DNA from: an uncultured virus (IMG/VR IMGVR_UViG_3300025838_000029) | Lineage: Duplodnaviria > Heunggongvirae > Uroviricota > Caudoviricetes | Virus record (IMG/VR): IMGVR_UViG_3300025838_000029 | Location: 62,001 to 89,399 of that record | Strand: one strand, 5' to 3' | Length of the DNA stretch: 27,399 bases | Shown here: positions 1 through 27,399 of the stretch, piece by piece | How positions within the stretch are numbered: the stretch's first letter is position 1 | Layout: each line of letters begins with the position of its first letter | The notes under the pieces: generated by a model | Databases searched by the model: none | Seen by the model: only the letters and a program-made list of their open reading frames with translations | What the model was told of the DNA's origin: nothing | Made by a program: the position numbers and the translations under genes

Positions 1-3
1 ATA

Positions 4-417
4 TTGGCGATGAGTGGTGCCTTGTATGGCATCCTCCGTATGCGGAATAATGACAAGCGGTCTGATGAGAAGAACTTTGAGATTGATCTGTTTTATCGGG
101 GGATAACAGATCGGATTAAGGAGTTAGAGCGTCGGATTGATGAGGGGAACACCAAATACGCGGAGCTATTGAAGAGTGCGGCTGAAGAGAGGATTCTGGC
201 TCTTCAGGATAAAGTGAACCTAAGTAACAAGCTTCAAGTTATGACGGATGAGATTGATGAGCTTCGCATGAGCAATGCGATGCTGAGAAGTGAGGTTGAA
301 GAGCTAAAAAAACAGGAGGTCGCCTTATTAGCTGAGAACGCTACATTGAAGGGGAAGACTCCAGGACGCAGGGCTGCTGATCCTCCTGCTGAAGAATGGT
401 ATATAACAGGGGGATGA
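4..417 (+). CDS. Coiled-coil phage protein with hydrophobic N-terminus, probably 5'-truncated by the window
   Basis: The frame is open from base 1. Long E/K/L heptad stretch (IKELERRIDE...VEELKKQEVALLAENATLK). The stop abuts the next ATG at 419. Confidence 0.7.
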   Translation: MAMSGALYGILRMRNNDKRSDEKNFEIDLFYRGITDRIKELERRIDEGNTKYAELLKSAAEERILALQDKVNLSNKLQVMTDEIDELRMSNAMLRSEVEELKKQEVALLAENATLKGKTPGRRAADPPAEEWYITGG

Positions 418-418
418 C

Positions 419-781
419 ATGAGCATGATCAATTTAATCCCCTGGCAGCATGGAGTTCTATGGACATTAACGTTGTTCTGCCTCTTTGTTCATTCACAGG
501 TTGTAATTGTTGGGGCGATTATTGCGTATAAGGCAATAGAGAATAAGGCCGCACGAGCAGCCAGAGATACAATTTATATATCTTGTCTCTCTTTGTTATT
601 TGTTGCATTGCAAGCAGACTGGATTATCGAGGGGTATACTGTTACAAAGATAAAGGCTATTTCCGATATCGGGTGGCGTCTTTTCGATTGTGGTGTCGGT
701 GTTGCTTTATTGAGGCATATGAATGTCAGACGATGCTTCGCATGTGCATACTGGGGGAAAGGACGCTCGAATGACTGTTAA
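419..781 (+). CDS. Small integral membrane protein (about 3 TM helices), function unknown
   Basis: AGGGGG upstream of the ATG. Hydrophobic runs VLWTLTLFCLFVHSQVVIVGAIIAY, IYISCLSLLFVAL and LFDCGVGVALL. Tightly packed with both neighbours. Confidence 0.7.
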   Translation: MSMINLIPWQHGVLWTLTLFCLFVHSQVVIVGAIIAYKAIENKAARAARDTIYISCLSLLFVALQADWIIEGYTVTKIKAISDIGWRLFDCGVGVALLRHMNVRRCFACAYWGKGRSNDC

Positions 782-1478
782 AGCTGTCGTTGCTGCTGTC
801 TTTGTCTCGATTGGTCTTGGTTCTTTTATTGTCTGGCTTGATGTCATACGACCTATGAGACTAGTTACACAGATTCACCCTCCTTATCAGACGCTGAGTG
901 GAAACCGTGTTGGAGGCTCTCTTACTGAGATTGTGCTTTGTGCCGCAACGAAGGTCGGCCATCCATTCACATTAGAATGGGGTCCGTGGGCTGAGATGCA
1001 GGATAGAGTTTATAACAGTAAAGCAGACGCTTTCTTTGGGGCATTCAGGACAACGTGGCGGGACAGTTTTGCGACGGCCTCAAACCCTATTCTTCCTGCG
1101 CGGATCGTGAAGATCGTTGCTAATCACCTCCCTCATTACCCTCCTATCATTGGCGTCAAGATGGGTGCGGGAGTAAGTTCTCAAGCGATAACATCTGGGG
1201 CTGTTGCGATACGCCACGAGTTCATGGACAATTATGAGATCGTTGATGCTTTGCTTGATGATACGATTGATTTTGCATTCTTGGATATCGTGATCTTAAA
1301 TGAGATCCTGATGGAGAAGAGGCTTCCCCTGGACACCTTTAAGACAAGCTACATATACGATGAAAGCTATTCGGTGTATTTTTCCAATAAGTTTCTGGAA
1401 ACCCATCCAGGGTTTTTGAGTTCATTTAATAAATCTTTGATAGAATGTAATCCTGCGTCTCAGGAGAGAGTTAAATGA
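771..1478 (+). CDS. Periplasmic substrate-binding protein (family 3 / polar amino-acid type) with N-terminal membrane anchor
   Basis: Likely start is ATG 771 after GGGGAAAGGA. TM segment VVAAVFVSIGLGSFIVWL. Motifs PPY...G...EIV...GPW......ADAFFG and IGVKMG...L....ID, and C-terminal FNKSL, are typical of SBP_bac_3 proteins. Confidence 0.75.
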   Translation: MTVKAVVAAVFVSIGLGSFIVWLDVIRPMRLVTQIHPPYQTLSGNRVGGSLTEIVLCAATKVGHPFTLEWGPWAEMQDRVYNSKADAFFGAFRTTWRDSFATASNPILPARIVKIVANHLPHYPPIIGVKMGAGVSSQAITSGAVAIRHEFMDNYEIVDALLDDTIDFAFLDIVILNEILMEKRLPLDTFKTSYIYDESYSVYFSNKFLETHPGFLSSFNKSLIECNPASQERVK

Positions 1479-1491
1479 ATGGTATTGTGAA

Positions 1492-3066
1492 GTGACAGCC
1501 ATACCTATCGATATAAGCTTTGCTCCTGGTGTATCCAGAGACACCACATTATTTGATACGCAAACTGCGCTTGATGTGTTGTGGTGCAGATTCCGTAATG
1601 GTCGCCCTCGTAAGATGGGTGGATATCAACGTATTACGGATAATCTTTCAGGCGTCCCTAGGCGCATCCATATTTTCTATCAAGGTTCTCAGGCAATCAT
1701 TCACATCGGAACGACAGCGGGGTTGCAGCAGGTCGTTATCGATTACAATGGTAACTTCATAAGTTCTGCGGATAGAACCCCTGTATCAGGGTTTACGCCT
1801 AGCGCGAATATCGGGTGGACCTTAGACTCGATCTTCGATACCAATACTGGCGTCGTGAACCTTATAGCTCACGCTACCGCTGATTCAAACGCTCCGTATA
1901 ATCTGACCCAGACCGTTCCATTTATCGGGCAGATTACGCTGACTACTGTTCTGGTGAAGTTTTCAGATCCGGGGTCTTACGGTGGTGGGGCGTGGACTCA
2001 GCCTGATGTTGCTGGGGGTATCGTTTGTGTTCAGCCTTATGTCTTTGATTATGATGCTGCGGGATTGGTTGGGTGGAGCGCCCCAAACATCCCTCTCTAT
2101 TTAGGGATAACCGGGGGAAGTTCTGGTGCTGGTCAAGCAAGGATTTCTTCTCAGAAGATTATGGCTGGCGCTCCTTTGCGAGGGGGTGGTGTTCAACAGC
2201 CATCGGTATTGTTCTGGAGTTTGTCCGAAGTTATAACCGGGACATTCGTTGGAAGTAATGCGGGTTATTTCGCTTTCTCCACGATTTCAAACTCATCATC
2301 GATCATCTCGACAAAGGCCAATATTGAATATGACGGACTGCATTACTGGTGCGGGATCGACAGGTTTCTGGTTTACAACGGAACCGCTCAAGAAGTGGCA
2401 AATCCTCATAACCAGGATTGGTTTTTCAATAATCTCAATTGGACTTATGCGGGTAAAGTCCAGGCTTTTAAAGTTCCTCGTTATGGAGAGATCTGGTGGT
2501 TAGCTCCGTTATTCGGGGCGACTGAATGCTCTCATGCGATTATCTACAATGTAAGAGAGGGAACTTGGTATGACACCGAGCTTCCCGATGGGGGGCGTTC
2601 CTGTGGTGCTTTTGCCCAAGGATTAAGATATCCGATTATGGGTGGCACGGCTCAGAACGCAAATGGATATAAGTTATGGCTGCATGAATCCGGTACGGAT
2701 GAGGTCGATGGTAATGTGACTAATCCTGTACGGTCTTACTTTGAAACGCCATATATGGGTGGACCTAGGCAGCAACAACCAAACGATAAGGGGTTGTCTT
2801 ATCAGCAGTTAGAGCCTGATTTCATCCAAACTGGAGATATGACGGTTTCTATTGTTGGTACGGCGAATGCCAGAAGCCCTGTGTCGAATGGAACGGCTGT
2901 TCCTTTGAAGGCTGTCCCCGGAGTACCACAAGAGCAATTGGTTTCGTTTAAAGAAGGACATCGGTTAGGAAGCCTTCATATTGAATCAAATGTGTTAGGT
3001 GGGAGCTACATCTGTGGGAAAAACCTCCTTCATGTAGAGCCAGCGGAAGCAAGGATTGTATCGTGA
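1492..3066 (+). CDS. Podovirus tail tubular / packaged-DNA stabilisation protein (P22 gp10-like)
   Basis: 524 aa, beta-rich. N-terminal RFRNGRPRKMGGY; motifs GLHYWCGIDRFLVYNG, YGEIWW..P and AIIYNVREGTWY. Lies just upstream of the ejection-protein cluster. Confidence 0.75.
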   Translation: MTAIPIDISFAPGVSRDTTLFDTQTALDVLWCRFRNGRPRKMGGYQRITDNLSGVPRRIHIFYQGSQAIIHIGTTAGLQQVVIDYNGNFISSADRTPVSGFTPSANIGWTLDSIFDTNTGVVNLIAHATADSNAPYNLTQTVPFIGQITLTTVLVKFSDPGSYGGGAWTQPDVAGGIVCVQPYVFDYDAAGLVGWSAPNIPLYLGITGGSSGAGQARISSQKIMAGAPLRGGGVQQPSVLFWSLSEVITGTFVGSNAGYFAFSTISNSSSIISTKANIEYDGLHYWCGIDRFLVYNGTAQEVANPHNQDWFFNNLNWTYAGKVQAFKVPRYGEIWWLAPLFGATECSHAIIYNVREGTWYDTELPDGGRSCGAFAQGLRYPIMGGTAQNANGYKLWLHESGTDEVDGNVTNPVRSYFETPYMGGPRQQQPNDKGLSYQQLEPDFIQTGDMTVSIVGTANARSPVSNGTAVPLKAVPGVPQEQLVSFKEGHRLGSLHIESNVLGGSYICGKNLLHVEPAEARIVS

Positions 3067-3299
3067 TTGATCCTAGAGGAATGACGTTTCAATCATGGGC
3101 TTGTCAGACAGTTCCTAGGTTTATGCAATATGGTTTCATCCCCACTCCACAAGGGGAAAAAAACTGGAAGCAATGGGCGAGTTACATTGTTGGGTTGTCT
3201 CAACTTTCTGCGATAAATCCTCCTCGACCAGAAAGTTATAAAGAGTGGAGAGATTGGGCTGTGAGATTTAACGGGTCAGTCGTAGCTCTTGGACTTTAA
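3063..3299 (+). CDS. Small Trp-rich phage virion-module protein
   Basis: GTGA overlap with the previous stop. Pattern IDPRGM...W...WKQWA...P.P..Y.EWRDWA..F is recalled from small genes following gp10-like genes in environmental podophages. Confidence 0.7.
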   Translation: MIDPRGMTFQSWACQTVPRFMQYGFIPTPQGEKNWKQWASYIVGLSQLSAINPPRPESYKEWRDWAVRFNGSVVALGL

Positions 3300-3347
3300 G
3301 AGAGTTTTTGGGTATTATCCGAAAGTTATGCTTGGAAGGCGCGGCAT

Positions 3348-5810
3348 ATGCAGTCCACCGATTTTCAGAACTTGACACAACCATCCATGGATATGGTGGA
3401 TTTGGTTCGTCATGCTTATGAGAAAGGTGGGAAAGCAGAGAGGGAATCGCAGAAGGAAAAAGGCAAGAAGAGTGGCGTGACGATTGCGATTGTCCTTCCT
3501 CAGATGCCTCATCCTGCTGTGCTTGGTGCGTTATCCCAGCCGTTGCTAGAGCAACATATGGCGGAGCAACAAGGCCAGGAACAACCGAAGCAGATGGCCA
3601 AGGGCGGAGGGGTCCGTAAGCACTTTGCCAGCGGTGGTGCAAACGATCCGACATCTGCCACTAACCTTGCCGGGGATGCCATAACAGGTGGGATGGCTGT
3701 ATATAGTGGATCAACAGGTGCCGGTGCTGGTTTAGGTAATTGGATTGATACAAGCCAACTTGGTCAATCCGTTGGTTTAGGGACATCAACCGCTCCATCT
3801 GCTGATGCCATTGCTTCTGCCGCAGCAGCCCCAAATGCTGATATTGGTCCTTCATTAGCAGATGCAACATTGCCATCGGTTCCAACGGAAACTGGAGCGG
3901 CTCTATCTTCAGCCATGGCTGATGCCGGTTGGGGTGGGATTGGAACTGTCATTGGAAATGTTGCCGGTCTTCCTTCTAATCAAAACCCTCTTGTAAATGC
4001 AGGAATGAATATTGCCGGGTCATTGGGTGGCGCGGCATTAGGTTCGGCTGCTGGTGGGGCTTTGGGAGGAACAATTGCGGGGATGGAGGCAGGGAGTGTT
4101 CTTGGCCCCATCGGAGCTATTGGCGGGGCTTTAATTGGAACACTTGCAGGGTCATTGTTCGGCCCTAATCCCTCTGTAGGTCCAGATGCCAATACAACCA
4201 TATCTGGTTGGGATTCAACCAATAACCAACCTACCTATGCTCAGGGCGCCGGAAATGGCGGAAGCTCTGCAATCTCAAATGCTTTGATGCAGCAAGCATA
4301 TCAAAACGCAAACAATTATATCAGTAAATTAGGTGGGCAGATTACAAACACGGCTCCATTGTCTACGGGGTATTTCAAGGGGAAATACTTTGTATCAGAC
4401 ACAAATGCCGGTGGTAATGCTACATATACTGGAAATCAGTTTTCCGATCCAAATGCTGCTATTCAAGATCTTACTCAAAGGATCGTTGAGGCAAGCGTTA
4501 TTAATGGTCTGACGCCAACTCAATTGGCTGGCATCGGAAATTATGCAACTCCGACATCGCCAAATTATTCAGGGGATTATACGTCAGGTCCATTAAAGGG
4601 AGGCACAATAGATGCGTATAATCCAGCAACATATGCCAATGGAGTTCCGTCTATTGCGTCTTTAACGAATGGGGCAAATACCAGTGGTGGGAACGGAAGT
4701 TCTGGTGGAACTGGGGGAACTGGGGCTGGTGCGACGGCTGCAAATCCAACGTTAGATCAGCAGATAACAAATGACTATTTAAGCACTCTAGGACGCGCTC
4801 CATCATCGTCAGAGTTGTCTTATTATGAGTCTGATCCCAATTATGCGGCTCATATCGCTGCCTCACCGGAAGCATCTAGTTTAACGTCTAATATTCAAAA
4901 GACGTTTACAGCCGATACAGGGCGTCCAGCAGATGCTGCAACGTTGGCATATTACGCAGCGGATCCGAACTATGCCGCTCATATCGCCGCCGCTCCTGAA
5001 TCTCAAAATTATACAGCGAATGCGACAACGATTAATAATGCAGCAAATACTGTCCTTGGACAGCCTGCCGATCCGGCAACAGTAGCGGCATTAAATACAG
5101 CCCTTAATAATGGTACATTAACGACTGCCGGTATTCCTGCTGCGTTAAAGGCAACCTCTCAATATACTAATAATGTCAATGCTGGAACGGTCGGTCCTCA
5201 AGGGAACTTTGCTCCTAGTTATACGGTTCCTTCTCAGGGCAGGGACGCCTATACGGTAGCTACGGCTAATTCAGCGGCTAATTCGCTGGTCCCAACATGG
5301 GGTCAGAATGCAGCAATTGGTGCGGCAGATGCTCTTGGCGTTAATCATTCTCAGATTGGTGCCTTGAATGGGTACATGCCCTACACGCCTCCGCCTGGAA
5401 CGGGTGCTGGAGCTTTTGCGCCATCGAGTCCTTTAAACGGAGGCGTTGCTGCTCCGCCTACTCCGTCAGCATCTAATCCATTAGGTGCTTTGAATAGCGC
5501 GAATCCTTCAGGGACATATTCAGGCCCTGCCTTACCTAGCACAGGAACTCCTGTAGATCTTGGTGCTGGAGTGACGGGTAGTAGTGGCTCCTATAGCCCT
5601 CCTAGCACAGAAAATCCTGTGGCTCTTAATAGGACGGTAACGGGAGGCGTTCCTGCTAGTCCTGCATATTTACGGGCTGTATCTGGTCAGAGCACCCCTG
5701 TTGGATATGGAACTCCGATGGTGTTGCCTGATTCGACATTGATTGACCCGATTACCGGATTGCCGATCACGGCTGCATCTGGTGCGTTAAACCAAGCGGC
5801 TGGAGCGTAG
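3348..5810 (+). CDS. Putative ejection/internal virion protein with glycine zipper and DUF4214/S-layer-anchor-like repeats
   Basis: 820 aa, rich in G/A/S/T/N. GGAAGG SD. MAKGG and FASGG motifs. Glycine zipper (GSLGGAALGSAAGGALGG...GPIGAIGGALIG). Three LGR/QPA-type repeats at 4758-5170. Confidence 0.75.
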   Translation: MQSTDFQNLTQPSMDMVDLVRHAYEKGGKAERESQKEKGKKSGVTIAIVLPQMPHPAVLGALSQPLLEQHMAEQQGQEQPKQMAKGGGVRKHFASGGANDPTSATNLAGDAITGGMAVYSGSTGAGAGLGNWIDTSQLGQSVGLGTSTAPSADAIASAAAAPNADIGPSLADATLPSVPTETGAALSSAMADAGWGGIGTVIGNVAGLPSNQNPLVNAGMNIAGSLGGAALGSAAGGALGGTIAGMEAGSVLGPIGAIGGALIGTLAGSLFGPNPSVGPDANTTISGWDSTNNQPTYAQGAGNGGSSAISNALMQQAYQNANNYISKLGGQITNTAPLSTGYFKGKYFVSDTNAGGNATYTGNQFSDPNAAIQDLTQRIVEASVINGLTPTQLAGIGNYATPTSPNYSGDYTSGPLKGGTIDAYNPATYANGVPSIASLTNGANTSGGNGSSGGTGGTGAGATAANPTLDQQITNDYLSTLGRAPSSSELSYYESDPNYAAHIAASPEASSLTSNIQKTFTADTGRPADAATLAYYAADPNYAAHIAAAPESQNYTANATTINNAANTVLGQPADPATVAALNTALNNGTLTTAGIPAALKATSQYTNNVNAGTVGPQGNFAPSYTVPSQGRDAYTVATANSAANSLVPTWGQNAAIGAADALGVNHSQIGALNGYMPYTPPPGTGAGAFAPSSPLNGGVAAPPTPSASNPLGALNSANPSGTYSGPALPSTGTPVDLGAGVTGSSGSYSPPSTENPVALNRTVTGGVPASPAYLRAVSGQSTPVGYGTPMVLPDSTLIDPITGLPITAASGALNQAAGA
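4758..5170 (+). repeat. Three tandem ~44-aa protein repeats
   Basis: ITNDYLSTLGRAPSSSELSYYESDPNYAAHIAASPE; IQKTFTADTGRPADAATLAYYAADPNYAAHIAAAPE; INNAANTVLGQPADPATVAALNTALNNGTL. Confidence 0.8.
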
Positions 5811-5814
5811 AAAG

Positions 5815-7104
5815 ATGGCTGAAGATCTTTTATCAGGTTGGCTATCCCCGGATATCACGTCATCTTTTGACGGTAGCTCTCTTGATACATCAAGTCTTTT
5901 TACTGGTTCTCCAGGCTTGGCGAGTTTTGACTCATCATCTCTTCCAGGGGCTTCTGGTATAGATTATTCAGTTGGTGGCGTTGGATCGTCGGGAACGATA
6001 GGTCTTGGAAGTGGTTTGCCTGTTGGGGCAGGGTCTTCAGTTGGGGCTGGAGCAATACCAGGAGATGTGTTTTTACCTGCTGGACAAACGATTAATGACC
6101 AAAATCTTAGCATTATTAATTCGTTTTCTGAGGGCAATTACACACTTGATAAGAATGGTTTGCTGTCCGGAAAAGGCGCTTTAAATGGAATGTCCCCTGA
6201 AGAGGGGATGGCGCAGCTAGGTCTTGCTCCGCAGGCTCCAAGTGGCGGTATTCTTAGTGGAGTTCTAGGAACCAGTACTCCCTATGCTAATGACACTTCT
6301 GGGTTTTCTATCGGAAAATCAGGAACAGTGACAGGCGCTCCAGATGCTGCATTAGGGGCGGCAGCAACGAAAGGTCTTGTTTCAGCTTCTTCTTCCGGGG
6401 CTTCCGCAGATAATTCAGGAAATCCATCAAACAGTTCAACTGATAGCAATAGCGGCAAAGGGGCCTTGAACAGCATATTTGGTGGTGGGAATGGAATTAA
6501 TGTTGGAACGGGTGCTTTAGCCCTTGGGGCTTTGGCTGGACTTGCTGCCGCCCTTGGAGGGTCGCCTAAACAAAACTCCGTATCTCAAACTGCAAACTCC
6601 GTCGCTAATGCAAACGCTGCTACACAGACTCCTCAGTGGAATGCTCAATTGAGTAATAAGCTTTACACTCCTCCCGTTCCTAATCCTAACTATGTCGCAG
6701 GAACGGCGGCGAATAATTATAAGAGTGTTGGTCTTCCCACTATGGGGGGTGGCTTTAATTTTGCTCATGGTGGAGCTTTAAGCAACCCAAGGATATATAC
6801 GACTGACCCTGACCATAATGAAGCTGTTCATGGTGGTCCGATGTTTGATAGTCGGAAAGGTGATCGTTATGTCCAAGGCCCCGGAGACGGTCAAGAGGAT
6901 GCAATTCCTGCTGCATTGAGTGATGGAGAGTACGTTGTCGATGCCCAGACCACTTCAATCCTAGGAGGGGGGTCGAATAAGAAGGGTGCCGAGCTACTCG
7001 ATAAGTTTAGGGATGAAGTCCTGAAGAAAGCTCATAGCCAGAAGTTTTTACCAAAGGGACTTGGTAAAGGTGCATTGAGCAAATTAGCAAGTGGAGCGGC
7101 ATAA
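5815..7104 (+). CDS. Putative ejection/internal virion protein
   Basis: GGAG SD. G/S-rich body with hydrophobic segment GALALGALAGLAAALGG. C-terminal VQGPGDGQEDAIPAALSDGEYVVDA...LGGGS..KGA..LD domain, recognised from phage ejection and tape-measure C-termini. Confidence 0.8.
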   Translation: MAEDLLSGWLSPDITSSFDGSSLDTSSLFTGSPGLASFDSSSLPGASGIDYSVGGVGSSGTIGLGSGLPVGAGSSVGAGAIPGDVFLPAGQTINDQNLSIINSFSEGNYTLDKNGLLSGKGALNGMSPEEGMAQLGLAPQAPSGGILSGVLGTSTPYANDTSGFSIGKSGTVTGAPDAALGAAATKGLVSASSSGASADNSGNPSNSSTDSNSGKGALNSIFGGGNGINVGTGALALGALAGLAAALGGSPKQNSVSQTANSVANANAATQTPQWNAQLSNKLYTPPVPNPNYVAGTAANNYKSVGLPTMGGGFNFAHGGALSNPRIYTTDPDHNEAVHGGPMFDSRKGDRYVQGPGDGQEDAIPAALSDGEYVVDAQTTSILGGGSNKKGAELLDKFRDEVLKKAHSQKFLPKGLGKGALSKLASGAA

Positions 7105-8375
7105 TGTCAGGCATAGGTAGCTTATTAACTGGCTCTCCCACTCCTCCGCAGCCAACAAGTGCTGATGCAACGTCATCATTTCCTGTATGGCTACAAGATT
7201 ATTTGTCCAATATGGTCAGTGGGGCGAATAGCCTCATCGATACCACCCCTATGTCTGTTTATGGAGATGCAGCGAGTGGCTCTCCGTCTTTGGTGGCAAC
7301 TCCTTCAGCCAACACACAGGCTGCATGGCAAAGTGCTGTAAACAATCAAGGTAGTTGGAAACCAGCTTTAGCAGATGCTGGTGGTCTAACAATGTCAGCA
7401 GCTTCCCCGATATCTGCTGACACAATGGGTTCTAATACTAACGCATATAACACAGATGCTTTAGGAAGTGTTGGTCAGTACGGAAGTGCAATGCAGGGCC
7501 AGACTTTGGGGAATCAATCTGCATATTCTGGAAATACCACAGGAAATCTTATCAATTCAGGAAATCAAATTACCGGGGCACTGAACAATGCTGTTCAGAG
7601 TAACGTTGGTGGGTATTTAAACCCTTATACAGAGAACGTTATAGGTGGCATTGAGAGTTCAATGAACACCAATCTGATGCAGAATGTTCTACCTCAGATT
7701 CAAGATCGGATGGTTCAATCTGGTCAGGTTGCTTCTCCACAGCAGATGCAAGCTGAAAACAATGCTGTTTATCAAAACCAACAAGCTATTGGTCAAGCGA
7801 TTGCCCAACCGTTGCAGTCTGGATATACAACGGCTCTTGGTGCCGCTCAGAACTCTGCAAACAATGCGTTTGGATATGGGAACCAAGGCGCTTTGTCATC
7901 TTTGACCACAGGTGCGGGTCAAGCTGGTCAGGCAGTGTCAAGCGCCCAAACGGGAGCAAGCGCCGGGAACCAGATGTCTCAGGCAGAACAGGCTGCTGCC
8001 CTTCAGGGTGGTTCTCAGATGGGGCAGATTGCAAGCCTCAATTCCAATCTAAATGCTTCAGATGTTGGACAGCTTGCAGCAGCAGGTGCAGCGCAGGATT
8101 CAGTAAACCAAGCGAATATCAATGCGACGGCAAATCTGTACAACACAAGCCAACAGATGCCATATCAGCAGCTTGGATTTATGTCCAACTTGATCCGTGG
8201 TCAGAATATGCCAACGAACGTACAAACGACTGCCTTGAGTTATCAACCTCAGTCTATGTACTCACCGTCTCCTTTATCCACGGCCGTTGGAACAACGGCT
8301 TTGGCCAGTGGGTTAGGGTTAGCTAAAGGTGGTAAGGTTAAGCCTAGGGGGGCTTTGTCCCTCTATGCAGCGTGA
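7104..8375 (+). CDS. Putative DNA ejection (pilot) protein
   Basis: TAATG coupling with the previous gene. Q/A/G/N-rich. Motifs P.W...Y, YLNPY..NV and QQMPYQQLGFMSNLIRG. C-terminal LAKGGKV. Confidence 0.8.
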   Translation: MSGIGSLLTGSPTPPQPTSADATSSFPVWLQDYLSNMVSGANSLIDTTPMSVYGDAASGSPSLVATPSANTQAAWQSAVNNQGSWKPALADAGGLTMSAASPISADTMGSNTNAYNTDALGSVGQYGSAMQGQTLGNQSAYSGNTTGNLINSGNQITGALNNAVQSNVGGYLNPYTENVIGGIESSMNTNLMQNVLPQIQDRMVQSGQVASPQQMQAENNAVYQNQQAIGQAIAQPLQSGYTTALGAAQNSANNAFGYGNQGALSSLTTGAGQAGQAVSSAQTGASAGNQMSQAEQAAALQGGSQMGQIASLNSNLNASDVGQLAAAGAAQDSVNQANINATANLYNTSQQMPYQQLGFMSNLIRGQNMPTNVQTTALSYQPQSMYSPSPLSTAVGTTALASGLGLAKGGKVKPRGALSLYAA

Positions 8376-8385
8376 GGGACGGAAA

Positions 8386-9513
8386 ATGGTTGGGATGTTA
8401 AACGCAATTGCTGGCAGATATCATTATGATGAAGGCGGCTCTACTGGAGATGACGACCAGCAGAGAGGTCCACTCTCCACTTATGACCCGTCTGTTCTTG
8501 GCAATATGCAGAATGCAGTCCTAGGGGGAACACCTGAATCTGCCTTGCAGAAATATAAGGATGCCCAATCAGCACAGGAAGCAGCGGCCCAAGCAAAGAA
8601 GGATCGTATCCAACAGGCAATGGATACACTGAGTGCAAATCGCTCCAATCTCCCGATGATGGCTTTTGGCGCAGGGATGATGAAGCCAACCCACACTGGC
8701 ACGTTTGGCGAAACACTTAGTAATGCAATGAGCGATACAATCCCCGCCATTGATAAGCAGCGTCAATATGAGGCGCAGCTTCAGCAGATGGGGGTTTCAG
8801 CGGCTGACGTTGATCTGGCCCAGAAGACTAAAGCGGCCCAAGATTGGACAGACCGGATGAAGCTTGGGTTGACTACGGCAGAAACAAACCAGAGATTGCA
8901 GCAAAGTGATCAGCAACATCAGGATTCGCTTAATCTTCAGAGGCAGCAGCTTCAAGGACAAAAAGGATATTATGATTATTTGAAGCAAGAAGACCCTGAC
9001 GAAGTTTCCTCATGGGTGCCATTGTATGAAAAACCGGGCGTTCAAAAGATGGACCCTGTAAGTGGCTTGCCGTTATATCAAGGCATGAGCAAAACAGAGA
9101 AGCCCGTCGGTCAGCCTCGGATTGTTAGAAGTGATGATTTGGATAGCAGCAATACAAGTTCCCGTGCAGATCCGATTATTTCGCAGTATAATTCGGCTCA
9201 GAAGGCGCTTGATGCTGCTATTAGCAAAAGGTACGTTATATTAGGATCAAATCCTAAAGCCGATACGAAAATGTTAGATGAGCAAATCGCTCGTCAAAGA
9301 GAGCTTGTTGAACAATTGAGAGTTGCGGCTACGACAAGGTTGGGAGGCTCAACCACAACGCAGCCTGTATCGCCGGATCCCTTAGCGGCAGGATTAGGGG
9401 GAAACGGAAGTGTTCCTTCTAAGAAGCCAAACATTGATCCTGGCATATATTCTCCTTCTCAAGAAGCAGCTAGGTCTGGAGCATTTCCCGCCCCACAGCC
9501 AGGAATTGATTGA
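8386..9513 (+). CDS. Putative ejection protein (Q/A-rich helical)
   Basis: Likely start is ATG 8386 after GAGGGACGGA. YDEGG motif, FGAGMMKPTHTGTFGETLSNA motif, coiled-coil segments. The stop overlaps the start of the giant gene. Confidence 0.75.
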   Translation: MVGMLNAIAGRYHYDEGGSTGDDDQQRGPLSTYDPSVLGNMQNAVLGGTPESALQKYKDAQSAQEAAAQAKKDRIQQAMDTLSANRSNLPMMAFGAGMMKPTHTGTFGETLSNAMSDTIPAIDKQRQYEAQLQQMGVSAADVDLAQKTKAAQDWTDRMKLGLTTAETNQRLQQSDQQHQDSLNLQRQQLQGQKGYYDYLKQEDPDEVSSWVPLYEKPGVQKMDPVSGLPLYQGMSKTEKPVGQPRIVRSDDLDSSNTSSRADPIISQYNSAQKALDAAISKRYVILGSNPKADTKMLDEQIARQRELVEQLRVAATTRLGGSTTTQPVSPDPLAAGLGGNGSVPSKKPNIDPGIYSPSQEAARSGAFPAPQPGID

Positions 9514-12500
9514 TGCCTGAAGATCGCGCAGATGCTCCCCTACCGGAATCAGTGGACATTTCGGAGGCTACTCCTGCACCTGTTATAAACTATGTTAATT
9601 ACACTCCCGCCCCGACTCAGGCGCCAATAAAATCATCATTGCCTCCTTTGACACCGCGTCCAACAGAAAAGCCAGCACAAGGTCTTCCGTTAGACGTTGT
9701 TAAGCAGAAAGTGGCAAAGTTAAAAGATGCCGGTTATTCGCAGGATGAGATTGCTGAATCTCTTATGAAGAATCCTTTTTTCGGCCCTCGTATATCTGAG
9801 GCGGCTGATAAAGGATGGGAATATCCAGAAATTTTTTCGAGATTTGGCCTCGATGGATATGATCCAACGGAAGGTGGTCCGTTAAAGACTCCATGGCGAT
9901 ATGTCAAAGCAGGCGTTGAATCTGCTGGGGAAATGATTGGAAACACTCTCCAGGGCGGAGCTATCGCTTCAGACCGAAGATCTTTATATGCTCCATATTA
10001 TGAGGACTACACCTCGTTTAAGAGCAAGTCTCCTGAAGAGCAGCAGCAGATTCTTAGTAAGATCGCTAATAGTGATATGGACTTGGAGGCCAGACAGAAT
10101 CTTACAAAAGAGTTCCGCAGGCTTCAAGAGGGGGCAAATCCTAGACAATTTGACATGCTGGCAAATCAGCCAGTTGAACAATTGCCTGGATACAAAGTTG
10201 GACAATGGTTCAAAGACACCACACAGGGACTGCTTAATCCTGAAGAGGAAAAGCTAACTGGCGTTAGGATTGCTAAAGCTGCTGCCCCTATCGTTCCTGC
10301 TATGGCTGCAACAGCACTTGCCGGTCCTGCTGGCCCAATGGCTCTGTTTGGCGGGTCTTCTTATCAAGAGGGTTATGAGAAGGCAAAAAAGGTTGGCGCC
10401 TCAGAAGAAGCTGCCCGTGACGCTGCTATGAAAGAAGCCGGTATTGGTGCTGCCGCTGGTGTTCTGGATGTTGGAGCCATATTAGGCCCAATAGCAAAAT
10501 ACTCTCCTGAACTCCTTAATAGGGCGCAAGCAATCCTTTATAAAGGTATTCAAAGCGGTGTCATTGGAAGTTCAGTCGGAGAAGCTCAAAAGTGGCTGAA
10601 TGCTCAGATTGAACGCACAACTTATGATCCAAATGCACAATATAAATTTGATCCGACAGAAGCTGCGATTGGATTTGCAGGGATGGCAATTCCAGGTGCA
10701 GTTCATGGGGCATTCCATGAGCAAGCCCCAAAAGAAACCGCTCCGACAGGAACAGATATTCCTCATCCATCATTGATTGCCCATGCTTATTGGAGGATTG
10801 ATGAGCTTGAGTCTATCTACAATGGAACAGAGGGAAACCCTCCAAGGGATCTAACTCCTGCTGAAGCTGCCGAATACGCATTTCTTCAGAAGAACAAAAA
10901 TAAGCCCGAAGAGCTTTCTAAAGTGATTCGTGGGACTGAGCCTTCTGAGCAACCGGAGCCGACTCAAGCGCCAACAGTTACGCCAGCCCCAACTGTTTCT
11001 AAATCTAATAAGCCTCCGAAAGCGACAAAGGCTCCTGTGCAGGCTGAGATACAAGCTCAACCTGAAGCGCAAGTTCAACCGGAAACACAGGATAAGGTTC
11101 AAGAGGCTGCTAACGCCCTTGTCGAAGAGGCAAAGCAGAATCCTACGGTTACAACACCTGAAAAAGATAGTGATATCTCCGCTCAAATTAAGGAGATGAT
11201 CAACCCAAACAACCCGAGAGATTCTGTCTACATTGCTCCAGGGAATGAGCATGAAATCCCTGTCAGTGCTTTAGATCATCCAGGTGTTGAGCTTGCTGAA
11301 AATCCCGTTAGTAAGGCTTTGTTGCTAACGACCAATATGGACAAAGCCATAGATTTTCAGAAGAACAGAGATCTCACAGAAGAAGAGAAAGCCAATTTGC
11401 TGGGTCTTTCTCAACCCAAAACTGAGGCGTTAAAAGATCCTAATGCTGTCGTCGTTCAAGGGAAGAATGAGGATGGCGCTATTGTTCATCAGGAGCTTAC
11501 CTCACAGGATAACCTGCCTAACTCTGTAGAGAACACAGCGAATAGGACTCCTGAAACTGGTCAAGTTGAAGTCGCCAGCACAACAGGAGCGCAAGCCCAT
11601 AGAGTTGGTGGTGATGATCAAGCTGTTCCTGTGGCAAAAGGAAAGGTTCCGACTCCCGATCCTGAGATACAGATTGCTGAGATCCGTAAGCAGATTGAAT
11701 CATTTGAAGAACATCGGGATCAAGCTCTTGAAGTTGGGGATACTCCTACGGCTCAGAATTGGCATAACCGTATAAGGGAGGCTAATGAACAAATAGCCGA
11801 GCTTCAAAGAGGTCAACCGTTAGAAAAAGAGCCAGCAGTTCAAGAGAGTGAACCCGCTTCTCCGCAGGCTCCGTCAACCGATATTCCTTGGGAAAATCAT
11901 TATCAACGAGCAGTTGATGTCGTTGGGAGCGAGAGTTTCCCGCTTAAAAGCAAACCACTTGCAGATAAGCTTGGGGTTGATGAGGCTATGGCAACAAGGC
12001 TTTTACAAGCCATGGCGTCCAGGGGAGCTATTAGGCAAACAAAGAATGGTGGGTTTTCACGAAATCCAGATAGAGGCCCGTTAGACTTTCTTACATTCTT
12101 GGCAGCAAAGGGAGGTCTTCGGGATGATGAAGGCCATCTTCTTGCTCAAAGTATGGACGCTCAGAGGATGGTTCCGAATTACGGACCTTTAATCCGTAAG
12201 AATGGAATGGGGATTGATCAGGCAGGGGAAGCTTTGTGGCAGGCCGGATATTTTGGCCCGACTGATTCTACGCCAAGGCCAACAGAGACAGAAGTATTAA
12301 ACAAGCTAAGTGAAGCCCTGAATGGGAGACTTCCTCTTGAAGAGCGGTATTCTGAATATGACCGAGATCGGGTGCAAAAGATTCAGGACACCAAGACCGC
12401 TAAAGATCGGGAGAAGCTTGAAAAAACAGCTAGGGCTGACATTGAGAAGCTTAATGAAGAAAAGACATATGGATTAACCCCAGAAGAAAAAGCTAGAGCG

Positions 12501-15500
12501 ATTGAGCTTTTGGTTGAGCATCCAGAGGATTTCTCTCCAGAGGAGGCTGTTGTTCACGTTCTCGATACGTCAATGATTGAGGATCTTCATGGGGCTATTG
12601 ACGTAGCAAGGGATGCACATGATGACGAGTTTTCCGATATACCGTTTGAGTGGCCAGCAGAGGTTGAACCTCCTCAACGAGGCGAAGAGGAGGGTAAAGG
12701 GACAGAAGTCTCTATCCCCACTTCAGAGGAGGAATCTGGCACGGTTGGCAAAGAACCTGGAGAAGGTGAACGCCAAGATCTCCGTGACAAAGAAATAGGT
12801 GATGTCATTGGTGCAGGGGAACGGACAGCCCCACCAATGGACAGAGAGCGTCAGCAGGCGGAAATAAGGGCGCGACAGGCAGGTAAGAAAAGAAGCGGAA
12901 AAGAACAAGAAGAACCGGGCGGGATGTTTGCCACGGAAGAAAAGGGGTTATTTTCCGAACCGAAGAAAACCGCTGATTATGGAACTCAGAATAAGGTCAT
13001 TACAGCAGACGCGGCGGAGAAAGCTAGAGAGCTTCTTCGCAAGAAATCAAATCAGATTAATGCTGGTATTGACCCTGAAACCATGTTGGCTGGTGTTACG
13101 CTTGCTGCCTATCACATAGAGGCAGGAACAAGAAAGTTCGTAGATTTTGCAAGGGCTATGGTTTCTGATGTCGGCGCATGGATTAAGCCGTACCTGAAGT
13201 CATGGTATAATGCGATCCGCGATTATCCGGGGTTGGAGGAAGCTGCCAAGGACATGACGCCGCATGAAGAAATGAATGCGGCCATGGATCAATTGGAAAG
13301 GGAAGGCTATGTATCAAGCGAATCCAGAGGTCTGGAACAAACTGGCGAGGGACCAAAAACTGAAAACGCCATGGGCAAAGAGGCTCTTCCCACTGAAGAG
13401 AGAGGAGCTTCACAAGGCGTTAGAGAAAGAAACGGAGAAGCTGAAGCAAGAGGGAATAACAAGCCCTCAAGTGAGGAGCAGCTTCCTTCAGATGGCGCCT
13501 CTTCTGTGGGAGAGAGAGGCAATAGCGAAAGAGACGCAGGAGAACCCGGCTTTGGGGCAGTGCCTGCCGAACGTGGAGGACGCCCAGGAGGCTACGATGT
13601 TAGCCAGCATGGACCGGCCATTGAGCATATCGAACCAGAAGAAGTTAATAAAACTGCTGGAGACTCCAAGACAGTAGCTCAGAGGTTTGCAGAGCAGAAG
13701 ATTGCAAACTCTCGTCCAGTTGTCTGGAACGATATTAATAACATCAGAGAGACATTACCCGCTCTATTCCCTGATCAACAAGATGATGTTCATAAGTCTG
13801 AAAAACGTCTGAGTGTTGCTCATGGGATTATGATTACCAACGGAACTGGCACCGGCAAGACATGGAGTGCTGGTGGTGTAATCGCTAGATTTGTCCGTCA
13901 GGGAAAAGAAGACATTCTTGTTGTTGCCCCCTCTCAGGACATCCTCACTGATTGGAAAGCTGCCCTTAAACATCTTGGTGTCGATGCCTCCGTTTTAGAA
14001 GGGACGCAGAAGTCTGGTAAGGGCGTAACACTTACTACCTATGCTAATCTTGGGGAAAATCGCCATATAGCGGATCGGAACTGGCATTTAGTTGTCGCAG
14101 ACGAAAGCGATAATCTTATGTCAGATCAAAAAGGGAATACCACAAAAGCTCTAAATAGCTTCAGGGCGATCACGAACCATCCCGACGCATTGTATATTAG
14201 AGCGGATATGGCTTTGAGGGATCTTAATGATCGTGTTGCAGATCTCTCAGAGCGTGTTCATAAAAATTATAACAACAAAGAACTGACCTCTCAGTGGATA
14301 AACGCCCAGAGAGAGCTTGAGCAAAAACGCAAAGAGTTGGTTGATGTATACAAAGATCAACCGCGATCAAAGGCTATATTCCTTTCGGCCACTCCATTTT
14401 CATATGACAAAACAACTGACTATGGAAATGGCTATCTGTTCGATTATCAAAAAGAAGGTAATAGAAGTGGGTATAACGTAGCTGAAGGTCGTAACCTTTT
14501 TATGGTTCAGAACTTTGGCTATCGGATGAGAAATGGGAAACTCACGGCTCCAGAAGCAAATGTTAATAGTGAGGTTCTTGAAAGAGATTTTCATGAACGC
14601 CTGAAGAAAGAAGGGGCTTTGATCGGGAGACGGTTGGAGGTTGATTCTGACTATGATCGTAAGTTCATATTAGTTAATGACGCTATTGGGAATAACATTG
14701 ACCGGCTTCTTGAGTTTTTGCGTGAATCTGATGACGGGAAATTCCGTCCGATCTATTCATTCGTTAATGATAGATTTGATTATCTTTCAAGGCAGAGGTT
14801 GCTTGAGGCAATCAAGGCCAATCACGCAATCCCTATTATTCGGGAACACCTTGCTCTTGGCAGAAAGGTTGTTGTCTTCCATGACTTCAATGAAGGTGGT
14901 GGATTCCATCCTTTTGATACGAGTGAAATTCCAAATAACCCTGTCTTTGTTACCGTCAATGGAAAGTCACATGAGTTCAATTTAAAAGACCTCGCAAACG
15001 AATTTCACGACAGGAACCCTGACGCAATAAAAATGGACTTCTCATCTATGAAAAGTCCGATTGAAACGATGACCAAGGCTTTTCCAGAAGCTCTTGTCTA
15101 CAATGGAACGGTAAGTTCCAAGAACAGGGCCACCATCAAGCAACTCTTTAATCAAGATGGTTCTGGCAGAGATGTCATTGTTATTCAATCGGCTGCTGGT
15201 AGAGCGGGAATAAGCCTGCACGACACAACGGGAGTCCATCAAAGGGTTTTAATTAATCTTGGTATGCCCACTCGGCCAACAACCTCAATTCAACAAGAGG
15301 GGCGCATTTATCGTACAGGGCAAAAGTCCGATGCAATGTTCCGGTATATGAATACTGGCACAGCATGGGAGCGGGAAGCATTTGCCAGTAGGATTGCTGA
15401 ACGGGCAAGCTCAGTTGAAAACCTTGGAATGGGGAACCAAGCACGTCAATTGAAGCAATCATTCATTGATGCCTTCAATGACACATCTGAGTACCCTCCT

Positions 15501-18500
15501 TCTCCTGAAGAGGGAAAAGGTGGGAAATCATTAGACCGTCAGACATTCAGTGATATGTCTGATTTTGAAAGAGCTAAAACTTATTACTTTGCAGAGCAGA
15601 AGAAGACGGGTCGCAGAGATCAGCGTGAGGGTGTTGACTATTTTCCAACACCAGAACCGTTGGCACAGAAGATGGTTGAATGGGCAAATGTTAAGCCCGG
15701 AGAGAAAATCCTTGAACCATCTGCTGGTCATGGCGCGATATCTCGTTATTTCCCAGAATCTACAGAACGCACTATCGTTGAGCCGTCTAAGGATCTTGCA
15801 ACCAGAGCCAGCCTAATGACTCCTGGCGCTAGAGTGGTGAACGATAAGTTTGAGAATCTGCATATCTCAAATAAGTACGATGGGATTGTTATGAATCCAC
15901 CTTTTGGCATTGGTGGAAAAATGGCAATTGAACATCTGGCTAAAGCTGCTTCCCATGTTCGGGAAGGAGGGAGGATCGTTGCCCTTCTCCCAGAAGGACC
16001 GGCAACCGATAAACGTCTTGCTGCATTTAGAGATAGTGATGCGGCAAAAGACCTTCATCTAGTTGGAACGGTATCCTTGCCGACTCATATGTTTGATCGG
16101 GCAGGAACAAACGTTAAGTCTCATGTTCTTATATTTGAAAAGCATACCGTTCCAAAACAGGCAAATCAGTATGGCTCTGATGTCGGAGATAAGATCCGAT
16201 CTGTTGTACACCATGCAGATCTGTCTAACTCTCCAAGCATTAACGATACGTTCAATCGACTTGAGCATTTGTCGATGCCTGATCGTATTGAGCCGGTGAC
16301 TAAAGAGGTTGAGGCTCCAGAAGTTCCATCAAATGGAAAGGTTGTCGTTAGTGGGCTGGCCCTGAGTTCAATAACCAATAAAGACGGGTCTATCATGGTC
16401 AGCCCGACCAAGCGTCTTGGCGCCAATGATTATGCTCGGTTTATGCGGGTTGGTGAGAGATATGGGGGGGTCGAAAATGATTATTATAGTGGATTATCAT
16501 TTAAATCTCCCGATGAGCGCAGTGCGTTTTTTAATGCTTTAGAGCGTGGTGAAACAGGGAATGAGCCTTCCGCTGAAGCTCAAAGGCAAATTGATAATGG
16601 TGGATTAGGCGTTACCTTTGATCGTAAGCAAGGGTTGCGTGAAGATGGTGCTGTTTATGAGAAACTTCATACTCAGACCAGAAAAAAGCTTTTTTATGCA
16701 AAGCCTGATAACAGAGTATCCCCTGAGACTTATCAAAAGCTAAAACAGATTGCTGGAGAAAATGGCGGAGGATTCTGGGACCGCTATGAGAAAGCATTCA
16801 GGTTTAATGACGAAGATAGCCGTCAAGCATTTATGAATAAAGTTACAGGGTCACTCCCCCTGAAGAGTGGAGACTTGCGGGTTGGCAAGAAAATGGACGC
16901 ATTATATGTCCATAAGTCTGCCATCGATACGCTTCCAAAGGATGCTCAAAATCGTATTGAAAGAGCAAAGCCTCCGTTTGATTGGGATGTTGCCAAGATA
17001 AAAAGAGACAAAGATGGCGCTCTTGAGAATGTCTCTCTTATTGAGGCAAAAGATTTTGATGAAGCTGATGAGCCGAGTGTCGGAAGATCCTTTGTCATAG
17101 ATAGAGACGGAGAGACTCGTATCATCCCAGCTTCTGGGAAAATTTATCATGGTAAATGGCAAATGGTTAAGTCCGACTATCAGGGCTTTGATGTTGATGC
17201 CAGCAAGGAAAGAACACGGCTTCTTGACAGCGTAACGTCAACTGAGGACAAGAGACGGTACGGTCAAAAAGATTACATGGATAATGTTGTCGCGCCTAAG
17301 CTGTCTAACAATGCAAAATTAGCAGATCGGTTCTTAACTGATCGGGACAAAGTTCCTGAGACAGTAACAACTCTCGACTACAACCCAAAAGATGGGATTG
17401 TTCAAAAAATTAGCTCGGCTAACACGGTGCGTCGTCAAGCTGCACAAGTTTTCGGCAATGATAAGTTTTATCCTAGATCCGAAACGCCGTCTTTTAATCT
17501 TGATCTTGGTGGCGGAAAATTCCCTGAAGGAACAGAACGACTTGCTGAAAAGGGAATAACCAATCTCATCCATGATAAATATAATCAGAGTGAGCAGCAT
17601 AACAGGGATGTTGTTGAGAAGGTAAAGGCTGAGAAGGGAACCGGAATCGTTTCTGCCACTAATGTTCTAAATGTCATCAAGGAACCAATGGCAAGGCTTG
17701 ACCTTATTCGCCAAGCTGCAAAAGGTTTGAAGGATGATGGGGTCGCTTATTTCCAAATCCATGAAGGTGATAAGAGTGGAGAAGGGAAAGAGACAAGTGA
17801 TGGGTGGCAAGCCAATAAGCTGACATCAACCTATCTTCCTATGGTCAGGCAGTATTTTGGCAAGGTTAAGCAGGTTGGCAGGCCAGATGCTCCTAAAGGC
17901 AATCTAATTATTGCCGCAGAGCCTAAGAGAATACCGGGACAAACTATTTGGGAAGGCACTGAGCCTTGGGATACCAAAGGCAATACCGTGCCTATGTTCT
18001 CGGGGGACGTGCGTAATGAGCATTACTTCCCTGAAGATGGTGAGGGCCTGATTGCTCATAATGAATCTTTAAGCCCAGGAGATGCTGAGTTAGTTCATAA
18101 CGATGCACGGGCATATGTTTTGGATCGAGGAAACGAAACCGGCCATGAGCATGGGATTGCTGTTCATTCTGATGGGCGAGTTGAACATTTTACGGAAGGA
18201 AAAGAGGATACTCTTTCTATAAAGAAAGTTGCTCCAGAGCTATATCGTGAGATGGAGCAAGCTGGTAACAACATTGACGTTCATCATAATCACCCAGAGG
18301 GAACGAGCGCCCCACTATCTGAAAGTGATTTGCAGCTATCGACTCTTGATGGTGTCAATCGTGTAATTGCCCATGCTGGAGACGGTGTATTTTCCGTTGC
18401 AAAATGTTCGGACGCCTTAAACCAATTCGGCAATGCTGGAGATCGGCAAAAGCTTATCCGAAATTCATACAGAGATGCTCTTCGGGCCATACAAGAAAGG

Positions 18501-21278
18501 ATATTCACTGGTATCCGAGATGGAGAGATTTCTGAAGAGGGGATCCATAACATTGGTGATTATGAGCATATTATAAACATGGCCCTGGATCGGGTTGGGT
18601 TGATTGATTATGTTTCAAACCATCAGATTGAAGACACTCCTCTCAATCGGGAACTTGCTCAGAAGGCAATTCTTGCTGCATGGGATAGCGCAAATGAAAA
18701 TGGATTTAGAGTAAGGAGTAGCCAGGATGCTGTCAGGCTTGATGCTAAATTATTCCATGATGGAACCTTTGCCGAAGTTGCGAAAAATTTTGGTGAACCT
18801 TCAGGAACTCTCCAAGGAGGATCCAGAGGCGAAGGAAGAATTGGAGAAACTGCGAGAGACTATCCGCTGGAGAGAGAAAATAAATCTTCTTCCCAAGAAG
18901 GAGCAGCGGAATCGTTAGGTCTTAAATCTGGCGACCTAAGAACAGAAGATGAGAAACGTGGGGCTGTAACAATCTCTCATGTCATCGATAAGTGGAGCGC
19001 GGAAGGACCGGGGAAGGGTCCACTTCGGCGCCCTGTTCAAGTCCTTGAGGGAGCGGCTGATTATGTTAAGGAAACACTTCCTATAACGAGTCAAATTTGG
19101 AAATGGGCAAGTCGTCGCATTTTCCCTGGTTCAGCAGATGCTTTCGCTAAATCAGCAGCAAGAACAATCCGTCATATGTATGGGCAGTCCTATCTCTGGG
19201 AGATCCAGATGGGACATAAGCTCGATGAAATATCCAATCGCCTCGATGCTCTTCCTGTCGATGAATGGAACAAGATCGGGATTGCTTGGGCCAAAGGGGA
19301 CTATGAATCAATTCCGGAAGAATACCGCGAGGCGTTTAAACAAGCAGATGACTTTACAAAGAAAGCCACAGAGAGGCTTCAGTCTCTTGGGGTTCTGAAA
19401 GATGCAATGGGGCATTATGTAGGAAGAATTTGGAAGAAGCGTGGAGAGAATGCCCCGTCAACTGATGAGGAAGGAAAGAAGATATTCAATCAGTTGATGA
19501 GCAAGTTCCCCCTTCTTGGAAGGAAATCCTTCCTGAAGAAAAGATATTTTGATGAGTATGAGGATGCTATCGCGGCAGGAATGGAGCCTGTCTACAACCC
19601 TCTGAAGACACAGATGGTTAAGATTGCTGAGATGAACAGATATTATACAGGGACAACTCTTGTCCGTGCGGCGAAAGAAAGCGGTATAGCAAAGTTCTTT
19701 GCAAGAGGATCTCAGGTACCGGACGGTATGTTAGAGTTGGCTGGTCCTGAATTTCAACGCCCATTTATGAAGGTCATTGAGGGAGAAAAGACTACGTCTG
19801 TTCTTCCTGGCGCTTGGTATGCCCCAGAGGGATTTGCTCGGGTCTACAACAATCATGTTTCAAGAGGGTTCTCTGGAACACCAGAAGGTGAACCTGTGCA
19901 GATGCTTAGGAGCATTGGTGGGTTTATGAACCAAGCACAGTTGGGTTTGTCTATGTTCCACCCTGTCTTTACAACGTTTGACGCCATGAGTAGCACCATG
20001 GCTATTGCCGTTGATCAGGCTGTTCGTAAAGATTTTGGTCTTGCTGCTCAGACATTTGCAAAATCTATGAACCCATTCGGTGTTTATAAGGACGGGGATA
20101 ATTTCCTAAAGGCAGTCCTTGATCCTGACAAGGCAACTCCAGATCAGAAGTTACTGATTAATGCTCTTGGAGAGGGTGGCGGAAGAGTTTGGATGGAGAG
20201 AGTTCTGCGCCCGACTGATGAAGGGGCAATGGTTGCTAAAAGGATTTCGGATATACCCGCAACATTAGGAACGGCATGGAAGCTTGCGTCTCATAAGTAT
20301 GACGGAAGTGGGATGACTAATCAAATGAGGCGAGTGTTTAATGTCGCCGGTCGGGTTATGGAGACGATGTCGTCTCCGATTATGAACCATTTGGTTCCTC
20401 GTCAGAAGTTAGGTGTGTTCTCTCGTATGGCGGCTGATTGGCTTGCTGCAAATCCAAATGCAGGAAGTTTAGAGCGTATCACTAAAATGCAAGATATCTG
20501 GGAAAGCGTAGATAACCGTTTGGGTCAAATGGTTTATGACAACCTTTTCTGGGACAAGACTCTTAAAGAAGCAAGCTTCCTTGCTGTCCGGTCTGTTGGT
20601 TGGAACATGGGGTCGATCCGAGAGATTGGTGGAGGACTGACTGATTTCACAGGAGCCATAAAGGATAAGATTGCTGGTAGAGAGGCCGAGTGGACAAACA
20701 GAATGTCATATCTCATCGCTATGACAGCTAGTACGGCCATCACCGGGGCAATAATGAATCGTCTCTTTACGGGAGAAGGTCCAAAAGAATTAAAGGATTA
20801 TTTCTTCCCTCGTACTGGAGAAACGAGGTTGGTTAAACTTCCAGGTCGCAATCACCCTGTGATGGAAGTTCCTGAGAGGTTGTCGATCCCCTCTTACTTC
20901 AAAGACATTATGGCTTGGACAACCCAACCGGGTCAGACTGCGAAGAATAAGATTCATCCCTTATTTAGTGCAATGGCTCAAGCTTGGGATAACCATGATT
21001 ACTACGGTGATATCATCTGGAATAGAGATGACCCTGCTTATAAACAGGCATTGGATATGGCAAAGTTTGCTGGCTCAACATTGATTCCGTTCTCAATCAC
21101 CGGAACAATGAAAATGTGGAAAGAGCGTCCAGGTCCAGTTGCCACTATGGGTATGCTTGGGTTCCAGCCTGCACCTGGATATATAGCCGCCCCAGAAGCA
21201 AGACAAGCATGGGATGATTACATCCATGCTCAAGAGGTTAGAAAGAAAGCAGCGCGTGAGCTTAAAAATAGTAACTAG
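9513..21278 (+). CDS. Giant DarB-like polyvalent virion protein: SF2 (Strawberry-notch-like) helicase, N6-adenine DNA MTase, second MTase module, JAB/MPN domain, helical C-terminal region
   Basis: 11.8-kb ORF; AGGA SD before ATG 9513. Helicase motifs: GTGTGKT (13842), VADESD (D at 14100), LSATP, AGRAGISLHD, QQEGRIYRTGQ (15291). MTase motifs: DYFPTP, EPSAGHG (15714), NPPF (15894). Second MTase: NLDLGGGKF (17496), NVLNVI (17661). JAB: E...HNHP...SESD (18147-18329). Confidence 0.92.
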   Translation: MPEDRADAPLPESVDISEATPAPVINYVNYTPAPTQAPIKSSLPPLTPRPTEKPAQGLPLDVVKQKVAKLKDAGYSQDEIAESLMKNPFFGPRISEAADKGWEYPEIFSRFGLDGYDPTEGGPLKTPWRYVKAGVESAGEMIGNTLQGGAIASDRRSLYAPYYEDYTSFKSKSPEEQQQILSKIANSDMDLEARQNLTKEFRRLQEGANPRQFDMLANQPVEQLPGYKVGQWFKDTTQGLLNPEEEKLTGVRIAKAAAPIVPAMAATALAGPAGPMALFGGSSYQEGYEKAKKVGASEEAARDAAMKEAGIGAAAGVLDVGAILGPIAKYSPELLNRAQAILYKGIQSGVIGSSVGEAQKWLNAQIERTTYDPNAQYKFDPTEAAIGFAGMAIPGAVHGAFHEQAPKETAPTGTDIPHPSLIAHAYWRIDELESIYNGTEGNPPRDLTPAEAAEYAFLQKNKNKPEELSKVIRGTEPSEQPEPTQAPTVTPAPTVSKSNKPPKATKAPVQAEIQAQPEAQVQPETQDKVQEAANALVEEAKQNPTVTTPEKDSDISAQIKEMINPNNPRDSVYIAPGNEHEIPVSALDHPGVELAENPVSKALLLTTNMDKAIDFQKNRDLTEEEKANLLGLSQPKTEALKDPNAVVVQGKNEDGAIVHQELTSQDNLPNSVENTANRTPETGQVEVASTTGAQAHRVGGDDQAVPVAKGKVPTPDPEIQIAEIRKQIESFEEHRDQALEVGDTPTAQNWHNRIREANEQIAELQRGQPLEKEPAVQESEPASPQAPSTDIPWENHYQRAVDVVGSESFPLKSKPLADKLGVDEAMATRLLQAMASRGAIRQTKNGGFSRNPDRGPLDFLTFLAAKGGLRDDEGHLLAQSMDAQRMVPNYGPLIRKNGMGIDQAGEALWQAGYFGPTDSTPRPTETEVLNKLSEALNGRLPLEERYSEYDRDRVQKIQDTKTAKDREKLEKTARADIEKLNEEKTYGLTPEEKARAIELLVEHPEDFSPEEAVVHVLDTSMIEDLHGAIDVARDAHDDEFSDIPFEWPAEVEPPQRGEEEGKGTEVSIPTSEEESGTVGKEPGEGERQDLRDKEIGDVIGAGERTAPPMDRERQQAEIRARQAGKKRSGKEQEEPGGMFATEEKGLFSEPKKTADYGTQNKVITADAAEKARELLRKKSNQINAGIDPETMLAGVTLAAYHIEAGTRKFVDFARAMVSDVGAWIKPYLKSWYNAIRDYPGLEEAAKDMTPHEEMNAAMDQLEREGYVSSESRGLEQTGEGPKTENAMGKEALPTEERGASQGVRERNGEAEARGNNKPSSEEQLPSDGASSVGERGNSERDAGEPGFGAVPAERGGRPGGYDVSQHGPAIEHIEPEEVNKTAGDSKTVAQRFAEQKIANSRPVVWNDINNIRETLPALFPDQQDDVHKSEKRLSVAHGIMITNGTGTGKTWSAGGVIARFVRQGKEDILVVAPSQDILTDWKAALKHLGVDASVLEGTQKSGKGVTLTTYANLGENRHIADRNWHLVVADESDNLMSDQKGNTTKALNSFRAITNHPDALYIRADMALRDLNDRVADLSERVHKNYNNKELTSQWINAQRELEQKRKELVDVYKDQPRSKAIFLSATPFSYDKTTDYGNGYLFDYQKEGNRSGYNVAEGRNLFMVQNFGYRMRNGKLTAPEANVNSEVLERDFHERLKKEGALIGRRLEVDSDYDRKFILVNDAIGNNIDRLLEFLRESDDGKFRPIYSFVNDRFDYLSRQRLLEAIKANHAIPIIREHLALGRKVVVFHDFNEGGGFHPFDTSEIPNNPVFVTVNGKSHEFNLKDLANEFHDRNPDAIKMDFSSMKSPIETMTKAFPEALVYNGTVSSKNRATIKQLFNQDGSGRDVIVIQSAAGRAGISLHDTTGVHQRVLINLGMPTRPTTSIQQEGRIYRTGQKSDAMFRYMNTGTAWEREAFASRIAERASSVENLGMGNQARQLKQSFIDAFNDTSEYPPSPEEGKGGKSLDRQTFSDMSDFERAKTYYFAEQKKTGRRDQREGVDYFPTPEPLAQKMVEWANVKPGEKILEPSAGHGAISRYFPESTERTIVEPSKDLATRASLMTPGARVVNDKFENLHISNKYDGIVMNPPFGIGGKMAIEHLAKAASHVREGGRIVALLPEGPATDKRLAAFRDSDAAKDLHLVGTVSLPTHMFDRAGTNVKSHVLIFEKHTVPKQANQYGSDVGDKIRSVVHHADLSNSPSINDTFNRLEHLSMPDRIEPVTKEVEAPEVPSNGKVVVSGLALSSITNKDGSIMVSPTKRLGANDYARFMRVGERYGGVENDYYSGLSFKSPDERSAFFNALERGETGNEPSAEAQRQIDNGGLGVTFDRKQGLREDGAVYEKLHTQTRKKLFYAKPDNRVSPETYQKLKQIAGENGGGFWDRYEKAFRFNDEDSRQAFMNKVTGSLPLKSGDLRVGKKMDALYVHKSAIDTLPKDAQNRIERAKPPFDWDVAKIKRDKDGALENVSLIEAKDFDEADEPSVGRSFVIDRDGETRIIPASGKIYHGKWQMVKSDYQGFDVDASKERTRLLDSVTSTEDKRRYGQKDYMDNVVAPKLSNNAKLADRFLTDRDKVPETVTTLDYNPKDGIVQKISSANTVRRQAAQVFGNDKFYPRSETPSFNLDLGGGKFPEGTERLAEKGITNLIHDKYNQSEQHNRDVVEKVKAEKGTGIVSATNVLNVIKEPMARLDLIRQAAKGLKDDGVAYFQIHEGDKSGEGKETSDGWQANKLTSTYLPMVRQYFGKVKQVGRPDAPKGNLIIAAEPKRIPGQTIWEGTEPWDTKGNTVPMFSGDVRNEHYFPEDGEGLIAHNESLSPGDAELVHNDARAYVLDRGNETGHEHGIAVHSDGRVEHFTEGKEDTLSIKKVAPELYREMEQAGNNIDVHHNHPEGTSAPLSESDLQLSTLDGVNRVIAHAGDGVFSVAKCSDALNQFGNAGDRQKLIRNSYRDALRAIQERIFTGIRDGEISEEGIHNIGDYEHIINMALDRVGLIDYVSNHQIEDTPLNRELAQKAILAAWDSANENGFRVRSSQDAVRLDAKLFHDGTFAEVAKNFGEPSGTLQGGSRGEGRIGETARDYPLERENKSSSQEGAAESLGLKSGDLRTEDEKRGAVTISHVIDKWSAEGPGKGPLRRPVQVLEGAADYVKETLPITSQIWKWASRRIFPGSADAFAKSAARTIRHMYGQSYLWEIQMGHKLDEISNRLDALPVDEWNKIGIAWAKGDYESIPEEYREAFKQADDFTKKATERLQSLGVLKDAMGHYVGRIWKKRGENAPSTDEEGKKIFNQLMSKFPLLGRKSFLKKRYFDEYEDAIAAGMEPVYNPLKTQMVKIAEMNRYYTGTTLVRAAKESGIAKFFARGSQVPDGMLELAGPEFQRPFMKVIEGEKTTSVLPGAWYAPEGFARVYNNHVSRGFSGTPEGEPVQMLRSIGGFMNQAQLGLSMFHPVFTTFDAMSSTMAIAVDQAVRKDFGLAAQTFAKSMNPFGVYKDGDNFLKAVLDPDKATPDQKLLINALGEGGGRVWMERVLRPTDEGAMVAKRISDIPATLGTAWKLASHKYDGSGMTNQMRRVFNVAGRVMETMSSPIMNHLVPRQKLGVFSRMAADWLAANPNAGSLERITKMQDIWESVDNRLGQMVYDNLFWDKTLKEASFLAVRSVGWNMGSIREIGGGLTDFTGAIKDKIAGREAEWTNRMSYLIAMTASTAITGAIMNRLFTGEGPKELKDYFFPRTGETRLVKLPGRNHPVMEVPERLSIPSYFKDIMAWTTQPGQTAKNKIHPLFSAMAQAWDNHDYYGDIIWNRDDPAYKQALDMAKFAGSTLIPFSITGTMKMWKERPGPVATMGMLGFQPAPGYIAAPEARQAWDDYIHAQEVRKKAARELKNSN
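12619..12798 (+). CDS. Candidate overprinted small basic protein (+1 frame inside the giant gene)
   Basis: AAGGGA precedes tandem ATGs at 12619 and 12622. Amphipathic-looking LSGQQRLNLLNEAKRR...LSPLQRRNLARLAKNLEKVNAK. Occupies an acidic disordered linker. Could be a shadow ORF. Confidence 0.3.
   Translation: MMTSFPIYRLSGQQRLNLLNEAKRRVKGQKSLSPLQRRNLARLAKNLEKVNAKISVTKK
13309..13677 (+). CDS. Candidate overprinted helical protein, 122 aa (+1 frame inside the giant gene, just upstream of the helicase)
   Basis: Purine-rich GGAAAGGGAAGG before ATG 13309. Natural protein-like composition (MYQANPEVWNKLARDQKLKTPWAKRLFPL...APLLWEREAIAKE). The host frame over the same span is G/E/R-rich and low in complexity. 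Confidence 0.6.
   Translation: MYQANPEVWNKLARDQKLKTPWAKRLFPLKREELHKALEKETEKLKQEGITSPQVRSSFLQMAPLLWEREAIAKETQENPALGQCLPNVEDAQEATMLASMDRPLSISNQKKLIKLLETPRQ
18727..18918 (+). CDS. Candidate overprinted 63-aa helical-hairpin protein (+1 frame, directly after the JAB domain)
   Basis: TAAGGAG at 18712-18718, 8 nt before the ATG. Sequence EPLPKLRKILVNLQELSKEDPEAKEELEKLRETIRWREK. The host frame becomes a G/E/R/S linker here. Confidence 0.55.
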   Translation: MLSGLMLNYSMMEPLPKLRKILVNLQELSKEDPEAKEELEKLRETIRWREKINLLPKKEQRNR

Positions 21279-21322
21279 ACAAGTTCTTTTATGTGGTGAT
21301 AAGATTTTTTATGGAGGCAATT

Positions 21323-21637
21323 GTGCCTGAGATTGATGTTGGTCTTTACCAAGATGTCGGCGCTCTGAAGGCCATGTCTGAAGAACGTGGCAAGCAGATC
21401 GAGGCTCTCTTTGCCCTGACAAGAGAGATCTCTTCAAAGATGCTGACCAAGGATGACCTCTCTAAATATTCCGCAGACTGCGCGACAACCTGTGCTGATA
21501 ATGATGCTCTTGTTGAGCGGGTTCTTAGCCTTGAGACTGACCGTAAAATGGTCAAACGGGCTTTTGCTGCGAGTGTAGGCGTCCCAGCCTTTCTAGCGTC
21601 GGTTATTGAAACCGCACGTTATATCGTAGGGAAATAA
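21323..21637 (+). CDS. Coiled-coil protein with C-terminal hydrophobic helix (holin/XhlA-like lysis-module protein)
   Basis: GGAGG at 21313-21317, then GTG 21323. ERVLSLE coiled coil followed by AFAASVGVPAFLASVI. Directly upstream of the lysozyme. Confidence 0.65.
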   Translation: MPEIDVGLYQDVGALKAMSEERGKQIEALFALTREISSKMLTKDDLSKYSADCATTCADNDALVERVLSLETDRKMVKRAFAASVGVPAFLASVIETARYIVGK

Positions 21638-21641
21638 TCAT

Positions 21642-22076
21642 ATGAATGGACAGGATCTAACAAAATCCTACGAGGGATGTACTCTCGTAGCGATTAAGGA
21701 TTCCCGTGGGGTGGAGATTGGTTGGGGGCATAATTCTCCTGATATCCAGCTTGGGATGACATGGACTCAGTCACAGGCTGATCAGGCTTTTGATTATGAT
21801 TATGGCAAGGCTATGGATAATGCCAGAAGGATCCTTGGTATTGCAGTTTGGTCAATGCTTAATGAACCTCGCAAAGCCGTTGTTGCCGACATGATCTATG
21901 AGCTTGGTCCGAGTGGGTTTTCTGCTTTTAAGCAATTGATAGCTGCAATTGATGCCGGGAATTATTCAGCGGCTGAATCTGCAATGCTCGATAGCTTATG
22001 GGCGAAACAAGTTCCGAACAGAGCTAACCAGAATGCCAAAATTATGCTAACCGGAGAATGGCCAAATGGACAATAA
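21642..22076 (+). CDS. Endolysin, T4-lysozyme-like (GH24)
   Basis: YEG...KD..G.EIGWGH aligns to T4L E11/D20/IGIGH. LNEPRKAVVADMIYELG..G...F and MLDSLWAKQVPNRA......TGEW align to the T4L C-terminus. Confidence 0.92.
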   Translation: MNGQDLTKSYEGCTLVAIKDSRGVEIGWGHNSPDIQLGMTWTQSQADQAFDYDYGKAMDNARRILGIAVWSMLNEPRKAVVADMIYELGPSGFSAFKQLIAAIDAGNYSAAESAMLDSLWAKQVPNRANQNAKIMLTGEWPNGQ

Positions 22077-22293
22077 CACGACTGCTATTACGACAACGAT
22101 GTCGGCAGGGCTTGGGACGGCACAGGTTGCCGATCTCGTCCTGTGGGCGCTTGATGGTTTTCCGAAAGAGGGAAATCAGACTGCTGCATTTGCGATTGCA
22201 GCGGCTTTGATCATTGCGGCTCATGGTGTTCAGAAAGGCGTATCTGCCCTTCTTGCGAAGAAAGCCACTCCTGAAGTTACTCCTACTCCATAA
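22066..22293 (+). CDS. Putative holin (2 hydrophobic segments, basic C-terminal tail)
   Basis: GGAG SD. Overlaps the lysozyme stop. Hydrophobic AAFAIAAALIIAAHGV segment. Confidence 0.6.
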   Translation: MDNNTTAITTTMSAGLGTAQVADLVLWALDGFPKEGNQTAAFAIAAALIIAAHGVQKGVSALLAKKATPEVTPTP

Positions 22294-22500
22294 GGAATCT
22301 TATGTTTTAACACCTTCCCCGCCCTAAAGGACGGGGATTTCCGCAACCGGAGGCGCATGCTCGCGCCCGAGAATATTACAAGCAGCATTAACGTCACGGT
22401 CATGGATGGTTCCGCAATGCTCACAAGTCCATTCTCTTACTCCAAGGTCTGCGATACCTCTCGGCCTCCCATTGGGCAACGCGCCACAACAGGAGCAGAC
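22287..22500 (-). ncRNA. Predicted TnpB omegaRNA/reRNA (5' boundary approximate); guide from flank AACATAAGATTCCTTATGGA
   Basis: Inferred from established TnpB biology: the scaffold overlaps the tnpB 3' end and the right end, and the guide is the adjacent flank. Only the right-end hairpin is directly seen. Confidence 0.5.
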
Positions 22501-23567
22501 TTGGGAACTGTATGCTTCGTTGACAATGCTGAACTTCCGGCCAAGCGCAATCGCTTTATAAGCAAGCTGGTTTCTAAACATCGTCCATCCGGCATCGCTG
22601 ACGGATTTCGCCATTTTGGTTTTCATCAATCGGGATGGGCTGACGTTACCAACCACGATATGTCCGTATTGACGGACAATTCTTGTGCTTTCGACATGCA
22701 GGAAATGCCTGCGCTGTCTGGCAATCTTGGCCTGAATATCTCTGGCGCGACGTTTTTGTTTGCGCCGTTGATACAGAGCCAACTTTTCCTGAGAGGATCG
22801 GAAAAACTTTGGAGACTCGATCTTGGTTCCGTCGCTCATAGTGGCGAAAGTTTTCAAGCCAAGATCAATCCCAACGGCGAGGCCATCCTGTTTTTCCCCA
22901 TCTGGCAACTCGATCTGGATGTTGACAAACCAATGTCCTTGGCTATCGCAGGACAAGTTCCACGATTTAGGATTTCCGTTCTCTGGAATGGGGCGAGACA
23001 ACCAAAGCCGGTAGTCACGACCAAGAAAACGCAGAGTATCCCCGTCCAATTTAGCAGGACGTTTGAAATTGCTGAATGGAATCCAGTCGAGGTTGCGCTT
23101 GGCCGACCGGAAGCGCGGCGTCTTTGGAAAACATGCGCTCCGAGAATCGGCAAACTTGGCACAAACCGCATCAACCGTGTCGGAGTGAATACCAAGTTCT
23201 TTGGTCACACCTCGGCACAAATTGGCAAGATCGAACGCAGAAGGACGCTTGATAGTCATCCCGGCGCGGTATCTGGATGCGGCAACGCGGTCAGTTTCGC
23301 AACAATAATTCCAGACGAAATTAACCGCTCTAGCCTGCGTCCTAAGCGCACGACGAACGGCTTTATTTCCATCCTTGATTCGGTATTGGTGCGTCAATAT
23401 CATCGAAAAGGGCGTCTTTCTGGTAATGACAGAAGCTCGTCTAGGGACTGTGCGACGTTGCAAGCGTCCACAGTCCCGATCAATTTACCCCACTTTTGTC
23501 TCAACATCAACAAGGGAGCGGCTTTCCTCCCCGGCCTAAACGCCGGGGTTTCCAGCCGAAACATCGG
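22307..23567 (-). mobile_element. IS200/IS605-family element, tnpB only (IS1341-like, non-autonomous)
   Basis: Left-end hairpin CCCCGGC-CTAAAC-GCCGGGG (23529-23548) with guide GAAA. Right-end hairpin TCCCCGCCCT-AA-AGGACGGGGA (22316-22337) with guide AAAT and terminal TTAA. Target TCAT on the minus strand at 23568-23571. No tnpA and no target duplication. Confidence 0.88.
22324..23403 (-). CDS. tnpB: RNA-guided endonuclease TnpB (~359 aa)
   Basis: N-terminal MILTHQYRIK...VNFVWN. RuvC-I VGIDLGLKTFA. KSVSDAGW..FRNQLAYKA. Zn finger CSCC...CEHC. RuvC-III HDRDVNAACNI. Confidence 0.95.
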   Translation of the reverse strand: MILTHQYRIKDGNKAVRRALRTQARAVNFVWNYCCETDRVAASRYRAGMTIKRPSAFDLANLCRGVTKELGIHSDTVDAVCAKFADSRSACFPKTPRFRSAKRNLDWIPFSNFKRPAKLDGDTLRFLGRDYRLWLSRPIPENGNPKSWNLSCDSQGHWFVNIQIELPDGEKQDGLAVGIDLGLKTFATMSDGTKIESPKFFRSSQEKLALYQRRKQKRRARDIQAKIARQRRHFLHVESTRIVRQYGHIVVGNVSPSRLMKTKMAKSVSDAGWTMFRNQLAYKAIALGRKFSIVNEAYSSQVCSCCGALPNGRPRGIADLGVREWTCEHCGTIHDRDVNAACNILGREHAPPVAEIPVL

Positions 23568-23915
23568 ATGAGAAAATTATTTATCGTCCCTCTGCTTCTC
23601 TTAGCTGGGTGCAACAGTGACGGAACCCTGAAGCCGGGTGTCCTGACATTCGTCAACAACGTCGTCACTGCTTCTTGTCAGATTGATCAGGCAATTCCTG
23701 GTCTTGTGTCACAGGGGGCGCTTATTACAGCTTTGGTTGCTCCTGAATATGCCCCAGAGGTTGCTTTGGCAACGAAGGTTGATCAGTTGGCGCATCCTGC
23801 TGTTGTCGCTGCGTGTAATGCGGCAGCGGCGGCTCAAGCGAATGCTGCTGCAAATCATCCTGTGGCTGTAGCTGTAACCCCGATCTCAACAACGGTAACG
23901 GTTCCTGCGCGATGA
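23568..23915 (+). CDS. Lipoprotein in the lysis module (possible spanin-like or outer-membrane lysis factor)
   Basis: MRKLFIVPLLLLAGC is a signal peptide II with an LAGC lipobox. Ala/Val-rich body with two further Cys. ATGA coupling to the lipase gene. Confidence 0.8.
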   Translation: MRKLFIVPLLLLAGCNSDGTLKPGVLTFVNNVVTASCQIDQAIPGLVSQGALITALVAPEYAPEVALATKVDQLAHPAVVAACNAAAAAQANAAANHPVAVAVTPISTTVTVPAR

Positions 23916-24637
23916 CGACACCAGATTTTCAGAGGCTTCACCAGCTTGCTCAGTTGGCAAGCCTCGTCTATCAGACAGATGCAAATGTCCTGGCTAAGGG
24001 CGCCGAGAACTTAGGGTTTGAGTTTGTCGGTCTGGTTGGGAATAAAGAATGCCAAGCAATGGTTCTCACTGAGTTTGGTGGGCAACTTATTGTAATCCGG
24101 GGAACTCAAGTGGAAGAGAATTTCTCTCCATGGGAGTTATGGGATGACGCCAACCCAAATCATACTGAGGTTGGTGGTGGTGCAAAGGTTCGGTCAGGGG
24201 CGTTTGATCCTCTGAAGGATCTATGGAAAGACATCTGGGATCTTGTAGATCCGAGTGAACCGCTTACCATCACAGGACACTCTCTTGGTGGTCAGAGGGC
24301 GGCGATATCAGCCTTCCTCGTTCCTAGGGGGGTTAAGTTATCGGTTGTTGCATTTGCCCCTCCGAAGGGAGGAAATAAGGAGTTCTGGACAGCGGCTTAT
24401 TCTGGTCGGACTCTTCCTGTTATCGTTGGTAGAAGCAATGACTTTGCCCTTAGTTGGGCCTCTCTTGATACCGTGACCTGTCAACCATGCCCGGTTCTTC
24501 ACCTTAAAGAAGACGGTGGGTGGGAGATGTTATCCTCCTGGCCGTTCCTCACTGCTTCGATTCCGGATCACGATGTTGATAAGTATGTTTCGGATCTTGA
24601 GTCCCTCCTCCCTAAGAAGGAAGCTCCCAAAGAATGA
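23912..24637 (+). CDS. Class 3 lipase (alpha/beta hydrolase)
   Basis: Motifs IVIRGT, V.SG.F, nucleophile elbow ITGHSLGG and FAPPKGGN. Candidate catalytic Asp (RSND) and His (DHDVDKY). Confidence 0.9.
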   Translation: MTTPDFQRLHQLAQLASLVYQTDANVLAKGAENLGFEFVGLVGNKECQAMVLTEFGGQLIVIRGTQVEENFSPWELWDDANPNHTEVGGGAKVRSGAFDPLKDLWKDIWDLVDPSEPLTITGHSLGGQRAAISAFLVPRGVKLSVVAFAPPKGGNKEFWTAAYSGRTLPVIVGRSNDFALSWASLDTVTCQPCPVLHLKEDGGWEMLSSWPFLTASIPDHDVDKYVSDLESLLPKKEAPKE

Positions 24638-24795
24638 GTGATTGGCAGAAGCAATGGGAAGCCGCTGTCGTCGCAAGTTGGGTTGCGGCTCAGATGGGAA
24701 TTGCTCTCTGGACTAAGACTTTGATTGGCTCTCTTGAACAGGAGAAGCCAAAATTAAAACTCGTAACGATGAATGGGAGACGGATTGATGACTGA
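24634..24795 (+). CDS. Small hypothetical protein, 53 aa (below the ORF-track cutoff)
   Basis: ATGA overlap with the lipase stop. MSDWQKQWEAAVVASWVAAQMGIALWTKTLIGSLEQEKPKLKLVTMNGRRIDD. Fills the gap exactly and overlaps the next start. Confidence 0.65.
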   Translation: MSDWQKQWEAAVVASWVAAQMGIALWTKTLIGSLEQEKPKLKLVTMNGRRIDD

Positions 24796-25279
24796 CCCTG
24801 CTAATGAACACCTACAGAAGCAAACCCTGACTATTCAGGTCTATGCTCCTGACCACCCAGATCGTACCACGACGCCGATTTTCAATCATACCAGGGACAA
24901 ACTGATTGCTAATAACCCGAACGCAAAGTGCTGGATCGACAATGAGCATTGTGACAAAGACAACCCGCTTGAATTGCACCATAGCGTCGTCGAGTGGTGT
25001 GACAGTACGGCTGTTGATTGGGCCAAAGTGGCTGTCCTTGTCCCTGAGTTCGACTGGAAATCTTTTGACCCGTCAAAACCAGAAACATTTATCGATTCCG
25101 AATGGAACGCTAACCTCGTCTTATGCAAGAAGCATCATGTCGGGGCTGACCACGGCATCCATATGATGCCATATCCGTTGTGGCGTTTGCAGAAGCTGAA
25201 GCTGGCGTCGTTTGTCTATTCGCCCGACGAAGAAGCCTTGGCAAACGCTGCCATTGGCGCTTTAAGCGCAGGATCATAA
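24788..25279 (+). CDS. HNH-like His/Cys-rich protein
   Basis: GGGAGA SD before ATG 24788. Pattern C.I...C....LELHH...N..LCKKHH....HGIH. Confidence 0.7.
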   Translation: MTDPANEHLQKQTLTIQVYAPDHPDRTTTPIFNHTRDKLIANNPNAKCWIDNEHCDKDNPLELHHSVVEWCDSTAVDWAKVAVLVPEFDWKSFDPSKPETFIDSEWNANLVLCKKHHVGADHGIHMMPYPLWRLQKLKLASFVYSPDEEALANAAIGALSAGS

Positions 25280-25566
25280 CCCACCGTTTGTATCTCAGGA
25301 ATTGCCACCCATGGGCGCGAAAGAGTTGTTTCTTCAGACCAATCGGCCGGCACAACCATCATTTCTTCGCCATAACGCTGGTGGCAAATGGCTTTGATGA
25401 TGTTCGGCAAATCGTCGAAAATGGTGTGAATGTTCGGGTGCGCAACATTGATTTCAGGAAACTGAGGGCTAGTGACCACGAAAAGACCGTCATCCTCATG
25501 GATTTCGATATTAATGACGATCACCCCGTGACGCGGACGTGTCTTTTTCGAGATGATTTTGGTCAT
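25216..25566 (-). CDS. HicB/DUF1902-like antitoxin-fold protein
   Basis: AGGAGA SD before ATG 25566. INIEIHEDDGLFVVTSPQFPEINVAHPNIHTIFDDLPNIIKAI fits the HicB N-terminal beta-beta-beta-alpha fold. Confidence 0.65.
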   Translation of the reverse strand: MTKIISKKTRPRHGVIVINIEIHEDDGLFVVTSPQFPEINVAHPNIHTIFDDLPNIIKAICHQRYGEEMMVVPADWSEETTLSRPWVAIPEIQTVGYDPALKAPMAAFAKASSSGE

Positions 25567-25758
25567 GTCTTCTCCTAAAGTCATTTGACGGACAGATTCC
25601 ACCCGTCAATTCCACGCGCCTTTTTGGCGTCCTTTGGACAATTATTGGCGCTAATAGCGCGTTTCAAGGCTCAGTATGGCATGTTTTTACGGTCGAAAGG
25701 TTAATTGGCCGCAATTTTTTCCGACAGCCAGCTATATAGGCCAACTAAAGGGGGCTCG

Positions 25759-26064
25759 TCAATTCGGCTGTGAATCGTGTGGGTCGTTTACTGGCTCGTC
25801 CTTAGGTGGGGGGAATTTTACCCAAGGGGAATCAAGCCCAAGTCGCCTGTCAAGTCTTGATATGGTCGTCGGAACCATAAATTCATTCTGATCAGTGGCA
25901 TCAATTACCCAACGCTGGCCATCCGGAGAAACAATACGGGTGACCGCTACCGGGCGCCCTTCGCCATCATCAACAATGCCGCTGTTTACTTGGCAGCCGA
26001 TATTTGACGCCCATTCCAAATATTGCCCAAAACGTGGATGACCACCAAAAGGAAAAGCGGTCAT
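25759..26064 (-). CDS. Small protein, possibly divergent HicA-like (dsRBD fold)
   Basis: Alpha-beta-beta-beta-alpha pattern ending EFMVPTTISRLDRRLGL. Starts 9 nt downstream of a HicB-like gene. No GSH motif. Confidence 0.5.
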   Translation of the reverse strand: MTAFPFGGHPRFGQYLEWASNIGCQVNSGIVDDGEGRPVAVTRIVSPDGQRWVIDATDQNEFMVPTTISRLDRRLGLDSPWVKFPPPKDEPVNDPHDSQPN

Positions 26065-26073
26065 GCCAAAACC

Positions 26074-26379
26074 CTAAGCGCAGAGAGCGTATTGAATATT
26101 GACGGGCGGTTTCGGAACTCCGGGCGCCACACCATCTTGGGTAAGAAAGCCGGCATGTTTAGACCACAGCCTCTCGAAATAGGATGGTGCCTCAGGGATG
26201 CCTTTAAACGGTTCCCCATGCCGATTCATGCTTTCTCGCAGTTCAGCACTCACAACAGCTGTCAACCGTCCACGCAGAGTGTCGAGGTCGGCAGCCTGTG
26301 CGCCAATATCATATTCTAGGCATTGAGCAACCCAAAGATCGCCCTCCCGGAATACAACAACGCGGATCAGATCAGCCAT
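26074..26379 (-). CDS. HicB-like antitoxin-fold protein
   Basis: IRVVVFREGDLWVAQCLEYDIGAQAADLDTL...APSYFERLW is a HicB/UPF0150-type pattern. AGGGTG precedes ATG 26379. Confidence 0.75.
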   Translation of the reverse strand: MADLIRVVVFREGDLWVAQCLEYDIGAQAADLDTLRGRLTAVVSAELRESMNRHGEPFKGIPEAPSYFERLWSKHAGFLTQDGVAPGVPKPPVNIQYALCA

Positions 26380-26473
26380 TAGATACACCCTAAATATGGT
26401 TCAGTTACGCATCATAAATGCATATCAATTAACCAATGGTCAATACACTTAGATAACGTCCTGGCTGGCGGAA

Positions 26474-27283
26474 ATGATGTATCCCCAGGGGTTGGGCGCC
26501 ACCATCACTTTGCAGTTCTGTTCATTCAACAGCTTCTGGGGGCGCGTTATCCCCTGGTTCACCCAGGCGCCTGATGGTGTTGGGCATGTGGACATCGTCA
26601 CTGACGATGGCGATCTGCTGGGCGCGCAGCATGAGGCTATGGGCGGTTGCAAGCCGGGAGTCTGGATACGTCCAGCGTCCTACGTCAAAGAGAGCGGTGG
26701 GAAACGGATTATCAGAGCCACCTTCGGCGTAACGTCAAAGCAAAAGCAGCGTTTCTGGGACTTTGCCAGCATGCAGATCGGCAAACCTTACGACGTAACG
26801 TCGATCAAAGGGTTTATGGCCGGTCGCAACTGGCGTGACGATAAGGCTTGGTTCTGCTCGGAATTGGCCGCAGCGGCGCTTGAAGCTGCTGTTGTCTTCA
26901 AAGAGTCGTTGGCATCGCCCGTCCTCAAGCGTCTCATGCTGGATGATTACTTGGTGCGGAAATCCGTACTTGTCCTGACCAGCAAAAGCTATGTCGTAAG
27001 CCCAATTAACTACACGCGACAGCTTTACCAGTTGTTCATCGGTGGTAAGAGGGACGCCATTCATTTCAATCATTTTTCACCTCCCGGCGCAGCGGCCAGC
27101 ACATTCTCCCACGTCAAATCCGGGCCGTATGCGCGGTCTATCATTTCGCACATCACTTCACACATGGCTGGCGTCATCTCCACCGGCACCCACCGCCAAC
27201 CAGCGGCGGCGAGGCGTTGCAGTATCGCTTCGGATGCGGCTTCTGTTCCTGTAAGCGCAGGCCACTCGGTCGATATCTCATAA
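26474..27283 (+). CDS. Permuted papain-like NlpC/P60 (YiiX/YebB-like) enzyme; the region beyond ~26920 is probably read-through
   Basis: His-before-Cys order: GHVDIV...GV..RP...QIGKPYD...WFCSELAAAALE. The last ~120 codons are antisense to two minus-strand ORFs. Confidence 0.8.
   Translation: MMYPQGLGATITLQFCSFNSFWGRVIPWFTQAPDGVGHVDIVTDDGDLLGAQHEAMGGCKPGVWIRPASYVKESGGKRIIRATFGVTSKQKQRFWDFASMQIGKPYDVTSIKGFMAGRNWRDDKAWFCSELAAAALEAAVVFKESLASPVLKRLMLDDYLVRKSVLVLTSKSYVVSPINYTRQLYQLFIGGKRDAIHFNHFSPPGAAASTFSHVKSGPYARSIISHITSHMAGVISTGTHRQPAAARRCSIASDAASVPVSAGHSVDIS
26735..27073 (-). CDS. Hypothetical protein, probably genuine only for the first ~50 codons (truncated or fused)
   Basis: ATGA coupling with the stop of 27070-27309. 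The N-terminus looks protein-like; the remainder is antisense to the NlpC/P60 catalytic region. Confidence 0.4.
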   Translation of the reverse strand: MIEMNGVPLTTDEQLVKLSRVVNWAYDIAFAGQDKYGFPHQVIIQHETLEDGRCQRLFEDNSSFKRRCGQFRAEPSLIVTPVATGHKPFDRRYVVRFADLHAGKVPETLLLL

Positions 27284-27309
27284 GCCAGCGCGGCGGCGGG
27301 GTTAGTCAT
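27070..27309 (-). CDS. Small phage protein with VP.E.T..M...W...LAAAP motif (Eaa/DUF551-associated type)
   Basis: GGAG SD. GWRWVPVEMTPAM...TWENVLAAAPGGEK. Confidence 0.75.
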   Translation of the reverse strand: MTNPAAALAYEISTEWPALTGTEAASEAILQRLAAAGWRWVPVEMTPAMCEVMCEMIDRAYGPDLTWENVLAAAPGGEK

Positions 27310-27399
27310 CTTGTGAACTCCGTAAATATATTGGCGGGGCTATCGTCATGTTGGCCGCGTCAACTGCCACTTTGTAAGCCTCGGTAGCCCCAGCTTTGT
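27302..27399 (-). CDS. 3' end of a gene entering from outside the window
   Basis: Open frame ...KAGATEAYKVAVDAANMTIAPPIYLRSSQDD*, with its stop overlapping the start of the next gene. Confidence 0.4.
   Translation of the reverse strand, partial: KAGATEAYKVAVDAANMTIAPPIYLRSSQDD

Follow-up and report, generated by a model that had tools for sequence, protein, structure and literature searches.

Does the coding sequence of a giant phage gene contain a second gene, read in another frame and started on its own? The question is raised by the window, the whole stretch of 27,399 nucleotides analysed here, which comes from an uncultured virus of the Caudoviricetes. A preliminary description of its sequence had proposed that a small protein is encoded inside a long DarB-like gene, in the linker just before the helicase. 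From comparative sequence analysis, we conclude that positions 13309..13677 very probably represent a real, independently started and conserved nested gene in a dual-coding stretch. The features discussed are as follows.

9510..21278, plus strand: polyvalent or DarB-like host open reading frame, frame 0, 3,922 codons (from the ORF list, translation, Pfam and PHROGs)
12846..13274, plus strand: conserved frame-0 domain with no assigned family, residues 1113-1255, just 5' of the overlap
13275..13676, plus strand: frame-0 tether, residues 1256-1389, rich in Gly, Glu and Arg, predicted to be disordered, open and poorly conserved
13276..13308, plus strand: non-conserved 5' extension of the +1 open frame, with an alternative ATG at 13276
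13297..13306, plus strand: Shine-Dalgarno-like purine run AAAGGGAAGG, assigned from the sequence, ending 2-5 nt 5' of ATG 13309
13309..13677, plus strand: nested gene, frame +1, 122 codons, from ATG 13309 to TAG 13675-13677, with a predicted all-alpha product
13770..16034, plus strand: SNF2/SF2 helicase and N6-adenine methyltransferase dyad, residues 1421-2175 (Pfam and PHROGs)

The giant gene and its nested reading frame

Pfam searches of the host protein identified ResIII (residues 1421-1556, 7e-10) and Helicase_C_4 (residues 1885-1995, 7e-10), both of which pass the cut-offs. Methyltransferase matches in Pfam, near residues 2104-2171, are weak and below the cut-offs; in PHROGs the methyltransferase match is strong (phrog_15406, 3e-27). 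A further family, phrog_10691, covers residues 1113-2275, and the DarB-like phrog_10089 matches at 1.4e-40. The host thus has the combination by which polyvalent or DarB-like proteins are recognized, a SWI2/SNF2-type helicase and an adenine methyltransferase in one large multidomain phage protein. The NGTGTGKT and NPPFG motifs of the dyad are invariant in an alignment of homologues (alignment A1). The same alignment shows invariant columns from N1161 to Y1233 in the upstream domain, which is conserved in 74 among the 120 homologues listed, at 31-59% identity.

The nested frame lies wholly within the host gene, on the same strand and in frame +1. The purine run, ATG 13309 and an open frame of 122 amino acids are present in the sequence as previously claimed. 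Starting instead at the in-frame ATG 13276, which is directly preceded by TGA 13273-13275, would give 133 amino acids. The nested product had been described as ordinary in composition, unlike the Leu-, Arg- and Ser-rich shadow frames elsewhere in the gene, and this is borne out: the three residues make up 23% of it, the minimum among the giant gene's 15 open runs of 60 codons or more in alternative frames, versus 25-53% in the others. The TAG also coincides exactly with the onset of homology to the helicase region, as had been noted. No plus-strand promoter-like site, plus-strand terminator-like site or Rfam family was found around the nested start.

We compared the giant gene with 2,000 synonymous-codon shuffles of itself as a null model. 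In the shuffles, the mean length of the longest +1 open run was 163.7 codons (sd 31.4), and 85.2% of them had one of 133 codons or more. The nested interval itself stayed open in 21.4% because it is poor in T (14.9%, versus 24.2% in the whole gene). The length of the open frame was rejected as evidence for a gene, as shuffles match such a length in 85% of trials. What exceeds chance, on the sequences compared, is the conservation of the +1 frame among relatives and not its length.

Distribution among related viruses

Of 78 related viral loci other than the window's own, 57-60 were matched at E <= 1e-3 in a tblastn search with the +1 peptide, the count varying with run settings; the frame-0 peptide from the same DNA matched 1 of 78. 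As a control, 14 other alternative-frame runs of the giant gene were searched, of which 13 matched zero loci and one matched five. We then built a profile from 57 unique nested peptides. It finds exactly one full-length, stop-free copy per locus in 75 of the 78 loci, including 16 of the 19 left out of its construction. All 75 matches are on the plus strand just 5' of the helicase, and 74 are in +1 relative to it. The exception is L067, where the match is in +1 of the upstream gene and the helicase part is a separate ORF. The check set out in the preliminary description, that the +1 peptide should be found nested in other DarB-like genes and be better conserved than frame 0, thus came out in favor of the proposed gene.

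The nested gene is also present in 15 of 20 metagenome loci, and database-wide 636 representative proteins among 1.84 billion match the profile. Among the best 150 of these database relatives, 148 start with Met, most at profile position 1. Six cultured phages carry it (Parlo, Skulduggery, Ruegeria 45A6, ZX1, Vibrio D274 and Vibrio 1.232.O), the nested ORF of Pseudomonas phage Skulduggery matching at E = 2e-43. In all eight matching GenBank records of these phages, the giant CDS is the sole annotation over the nested gene. The expectation that standard gene callers would miss it was therefore correct, and it extends to annotators. The nested gene is thus widespread across viral loci, metagenome loci, cultured phages and database clusters, and invisible to annotation.

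Some relatives lack it. L060 is a giant gene without the nested gene, from which the tether of about 130 residues is also absent, and L061 and L065 are stand-alone helicase-methylase genes without it; the enzyme therefore appears to have no universal need of the nested protein. No homologue of the nested protein was found in the P1 darB region (best E = 1), in the stretch of Bcep22 gp75 examined, or by tblastn of a plasmid collection. A DNA-level search of GenBank phages with the region gave no match, and a related-loci search with the single protein returned the window's own record alone. None of the literature searched describes a gene nested within a DarB-like or polyvalent one.

Selection on the two frames

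Counts of selection and of start sites refer to 72 unique loci. Pairs of loci share on average 31.6% identity in the +1 frame versus 20.0% in frame 0. Of 2,556 pairs, 98.1% are more similar in +1, as are all 71 comparisons that involve the window; these counts are not independent trials, as the loci share ancestry. Nucleotide entropy at +1 codon positions 1, 2 and 3 is 1.351, 1.158 and 1.451, the order seen in coding sequence for +1, inverted for frame 0. In the helicase control, read in frame 0, the values are 0.962, 0.756 and 1.607. Across eight non-overlapping close pairs, 96, 77 and 222 substitutions fall at +1 positions 1, 2 and 3, and they change 133 amino acids in +1 versus 278 in frame 0, with all eight pairs in agreement. 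L005 and L080 differ at 18 sites, every one a +1 third position; these differences change two residues in +1 and 16 in frame 0. Synonymous codon usage in the +1 frame is closer than that of frame 0 to the rest of the gene in 63 of the 72 loci. These patterns indicate that purifying selection acts on the nested +1 frame. Identity, entropy and substitution counts all favor +1, in keeping with the earlier suggestion that this frame carries the selection and that frame 0 is filler. The filler is only kept open.

The host frame over the nested interval had been described as rich in Gly, Glu and Arg, which is seen in the frame-0 translation. Across loci the tether contains 17.6% Gly and 10.8% hydrophobic residues. 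Frame 0 is stop-free over the nested gene in all 72 loci, whereas re-encoding the nested protein leads to 4.87 expected frame-0 stops per locus and a median 0.5% chance of staying open, a probability that cannot be multiplied across loci of shared ancestry as if they were independent trials. The third frame has 10.3 stops on average. Because none of the 72 loci has a frame-0 stop where 4.87 would be expected, both frames appear to be read and the stretch to be dual-coding.

Translation start

The nested start codon is ATG in 71 of the 72 loci, and in 59 it lies exactly at the profile start. A Shine-Dalgarno-like core of at least 4 nt, 3-12 nt 5' of the homologous start, is present in 56 loci, and 16 starts lack such a core. 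Among other +1-frame ATGs of the same loci, the core occurs at 1,086 of 6,720 (16.2%; binomial p about 1e-30). Residue 12 of the 133-residue form (P0001), encoded by ATG 13309, is where the profile and most of the tblastn matches start, and in no case does homology reach 5' of this Met. Upstream of the ATG the +1 frame is open for 0-188 codons across loci, with a stop directly 5' in seven of 72; in the window, a TGA lies 11 codons 5'. At the sequence level, conservation of the start codon and of its surroundings indicates that the nested gene has its own translation start.

Predicted structure

AlphaFold2 predicts the nested protein as an all-alpha fold of eight helices with high confidence (pLDDT 94.3, pTM 0.87), versus pLDDT 48.7 and pTM 0.13 when the same 72 DNA stretches are aligned in frame 0. 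The protein has on average 0.15 Cys. The nested protein of the window has no match in Pfam, PHROGs, NCBIfam or PADLOC. Of the 72 members, at most one matches any one curated family, weakly in every case; these stray matches are to five NCBIfam families (E 0.003-0.01), one PHROG (2.6e-4) and one Pfam family (1.4e-4). Foldseek (best E of 1.5 in PDB and 2.0 in BFVD) and VIA-align (best Z of 4.4 over 48,161 chains) gave no fold match pointing to a job for the protein. The best PDB sequence-profile match has E = 0.5, and a search of the ESM Atlas gave nothing usable.

Free-standing and fused homologues

Homologues of the nested protein also occur as free-standing genes (L086, L096, L091 and L088/L089). 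A single-protein query of contigs with P0223 led to L086 and one with P0127 to 20 loci; P0256 had no match in viral or metagenome contigs. The genome that carries L086 is the sole match among 401 genomes of its phylum, a set that includes it. The equivalent of frame 0 is closed in the free-standing L086 and L096/L104, where it is open for 17-28 codons only; in L088/L089 and L091, which are high in GC, its open run extends over 205-223 codons. Some homologues lie beside a type I restriction-modification operon and a TIR-TPR gene, and two of four distinct free-standing contexts are associated with defence islands.

Relatives of the nested protein are also found as an N-terminal domain ahead of variable C-terminal domains, and three proteins (P0168, P0242 and P0184) are in-frame fusions to the nested domain. 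In P0168 and P0242, the frame-0 upstream segment is joined in frame to the nested domain; both assemblies are unverified. A word-indexed search for longer fused forms, which carries low weight, found none.

Alternative explanations

Programmed ribosomal frameshifting from the giant ORF could instead produce a truncated N-terminal isoform that ends in the 122-residue domain. The +1 frame is indeed open for up to 188 codons 5' of the ATG, and P0168 and P0242 resemble the expected shift product, but these two come from unverified assemblies, and we regard such an isoform as improbable. The ATG is conserved in 71 of 72 loci and sits at the profile start in 59, the Shine-Dalgarno-like core is enriched about five-fold over control ATGs, homology never extends 5' of the Met, and 148 of the best 150 database relatives begin with Met. 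Judged on stop positions, the +1 frame is not continuous with the host frame at an upstream shift site, and in the seven loci with a +1 stop directly 5' of the ATG, an upstream shift site cannot feed it.

It is less probable still that frame 0 is untranslated here, so that the giant gene would be two genes with the small one between them and the openness of the tether a by-product. The separate helicase ORF of L067, the stand-alone helicase-methylase genes L061 and L065, and the poor conservation and predicted disorder of frame 0 would fit such an arrangement. Frame 0 is unbroken in all 72 loci, with 4.87 stops expected per locus and 10.3 present in the third frame; this speaks against such an arrangement, as does the closed frame in the free-standing L086 and L096/L104, although the frame is open in L088/L089 and L091. 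The window also has no frame-0 ATG near the +1 stop at which the helicase part could restart. Finally, a chance open frame in a T-poor linker that encodes nothing would account for the length of the frame, given how often the shuffles produced long runs and left the interval open. It would leave unexplained the conservation of peptide, start codon and Shine-Dalgarno-like core, the substitution pattern by codon position, the confident predicted fold, the free-standing homologues and the 636 profile matches. With a mean pairwise identity of 32%, the loci are also not copies of one sequence, and we consider this explanation exceedingly unlikely.

Comparison with known systems

To our knowledge, strongly supported embedded genes are few in tailed phages, and Rz1, an embedded gene with its own start, is the textbook case. 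As in lambda Rz/Rz1, the small gene is wholly embedded in frame +1 on the same strand, over a part of its host that tolerates change. Unlike Rz1, an outer-membrane lipoprotein that binds Rz, the nested product is predicted to be soluble and all-alpha, has almost no Cys and is unrelated; the host here is a 3,922-residue virion-type polyvalent protein, and the embedded frame looks older. Lambda G/GT is a programmed-frameshift product in a phage structural-region gene, and the window shares with it the use of an alternative frame inside a phage gene. It differs in the conserved ATG and Shine-Dalgarno-like core, which mark an independent start, and in the +1 stop 5' of the ATG in seven of 72 loci. 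In Rz/Rz1, the silent domains of one match the sensitive domains of the other, according to the account in PMC5295617.

Like P1 DarB and the polyvalent proteins, the host carries a SWI2/SNF2-type ATPase and adenine-methylase dyad, which in the main text of Iyer et al. 2017 (PMC5512222) defines the polyvalent group. That main text contains the words ‘overlapping’ and ‘frameshift’ 0 times, and so does not describe the nested gene. The window gene differs from P1 DarB and from the Bcep22 gp75 stretch, as the nested protein is absent from both.

In viral overprinting, the novel frame often encodes disordered protein. As in such cases, two proteins appear to come from one DNA here, codon usage favors +1 in 63 of the 72 loci, and frame 0 is predicted to be disordered. 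Work on overprinting takes the frame with genome-like codon usage as ancestral and the other as novel (Pavesi et al. 2013, PMC3744397; review PMC8227390). As the +1 codon usage fits better, the tether probably reads across an older small gene. This differs from the usual overprinting of a new small ORF in an old gene, as here the small gene seems old and the tether new.

Proposed mechanism and significance

The conservation of the start suggests that ribosomes would initiate independently at the internal Shine-Dalgarno-like site and ATG 13309, yielding a 122-residue globular protein of eight helices, and would terminate at TAG 13675, where the host helicase domain begins. The host frame would here form a disordered tether rich in Gly, Asp, Arg and Ser that links the SNF2 helicase-methyltransferase dyad to the domain upstream of it. 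The sequence of the tether may drift freely provided that it stays stop-free, with the small gene as the constrained frame.

The small protein may be produced late in infection alongside the giant protein and may act with or on it, a suggestion that we consider rather doubtful. As candidate roles, it might regulate the helicase-methylase module or serve it as adaptor or chaperone; more widely, it might be a protein-binding module of phage-host conflict systems. The preliminary description had put forward a chaperone or inhibitor that would hold the helicase-methylase inactive in the producing cell. The absence of the nested gene from L060, L061 and L065 weighs against a functional role of this kind. 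Two indirect hints bear on joint working: the gene keeps a constant position beside the helicase, and P0168, P0242 and P0184 are in-frame fusions.

A broader reading would join three elements: an undescribed family, its eight-helix fold without a match, embedded in a large share of DarB-like genes, giants built by overprinting, and a binding or adaptor module. We offer it tentatively, giving it somewhat less than an even chance. The disordered tether would have evolved in the second frame over a pre-existing small gene, welding the upstream module to the helicase-methylase. This suggests a route to gene fusion by read-through of an intervening gene in another frame, and that a ‘linker’ in a giant effector can exist solely because a gene lies under it. 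For study of the DarB-like anti-restriction machinery, which is poorly understood, the nested gene also offers a concrete and tractable starting point, for example in Skulduggery on P. fluorescens SBW25.

Within the tether, the invariant frame-0 residue E1276 overlaps the near-invariant W-N of the nested protein. Conserved residues in a linker can thus be shadows of the other frame.

The giant gene and its +1 open reading frame

The window belongs to an 89.4-kb virus record and carries a giant gene whose product matches several families, among them a 'DarB-like antirestriction' PHROG. We identify this product as a polyvalent protein in the sense of Iyer et al. 2017 (PMC5512222). Its nearest homologues are at most 49% identical over residues 1113-1560, and in most homologues a spacer of ~130-140 residues separates the upstream conserved domain from the helicase.

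Features of the giant gene and of the +1 frame (window coordinates, or residues of the giant protein)
9510..21278, + strand: giant ORF, a single ORF of 3,922 codons
residues 1113-2275: phrog_10691 match (PHROGs)
residues 1421-1556: ResIII/SF2 helicase (family matches)
residues 1885-1995: Strawberry-notch-type helicase C-terminal domain (family matches)
near residues 2040-2175: adenine-methyltransferase region (family matches)
13276..13674, then TAG 13675-13677, + strand: open run in frame +1 of the giant ORF
13276 and 13309, + strand: ATGs of the +1 run (read from the sequence)
13297-13306, + strand: purine run AAAGGGAAGG (read from the sequence)

The preliminary description of a candidate nested gene just 5' of the helicase was accurate as to the purine run, ATG 13309 and the composition of both frames. 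The product from ATG 13309 has 122 residues. Of the giant gene's 15 alternative-frame runs that reach 60 codons or more, this one has the lowest content of L+R+S (23%; 25-53% in the other 14). Read in frame 0, the same bases encode filler rich in G, E and R. Openness alone, considered as evidence for a gene, is no more than chance: when the synonymous codons of the giant gene were shuffled 2,000 times, the longest +1 run had a mean length of 163.7 codons and was 133 codons or longer in 85.2% of cases. The nested interval itself stayed open in 21.4% of shuffles, because it is T-poor (14.9% T). The case for a gene must therefore rest on other evidence.

Conservation across related loci

An alignment of 17 giant-protein homologues retrieved 79 distinct viral loci (81 when two further copies of the window's record are counted; 78 non-self). 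The proposed check, a tblastn search with the +1 peptide, matched 60 of the 78 non-self loci at E <= 1e-3 (57 with other run parameters) over ~120 stop-free residues, as against a single locus for the frame-0 peptide of the same DNA. Among 14 other alternative-frame runs used as negative controls, 13 matched no locus, although these controls have little power in the N- and C-terminal thirds of the gene, because those thirds are not homologous across loci. The exception, with tblastn matches in five of the 78 loci, is an open +1 run of 93 codons within the helicase core (15535-15813), where frame 0 is very strongly conserved; this run is more probably a shadow of that conservation than another nested gene.

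When 57 unique +1 peptides were combined into a profile, 75 of the 78 non-self loci each contained exactly one full-length match (E 1e-48 to 4e-8); among these are 16 of the 19 loci left out of profile building. Stops in the +1 frame of homologous linkers were looked for, and every one of these 75 matches was stop-free. All matches lie on the + strand directly 5' of the helicase, and 74 of 75 are in frame +1 of it. In the remaining locus, L067, the giant gene is split: the N-terminal ORF (3..3092 of L067:1-3100) runs past the beginning of a separate helicase ORF (3007..), and the nested gene (2539..2952) lies in frame +1 of the N-terminal ORF and shares the frame of the helicase ORF. No profile match was found in three loci: L061 and L065, where the helicase-methylase gene stands alone (844-851 aa), and L060, which has a giant gene.

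Selection on the two frames

The comparison of frames covered 72 unique loci, 71 of them non-self and one the copy in the window. Over ~120 codons, frame 0 and frame +1 are both stop-free in all 72, and the third frame holds a mean of 10.3 stops. The expectation that +1 would be the better conserved frame was borne out: mean pairwise identity is 31.6% in +1 versus 20.0% in frame 0 (47.4% for the helicase N-terminus). Of 2,556 pairs, 98.1% have the higher identity in +1, as do 71 of the 71 pairs that include the window. Nucleotide entropy at +1 codon positions 1/2/3 is 1.351/1.158/1.451 (helicase control, 0.962/0.756/1.607). Read as frame 0, the values are 1.455/1.370/1.205; variation is lowest at the third position, opposite to the pattern of an ordinary gene.

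The same signal is found among close relatives. In 28 close pairs, substitutions at +1 positions 1/2/3 number 268/194/513, with 345 amino-acid changes in +1 versus 704 in frame 0. Eight non-overlapping pairs give 96/77/222 substitutions and 133 versus 278 changes, all eight in the same direction. Between loci L005 and L080, all 18 differences fall at +1 third positions, changing two residues in +1 and 16 in frame 0. Since frame-0 residue E1276, invariant among giant-protein homologues, overlaps a near-invariant Trp-Asn of the nested protein (TGG AAY), its invariance appears to be a shadow of the nested frame.

Of the 72 loci, 71 have ATG as the homologous start codon and one has TTG; in 59 loci this codon coincides exactly with the first position of the profile. 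In 56 of 72 loci the start is preceded, at a distance of 3-12 nt, by an SD-like core of 4 nt or more; other +1 ATGs of these loci have such a core in 16.2% of cases (1,086/6,720), and arbitrary positions within the region in 23.6% (enrichment, binomial p ~1e-30). Translation of the +1 frame might alternatively be entered by frameshifting from upstream, which is ruled out in seven of the 72 loci, as a +1 stop immediately precedes the ATG there. In most loci, 0-48 nt separate the +1 stop from the point where helicase homology begins. Neither a + strand promoter-like site nor an Rfam family was found near the nested start.

Probable dual coding and origin of the overlap

When each nested protein was rewritten using the synonymous codon frequencies of the giant gene that contains it, 4.87 frame-0 stops were expected per locus, and the median probability of an open frame 0 was 0.5% (mean 4.3%). 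Frame 0 is open in all 72 loci, which are related and so are not 72 independent trials. Judged from these sequences, both frames appear to be kept over the nested stretch. In free-standing family members the corresponding frame is closed in L086 and L096/L104 (open just 17-28 codons) and open for 205-223 codons in the high-GC L088/L089 and L091.

The frame-0 segment, here called the tether (residues 1256-1389), has 17.6% Gly and 10.8% hydrophobic residues across loci; the nested protein has 32.3% hydrophobic residues. AlphaFold2 on the frame-0 translations of the 72 stretches gave almost no secondary structure (pLDDT 48.7, pTM 0.13), and on the +1 alignment (72 rows) it predicted eight helices (mean pLDDT 94.3, pTM 0.87). 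The L060 giant gene, a single case, has neither the nested gene nor the ~130-residue tether, passing from the upstream domain to the helicase N-terminal motif within ~35 residues (L060:2300-3100).

Searched against 1.84 billion proteins, the nested profile matched 636 representatives, 122 at E <= 1e-30. Among the best 150 of these 636, 113 are at most 145 aa and 148 start with Met. The contigs behind several small representatives and cluster members are short (554 to 29,453 bp), so many small representatives may be nested copies picked up by a gene caller. In representatives longer than 185 aa the domain is N-terminal in 22 of 28, followed by variable C-terminal parts. The only C-terminal Pfam match among 16 long representatives scanned was DUF6794 in P0260, which has two copies of the nested domain. 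P0137 (without a Pfam match) and P0141 have a common C-terminal segment that is HTH-like by eye. A query with P0127, another representative, found 20 metagenome loci, 15 nested in long frame-0 ORFs, some of which may duplicate viral loci already counted, and five not nested (L088/L089, L091, L096/L104).

Relative to the rest of the giant gene, synonymous codon usage fits +1 better than frame 0 in 63 of 72 loci, a criterion used for overprinted viral genes (PMC3744397). Given this fit and the occurrence of the family outside the overlap, we infer that the small gene pre-existed and that the host frame is likely the newcomer, the tether having evolved across the gene in another frame and fused two modules.

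Embedded phage genes as such are already known, and the nearest architecture described is that of lambda Rz/Rz1 (PMC5295617). New here are the family to which the embedded gene belongs and the host gene that carries it. In all eight matching GenBank phage records the giant CDS is the sole annotation beneath the nested match; the records represent six cultured phages (Parlo, Skulduggery, Ruegeria 45A6, ZX1, Vibrio D274 and Vibrio 1.232.O); the +1 layout was confirmed in the first three. Literature searches on DarB-like and polyvalent genes yielded no relevant nested, embedded, overprinted or overlapping gene. The words 'overlapping' and 'frameshift' are absent from the main text of the polyvalent-protein paper (PMC5512222), and the Skulduggery genome announcement and the Parlo abstract do not mention the nested gene.

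The nested protein and its possible role

Family members are soluble proteins, mildly acidic (median pI 4.96; 9.07 in the window copy) and almost Cys-free, with an invariant Glu68 and near-invariant P64, A71, I72, P87, E94 and L117. No Pfam, PHROGs, NCBIfam or PADLOC family identifies it. A PDB sequence search gave no match, the best fold-search scores were a Foldseek E of 1.5-2.0 and a VIA-align Z of 4.4, and an Atlas search returned nothing usable.

Our best guess, of low confidence, is that the protein acts as an adaptor, a chaperone or a regulator and is produced together with the giant protein; the helicase-methylase inhibitor of the preliminary description may be one version of it. The gene has a fixed position adjoining the helicase, and nested-protein identity tracks helicase identity (Spearman 0.50). 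In database proteins from unverified assemblies, a frame-0 upstream segment is joined in frame to the nested domain (P0168, P0242), and the nested domain to an upstream-type domain (P0184). A strict partnership is disfavoured, as the nested gene is missing from L061, L065 and L060, and neither P1 darB nor the Bcep22 gp75 stretch has a nested-protein homologue.

Two of four distinct free-standing contexts are defence-type. In L086:1461-9025 (a Bacillota MAG), a 557-aa protein that begins with the domain is encoded immediately 5' of a complete type I R-M operon, hsdR-hsdS-hsdM, and in L091:4995-7621 a 165-aa member lies just upstream of a 679-aa TIR + TPR protein. The L096 copy adjoins a GH26 gene, and the neighbours of the L088 copy are uninformative. 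Of 401 genomes of the L086 phylum searched, only the L086 genome itself matched, and tblastn against plasmids gave no match; both results also weigh against a strict partnership.

Other genes in the window

Downstream of the giant gene, two long ORFs on opposite strands occupy the same bases (22324-23571).

Features downstream of the giant gene
21642..22076: phage lysozyme
22324..23463, - strand: 379-aa ORF, overlapping the 404-aa + strand ORF
22357..23571, + strand: 404-aa ORF, no Pfam or PHROGs family match
23912..24637: class-3 lipase-like protein
24773..25279: HNH endonuclease-like protein

Follow-up and report, generated by a model that had tools for sequence, protein, structure and literature searches.

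Nucleotides 18063-18918 of the window, the 27,399-nucleotide stretch of an uncultured virus genome analysed here (IMG/VR IMGVR_UViG_3300025838_000029, positions 62,001 to 89,399), probably form a two-gene cassette built into a giant, virion-delivered polyvalent protein. Gene 1 would encode a divergent RadC-like JAB/MPN+ metal-hydrolase domain in frame 0, catalytically intact by motif, and gene 2 a helical-hairpin protein of ~50-60 aa with its own Shine-Dalgarno (SD) sequence and ATG, which appears to be the obligate genomic companion of the JAB family. To this explanation as a whole, including the internal initiation, binding and immunity-like role proposed below, we assign a probability of about 0.6.

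The Giant Polyvalent Protein and Its JAB/MPN+ Domain

The cassette and the protein that surrounds it lie on the plus strand, within a frame-0 ORF of 3922 aa (9510..21278). Like polyvalent proteins in general, this ORF carries many unrelated enzymatic or DNA-binding domains in one phage polypeptide. A helicase of the SNF2/ResIII type occupies aa 1421-1995 and an N6-adenine methyltransferase-like domain aa ~2040-2175; there are also a DarB-like region and the JAB domain, and a conserved C-terminal domain (18942..21278; aa 3145-3922, frame 0) lies downstream of the embedded gene. Its neighbors are virion, lysozyme and other phage genes. Of 151 representatives with JAB, 19 have a homolog of the C-terminal domain downstream of it (best E 3e-138), and in two relatives (L163 and L169) such a homolog is found in the JAB frame, just after the embedded gene. 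No close relative of the phage emerged from blastn and tblastn searches of 50,697 phage records, and 3 kb of the window gave no blastn match to phages.

The RadC-like JAB/MPN+ domain with its C-terminal helical subdomain occupies 18063..18726 (aa 2852-3072 as modeled, core ~aa 2858-3063). The catalytic glutamate of the JAMM motif lies in GHEHG (18141..18155, aa 2878-2882, with E at 18147), and the putative Zn-binding and catalytic loop, read by motif as HxH-x8-S-x2-D, is HHNHPEGTSAPLSESD (18282..18329), within which HNHPEGTSAPLSESD spans nt 18285-18329. All residues of the E...HxH...S..D motif are intact (E2880, H2926/H2928, S2937, and D2940). The HxH-to-S spacing is x8 in the window, x6 in the JAB family and x7 in the canonical motif, so that the loop of the window is two residues longer than that of its family. 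Across 32 aligned members of this family, which comprises 156 cluster representatives at E<=1e-3, both histidines and the aspartate are invariant, and the glutamate and serine are conserved in at least 90%.

An AlphaFold2 (AF2) model of the JAB segment (pLDDT 94.4, pTM 0.90) was compared with the PDB using VIA-align, and nine of the ten best matches were JAB/MPN proteins (ranks 1-7 and 9-10). The best folds were JAMM1 (Z 8.3, rmsd 3.7, 114 aligned residues), RadC (Z 7.6), Cap3 (Z 7.3), and Sst2 (Z 7.3); Foldseek matched the same families at an E of only 0.02. The profile of the JAB family matches RadC 2qlc in the PDB (E 0.001), and PF04002 is matched weakly by 7 of the 32 members (best E 0.0019). 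For the segment of the window itself there was no Pfam match even at E<=10, the RadC model NF000642 scored 13.8 bits vs a cut-off of 180, and tblastn against phages and plasmids found no match. The domain is thus RadC-like by profile and fold, yet not a RadC member by the curated models PF04002 and NF000642. Motif, profile and predicted fold agree in placing it in the JAB/MPN+ superfamily, as the initial annotation had proposed; its hydrolytic activity is a prediction. The positions given in that annotation (GHEHG, HNHPEGTSAPLSESD, the SD, the ATG at 18727, the stop at 18918 and LKSGDLR) were re-derived and are all correct.

The heptapeptide LKSGDLR, a putative delimiter in the initial annotation, occurs twice in the giant protein, and this two-copy peptide repeat is significant, its copies differing in six of seven codons. 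Copy 1 (16860..16880, aa 2451-2457) stands where two relatives (L003 and P0006) pass straight into JAB, and copy 2 (18921..18941, aa 3138-3144) starts 2 nt after the stop of the nested ORF. LKSGDLR was considered as a general protease site and rejected: the genome contains two copies, both in the giant protein, and the other JAB-bearing proteins contain none (0/151).

A Small-Protein Family Linked to the JAB Domain

A gene of ~50 aa with the consensus LIDPPSPFAxxxEWxxFLxxL... follows JAB in all 23 assessable viral loci; conservation beside homologous JAB domains, one of the points on which the initial annotation had made its nested gene depend, is observed. The loci for this JAB-side count were chosen by helicase or JAB similarity only. 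They include L003 and L008-L012, where the small ORF is present in 6/6, and L162-L179, where 16 of 18 have a match to the small-family profile at E<=1e-7, located +332 to +520 nt from HxH. In the remaining two, the match is weaker (1e-4, L170) or the locus is cut by the contig end and therefore lies outside the assessable count (L168).

The linkage was also approached from the small gene. Eight of 29 viral matches to a DNA pattern have a profile match at E<=1e-13, and JAB lies directly upstream of all eight (E 1e-29 to 1e-52) and of none of the other 21. Bacterial genomes gave 80 pattern matches, of which two are genuine, one in Kaistia soli DSM 19436 and one in a Hyphomicrobium MAG, both with JAB upstream. 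Loci were collected by narrow alignments on viral contigs and by this degenerate DNA pattern, and since the pattern that found L032, L035, L036, and L039 encodes the motif, the first eight residues of these four are no independent evidence.

A search of 5.8 billion sequences yielded 29 separately called small proteins that match the family (48-109 aa, E down to 7e-19). In the motif [LF][IV]DPPxPF, compared in 28 members, the aspartate and first proline are invariant, and the second proline and phenylalanine are conserved in at least 90%. Searches of the small protein against Pfam, PHROGs, NCBIfam, and PADLOC returned chance-level rows only, and the ESM Atlas gave no usable match. We are highly confident that the family, and the cassette of JAB plus small gene, are real. 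The earlier suggestion that both move as one cassette fits these data well: the small family accompanies the JAB family throughout the assessable loci, in MuF and polyvalent settings.

Separate, Overlapping, Embedded and Fused Layouts

The position of the small gene varies with that of JAB. It stands apart from the upstream gene or overlaps it when that gene encodes a MuF-JAB head protein, and where JAB ends the protein a 4-nt ATGA overlap often couples the two. Ten of 11 separate-gene JAB proteins scanned, L168 included, consist of a MuF (PF04233) N-terminus and a JAB C-terminus; the small gene was seen in nine of these ten, and the tenth, L168, ends at the contig edge. The eleventh (L177) combines a portal, the anti-CBASS protein Acb1 (E 7e-37) and JAB. 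In every locus where JAB is internal to a longer ORF (17/17), the small gene is embedded in the +1 frame. The polyprotein then runs at least 247 codons beyond the embedded gene, up to the end of the available sequence, in 15 of the 17, and stops ~50 codons after it in L162 and L166. Start codons and SD sites are ambiguous in several embedded loci, and a crude scan called no ATG in L009, L035, L165, and L172. These layouts suggest that gene 2 would come next where JAB lies at the end of its protein, and that where JAB has been made internal its frame would read through gene 2, leaving the +1 embedding. The frame-0 read-through would then be merely a disordered Gly/Arg/Glu/Ala-rich linker.

In one representative (P0046), JAB and the small module share a single frame (E 4.4e-11), which could also be an assembly frameshift. 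Its AF2 model has a confident JAB part (pLDDT >92) and hairpin helices at residues 212-224 and 230-254 (pLDDT 90-95), joined by a disordered linker (177-199), and the Pro-rich arm reaches a pLDDT of only 42-77. A fold search with this model gave two independent matches.

Because the family also exists as an ordinary separate gene, sequence comparison suffices to distinguish the two frames of embedded loci. A profile that draws on four separate-gene copies alone (L011, L019, L041, and L094) matches the +1 products of all eight embedded loci tested (E 2e-17 to 5e-6), vs a best E of 0.79 for the frame-0 peptides of the same nucleotides. Compared pairwise, the +1 products also resemble one another more closely than do the frame-0 peptides (26 of 28 pairs; mean local score 66.0 vs 39.9). 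Frame 0 stays open for 247-918 codons past JAB, where the other two frames hold 4-36 stops each. By this openness, and by the conserved downstream domain in the window, frame 0 is judged to be coding as well. From these comparisons the small gene is the older, conserved reading and the frame-0 Gly/Arg/Glu-rich "linker" the overprint. This reverses the direction given in the initial annotation, in which an inhibitor had been overprinted in the linker.

The Probable Embedded Gene of the Window

The nested ORF of the window encodes 63 aa in the +1 frame (18727..18918). It is preceded by the SD-like TAAGGAG (18712..18718), 8 nt before the ATG with the spacer tagccagg, and the TAA of this element is also the in-frame stop bounding the +1 ORF upstream. 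Read in frame 0, the same nucleotides (18726..18920) give the Gly/Glu/Ala/Ser/Arg-rich polyprotein linker DAVRLDAKLFHDGTFAEV...GGSRGEGRIGE...SSSQEGAAESLG. A promoter and terminator scan of 18300-19100 found one weak promoter-like site (18547-18574), and shuffles give as many.

Judged in the window alone, the size and SD of this ORF are at chance level. On the same strand, 11 ORFs of at least 63 aa lie in alternative frames of the giant gene; five of these start with ATG, where synonymous-codon shuffles lead one to expect 8.8 +/- 2.0 ATG-started ORFs of that size. The wider claim that other nested ORFs of the giant gene belong to the same system finds no support here, their number being no higher than in the shuffles. 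An ORF of that size preceded by AGGAG or GGAGG is present in 36% of 1000 such shuffles, and stop-free runs of at least 67 codons take in 28% of the +1-frame codons of the giant gene. AGGAG itself occurs 17 times in these 11.7 kb, with an ATG 4-10 nt later in two cases. The view that the nested ORF is a chance product of the purine-rich linker was dropped once the loci of relatives were compared.

The profile for that comparison was built from 56 homologous small proteins, all taken from loci outside the window. The nested ORF scores best of 499 six-frame segments in the window (13.8 bits, E 0.0012; runner-up 2.7 bits) and best of 2035 across the 89-kb genome (13.9 bits, E 0.0046; runner-up 8.0 bits), and none of 2000 shuffles of its product reaches its score (maximum 8.5 bits). 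A profile restricted to copies with no frame-0 overlap still matches it (12.5 bits, P 7.5e-6), and hhalign against the small family gives P 1.9e-4 and a probability of 47.6%. Residues ~12-55 align with the FAP...W..FL..L...DP.V...helix part of the family, with the W/F/L..L hydrophobic register and the EDP-x-K turn kept gap-free. The place is syntenic: the ATG lies +445 nt from HxH, within the +332 to +520 nt of the profile matches in relatives. The SD is near-consensus, optimally spaced and at the homologous start, and similar SD sites precede the starts of L010, L011, and L008. The [LF][IV]DPPxPF motif is absent, and LMLNYSMM stands in its place. Word-indexed homolog searches and tblastn with the 63-aa product found no match; when the small proteins of relatives are left out of the comparison, the ORF appears to be an orphan.

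The family match of the window ORF, at 12-14 bits, thus appears weak but specific. With the hallmark motif gone, such a score could also belong to a decaying copy. The proposal that the nested ORF is a real gene is supported by the family match and by the syntenic place with its SD; the missing motif, and a size and SD that are at chance level in the window alone, speak against it. On balance, the copy in the window is probably a true and expressed member of the family.

Proposed Mechanism and Alternative Explanations

We infer that ribosomes initiate internally on the polyprotein mRNA to make the small protein, which then binds JAB. Most likely, this binding would silence or shield JAB in the producing cell until packaging of the polyprotein and its ejection into the next host, and the resulting relation would be that of effector and immunity protein, as in MuF polymorphic toxins. 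Binding between JAB and the small protein is likely. That the role of the latter is inhibitory can be put forward only tentatively, at somewhat less than even odds, and the in-frame fusion in P0046 suits a cofactor or regulatory subunit no less well than an inhibitor. A broader scenario is more speculative and, taken as a whole, rather unlikely: the "linkers" of polyvalent proteins could hide conserved, independently translated +1 partner genes, an effector-immunity cassette having been swallowed through loss of the effector stop, with the small protein clamping the active site of JAB by its Pro-rich LIDPPSPF arm and staying behind at packaging, so that JAB would be armed only after ejection. 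In this swallowed-cassette scenario the polyprotein would read across the gene of its own inhibitor, and the disordered linker would be evolutionarily new protein. The longer JAB loop of the window (+2 residues) and its rewritten N-terminal arm could represent a co-evolved specificity switch.

Could the same cassette serve another purpose? The small protein may instead be an obligate activating or structural subunit of JAB, or a chaperone for its folding, packaging or ejection, an unlikely alternative but one to be taken seriously. The strict 1:1 linkage and the ATGA translational coupling would suit any stoichiometric partner, and an in-frame fusion such as that of P0046 is more typical of subunits than of immunity proteins. 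The partners of JAB, namely Acb1 in L177 and the DarB-like methylase/helicase in the window, are counter-defense enzymes that need no immunity, and several MPN+ enzymes require a partner, as in Rpn11-Rpn8, CSN5-CSN6, and BRCC36-Abraxas. However, the small protein, a hairpin of ~50 aa whose extended N-terminus is rich in proline, differs from the MPN- partners Rpn8, CSN6, and Abraxas. Its gene sits where, in MuF proteins, an immunity gene follows the variable toxin domain at the C-terminus, and the upkeep of that gene as a separate translation unit even within a polyprotein speaks for a partner that has to be free to leave.

The remaining alternatives concern the window copy itself. It is improbable, though conceivable, that the family is real elsewhere and that this copy is an untranslated relic, with only the frame-0 linker of importance in this phage. 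The loss of LIDPPxPF, the 12-14 bits that are left, the atypical JAB loop (x8 vs x6) and the frequency of comparable open +1 runs (28% of positions) would suit decay; against it, the ORF is unbroken from its start to the usual end of the family, the hydrophobic register and EDP-x-K turn are kept without gaps, the JAB catalytic residues are all present, and TAAGGAG-8 nt-ATG stands exactly at the homologous start, in a gene with only two such AGGAG and ATG pairs in 11.7 kb. We consider it very unlikely that the window holds no second gene and that the +1 similarity of a chance ORF is a "shadow" of frame-0 homology among JAB tails. Size and SD are as chance predicts in the giant gene, 30 of 157 matched stretches among representatives have frame-0 alignments reaching into the linker stretch, and the frame-0 FHDGTFAEV of the window resembles a frame-0 RPDEGMARL motif, in a register three codons off the +1 alignment. 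Yet the frame-0 tails of relatives are the weaker, low-complexity reading, and both the profile of non-overlapping copies and the 2000 shuffles speak for a genuine match. A truncated JAB-small fusion, with no free small protein, would result if ribosomes underwent a programmed +1 shift while translating the polyprotein; P0046 suggests that such a covalent product is viable, and all embedded copies are in +1. This explanation is scarcely credible, since a +1 stop precedes the ATG by four codons in the window and by a short distance in L011 and L012, leaving scant room to shift, and since SD and ATG are present. The constant +1 frame is explained more simply by base composition: high GC3 in the small gene would give the frame one base upstream S-N-N codons, which are never stops.

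Significance of the Proposed Embedded Cassette

If the two-gene cassette is correctly identified, the 17 loci and the window, all in one frame, would be a well-replicated case in bacterial viruses of a functional-looking gene within a much longer one, and read-through over a downstream partner gene would be a possible route by which polyvalent proteins are assembled. It would also explain a class of low-complexity "linkers" as frame shadows, and the linkers of other polyvalent proteins would be worth searching for hidden immunity or regulator genes. Embedded copies are never reported by standard gene callers. The small family, itself uncatalogued, appears to be the obligate companion of a widespread, likewise uncatalogued RadC-like JAB family in proteins delivered with the capsid, in settings that range from MuF and portal-Acb1 proteins to DarB-like giants. 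As an enzyme-partner pair, the two would make the function of RadC-type JAB domains directly testable.

Comparison With Known Systems

A close likeness in layout is to MuF polymorphic toxins: in 10 related loci a MuF (PF04233) head protein carries JAB as its C-terminal extension, and in nine of them the small gene is next. RadC (PF04002) already appears among the MuF toxin domains tabulated in a supplement, labeled there a putative nuclease (Jamet et al., 2017; PMC5576092). In contrast to MuF toxins, the JAB family falls below the Pfam RadC thresholds and a family scan found no MuF domain in the protein of the window. The available text of PMC5576092 does not name the companion family or describe an immunity-position gene inside the continuing ORF of its own effector; "overlap" occurs there once, in a clustering method (Jamet et al., 2017). 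The window therefore resembles a MuF toxin/immunity locus in layout and is not a member of that class, and toxicity and neutralization would be expected by analogy only.

In its domain content the window agrees with the polyvalent proteins, in which a giant virion-delivered polypeptide combines helicase, methylase and RadC-clade JAB domains (Iyer et al., 2017; PMC5512222). These authors predict that the RadC-clade JAB acts on nucleic acids and not as a deubiquitinase. The main text of PMC5512222 contains neither "overlapping" nor "immunity protein", and presents no second gene inside a polyvalent ORF. Within the parts of the literature searched, neither a JAB-linked small gene nor a gene embedded in a polyvalent protein was found. 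With JAB deconjugases of the Cap3 (CBASS type II) and Bil type, the domain has its motif and fold in common: Z is 7.3 for Cap3 (9ild) and 7.0 for a bacterial Ubl-deubiquitinase (8tyy). Unlike Cap3, its sequence affinity is to RadC, and no CD-NTase, E1/E2, Cap2 or Ubl gene was found among the 20 other window ORFs scanned. A link to CBASS is seen in one relative (L177), where the same JAB family is fused to the anti-CBASS protein Acb1.

For the embedding itself a parallel is lambda Rz/Rz1, in which a small +1 partner gene with its own start lies wholly within a larger gene (Kongari et al., 2018; PMC6139136). As described there, two-component spanins occur in embedded, overlapping and separate layouts, and the embedded one is missed by gene callers. 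The proteins and their function are unrelated, spanins serving in lysis, and whereas no spanin family was found in PMC6139136 to mix the embedded with other layouts (Kongari et al., 2018), the small family that accompanies JAB spans all of them. At the sequence level, the window has the embedded architecture of the Rz/Rz1 type: a complete ORF, in another frame, with what appear to be its own start signals.

A divergent JAB domain in a giant polyvalent protein

The 89,399-nt viral metagenome record is rated complete by CheckV, and the window, its right-hand 27.4 kb, carries virion-type genes together with lysozyme, lipase-like, HNH and TnpB-like genes. A single ORF (9510-21278, + strand) encodes 3922 aa. 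Within it, family matches identify an SNF2/ResIII-type helicase and an N6-adenine methyltransferase-like domain, and a further region matches a DarB-like antirestriction PHROG; with this combination in one ORF, the product is a polyvalent protein as Iyer et al. (2017; PMC5512222) use the term. Downstream lie a phage lysozyme (21642-22076; E 1.7e-12), a class-3 lipase-like gene (23912-24637; E 7.7e-8), an HNH endonuclease PHROG (24773-25279; E 5e-19) and a gene weakly matching a C92 amidase/enoyl-CoA-hydratase-like PHROG (26474-27283). The TnpB/IS605 OrfB-like gene (22324-23463, - strand; OrfB_IS605 7e-17, Cas12f1-like TNB 1e-23, phrog_506 transposase 2e-76) is almost coextensive with an antisense 404-aa ORF (22357-23571, + strand) that has no family match.

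The initial annotation placed a JAB domain in the giant protein, and its motif coordinates are all right: the E of GHEHG lies at 18147 and HNHPEGTSAPLSESD at 18285-18329. Pfam gives nothing for this segment even at E<=10. An exhaustive HMMER search recovered 156 cluster representatives at E<=1e-3, of which 20 reach E<=1e-10, and identities do not exceed 37%; the JAB-bearing representatives are mostly 1200-6500 aa long, some being short. An alignment that includes 31 short members shows no variation at H, H and D and at least 90% conservation of E and S. Pfam RadC matches 7/32 family members weakly, and the family profile matches PDB RadC 2qlc at E 0.001. The best structural neighbours of the AF2 model (pLDDT 94.4) are all JAB/MPN proteins (JAMM1, Z 8.3; RadC, 7.6; Cap3, 7.3; Sst2, 7.3), and Foldseek returns the same families with weak E-values. 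Motif conservation, profiles, model and structural neighbours thus bear out the domain and indicate a divergent RadC-like JAB that is predicted to be catalytically intact. An additional helical subdomain is present at its C-terminus.

Immediately upstream of JAB lies a module of ~400 aa (16881-18062, + strand; aa 2458-2851) with a weak Methyltransf_23 match (E 0.016) and a match to phrog_16075, a PHROG of unknown function, at aa 2454-2569; a PDB sequence search gave no match. It is missing at the same place in the relatives L003 (a DNA locus) and P0006 (a representative protein), where a conserved '...RQAF(L/M)...' segment runs directly into JAB. The heptapeptide LKSGDLR occurs exactly twice in the six-frame translation of the 89-kb genome, both times in the giant protein (16860-16880 and 18921-18941, + strand). 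Copy 1 stands at the point where these two relatives enter JAB, so that the copies bracket the extra module and the JAB cassette (aa 2451-3144). Their flanks also agree (SL(P/G)LKSGDLR), and the codons differ at 6/7 positions, which indicates selection on the peptide. Any repeated 7-mer arose in 53 of 2000 shuffles of the giant protein, and LKSGDLR is absent from 151 other JAB-bearing proteins. It may be a processing site, a docking motif or a junction. Several of the JAB-bearing polyvalent proteins P0099, P0120, P0138, P0065, P0106 and P0130 have exact 7-14 aa repeats of their own, far apart in the chain, which may be domain duplications or LKSGDLR-like junction motifs; P0099, for example, has the same 12-mer at residue 1156 and again at 2101.

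After JAB follows a C-terminal domain of ~780 aa (18942-21278, + strand; aa 3145-3922), conserved in relatives and matched by no Pfam model. It is kept in 19/151 JAB-bearing representatives, at the C-terminus and always downstream of JAB (best E 3e-138), and also follows JAB in loci L163 and L169. JAB, embedded gene and C-terminal domain may therefore form a recurrent super-module.

A small-protein family linked to JAB

Behind JAB, the initial annotation described a small overprinted gene, and its layout is correct: TAAGGAG at 18712-18718, an 8-nt spacer, ATG at 18727 and a 63-codon +1 ORF ending at 18918, with the second LKSGDLR 2 nt past the stop. Judged within the window alone, this ORF is unremarkable. 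The giant gene contains eleven alternative-frame ORFs of at least 63 aa on the same strand; those started by ATG number 5, against 8.8 +/- 2.0 in synonymous-codon shuffles, which thus give more. An ORF with an SD-like pentamer in front is found in 36% of 1000 such shuffles, 28% of the codons in the +1 frame belong to stretches that stay open over at least 67 codons, and the 63-aa product as sole query found no homologue. A chance origin would be expected from the window alone; comparison with relatives makes it unlikely.

These relatives (L003, L008-L012; 26-34% JAB identity, 58-66% GC) were picked solely by helicase or JAB similarity, and all six have an ORF at equal distance from the HxH motif, with the common motif L(I/V)DPPxPF(A/G)xxxEWxDFLxxL...P..P.V...A...L. 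At L011 the JAB frame ends and the small ORF follows it as a normal separate gene (58 aa, ATG, GAGGTGAT upstream, 38-nt overlap). The JAB frame continues in the other five, which places their small ORF inside it, in +1. When the six products were made into a profile and run against 5.8 billion sequences, 29 separately called proteins of 48-109 aa were found (E down to 7e-19), many starting M-x-LIDPPSPFA; Pfam, PHROGs, NCBIfam and PADLOC have no model for them.

The pairing was sampled from both sides. A degenerate DNA pattern for the common motif yielded 29 viral stretches, of which eight scored strongly (E<=1e-13), and all eight are directly preceded by JAB (E 1e-29 to 1e-52); the remaining 21 lack JAB and score at motif level only, and are thus chance matches. 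Among 80 pattern stretches fetched from bacterial genomes two proved genuine, one in Kaistia soli DSM 19436 and one in a Hyphomicrobium MAG, and each has JAB upstream. Conversely, searching with a second pattern, for JAB only, added 18 viral loci, of which 16 have a small-family match (E<=1e-7) within +332 to +520 nt of HxH; L170 has a weaker match (1e-4), and at L168 the region is cut off by the contig end. With both JAB-side samples pooled, the small gene is present in 23/23 assessable loci. In P0046, a metagenomic cluster representative of 262 aa, JAB and the small module share one frame across a low-confidence linker of ~25 residues; this is a natural fusion or else a frameshift from assembly.

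Relative age of the two frames

On sequence grounds, frame 0 is a real long frame: past JAB it stays open for 247-918 codons, with 4-36 stops in each of the other two, and in the window it continues into the conserved ~780-aa C-terminal domain. Four copies without frame-0 overlap (L011, L019, L041, L094) were the sole source of a profile that matches the +1 products in 8/8 of the embedded loci examined (E 2e-17 to 5e-6), and the frame-0 peptides of the same nucleotides reach E 0.79 at best. The +1 products are also more alike than the frame-0 peptides in 26/28 pairs (mean 66.0 vs 39.9). Since +1 outscores frame 0 across embedded loci, the small gene is read as the older, constrained frame, and the Gly/Arg/Ala/Glu-rich linker as an addition that arose when the polyprotein read across it. 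Frame-0 tail similarity appears in 30/157 matched stretches, and DR(S/P)A..(V/I)R..G.(M/L)(A/G) in frame 0 overlies (L)IDPP.PFA...EW in +1; the apparent tail conservation is evidently a shadow of the small gene. Embedded copies lie in +1 in 17/17 cases. A GC3-rich small gene could account for this, as it would give S-N-N codons one base upstream; these cannot be stops and would encode a linker of G/A/V/D/E and R/P/L/Q/H residues.

Membership of the nested ORF

With profiles that exclude the window sequence, the nested ORF ranks first among six-frame segments of the window (13.8 bits, E 0.0012; next 2.7 bits) and of the genome (13.9 bits, E 0.0046; next 8.0 bits), and a separate-gene-only profile gives it 12.5 bits. 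In hhalign it matches the family with P 1.9e-4 and probability 47.6%; its score is reached by 0/2000 shuffles of the product, and reversing the sequence lowers the score to 1.1 bits. From the FAP position on the alignment is gap-free (MEPLPKLRKILVNLQELSKEDPEAKEEL vs F(A/S)PxxxWxDFLxxLxxLPQEDPDVK), and a near-perfect SD and ATG stand at the homologous start, the 11.7-kb gene having only two AGGAG+ATG pairs. Against membership, LMLNYSMM stands where the family has its hallmark LIDPPxPF, and the main alternative is a decaying copy of the small gene. Taken together, the nested ORF is considered a true, divergent and probably functional family member, with a probability of roughly 0.7.

The catalytic loop of the JAB family reads HxH-x6-S-x2-D, and the window copy is two residues longer than in all 12 relatives inspected. 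The longer loop (18282-18329) occurs with the one small ORF that has lost LIDPPxPF (18727-18770); loop length and small-protein arm may co-vary (n=1).

Genomic context and likely role

Of eleven proteins in which JAB forms the end, ten carry MuF as their N-terminal domain (L011, L168, L170, L171, L173-L176, L178, L179). L011 is flanked by a portal gene on one side and a DUF2213 head-protease gene on the other. The latter, which adjoins the small gene (L011:3454-4908), has a weak N-terminal 2'-5' RNA ligase/Acb1-like stretch (E 2e-4, 4e-4). The eleventh protein, at L177, is a portal-Acb1-JAB fusion, in which one ORF (L177:3-2525) joins portal PF06381 (7e-93), the Acb1 anti-CBASS phosphodiesterase PF23474 (7e-37) and JAB, and is followed by the small gene. 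This architecture hints that JAB may act in counter-defence.

Five separate-gene loci have a 4-nt ATGA stop/start overlap, an arrangement typical of translational coupling. Its position, the strict pairing and the coupling are most simply explained if the small protein is JAB's cognate partner. It may be an inhibitor or immunity protein, as the initial annotation had supposed; this role is favoured over the less likely one of an activator or chaperone of JAB.

Comparison with known systems

MuF polymorphic toxins combine MuF proteins and variable C-terminal toxin domains with immunity genes that follow (Jamet et al., 2017; PMC5576092). The ten relatives with an N-terminal MuF and C-terminal JAB resemble them, and RadC-type domains on MuF are already listed: RadC PF04002 ("putative nuclease") is among the toxin domains in the supplement of that paper, and passages of its main text on these toxins do not mention JAB. 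JAB is likewise known in polyvalent proteins (Iyer et al., 2017; PMC5512222), where the main text contains neither "overlapping" nor "immunity protein". Lambda Rz/Rz1 are the classic embedded partner genes, and such systems may be embedded, overlapped or separated (Kongari et al., 2018; PMC6139136). Within the portions of the literature searched, neither the small-protein family, nor its obligate JAB link, nor a polyvalent protein with a gene inside it was found. An effector with a cognate small gene and a gene within a gene are thus kinds already known, and the small-protein family itself appears to be new.

What the first reader, a model, noticed from the sequence alone, without database searches (positions are those of the whole stretch)
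16860..18941. SGD[LV]R delimiter repeated three times, bracketing two enzyme cassettes
Seen: LKSGDLR (16860), MFSGDVR (17994) and LKSGDLR (18921), in frame and at domain junctions: [helicase-MTase] / [second MTase module] / [JAB + nested ORF] / [C-terminal region]. The DNA is synonymously diverged (Ser is AGT, TCG, TCT; Arg is CGG, CGT, AGA), so the peptide is what is conserved. Inference: polyprotein cleavage sites releasing separate effectors, or a docking motif, that also mark swappable cassettes.
Basis: partly seen in the sequence, partly recalled or inferred. Interest (0 to 1): 0.75.

Follow-up and report, generated by a model that had tools for sequence, protein, structure and literature searches.

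The report
Private seam peptide in giant phage protein
A 3,922-residue multi-enzyme protein of an uncultured short-tailed phage carries the same short peptide at three flexible joints around two enzyme modules; the repeat is real and looks selected, but relatives lack it and no cutting is shown.

Summary
SGD[LV]R occurs three times in frame (aa 2453, 2831, 3140 of the 9510..21278 ORF). These are the only three SGD tripeptides in the protein. Sites 1 and 3 are more alike than reported: SLPLKSGDLR against SLGLKSGDLR, 9 of 10 residues. No shuffle of 200 reached 9. Eight of the nine shared residues use different codons.

All three sites lie at module borders. Sites 1 and 2 flank a confidently folded unit (new domain plus class I methyltransferase) in low-confidence linkers. 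Site 3 ends a low-complexity linker.

The 35 non-identical relatives sharing the C-terminal module have no such motif. None of the four other contexts of the JAB-like cassette has it, nor do the ~150 proteins sharing the methyltransferase module at their seams. The nearest relative keeps only SLGL..D.R at site 3 and nothing at site 2. No protease gene was found in the phage.

At site 2, what homologues conserve is a module-end tag, [ILV][RKQ][FY]S (here VPMFS).

Best reading: a lineage-private linear motif under peptide-level selection, reader unknown, cleavage unproven. This scan has noted analogous junction motifs in giant proteins of other phages (unverified notes).

The parts
9510..21278 (+). 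Giant ORF, 3,922 aa (P0001): polyvalent, DarB-like, probably a virion-packed and ejected protein
   Evidence: Pfam and PHROG domains. An identical copy lies in a second IMG/VR record (L002).
13770..15494 (+). SF2/SNF2-like helicase (aa 1421-1995)
   Evidence: Pfam ResIII 7.1e-10 and Helicase_C_4 7e-10. phrog_10691 and phrog_5143 are colinear over aa 1113-2275.
15597..16160 (+). First methyltransferase, N6-adenine type (aa ~2030-2217)
   Evidence: PHROG DNA methyltransferase families, E 1e-21 to 1e-27. Weak Pfam UPF0020/MTS hits and an NPPF motif.
16401..16838 (+). Tandem pair of a small domain of about 45 residues (aa ~2298-2342 and ~2398-2443). It ends 4 residues before site 1.
   Evidence: Local self-alignment score 61, against a maximum of 48 in 300 shuffles.
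16851..16880 (+). Site 1: SLPLKSGDLR (aa 2448-2457)
   Evidence: pLDDT below 50 for model residues 18-28. It lies directly before the conserved VGKxMG..YVHK start of the next domain.
16881..17384 (+). 'VGK' domain of unknown function (aa 2458-2625): VGKxMG..YVHK...DFD..EP.VG...IYHHKW
   Evidence: 40 homologues, alignment A3, pLDDT 88-98, no Pfam family.
17391..17954 (+). Second methyltransferase core, class I SAM-dependent fold (aa 2628-2815), motif DLGGG
   Evidence: 2,214 hits at E<=0.001. Foldseek gave 32 PDB methyltransferase matches at E<=0.001. Weak Pfam Methyltransf_23.
17985..18014 (+). Site 2: TVPMFSGDVR (aa 2826-2835). VPMFS is the local form of a module-end tag; GDVR follows it.
   Evidence: pLDDT 27-46. 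Homologues have [ILV][RKQ][FY]S at this place in 28 of 113 tails.
18075..18635 (+). JAB-like cassette core (aa 2856-3042) with HNHPEGTSAPLSESD
   Evidence: Motif. Homologues are L009, P0154, P0155 and P0156. No Pfam hit. hhalign to a RadC-bearing protein was not significant.
18777..18911 (+). Low-complexity linker, poorly conserved (aa ~3090-3134)
   Evidence: Alignment with L009. pLDDT 22-25 in a low-confidence model.
18912..18941 (+). Site 3: SLGLKSGDLR (aa 3135-3144)
   Evidence: L009 has SLGLHEDDIR here. The D and R are invariant in P0001, L009 and L025.
18942..21278 (+). C-terminal module (aa 3145-3922), shared by 36 IMG/VR loci; the conserved core begins at ~aa 3200
   Evidence: No Pfam or PHROG family.

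Best explanation
The gene encodes a giant polyvalent protein: an N-terminal region, a DarB-like helicase and methyltransferase, a new 'VGK' domain with a second methyltransferase, a JAB-like cassette, and a conserved C-terminal module. A podophage-like virus most likely packs it into its particle and delivers it with the DNA.

SGD[LV]R (SL[P/G]LKSGDLR at two of the three places) is a short linear motif private to this lineage. It sits in flexible linkers at the three seams around the two innermost cargo cassettes. I read it as a peptide kept by selection because one common partner recognises it, as a cutting or docking signal. It is not a family-wide delimiter.

Shown:
- the repeat and its statistical excess;
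- codon divergence with peptide identity;
- its position in linkers at module borders;
- its absence from relatives.

Inferred:
- selection on the peptide;
- a common reader;
- any cleavage. I put cleavage at about half of this reading's probability.

For: - Three in-frame copies, which are the only SGD tripeptides in 3,922 aa.
- Sites 1 and 3 are identical at 9 of 10 residues; 0 of 200 shuffles reached that.
- 15 of 30 bases are identical, and 8 of the 9 shared residues use different codons, including Ser AGT against TCT. DNA ancestry is therefore erased or absent while the peptide is kept.
- In the VGK-domain family the positions equivalent to SGDL are variable (SKKYG, SKTYG, RHKD and others in 40 homologues). 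The fold does not explain why site 1 matches site 3.
- Sites 1 and 2 lie in segments with pLDDT below 50 on either side of a unit with pLDDT 88-98.
- Site 3 is an island (SLGL..D.R) conserved with L009 after an unconserved linker.
- The gene sits among virion, tail and lysis genes: SU10 adaptor, GP4 fibre gp80, capsid, portal and lysozyme.
- Iyer et al. 2017 (PMC5512222; passages read) propose processing of polyvalent proteins. In the passages I read, and by term search ('linker' 0 occurrences; 'cleavage site' only in a reference title), they name no site motif.
Against: - The motif is absent from all 35 non-identical relatives' giant ORFs.
- Among 183 related or module-sharing proteins, only single occurrences appear, all in other contexts.
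- No other long-range 9-of-10 repeat occurs at seams in the 27 relatives' giant proteins examined.
- The nearest relative, L009 (50% identical over aa 2856-3912), has SLGLHEDDIR at site 3 and no counterpart of site 2. It shows no private repeat of its own around its JAB-like cassette.
- Only 3 of at least 8 module seams in P0001 carry the motif.
- Elsewhere in the phage's 84 ORFs it occurs once, in a TPR/OGT-like glycosyltransferase that is not a virion protein.
- No protease family was found by Pfam or PHROGs in the ORFs scanned. P0001 has no HExxH.
- Part of site 1 (K-S) matches the VGK-family consensus, and SGD occurs at that position in 2 of 40 homologues.
- The pattern was defined post hoc.
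Confidence: 0.42

Rival explanations
1. Footprint of module shuffling. The peptide is the N-terminal leader of the VGK domain. Sites 2 and 3 are leftover leaders of VGK modules that were replaced (by the JAB-like cassette) or deleted (before the C-module). They have no function of their own.
For: - Site 1 is a bona fide leader directly before VGKxMG.
- The VGK domain and the methyltransferase core occur in both orders. In the 9 proteins of 26 in alignment A3 with the methyltransferase-then-VGK order, a linker and a leader (for example ..AGVPMPSAKYGGVGK) follow the methyltransferase where P0001 has ..GNTVPMFSGDVR.
- Stand-alone homologues begin M..L.KLGLKRH..VGK, which resembles the ESLGLK of site 3.
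- SGD occurs at the leader position in P0024 and P0084.
Against: - A position-weight matrix built from 34 leaders did not pick out sites 2 or 3 in P0001 (ranks 395 and above 1,400; even the true leader ranked 253). The matrix was crude.
- Neutral relics in flexible linkers should not stay 9 of 10 identical while synonymous positions are randomised.
- L009 has the site-3 island but no VGK domain within the 22 kb fetched.
Confidence: 0.27
2. Coincidence on top of local constraints. K-S comes from the VGK-family consensus, SLGL..D.R from the C-module's N-terminal cap, and FS from the methyltransferase module-end tag. The shared SGD[LV]R core would then be chance, noticed post hoc.
For: - Each site overlaps a separately conserved element.
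- No relative repeats the motif.
- A fourth partial look-alike (SFPLKSKPLA, aa 809, 6 of 10) is simply the start of a winged-helix domain.
Against: - 0 of 200 shuffles gave a 9-of-10 pair.
- None of 2,000 shuffles gave two or more SGD[LV]R.
- The residues G-D-L-R at site 1 are not constrained in the VGK family.
Confidence: 0.15
3. Self-processing by the embedded JAB-like metallopeptidase. It would cut in cis after Ser-Gly (..S-G|D-[LV]-R) and release the VGK-methyltransferase unit and itself. This would resemble JAMM enzymes, which cut after a C-terminal Gly (that property is recalled, not from a call).
For: - An HxHx(7-8)SxxD motif with an upstream invariant Glu is conserved in 5 homologues.
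- It is the only peptidase-like catalytic motif in the protein.
- The cassette lies between sites 2 and 3.
Against: - There is no Pfam JAB or RadC hit for it or for its four homologues.
- hhalign to a RadC-bearing protein gave E 0.05, probability 1%.
- The model is unusable, with pLDDT 39.5.
- The four other contexts of this cassette have no Ser-Gly-Asp seam.
- Iyer et al. 2017 argue that RadC-type JAB domains act on nucleic acids (passage read).
Confidence: 0.07

Closest known systems
Phage-type polyvalent proteins (Iyer, Burroughs, Anand, de Souza, Aravind 2017, PMC5512222), including P1 DarB
   Same: - Many unrelated enzyme domains lie in one polypeptide of a phage, among late/virion genes.
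- It has an SF2 helicase plus an adenine-type methyltransferase, a RadC/JAB-like unit, and swappable modules.
- The paper proposes proteolytic release of domains.
   Different: - No zincin MPTase is present in P0001, although relative L009 has HEVIH.
- The helicase precedes the methyltransferase. The paper describes the methyltransferase as fused at its C terminus to the helicase (passage).
- The C-terminal module and the VGK domain have no Pfam or PHROG family.
- The paper defines no seam motif in the passages I read.
Head-maturation protease site codes of large phages (T4 gp21 L/I-x-E; phiKZ gp175 S/A/G-x-E). These specificities are recalled, not from a call.
   Same: A short peptide recurs at the borders of packaged proteins.
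   Different: - No maturation protease was found in this genome.
- The motif is not present in capsid, scaffold or other virion proteins.
- The residue at the would-be P1 position is not Glu.
Module-end tag [ILV][RKQ][FY]S ('DIRYS'-type) seen here in polyvalent proteins
   Same: It marks module ends, and site 2's VPMFS occupies exactly its position after the methyltransferase core.
   Different: - It is widely conserved: 28 of 113 tails against 0.76 expected, and D[ILV]R[FY]S 19 observed against 1.1 expected.
- SGD[LV]R, by contrast, is private to this phage.
- A full-text search for 'DIRYS' returned 12 papers, none relevant among the 10 titles listed.
Junction-motif notes from this scan on other phages (e1-5742935, e1-5358951, e1-6096207, e1-5838061)
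   Same: Short peptides recur at the seams of giant phage proteins and are interpreted as cut signals. None has cleavage shown.
   Different: Those notes report that relatives keep their own version at the same joints. Here the nearest relative does not. The notes are unverified AI notes.

Membership tests
Phage polyvalent protein (Iyer et al. 2017) | Two or more unrelated effector or enzyme domains in one polypeptide | tested here: met
   Helicase, N6-type methyltransferase, class I methyltransferase and JAB-like motif.
Phage polyvalent protein (Iyer et al. 2017) | Encoded with phage late, packaging or virion genes | tested here: met
   Virion structural protein, lysozyme, SU10 adaptor, GP4 gp80 fibre, capsid, portal and terminase lie on the same 89.4-kb virus record.
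Phage polyvalent protein (Iyer et al. 2017) | Delivered into the host with the DNA (virion-packed) | not testable with these tools
   Inferred only from gene position and the DarB-like PHROG hit.
Phage polyvalent protein (Iyer et al. 2017) | Zincin-like MPTase for processing (a common theme, not obligatory) | tested here: not met
   No HExxH in P0001 and no Pfam peptidase hit. L009 has HEVIH.
JAB/JAMM (RadC-like) domain | E...HxHx7Sx2D metal site | tested here: inconclusive
   HNHPEGTSAPLSESD has an 8-residue spacer, while L009 has 7. H, H, S, D and an upstream E are invariant in 3-5 homologues.
JAB/JAMM (RadC-like) domain | Profile match to PF04002, PF14464 or related families | tested here: not met
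   No hit at E<=1 for P0001's cassette or for L009, P0154, P0155 and P0156. hhalign against P0066's RadC region gave E 0.05, probability 1%. Atlas leads scored only 0.77-0.79.
JAB/JAMM (RadC-like) domain | MPN/cytidine-deaminase-like fold | tested here: inconclusive
   The AlphaFold model has mean pLDDT 39.5 and was not searched.
Polyprotein cleavage-site code | Same or co-varying motif at the same seams in relatives | tested here: not met
   0 of 35 relatives. L009 has 6 of 10 at site 3 and none at site 2. No private seam repeat in 27 relatives.
Polyprotein cleavage-site code | A cognate protease encoded by the element | tested here: not met
   No protease family among the ORFs scanned with Pfam; PHROGs was run on 36 of them plus the giant protein. 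The only leads are a weak Peptidase_C92 hit (E 0.0023, below cut-off) and the JAB-like motif.
Polyprotein cleavage-site code | Observed cleavage products | not testable with these tools
   The virus is uncultured and no proteomics was available.
Class I SAM-dependent methyltransferase (second MTase) | Rossmann-like MTase fold with glycine-rich motif I | tested here: met
   The model has pLDDT about 90 over the core. Foldseek gave 32 PDB methyltransferases at E<=0.001. D236, G238, G239 and G240 are invariant in A3.

The most novel reading that the evidence does not exclude
Giant polyvalent proteins may be punctuated by seam tags of two layers. One is a widespread module-end tag, [ILV][RKQ][FY]S (DIRYS type, here VPMFS). 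The other is lineage-private tags such as SL.LKSGDLR. Both would be the signals by which a protease or a hand-off partner frees or positions the individual enzymes after the protein is packed or injected. The private tag would co-evolve with its reader inside one phage lineage, which would explain why copies within one protein resemble each other more than orthologous sites do between phages.
Probability: 0.2. Interest if true: 0.7.

Novelty: new variant of a known kind. Interest (0 to 1): 0.4.

Why it matters
Polyvalent proteins carry a phage's first-strike enzymes. How a protein of 3,000-6,000 residues is packed, threaded through a tail and turned into working enzymes is unknown. Processing has been proposed, but no site has been defined.

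It would also help to delimit unknown modules in metagenomic giants.

Here the evidence supports a real, apparently selected peptide. It does not support a conserved code, so the value is that of a testable lead in one lineage. The more general lead is the conserved [ILV][RKQ][FY]S module-end tag seen in passing.

Tried and rejected
- Nucleotide and protein searches of the INPHARED phage collection with the giant gene and with its last 1,092 aa found nothing.
- Two metagenome scans for closer relatives of the site-3 segment found nothing.
- Viral-contig scans with the JAB-like cassette, alone and as a 2-sequence alignment, returned only the identical record and L009.
- A search for stand-alone homologues of 158-529 aa found none.
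- Sequence and profile searches of the PDB for the JAB-like cassette gave only chance hits at E>0.8. The profile of A6 was bloated by two long members.
- The AlphaFold model of aa 2815-3215 from a 2-sequence alignment had mean pLDDT 39.5. I did not use it for a fold search or for claims about site 3.
- A leader position-weight matrix test of the 'relic leader' idea was uninformative, because the anchor was misaligned among homologues.
- I considered FRFN at aa 2430 as a second module-end tag. I rejected it because it belongs to a duplicated small domain.
- I considered SGD[LV]R as a variant of D[ILV]R[FY]S because P0066 and P0082 read SGDVRYS. I rejected this as a general explanation: none of the three sites is followed by [FY]S, and at site 2 the tag position is taken by VPMFS upstream.
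- I considered a prohead-protease code. No such protease was found and the motif is absent from other virion proteins.
Full report
**Setting**

The window is the last 27.4 kb of an 89.4-kb IMG/VR virus record. The region of interest lies inside one 3,922-aa ORF, 9510..21278 on the + strand. An identical copy of this ORF is present in a second IMG/VR record (L002).

Pfam and PHROGs place the following on the protein:
- an SF2/SNF2-like helicase at aa 1421-1995;
- an N6-type DNA methyltransferase at about aa 2030-2217;
- a 'DarB-like antirestriction' match at aa 901-1355;
- a winged-helix region near aa 810.

The neighbours are virion, tail and lysis genes. Elsewhere the genome has an SU10-type adaptor, a GP4 gp80-type fibre protein, a Mu gpT-like capsid, a portal and terminases. 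This is a podophage-like virus, and the ORF fits the phage-type polyvalent proteins of Iyer et al. 2017 (PMC5512222; I read passages only).

**The observation**

LKSGDLR, MFSGDVR and LKSGDLR are at the stated coordinates and in frame, with the stated codons.
- SGD[LV]R occurs three times. Of 2,000 shuffles, 14 had one match and none had two or more.
- These are the only three SGD tripeptides in the protein.
- Sites 1 and 3 share 9 of 10 residues (SLPLKSGDLR, SLGLKSGDLR). This is the best 10-mer pair in the protein, and 0 of 200 shuffles reached 9.
- The two 30-nt stretches share 15 of 30 bases. Eight of the nine identical residues use different codons, and third positions agree in 2 of 10 codons.

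So the peptide, not the DNA, is what is alike. The pattern was defined after seeing it, which tempers the shuffle figures.

**Are these module borders?**

Yes, with corrections.

A search of 1.8 billion representative proteins with aa 2400-3200 gave 2,214 hits at E<=0.001. Nearly all matched a methyltransferase core at aa 2628-2815.

Forty hits also cover an N-terminal domain that begins VGKxMG..YVHK (I call it the VGK domain). Their match to the query starts between query positions 28 and 66, and in about half of them at 56-59, right at the end of site 1.

An AlphaFold model from a 26-sequence alignment (mean pLDDT 76.4) folds aa 2458-2814 confidently. It leaves aa 2447-2457 (site 1) and aa 2815-2860 (which contains site 2) below pLDDT 50. 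Foldseek confirms a class I SAM-dependent methyltransferase.

Site 3 ends a low-complexity linker. That linker is not conserved with the nearest relative, while conservation resumes exactly at SLGL.

- About 230 residues, including a duplicated small domain, separate the first methyltransferase from site 1.
- No meaningful nested ORF exists; the mechanical ORFs there are all 88 aa or shorter.

**The comparative test**

They do not.
- The C-terminal module is shared by 36 IMG/VR loci, whose giant ORFs as read range from 629 to 3,994 aa; five run off the locus edge or come from truncated contigs, so those lengths are minima.
- Apart from the identical record, none of the 35 has SGD[LVIM][RK].
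- None of their loci encodes a VGK domain or this methyltransferase.
- The conserved core of the C-module starts near aa 3200. Only L009 and L025 share the segment that holds site 3.
- L009 is 50% identical over aa 2856-3912. It reads SLGLHEDDIR at site 3 and has no counterpart of site 2. Its JAB-like cassette follows a zincin-type HEVIH region instead.
- D and R of site 3 are invariant in P0001, L009 and L025.
- Three further homologues of the JAB-like cassette (P0154, P0155, P0156) have no such motif at either border.
- No long-range seam repeat comparable to P0001's exists in the 27 relatives' giant proteins I screened.
- Among 183 non-identical related or module-sharing proteins, SGD[LVIM][RK] occurs outside P0001 only as single instances in four proteins.
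- In the phage's own 84 ORFs the motif occurs once more, in a TPR/OGT-like glycosyltransferase.

**What each site overlaps**

Site 1 lies between a weakly conserved 'G.P.[KR]' leader and VGK. The equivalent positions in 40 homologues are variable (SKKYG, SKTYG, RHKD and others). Two homologues (P0024, P0084) have SGD there.

Site 2 overlaps a conserved tail of the methyltransferase module, W[DE]...G..[ILV][RKQ][FY]S.
- The tag is found 11-26 residues after the core in 28 of 113 homologues with enough tail. Random windows of the same proteins gave 0.76 on average and at most 4. The homologues are related, so this reflects conservation rather than independent events.
- P0001 has VPMFS at that place, and GDVR follows it.
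- The same kind of tag, D[ILV]R[FY]S, is 19-fold enriched in the set (19 observed against 1.1).
- In P0066 it sits exactly between Pfam ART-PolyVal (ends at aa 105) and PBECR5 (starts at aa 116).

So the delimiter that homologues actually conserve at site 2 is this tag, not SGDVR.

**Is there a reader?**

- No protease family was detected in the phage ORFs I scanned with Pfam (all but about six short ones of the 84 called); PHROGs was run only on the window's ORFs and on 18 ORFs of the 25-62 kb region.
- P0001 has no HExxH.
- The only peptidase-like element is HNHPEGTSAPLSESD, in a cassette with invariant E, H, H, S and D in its homologues.
- That cassette has no Pfam JAB or RadC match.
- hhalign aligned the motif to the RadC region of P0066 without significance.
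- The structure model was unusable.
- A complex prediction of the cassette with a seam peptide was not available.

**Interpretation**

Nine-of-ten identity with randomised synonymous positions, in flexible linkers, at positions the VGK family leaves free, is hard to explain without selection on the peptide in this lineage. That argues for a short linear motif read by one partner, as a cut or docking signal.

Against a conserved function stand four points:
- the lack of the motif in every relative;
- its presence at only three of at least eight seams;
- its absence from other virion proteins;
- the absence of a protease.

I give the functional private-motif reading 0.42, with cleavage about half of that. 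The rivals are a relic of VGK-leader peptides left by module shuffling (0.27), coincidence on top of local constraints (0.15), and specific self-cleavage by the JAB-like unit (0.07).

**Literature and earlier notes**

- Iyer et al. 2017 propose processing of polyvalent proteins by embedded peptidases. In the passages found, 'linker' occurs 0 times and 'cleavage site' only in a reference title.
- A full-text search for 'DIRYS' gave 12 papers; none of the 10 titles listed concerns this motif.
- A search for 'polyvalent protein' with 'cleavage site' and 'phage' listed nothing on seam motifs by title (I saw titles and abstract starts only).
- This scan holds several unverified notes of analogous junction motifs in giant proteins of other phages. 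They did not change my reading. Unlike those notes, here the nearest relative does not keep a version of the motif at the same joints.

Noticed in passing
P0002-P0153 (module-sharing proteins); window 17985-18002 for the local form VPMFS: A module-end tag [ILV][RKQ][FY]S (DIRYS, VRFS, VRYS) closes the methyltransferase module in 28 of 113 homologues, against 0.76 expected. D[ILV]R[FY]S occurs 19 times against 1.1 expected, after at least two other upstream contexts (..IPLSERF.....QIKSA..N.G.F..). In P0066 it lies exactly between ART-PolyVal and PBECR5. Stand-alone VGK-methyltransferase proteins lack the tail. The passages of Iyer 2017 that I read do not describe it, and none of the 10 listed titles of the 12 'DIRYS' papers concerns it.
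   Followed up: partly
L009 aa 11-33; L030/L034 aa 5-39; L027 aa 6-33; L003 aa 30-58; L008 aa 3-40; L019/L022 aa 13-59: Many relatives' giant proteins begin with a tandem pair of a short peptide 13-30 residues apart (for example LSFDDLIPQQ / ISFDDLIPQQ, PLTPVDYDPF / KLVPVDYDPF). The peptide differs between phages. This may be an N-terminal packaging or portal-targeting signal. P0001 shows no obvious counterpart.
   Followed up: no
window 16881-17954 and proteins P0005, P0007, P0009, P0013, P0015, P0017, P0018, P0029, P0060: The unannotated VGK domain (VGKxMG..YVHK...IYHHKW..GFDV) and the class I methyltransferase core occur in both orders, as stand-alone proteins of 330-500 aa and inside giants. 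They look like an obligate pair with a circularly permuted architecture. The VGK domain has no Pfam family.
   Followed up: partly
window 16401-16838: A tandem duplication of a small domain of about 45 residues (..Y.......GE..GG......F.F...D.R.AF.N) lies just upstream of site 1. The self-alignment score is 61, against a maximum of 48 in 300 shuffles.
   Followed up: partly
window 13770-16160: The helicase precedes the methyltransferase. Iyer et al. 2017 describe the methyltransferase of the DarB-type dyad as fused at its C terminus to the helicase (passage). PHROG families 10691 and 5143 match colinearly, so this order exists in other phages.
   Followed up: no
L009 aa ~895-910 (locus L009, about nt 8690-8740): The nearest relative has a zincin-type HEVIH motif directly upstream of its JAB-like cassette, where P0001 has the VGK-methyltransferase unit. 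Pfam did not name it.
   Followed up: no
G000 outside the window: 54589-57810, 57829-59604, 28655-31661, 33433-33894, 973-1728: The phage has unusual accessory genes. These include a 1,073-aa RCC1-repeat protein (Pfam reports 21 RCC1 stretches) and a 591-aa protein with a sulfotransferase domain, both next to tail genes. There are also two TPR glycosyltransferases (one GT41/OGT-like), a Cpn10-like gene near the capsid gene and a pentapeptide-repeat protein.
   Followed up: no
window 23912-24637 and 26474-27283: Downstream of the giant gene and the lysozyme lie a class 3 lipase-like protein (Pfam 7.7e-08) and a protein with a weak, sub-threshold Peptidase_C92 / enoyl-CoA hydratase-like PHROG match.
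   Followed up: no

Follow-up and report, generated by a model that had tools for sequence, protein, structure and literature searches.

The locus analysed here raises the question of why the strand opposite a transposon-borne tnpB gene can be read, from one end of the inserted element to the other, in a single frame that terminates on the start codon of the next host gene. It lies in a stretch of 27,399 nucleotides (the window) taken from the 89.4-kb record of an uncultured virus of the Caudoviricetes (IMG/VR IMGVR_UViG_3300025838_000029), in which the element is present as a single copy; a sister phage (L002) carries an identical copy at the same site. Features of the locus are listed in Table 1.

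Table 1. Features of the insertion locus, in window coordinates
Feature	Position	Strand	Basis or remark
Endolysin, before the 75-aa ORF	21642-22076		Phage_lysozyme / phrog_7
Upstream host ORF, 75 aa	22066..22293	+	ends in TAA 22291-22293
Presumed omega-RNA region: scaffold over tnpB 3' end plus guide into flank	22287..22460	-	suggested by family knowledge
AAGGA, probably what served the lipoprotein gene as ribosome-binding site before the insertion	22292-22296	+	read from sequence; putative role
Element-spanning open frame, 426 codons stop to stop	22294..23571	+	translation of window
Two-codon mini-ORF ATG TTT TAA after AAGGA	22302-22310	+	element right end supplies stop
IS200/IS605-family element, tnpB only (IS1341-like), 1261 nt	22307..23567	-	homology limits among relatives
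Right-end (RE) subterminal hairpin	22317..22336		conserved in 37 seed sequences; overlaps last tnpB codons and stop
tnpB, 359 aa from conserved Met	22324..23403	-	ATG 23403-23401 (probable start); stop 22324-22326
Left-end (LE) subterminal hairpin	23529..23548		22 seed sequences; spanning frame reads ..LPGLNAGVS..
ATGA, complement of TCAT target motif	23568..23571	+	lipoprotein start ATG and spanning-frame TGA
Downstream host gene, 115-aa lipoprotein (MRKLFIVPLLLLAGC...)	23568..23915	+	signal peptide, LLAGC lipobox
Native ATGA stop-start overlap, lipoprotein gene / next gene (class-3 lipase-like)	23912..23915	+	

The element belongs to the IS200/IS605 family. Its protein matches OrfB_IS605 (7e-17) and Cas12f1-like_TNB (1.1e-23) of Pfam, i.e. 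a RuvC-like nuclease and a zinc finger, as well as phrog_506 (3.6e-76), and in the alignment of TnpB proteins HDRD is invariant and four Cys columns (CxxC..CxxC) are conserved. Each end has a subterminal hairpin, and terminal inverted repeats are lacking. Among relatives placed in differing flanks, homology starts with TTAAC or TTGAC and stops just short of ATGA, and the flanks diverge immediately outside these limits; TCAT (ATGA on the plus strand) adjoins the left end in 27 of the 29 elements of the open class, defined below, whose ends were mapped. No target-site duplication is visible in the window sequence. In window coordinates the right end comes first and the left end last. The longest ORF of tnpB starts at TTG 23463 (379 aa); the conserved Met is most likely the true start, which would leave a non-coding left end of about 164 nt. 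A gene for the Y1/HUH transposase, tnpA, is absent from the window element, and relatives with the same ends carry it divergent from tnpB, with HxHLL..SPSYF motifs read in its product. The presumed omega-RNA region gave two Rfam matches below threshold, both on the correct strand and at the correct place: HgcC (E=0.048, 21.9 bits, gathering score 50) and sot0042 (E=0.52, 16 bits). No intron family, group I included, was present among the 4 Rfam matches at E<=1 in positions 21000-25000, and promoter and terminator scans of 21200-24700 gave counts within shuffle expectation.

The first-pass annotation had regarded the lipoprotein gene as interrupted by the insertion. The gene is intact, and the element sits between its probable ribosome-binding site and its ATG. 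The name of holin given there to the 75-aa upstream ORF is only a label, with its basis in the position after the endolysin; the ORF has no match in Pfam or PHROGs. No family match was found in these databases for the lipoprotein, either. The junction geometry at the element end is the same as that at the native overlap of the lipoprotein gene with the next gene. A site free of the element was sought for this phage in several ways: blastn against phage records matched tnpB 3' ends only, the search for relatives of the lipase-like neighbour gene led to no phage other than the sister, in which the site is also occupied, the endolysin search in four virus records recovered no such site, and a flank-plus-flank pattern scan gave 0 matches. 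Because no empty site was found, the RE edge is uncertain by 2 nt (22305-22307), a run of T being the source of the ambiguity.

Re-reading of the window bore out what had been claimed for the frame itself. It is open over 426 codons from the base after the upstream TAA, its TGA (23569-23571) overlaps the lipoprotein ATG (23568-23570), and it is codon-aligned with tnpB, which uses no TTA, CTA or TCA among its 27 Leu and 26 Ser codons. The probability that this tnpB would lack these codons by chance is about 1e-5 under the phage's own synonymous usage, and 5.5e-4 under the usage of 22 GC3-matched relatives in which the antisense frame is not kept open. That the frame shares its phase with the upstream ORF looks like a coincidence; only in 6 of 41 relatives does the stop of the upstream ORF lie in the spanning-frame phase ahead of the element end.

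The openness of this frame is under selection in a subset of the family. Our comparison set comprised 126 distinct related tnpB DNAs, 56 assigned to an 'open' and 53 to a 'closed' class, the classes being set by stop depletion itself and the rows differing in sequence without each standing for an insertion of its own (L010 and L015, for example, represent one site). Expected stop counts were calculated from each gene's own use of A-ending codons. The open class contains 51 TTA, CTA or TCA codons vs 463 expected (ratio 0.11), and the closed class 694 vs 719 expected (ratio 0.97), which validates the null; the distribution of the ratios is bimodal. When controls with synonymous codons were used, as the first-pass annotation had proposed, 18 of the 56 open genes were stop-free vs 0.05 expected. 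The depletion is specific to one phase: at GC3 0.55-0.75, open-class genes (n=51) have on average 0.9 stops in the aligned phase vs 13.5 and 8.2 in the other antisense phases, and closed-class genes (n=22) have 7.0 in the aligned phase. Avoidance of these codons for a likeness to the motifs at which the element itself cleaves or inserts was considered as well; we rejected it because these trinucleotides show no depletion in either of the remaining phases. The frame remains open at GC3 of 0.28-0.53 (L177, L072, L100 and the window); in L177, with GC3 of 0.28, 2 antisense stops were counted vs 19.4 expected. Closed lineages nested in open clades (L007/L064, L182, L109/L200 and L087) have observed stops close to expectation, indicating that loss of the trait brings stop counts back to normal. 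Frequent closure among relatives had been named beforehand as an argument against the idea; clades that are open and in phase do exist, but 53 of the 126 relatives are closed, and the open frame is thus a trait of particular clades, not of all TnpB elements.

Selection extends to the phase of the frame beyond tnpB. Agreement in phase with the target TGA, the second property that the first-pass annotation had wished to see compared, was found in 25 of the 29 open elements for which both ends could be mapped. In these, no more than 3 nt separate the end of the frame from the ATG of ATGA, and the stop is an in-phase TGA in 24 and a TAG immediately preceding ATGA in one. In the clade as a whole the stop is the TGA of ATGA, TGATGA, or TAG directly before ATG. 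Among 15 open elements lacking tnpA, 12 have a spacer from tnpB to the target motif that preserves the phase (P=2.9e-4), and its length takes 12 different values between 44 and 242 nt. Stops in this interval, counted by frame, number 13 / 3 / 34 in the tnpA-less elements and 33 / 2 / 73 in the 14 longer ones (>1400 nt). At the other side, the open frame begins about 20-120 nt inside the right end, or at its very edge, as in the window. End models were seeded from open-class members, and hence only 3 closed elements have mapped ends; these (L007, L064 and L105) have the same ends and the same ATGA, and at least these three still persist. The open frame is therefore not essential for survival of the element.

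What lies downstream of the element end is, in many cases, the start of a host gene. The ATG at this end opens at least 60 codons, or at least 30 to the locus end, in 22 of 29 loci, a test with a high background, since 91 of 197 other ATGA sites also pass it; requiring the ATG to be the first start in frame gave a difference that is not significant (12/22 vs 16/55, P=0.065). Scoring co-directionality by the strand of the longest flanking ORF was noisy in GC-rich DNA and was dropped in favour of Pfam-verified pairs. By Pfam, co-directional genes have their N-terminus at the element-end ATG in several relatives. A YqaJ/RecT pair flanks the element in L071, with RecT as the gene that opens at this ATG, and a POT/MFS and MFS pair in L069; in L174 a tail terminator follows, whose match begins at residue 5 and covers model positions 1-127; further verified junction genes encode an aldehyde dehydrogenase and an alpha/beta hydrolase. 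When the element is removed in silico, the upstream ORF ends in an ATGA overlap in 7 of 29 loci, in which its present stop is supplied by T-TAA or T-TGA of the right end. A separate possibility, intragenic insertion at an in-frame Met (L067, L073, L158, L146 and L110), was rejected: Pfam gave no match for the upstream 'ORFs', which resemble the shadow ORFs of GC-rich DNA, and the downstream ORFs begin with signal-peptide-like or full-length N-termini.

As to where translation of the frame might begin, neither a conserved ribosome-binding site nor a single conserved start was found among the relatives compared. The start proposed earlier, ATG 22357 preceded at 3 nt by GGAGG (22349-22353), is present in the window and would give a 404-aa product, but only some relatives have the GGAGG-ATG arrangement. 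A better-conserved candidate is ATG 22402, the in-frame complement of the invariant His codon of HDRD. Of 51 open genes, 41 have CAT at this codon, vs 205 of 526 other His codons of the same genes (Fisher 1e-8); among closed genes 18 of 43 have it, which is not significant; a Shine-Dalgarno motif upstream of ATG 22402 is absent from the window copy on reading of the sequence. At the opposite end, a GGAG-type motif occurs before the host ATG, among the 17 nt that close the left end, in 18 of 29 relatives. The window copy has none, and the downstream start would therefore depend wholly on termination-reinitiation.

The most likely explanation, to which we give somewhat more credence than doubt, is that the open frame serves, at the level of translation, to make insertions at operon junctions non-polar. 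The complement of TCAT is ATGA, a start codon followed by A, so the element lands immediately in front of host start codons and is antisense to host genes. With one frame of the host-co-directional strand kept free of stops across the tnpB antisense strand, the spacer, tnpA if present, and the LE hairpin, host transcripts reading through the element could stay covered by ribosomes. Untranslated RNA within an operon is open to Rho-dependent polarity, as described in the available part of PMC12360218, and such coverage would avoid polarity of this type. Ribosomes would then terminate on the ATG of the host gene and re-initiate there, and re-initiation would substitute for the ribosome-binding site displaced 1.26 kb by the insertion. 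Translation of the frame, the place at which it starts and the rescue of downstream expression are the steps that we infer here from sequence comparison. Phage late operons are often antiterminated, and Rho polarity would then be irrelevant, which counts against this explanation.

The frame might alternatively be selected for the element's own ends and not for sparing the host, for example if host read-through transcripts allowed expression of the outward-facing tnpA, or if an antisense RNA that is translated tuned the levels of tnpB and omega-RNA. In relatives having tnpA, this gene does lie downstream on the strand of the spanning frame, in the same frame in L181, L145 and L146, and in L105 tnpA itself stops on the target TGA; moreover, the anatomy dictates that any host-sense transcript is antisense both to tnpB and to its guide RNA. 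On the other hand, the frame has been kept in many tnpA-less lineages whose amino-acid identity has fallen to about 60%, among them that of the window, L003, L004 and the greater part of the upper clade of the tree. Among the 14 open elements of tnpA-bearing length, tnpA was located in 13, and in 10 of these the frame passes the divergent tnpA in another phase up to the host ATG, instead of ending at the tnpA start. The exact placement of the stop on the ATG and the GGAG-type motif before it also point to the host gene, and we regard service to the element itself as unlikely.

That the antisense frame is a true overlapping gene with a functional protein is a good deal less probable still. A long frame (404 aa from ATG 22357 in the window) is conserved in 56 relatives and has a favoured in-frame ATG, as a gene would. 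However, 30 open-class pairs of 80-97% amino-acid identity have a dN/dS of 0.07-0.20 in the sense frame, where dS reaches 1.8, and of 1.05-3.8 in the antisense frame, as in relatives with a broken frame (0.81-2.35 in closed pairs, n=7). Purifying selection on the antisense amino-acid sequence was thus not detected, open pairs being no lower than closed ones. The C-terminal third differs wholly between elements, being made of 44-242 nt spacers or of tnpA sequence read in either of two frames; the antisense protein has no match in Pfam or PHROGs, and the frame has no conserved ribosome-binding site. The antisense protein is unconstrained, and therefore selection appears to act on translatability and not on the product.

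Finally, a passive by-product of a present or former host's codon bias making TTA, CTA and TCA rare, a caveat already entered in the first-pass annotation, is scarcely credible. In its favour, shadow ORFs are most often of the codon-aligned antisense kind, the three codons become less frequent at the GC3 of 0.6-0.75 that most open-class genes have, and flanking ORFs are themselves mildly depleted (ratios 0.71-0.86, with 0.71 beside the open class). Bias would not, however, account for a frame-specific, bimodal depletion that is lacking in GC3-matched relatives, persists at low GC3 and disappears in nested lineages that lost the trait, nor for openness and phase kept in non-coding spacers and across an out-of-frame tnpA, an end on the target ATGA, and CAT favoured at one specific His codon. 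Origin of the open class as recent copies of one source is ruled out by the dS values.

Cas12 is descended from TnpB elements, which count among the most abundant genes of prokaryotes. To our knowledge, IStrons are the main answer described so far to the active question of how such elements limit the cost to their hosts. An IStron is an IS605- or IS607-type transposon fused to a group I intron, which limits the cost of insertion by splicing (PMC10690162 and PMC4227781, as far as the available parts of these texts go). The window element resembles it, on that description, in being a TnpB-bearing transposon with what would be a built-in device lowering cost in transcribed host genes; the IStron removes itself from RNA, whereas in the window element no intron was detected and the proposed remedy acts at translation. 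With ordinary IS200/IS605 elements (IS605-like and IS1341-like) it shares TnpB with RuvC and zinc-finger domains, subterminal hairpins without terminal inverted repeats, a fixed motif at the left end and a guide-RNA region, presumed here, at the tnpB 3' end. It differs from them in the selected antisense frame of its clade, phased to a target that is the complement of a start codon. The geometry is that of ATGA or TGATG overlaps in operons, where in termination-reinitiation an upstream stop overlaps or abuts the downstream start; here, however, the 'upstream gene' is a mobile-element frame with an unconstrained product and a stop taken from the target site. Rickettsia palindromic elements and inteins are tolerated within coding sequence by staying in frame, and they too cut the cost of insertion through compatibility with translation. 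They become part of a host protein, whereas the window element is intergenic and would give a separate, presumably useless polypeptide. The genes pop, laoB and ano of E. coli O157:H7 are likewise long ORFs embedded antisense to known genes; in the available parts of PMC7103648, PMC5810103 and PMC5960689 they are argued to encode proteins, whereas the window clade keeps openness and phase but not amino-acid sequence. No description of a selected element-spanning antisense frame was found in the literature searched, which included term look-ups in the available text of a review (PMC13565253) and of the IStron preprint (PMC10690162).

A broader proposal, which we hold to be evenly poised, is that an IS605-family clade may have become specialised as translatable parasites of gene junctions, with a target motif whose complement is ATGA, a stop for the upstream host gene supplied by the right end, a whole strand (antisense of tnpB, non-coding spacers and even tnpA in a second frame) kept open without a functional product, and ribosomes handed on to the next gene. 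If true, splicing of the intron in IStrons and protein splicing in inteins would be joined by a third way of inserting without harm, one that works at the ribosome, and the frame would be a clear example in nature of an ORF kept solely for being read, with selection on translatability. For annotation it would be a warning that the longer, antisense ORF (404 aa vs 359-379 aa) is not the gene. It would also link the choice of target motif to host translation signals, and explain how insertions of 1.2-1.6 kb persist in tightly packed operons of phages and chromosomes.

Comparison with related elements gives good support, at the level of sequence, to the view that a long + strand frame crossing the tnpB-bearing element of the window is kept open and in phase by selection. 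The first-pass annotation had described this frame as stop-free and codon-aligned with the minus-strand tnpB, and all its coordinates are confirmed: it runs for 426 codons, from 22294 to a TGA at 23569-23571 which overlaps the lipoprotein ATG at 23568. None of the 27 Leu and 26 Ser codons of tnpB is TTA, CTA or TCA, the codons that place a stop in the aligned antisense frame. The probability of such absence is about 1e-5 under the phage's own synonymous usage (the three codons make up 3.0% of 25,897 codons in 81 ORFs), and 5.5e-4 under the usage of 22 GC3-matched relatives whose frame is not kept open. The element itself, a regular IS200/IS605 family member, occupies 22307-23567 (1261 nt, with a 2-nt ambiguity from a run of T). 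Alignment with ten relatives places the real tnpB start at a conserved Met (ATG 23403), which gives 359 aa. The window makes up the final 27.4 kb of a virus record of 89.4 kb, and between 9510 and 25279 tnpB is the sole exception to the + orientation of every sizeable ORF.

Features of the gene array around the element
Feature	Position	Strand	Remarks
3922-aa ORF	9510-21278	+	single ORF
114-aa ORF	within 9510-25279 array	+	
Endolysin	21642-22076	+	Phage_lysozyme, phrog_7
75-aa ORF (holin of the first-pass annotation)	22066 start, after endolysin	+	no family match
tnpB	22324-23463 (longest ORF)	-	Pfam OrfB_IS605 and Cas12f1-like_TNB; phrog_506
Lipoprotein, 115 aa	23568-23915	+	signal-peptide-like N-terminus
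Class-3-lipase-like gene	downstream of lipoprotein gene	+	

A native ATGA overlap joins the lipoprotein and lipase-like genes at 23912-23915, and the 11-nt overlap of the endolysin gene with the 75-aa ORF (22066-22076) is another native tight junction of the array. The translated 3922-aa ORF, read by eye, contains helicase-like and N6-adenine-methyltransferase-like motifs (e.g. NPPF-type). At the place expected for the guide RNA scaffold (22294-22459, minus strand), sub-threshold Rfam matches were obtained to HgcC (E=0.048) and sot0042 (E=0.52), RNA families that PMC4615843 describes for the 3' ends of tnpB genes of the IS1341 type. The closest non-identical relative (L005:1426-2593, 69% amino-acid identity), whose tnpB is broken by a frameshift or stop, sits in an unrelated 89-kb virus record devoid of the window phage's endolysin. 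At 404 aa, the antisense ORF from 22357 to 23571 exceeds tnpB (379 or 359 aa) in length, and the longest-ORF picker behind our crude gene set took it over tnpB; annotation pipelines may likewise choose it.

We gathered tnpB relatives and their flanking DNA from viral, genome and metagenome collections. A tblastn match was present at 205 loci; 137 of these had a full-length uninterrupted tnpB in one HSP, representing 126 distinct DNAs. The expected number of TTA, CTA and TCA codons was derived for each gene from its own A-ending share in the other four-fold boxes as well as the AAR, GAR and CAR boxes. The observed/expected ratio was bimodal: 56 genes with a ratio of at most 0.3 (the open class, defined, like the closed one, by the depletion itself) contained 51 such codons against 463 expected, 53 genes with a ratio above 0.6 (the closed class) contained 694 against 719, and 17 were intermediate. 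The agreement in the closed class indicates that the null expectation is sound; the findings on spacers, frame ends and products rest on features other than this ratio and do not depend on the classification. Consistent with the idea raised in the first-pass annotation, 18 of the 56 open genes lack these codons altogether, where 0.05 such genes would be expected. ORFs beside open-class elements had a ratio of 0.71. Strong depletion was also found at low GC3 (L177, GC3 0.28, 2 codons against 19.4 expected) and in L072, L100 and the window element (GC3 0.50-0.53, 0-1 against 12-14). The residual stops of open genes are grouped within the first few codons of tnpB or 6-34 codons before its 3' end.

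At GC3 of 0.55-0.75, open genes (n=51) carry on average 0.9 antisense stops in the aligned phase versus 13.5 and 8.2 in the other two, and closed genes (n=22) carry 7.0 in the aligned phase. Since the other antisense phases are not depleted at matched GC3, the depletion is frame-specific, which rules out avoidance of a DNA motif as its cause. On a maximum-likelihood tree the open state is found in 24 of the 25 tips of one clade and in most of the clade holding the window element. Closed lineages nested in the latter (L007/L064, L182, L109/L200, L087) have about as many stops as expected, indicating that stops return where the constraint lapses.

Profile models built from clear cases located both element ends in 33 distinct loci, of which 29 are open, 3 closed and 1 intermediate; as the models were seeded with open-class members, closed elements are under-represented. 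In the host sense (+ in the window), the right, low-coordinate end starts at a conserved TTAAC or TTGAC with variable bases ahead, and the left end closes with a G, followed by ATGA in 27 of 29 open elements. Related copies at different sites diverge directly outside both end points, and thus the target motif adjoining the left end is TCAT. Elements span 1150-1590 nt; even so, the length is congruent to 1 modulo 3 in 22 of 29 open elements, and the aligned frame is in phase with the target TGA in 25 of 29, the exceptions being L068, L075, L084 and L145. Of 15 open elements lacking tnpA, 12 preserve one phase from tnpB to the target motif (binomial P=2.9e-4), with 12 different lengths of the intervening stretch (44-242 nt). 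Across the elements lacking tnpA, stops in this stretch number 13, 3 and 34 by frame; in 14 longer open elements, of tnpA-bearing length, they number 33, 2 and 73. Where tnpA was located, it lies in a frame other than the spanning one in 10 of 13 open elements. Codon usage of tnpB cannot account for phase and openness outside tnpB. The first-pass annotation had cautioned that aligned antisense ORFs also arise passively from codon bias; this explanation is rejected by the frame-specific depletion together with the phase and openness kept beyond the gene. In nine loci (L080, L158, L152, L172, L070, L010, L013, L029, L015) the spanning frame overlaps tnpA on the same strand over its full length, giving a double-open stretch of about 137-150 codons.

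In 30 open-class pairs (80-97% amino-acid identity, dS up to 1.8), dN/dS was 0.07-0.20 for tnpB and 1.05-3.8 for the same columns in the antisense frame; the latter is no different from the 0.81-2.35 of seven closed-class pairs. In some elements the C-terminal third of the frame corresponds to a spacer whose length is arbitrary, in others to tnpA read a second time, and the window's frame has no family match in Pfam or PHROGs. An unconstrained product of this kind indicates that selection keeps openness and phase, not a protein.

The frame terminates on the TGA of ATGA, or on a tandem TGA-TGA, in 24 of 29 open elements; in L003 it stops on a TAG directly ahead of ATGA. The target ATG opens an ORF of at least 60 codons, or at least 30 to the locus end, in 22 of 29, against 91 of 197 other ATGA sites in co-directional flanks (P=0.001, weak alone), and it was not significantly more often the first possible start of its frame (12/22 vs 16/55, P=0.065). 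Stronger evidence comes from specific gene contexts: elements lie between a YqaJ-like exonuclease gene and recT (L071), between two transporter genes (L069) and downstream of a baseplate-hub gene (L029), and in L174 the ORF starting at the ATG aligns, from its residue 5 onwards, with positions 1-127 of the 127 in a phage tail-terminator profile. Further downstream ORFs start with signal-peptide-like N-termini, like the window's lipoprotein. With the element deleted in silico, 7 of 29 loci would have a best upstream ORF that runs into the ATGA overlap, and in 17 this ORF would stop 2-40 nt ahead of the ATG. With the element in place, upstream ORFs in 11 open-class loci take their stop from a T-TAA or T-TGA at the outermost edge of the right end. 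Shadow ORFs best account for five insertions that seem to lie within genes, and these are given no weight here. In L066 the element separates two tandem metallo-beta-lactamase-fold/class-II phosphodiesterase-like ORFs (1-372, 1663-2223); since the upstream one covers the C-terminal and the downstream one the N-terminal portion of the profile, they are two genes, not one split gene.

Initiation of the long frame is the weakest link of a coupling reading. The GGAGG-ATG at 22349-22359, noted in the first-pass annotation, does exist, but its spacing is short (3 nt) and its ATG is ACG in many relatives. A better-conserved candidate is offered by the invariant His codon of HDRD: 41 of 51 open genes have CAT (an antisense ATG) there, whereas CAT makes up 39% of their other His codons (Fisher 1e-8); closed genes have no CAT bias at this position. 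In the window this ATG is at 22402-22404, in frame, and no Shine-Dalgarno motif was seen ahead of it on reading the sequence, so that initiation would have to be re-initiation or leader-independent. An AAGGA at 22292-22296, probably the original ribosome-binding site of the lipoprotein gene, now precedes ATG-TTT-TAA (22302-22310), and ribosomes could pass from this mini-ORF to 22357 or 22402. GGAG, GAGG or AGGA occurs 4-17 nt ahead of the host ATG in 18 of 29 open elements; the window copy has none of them at this distance from the lipoprotein ATG. In about half of the open-class elements a single in-frame antisense stop is conserved, at the Leu codon of a ...NIL... motif; it lies some 68-77 nt inside the right end (for instance in L071, L080, L144 and L174), about 8 codons ahead of the His-derived ATG, and might be a fixed point of termination and re-initiation.

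The spanning frame might instead serve tnpA expression or tnpB regulation, which we consider unlikely, as it persists in long-diverged lineages lacking tnpA and, in a phase other than that of tnpA, continues past the start of this gene. In function the IStron comes nearest: it limits its cost to the host by splicing, as the IStron preprint (PMC10690162) states; unlike an IStron, the window element contains no intron detectable by Rfam scan. In the open-access main texts searched on TnpB, IS605, IStrons, antisense ORFs in insertion sequences and Rho polarity, we found no account of an antisense frame that spans an element and is under selection, of a target motif complementary to a start codon, or of IS605-family elements acting by translational coupling. 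Searched by term, neither a 2026 review of these systems (PMC13565253) nor the preprint gave any mention of an antisense frame, such a motif or coupling.

When translation is uncoupled from transcription in an operon, Rho sites inside genes become exposed and the genes downstream are silenced, as stated in PMC12360218. The anatomy described here fits and extends the earlier idea of ribosomes crossing the element to the downstream gene, and relief of polarity through translational coupling is its best-fitting explanation, one that we regard, from sequence features, as reasonably probable. The TCAT target motif would land the element ahead of start codons, antisense to the host gene, and its right edge would close the upstream gene. 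One frame could then carry ribosomes across 1.2-1.6 kb, and its end would recreate the ATGA junction native to such operons, like that at 23912-23915 in the window.
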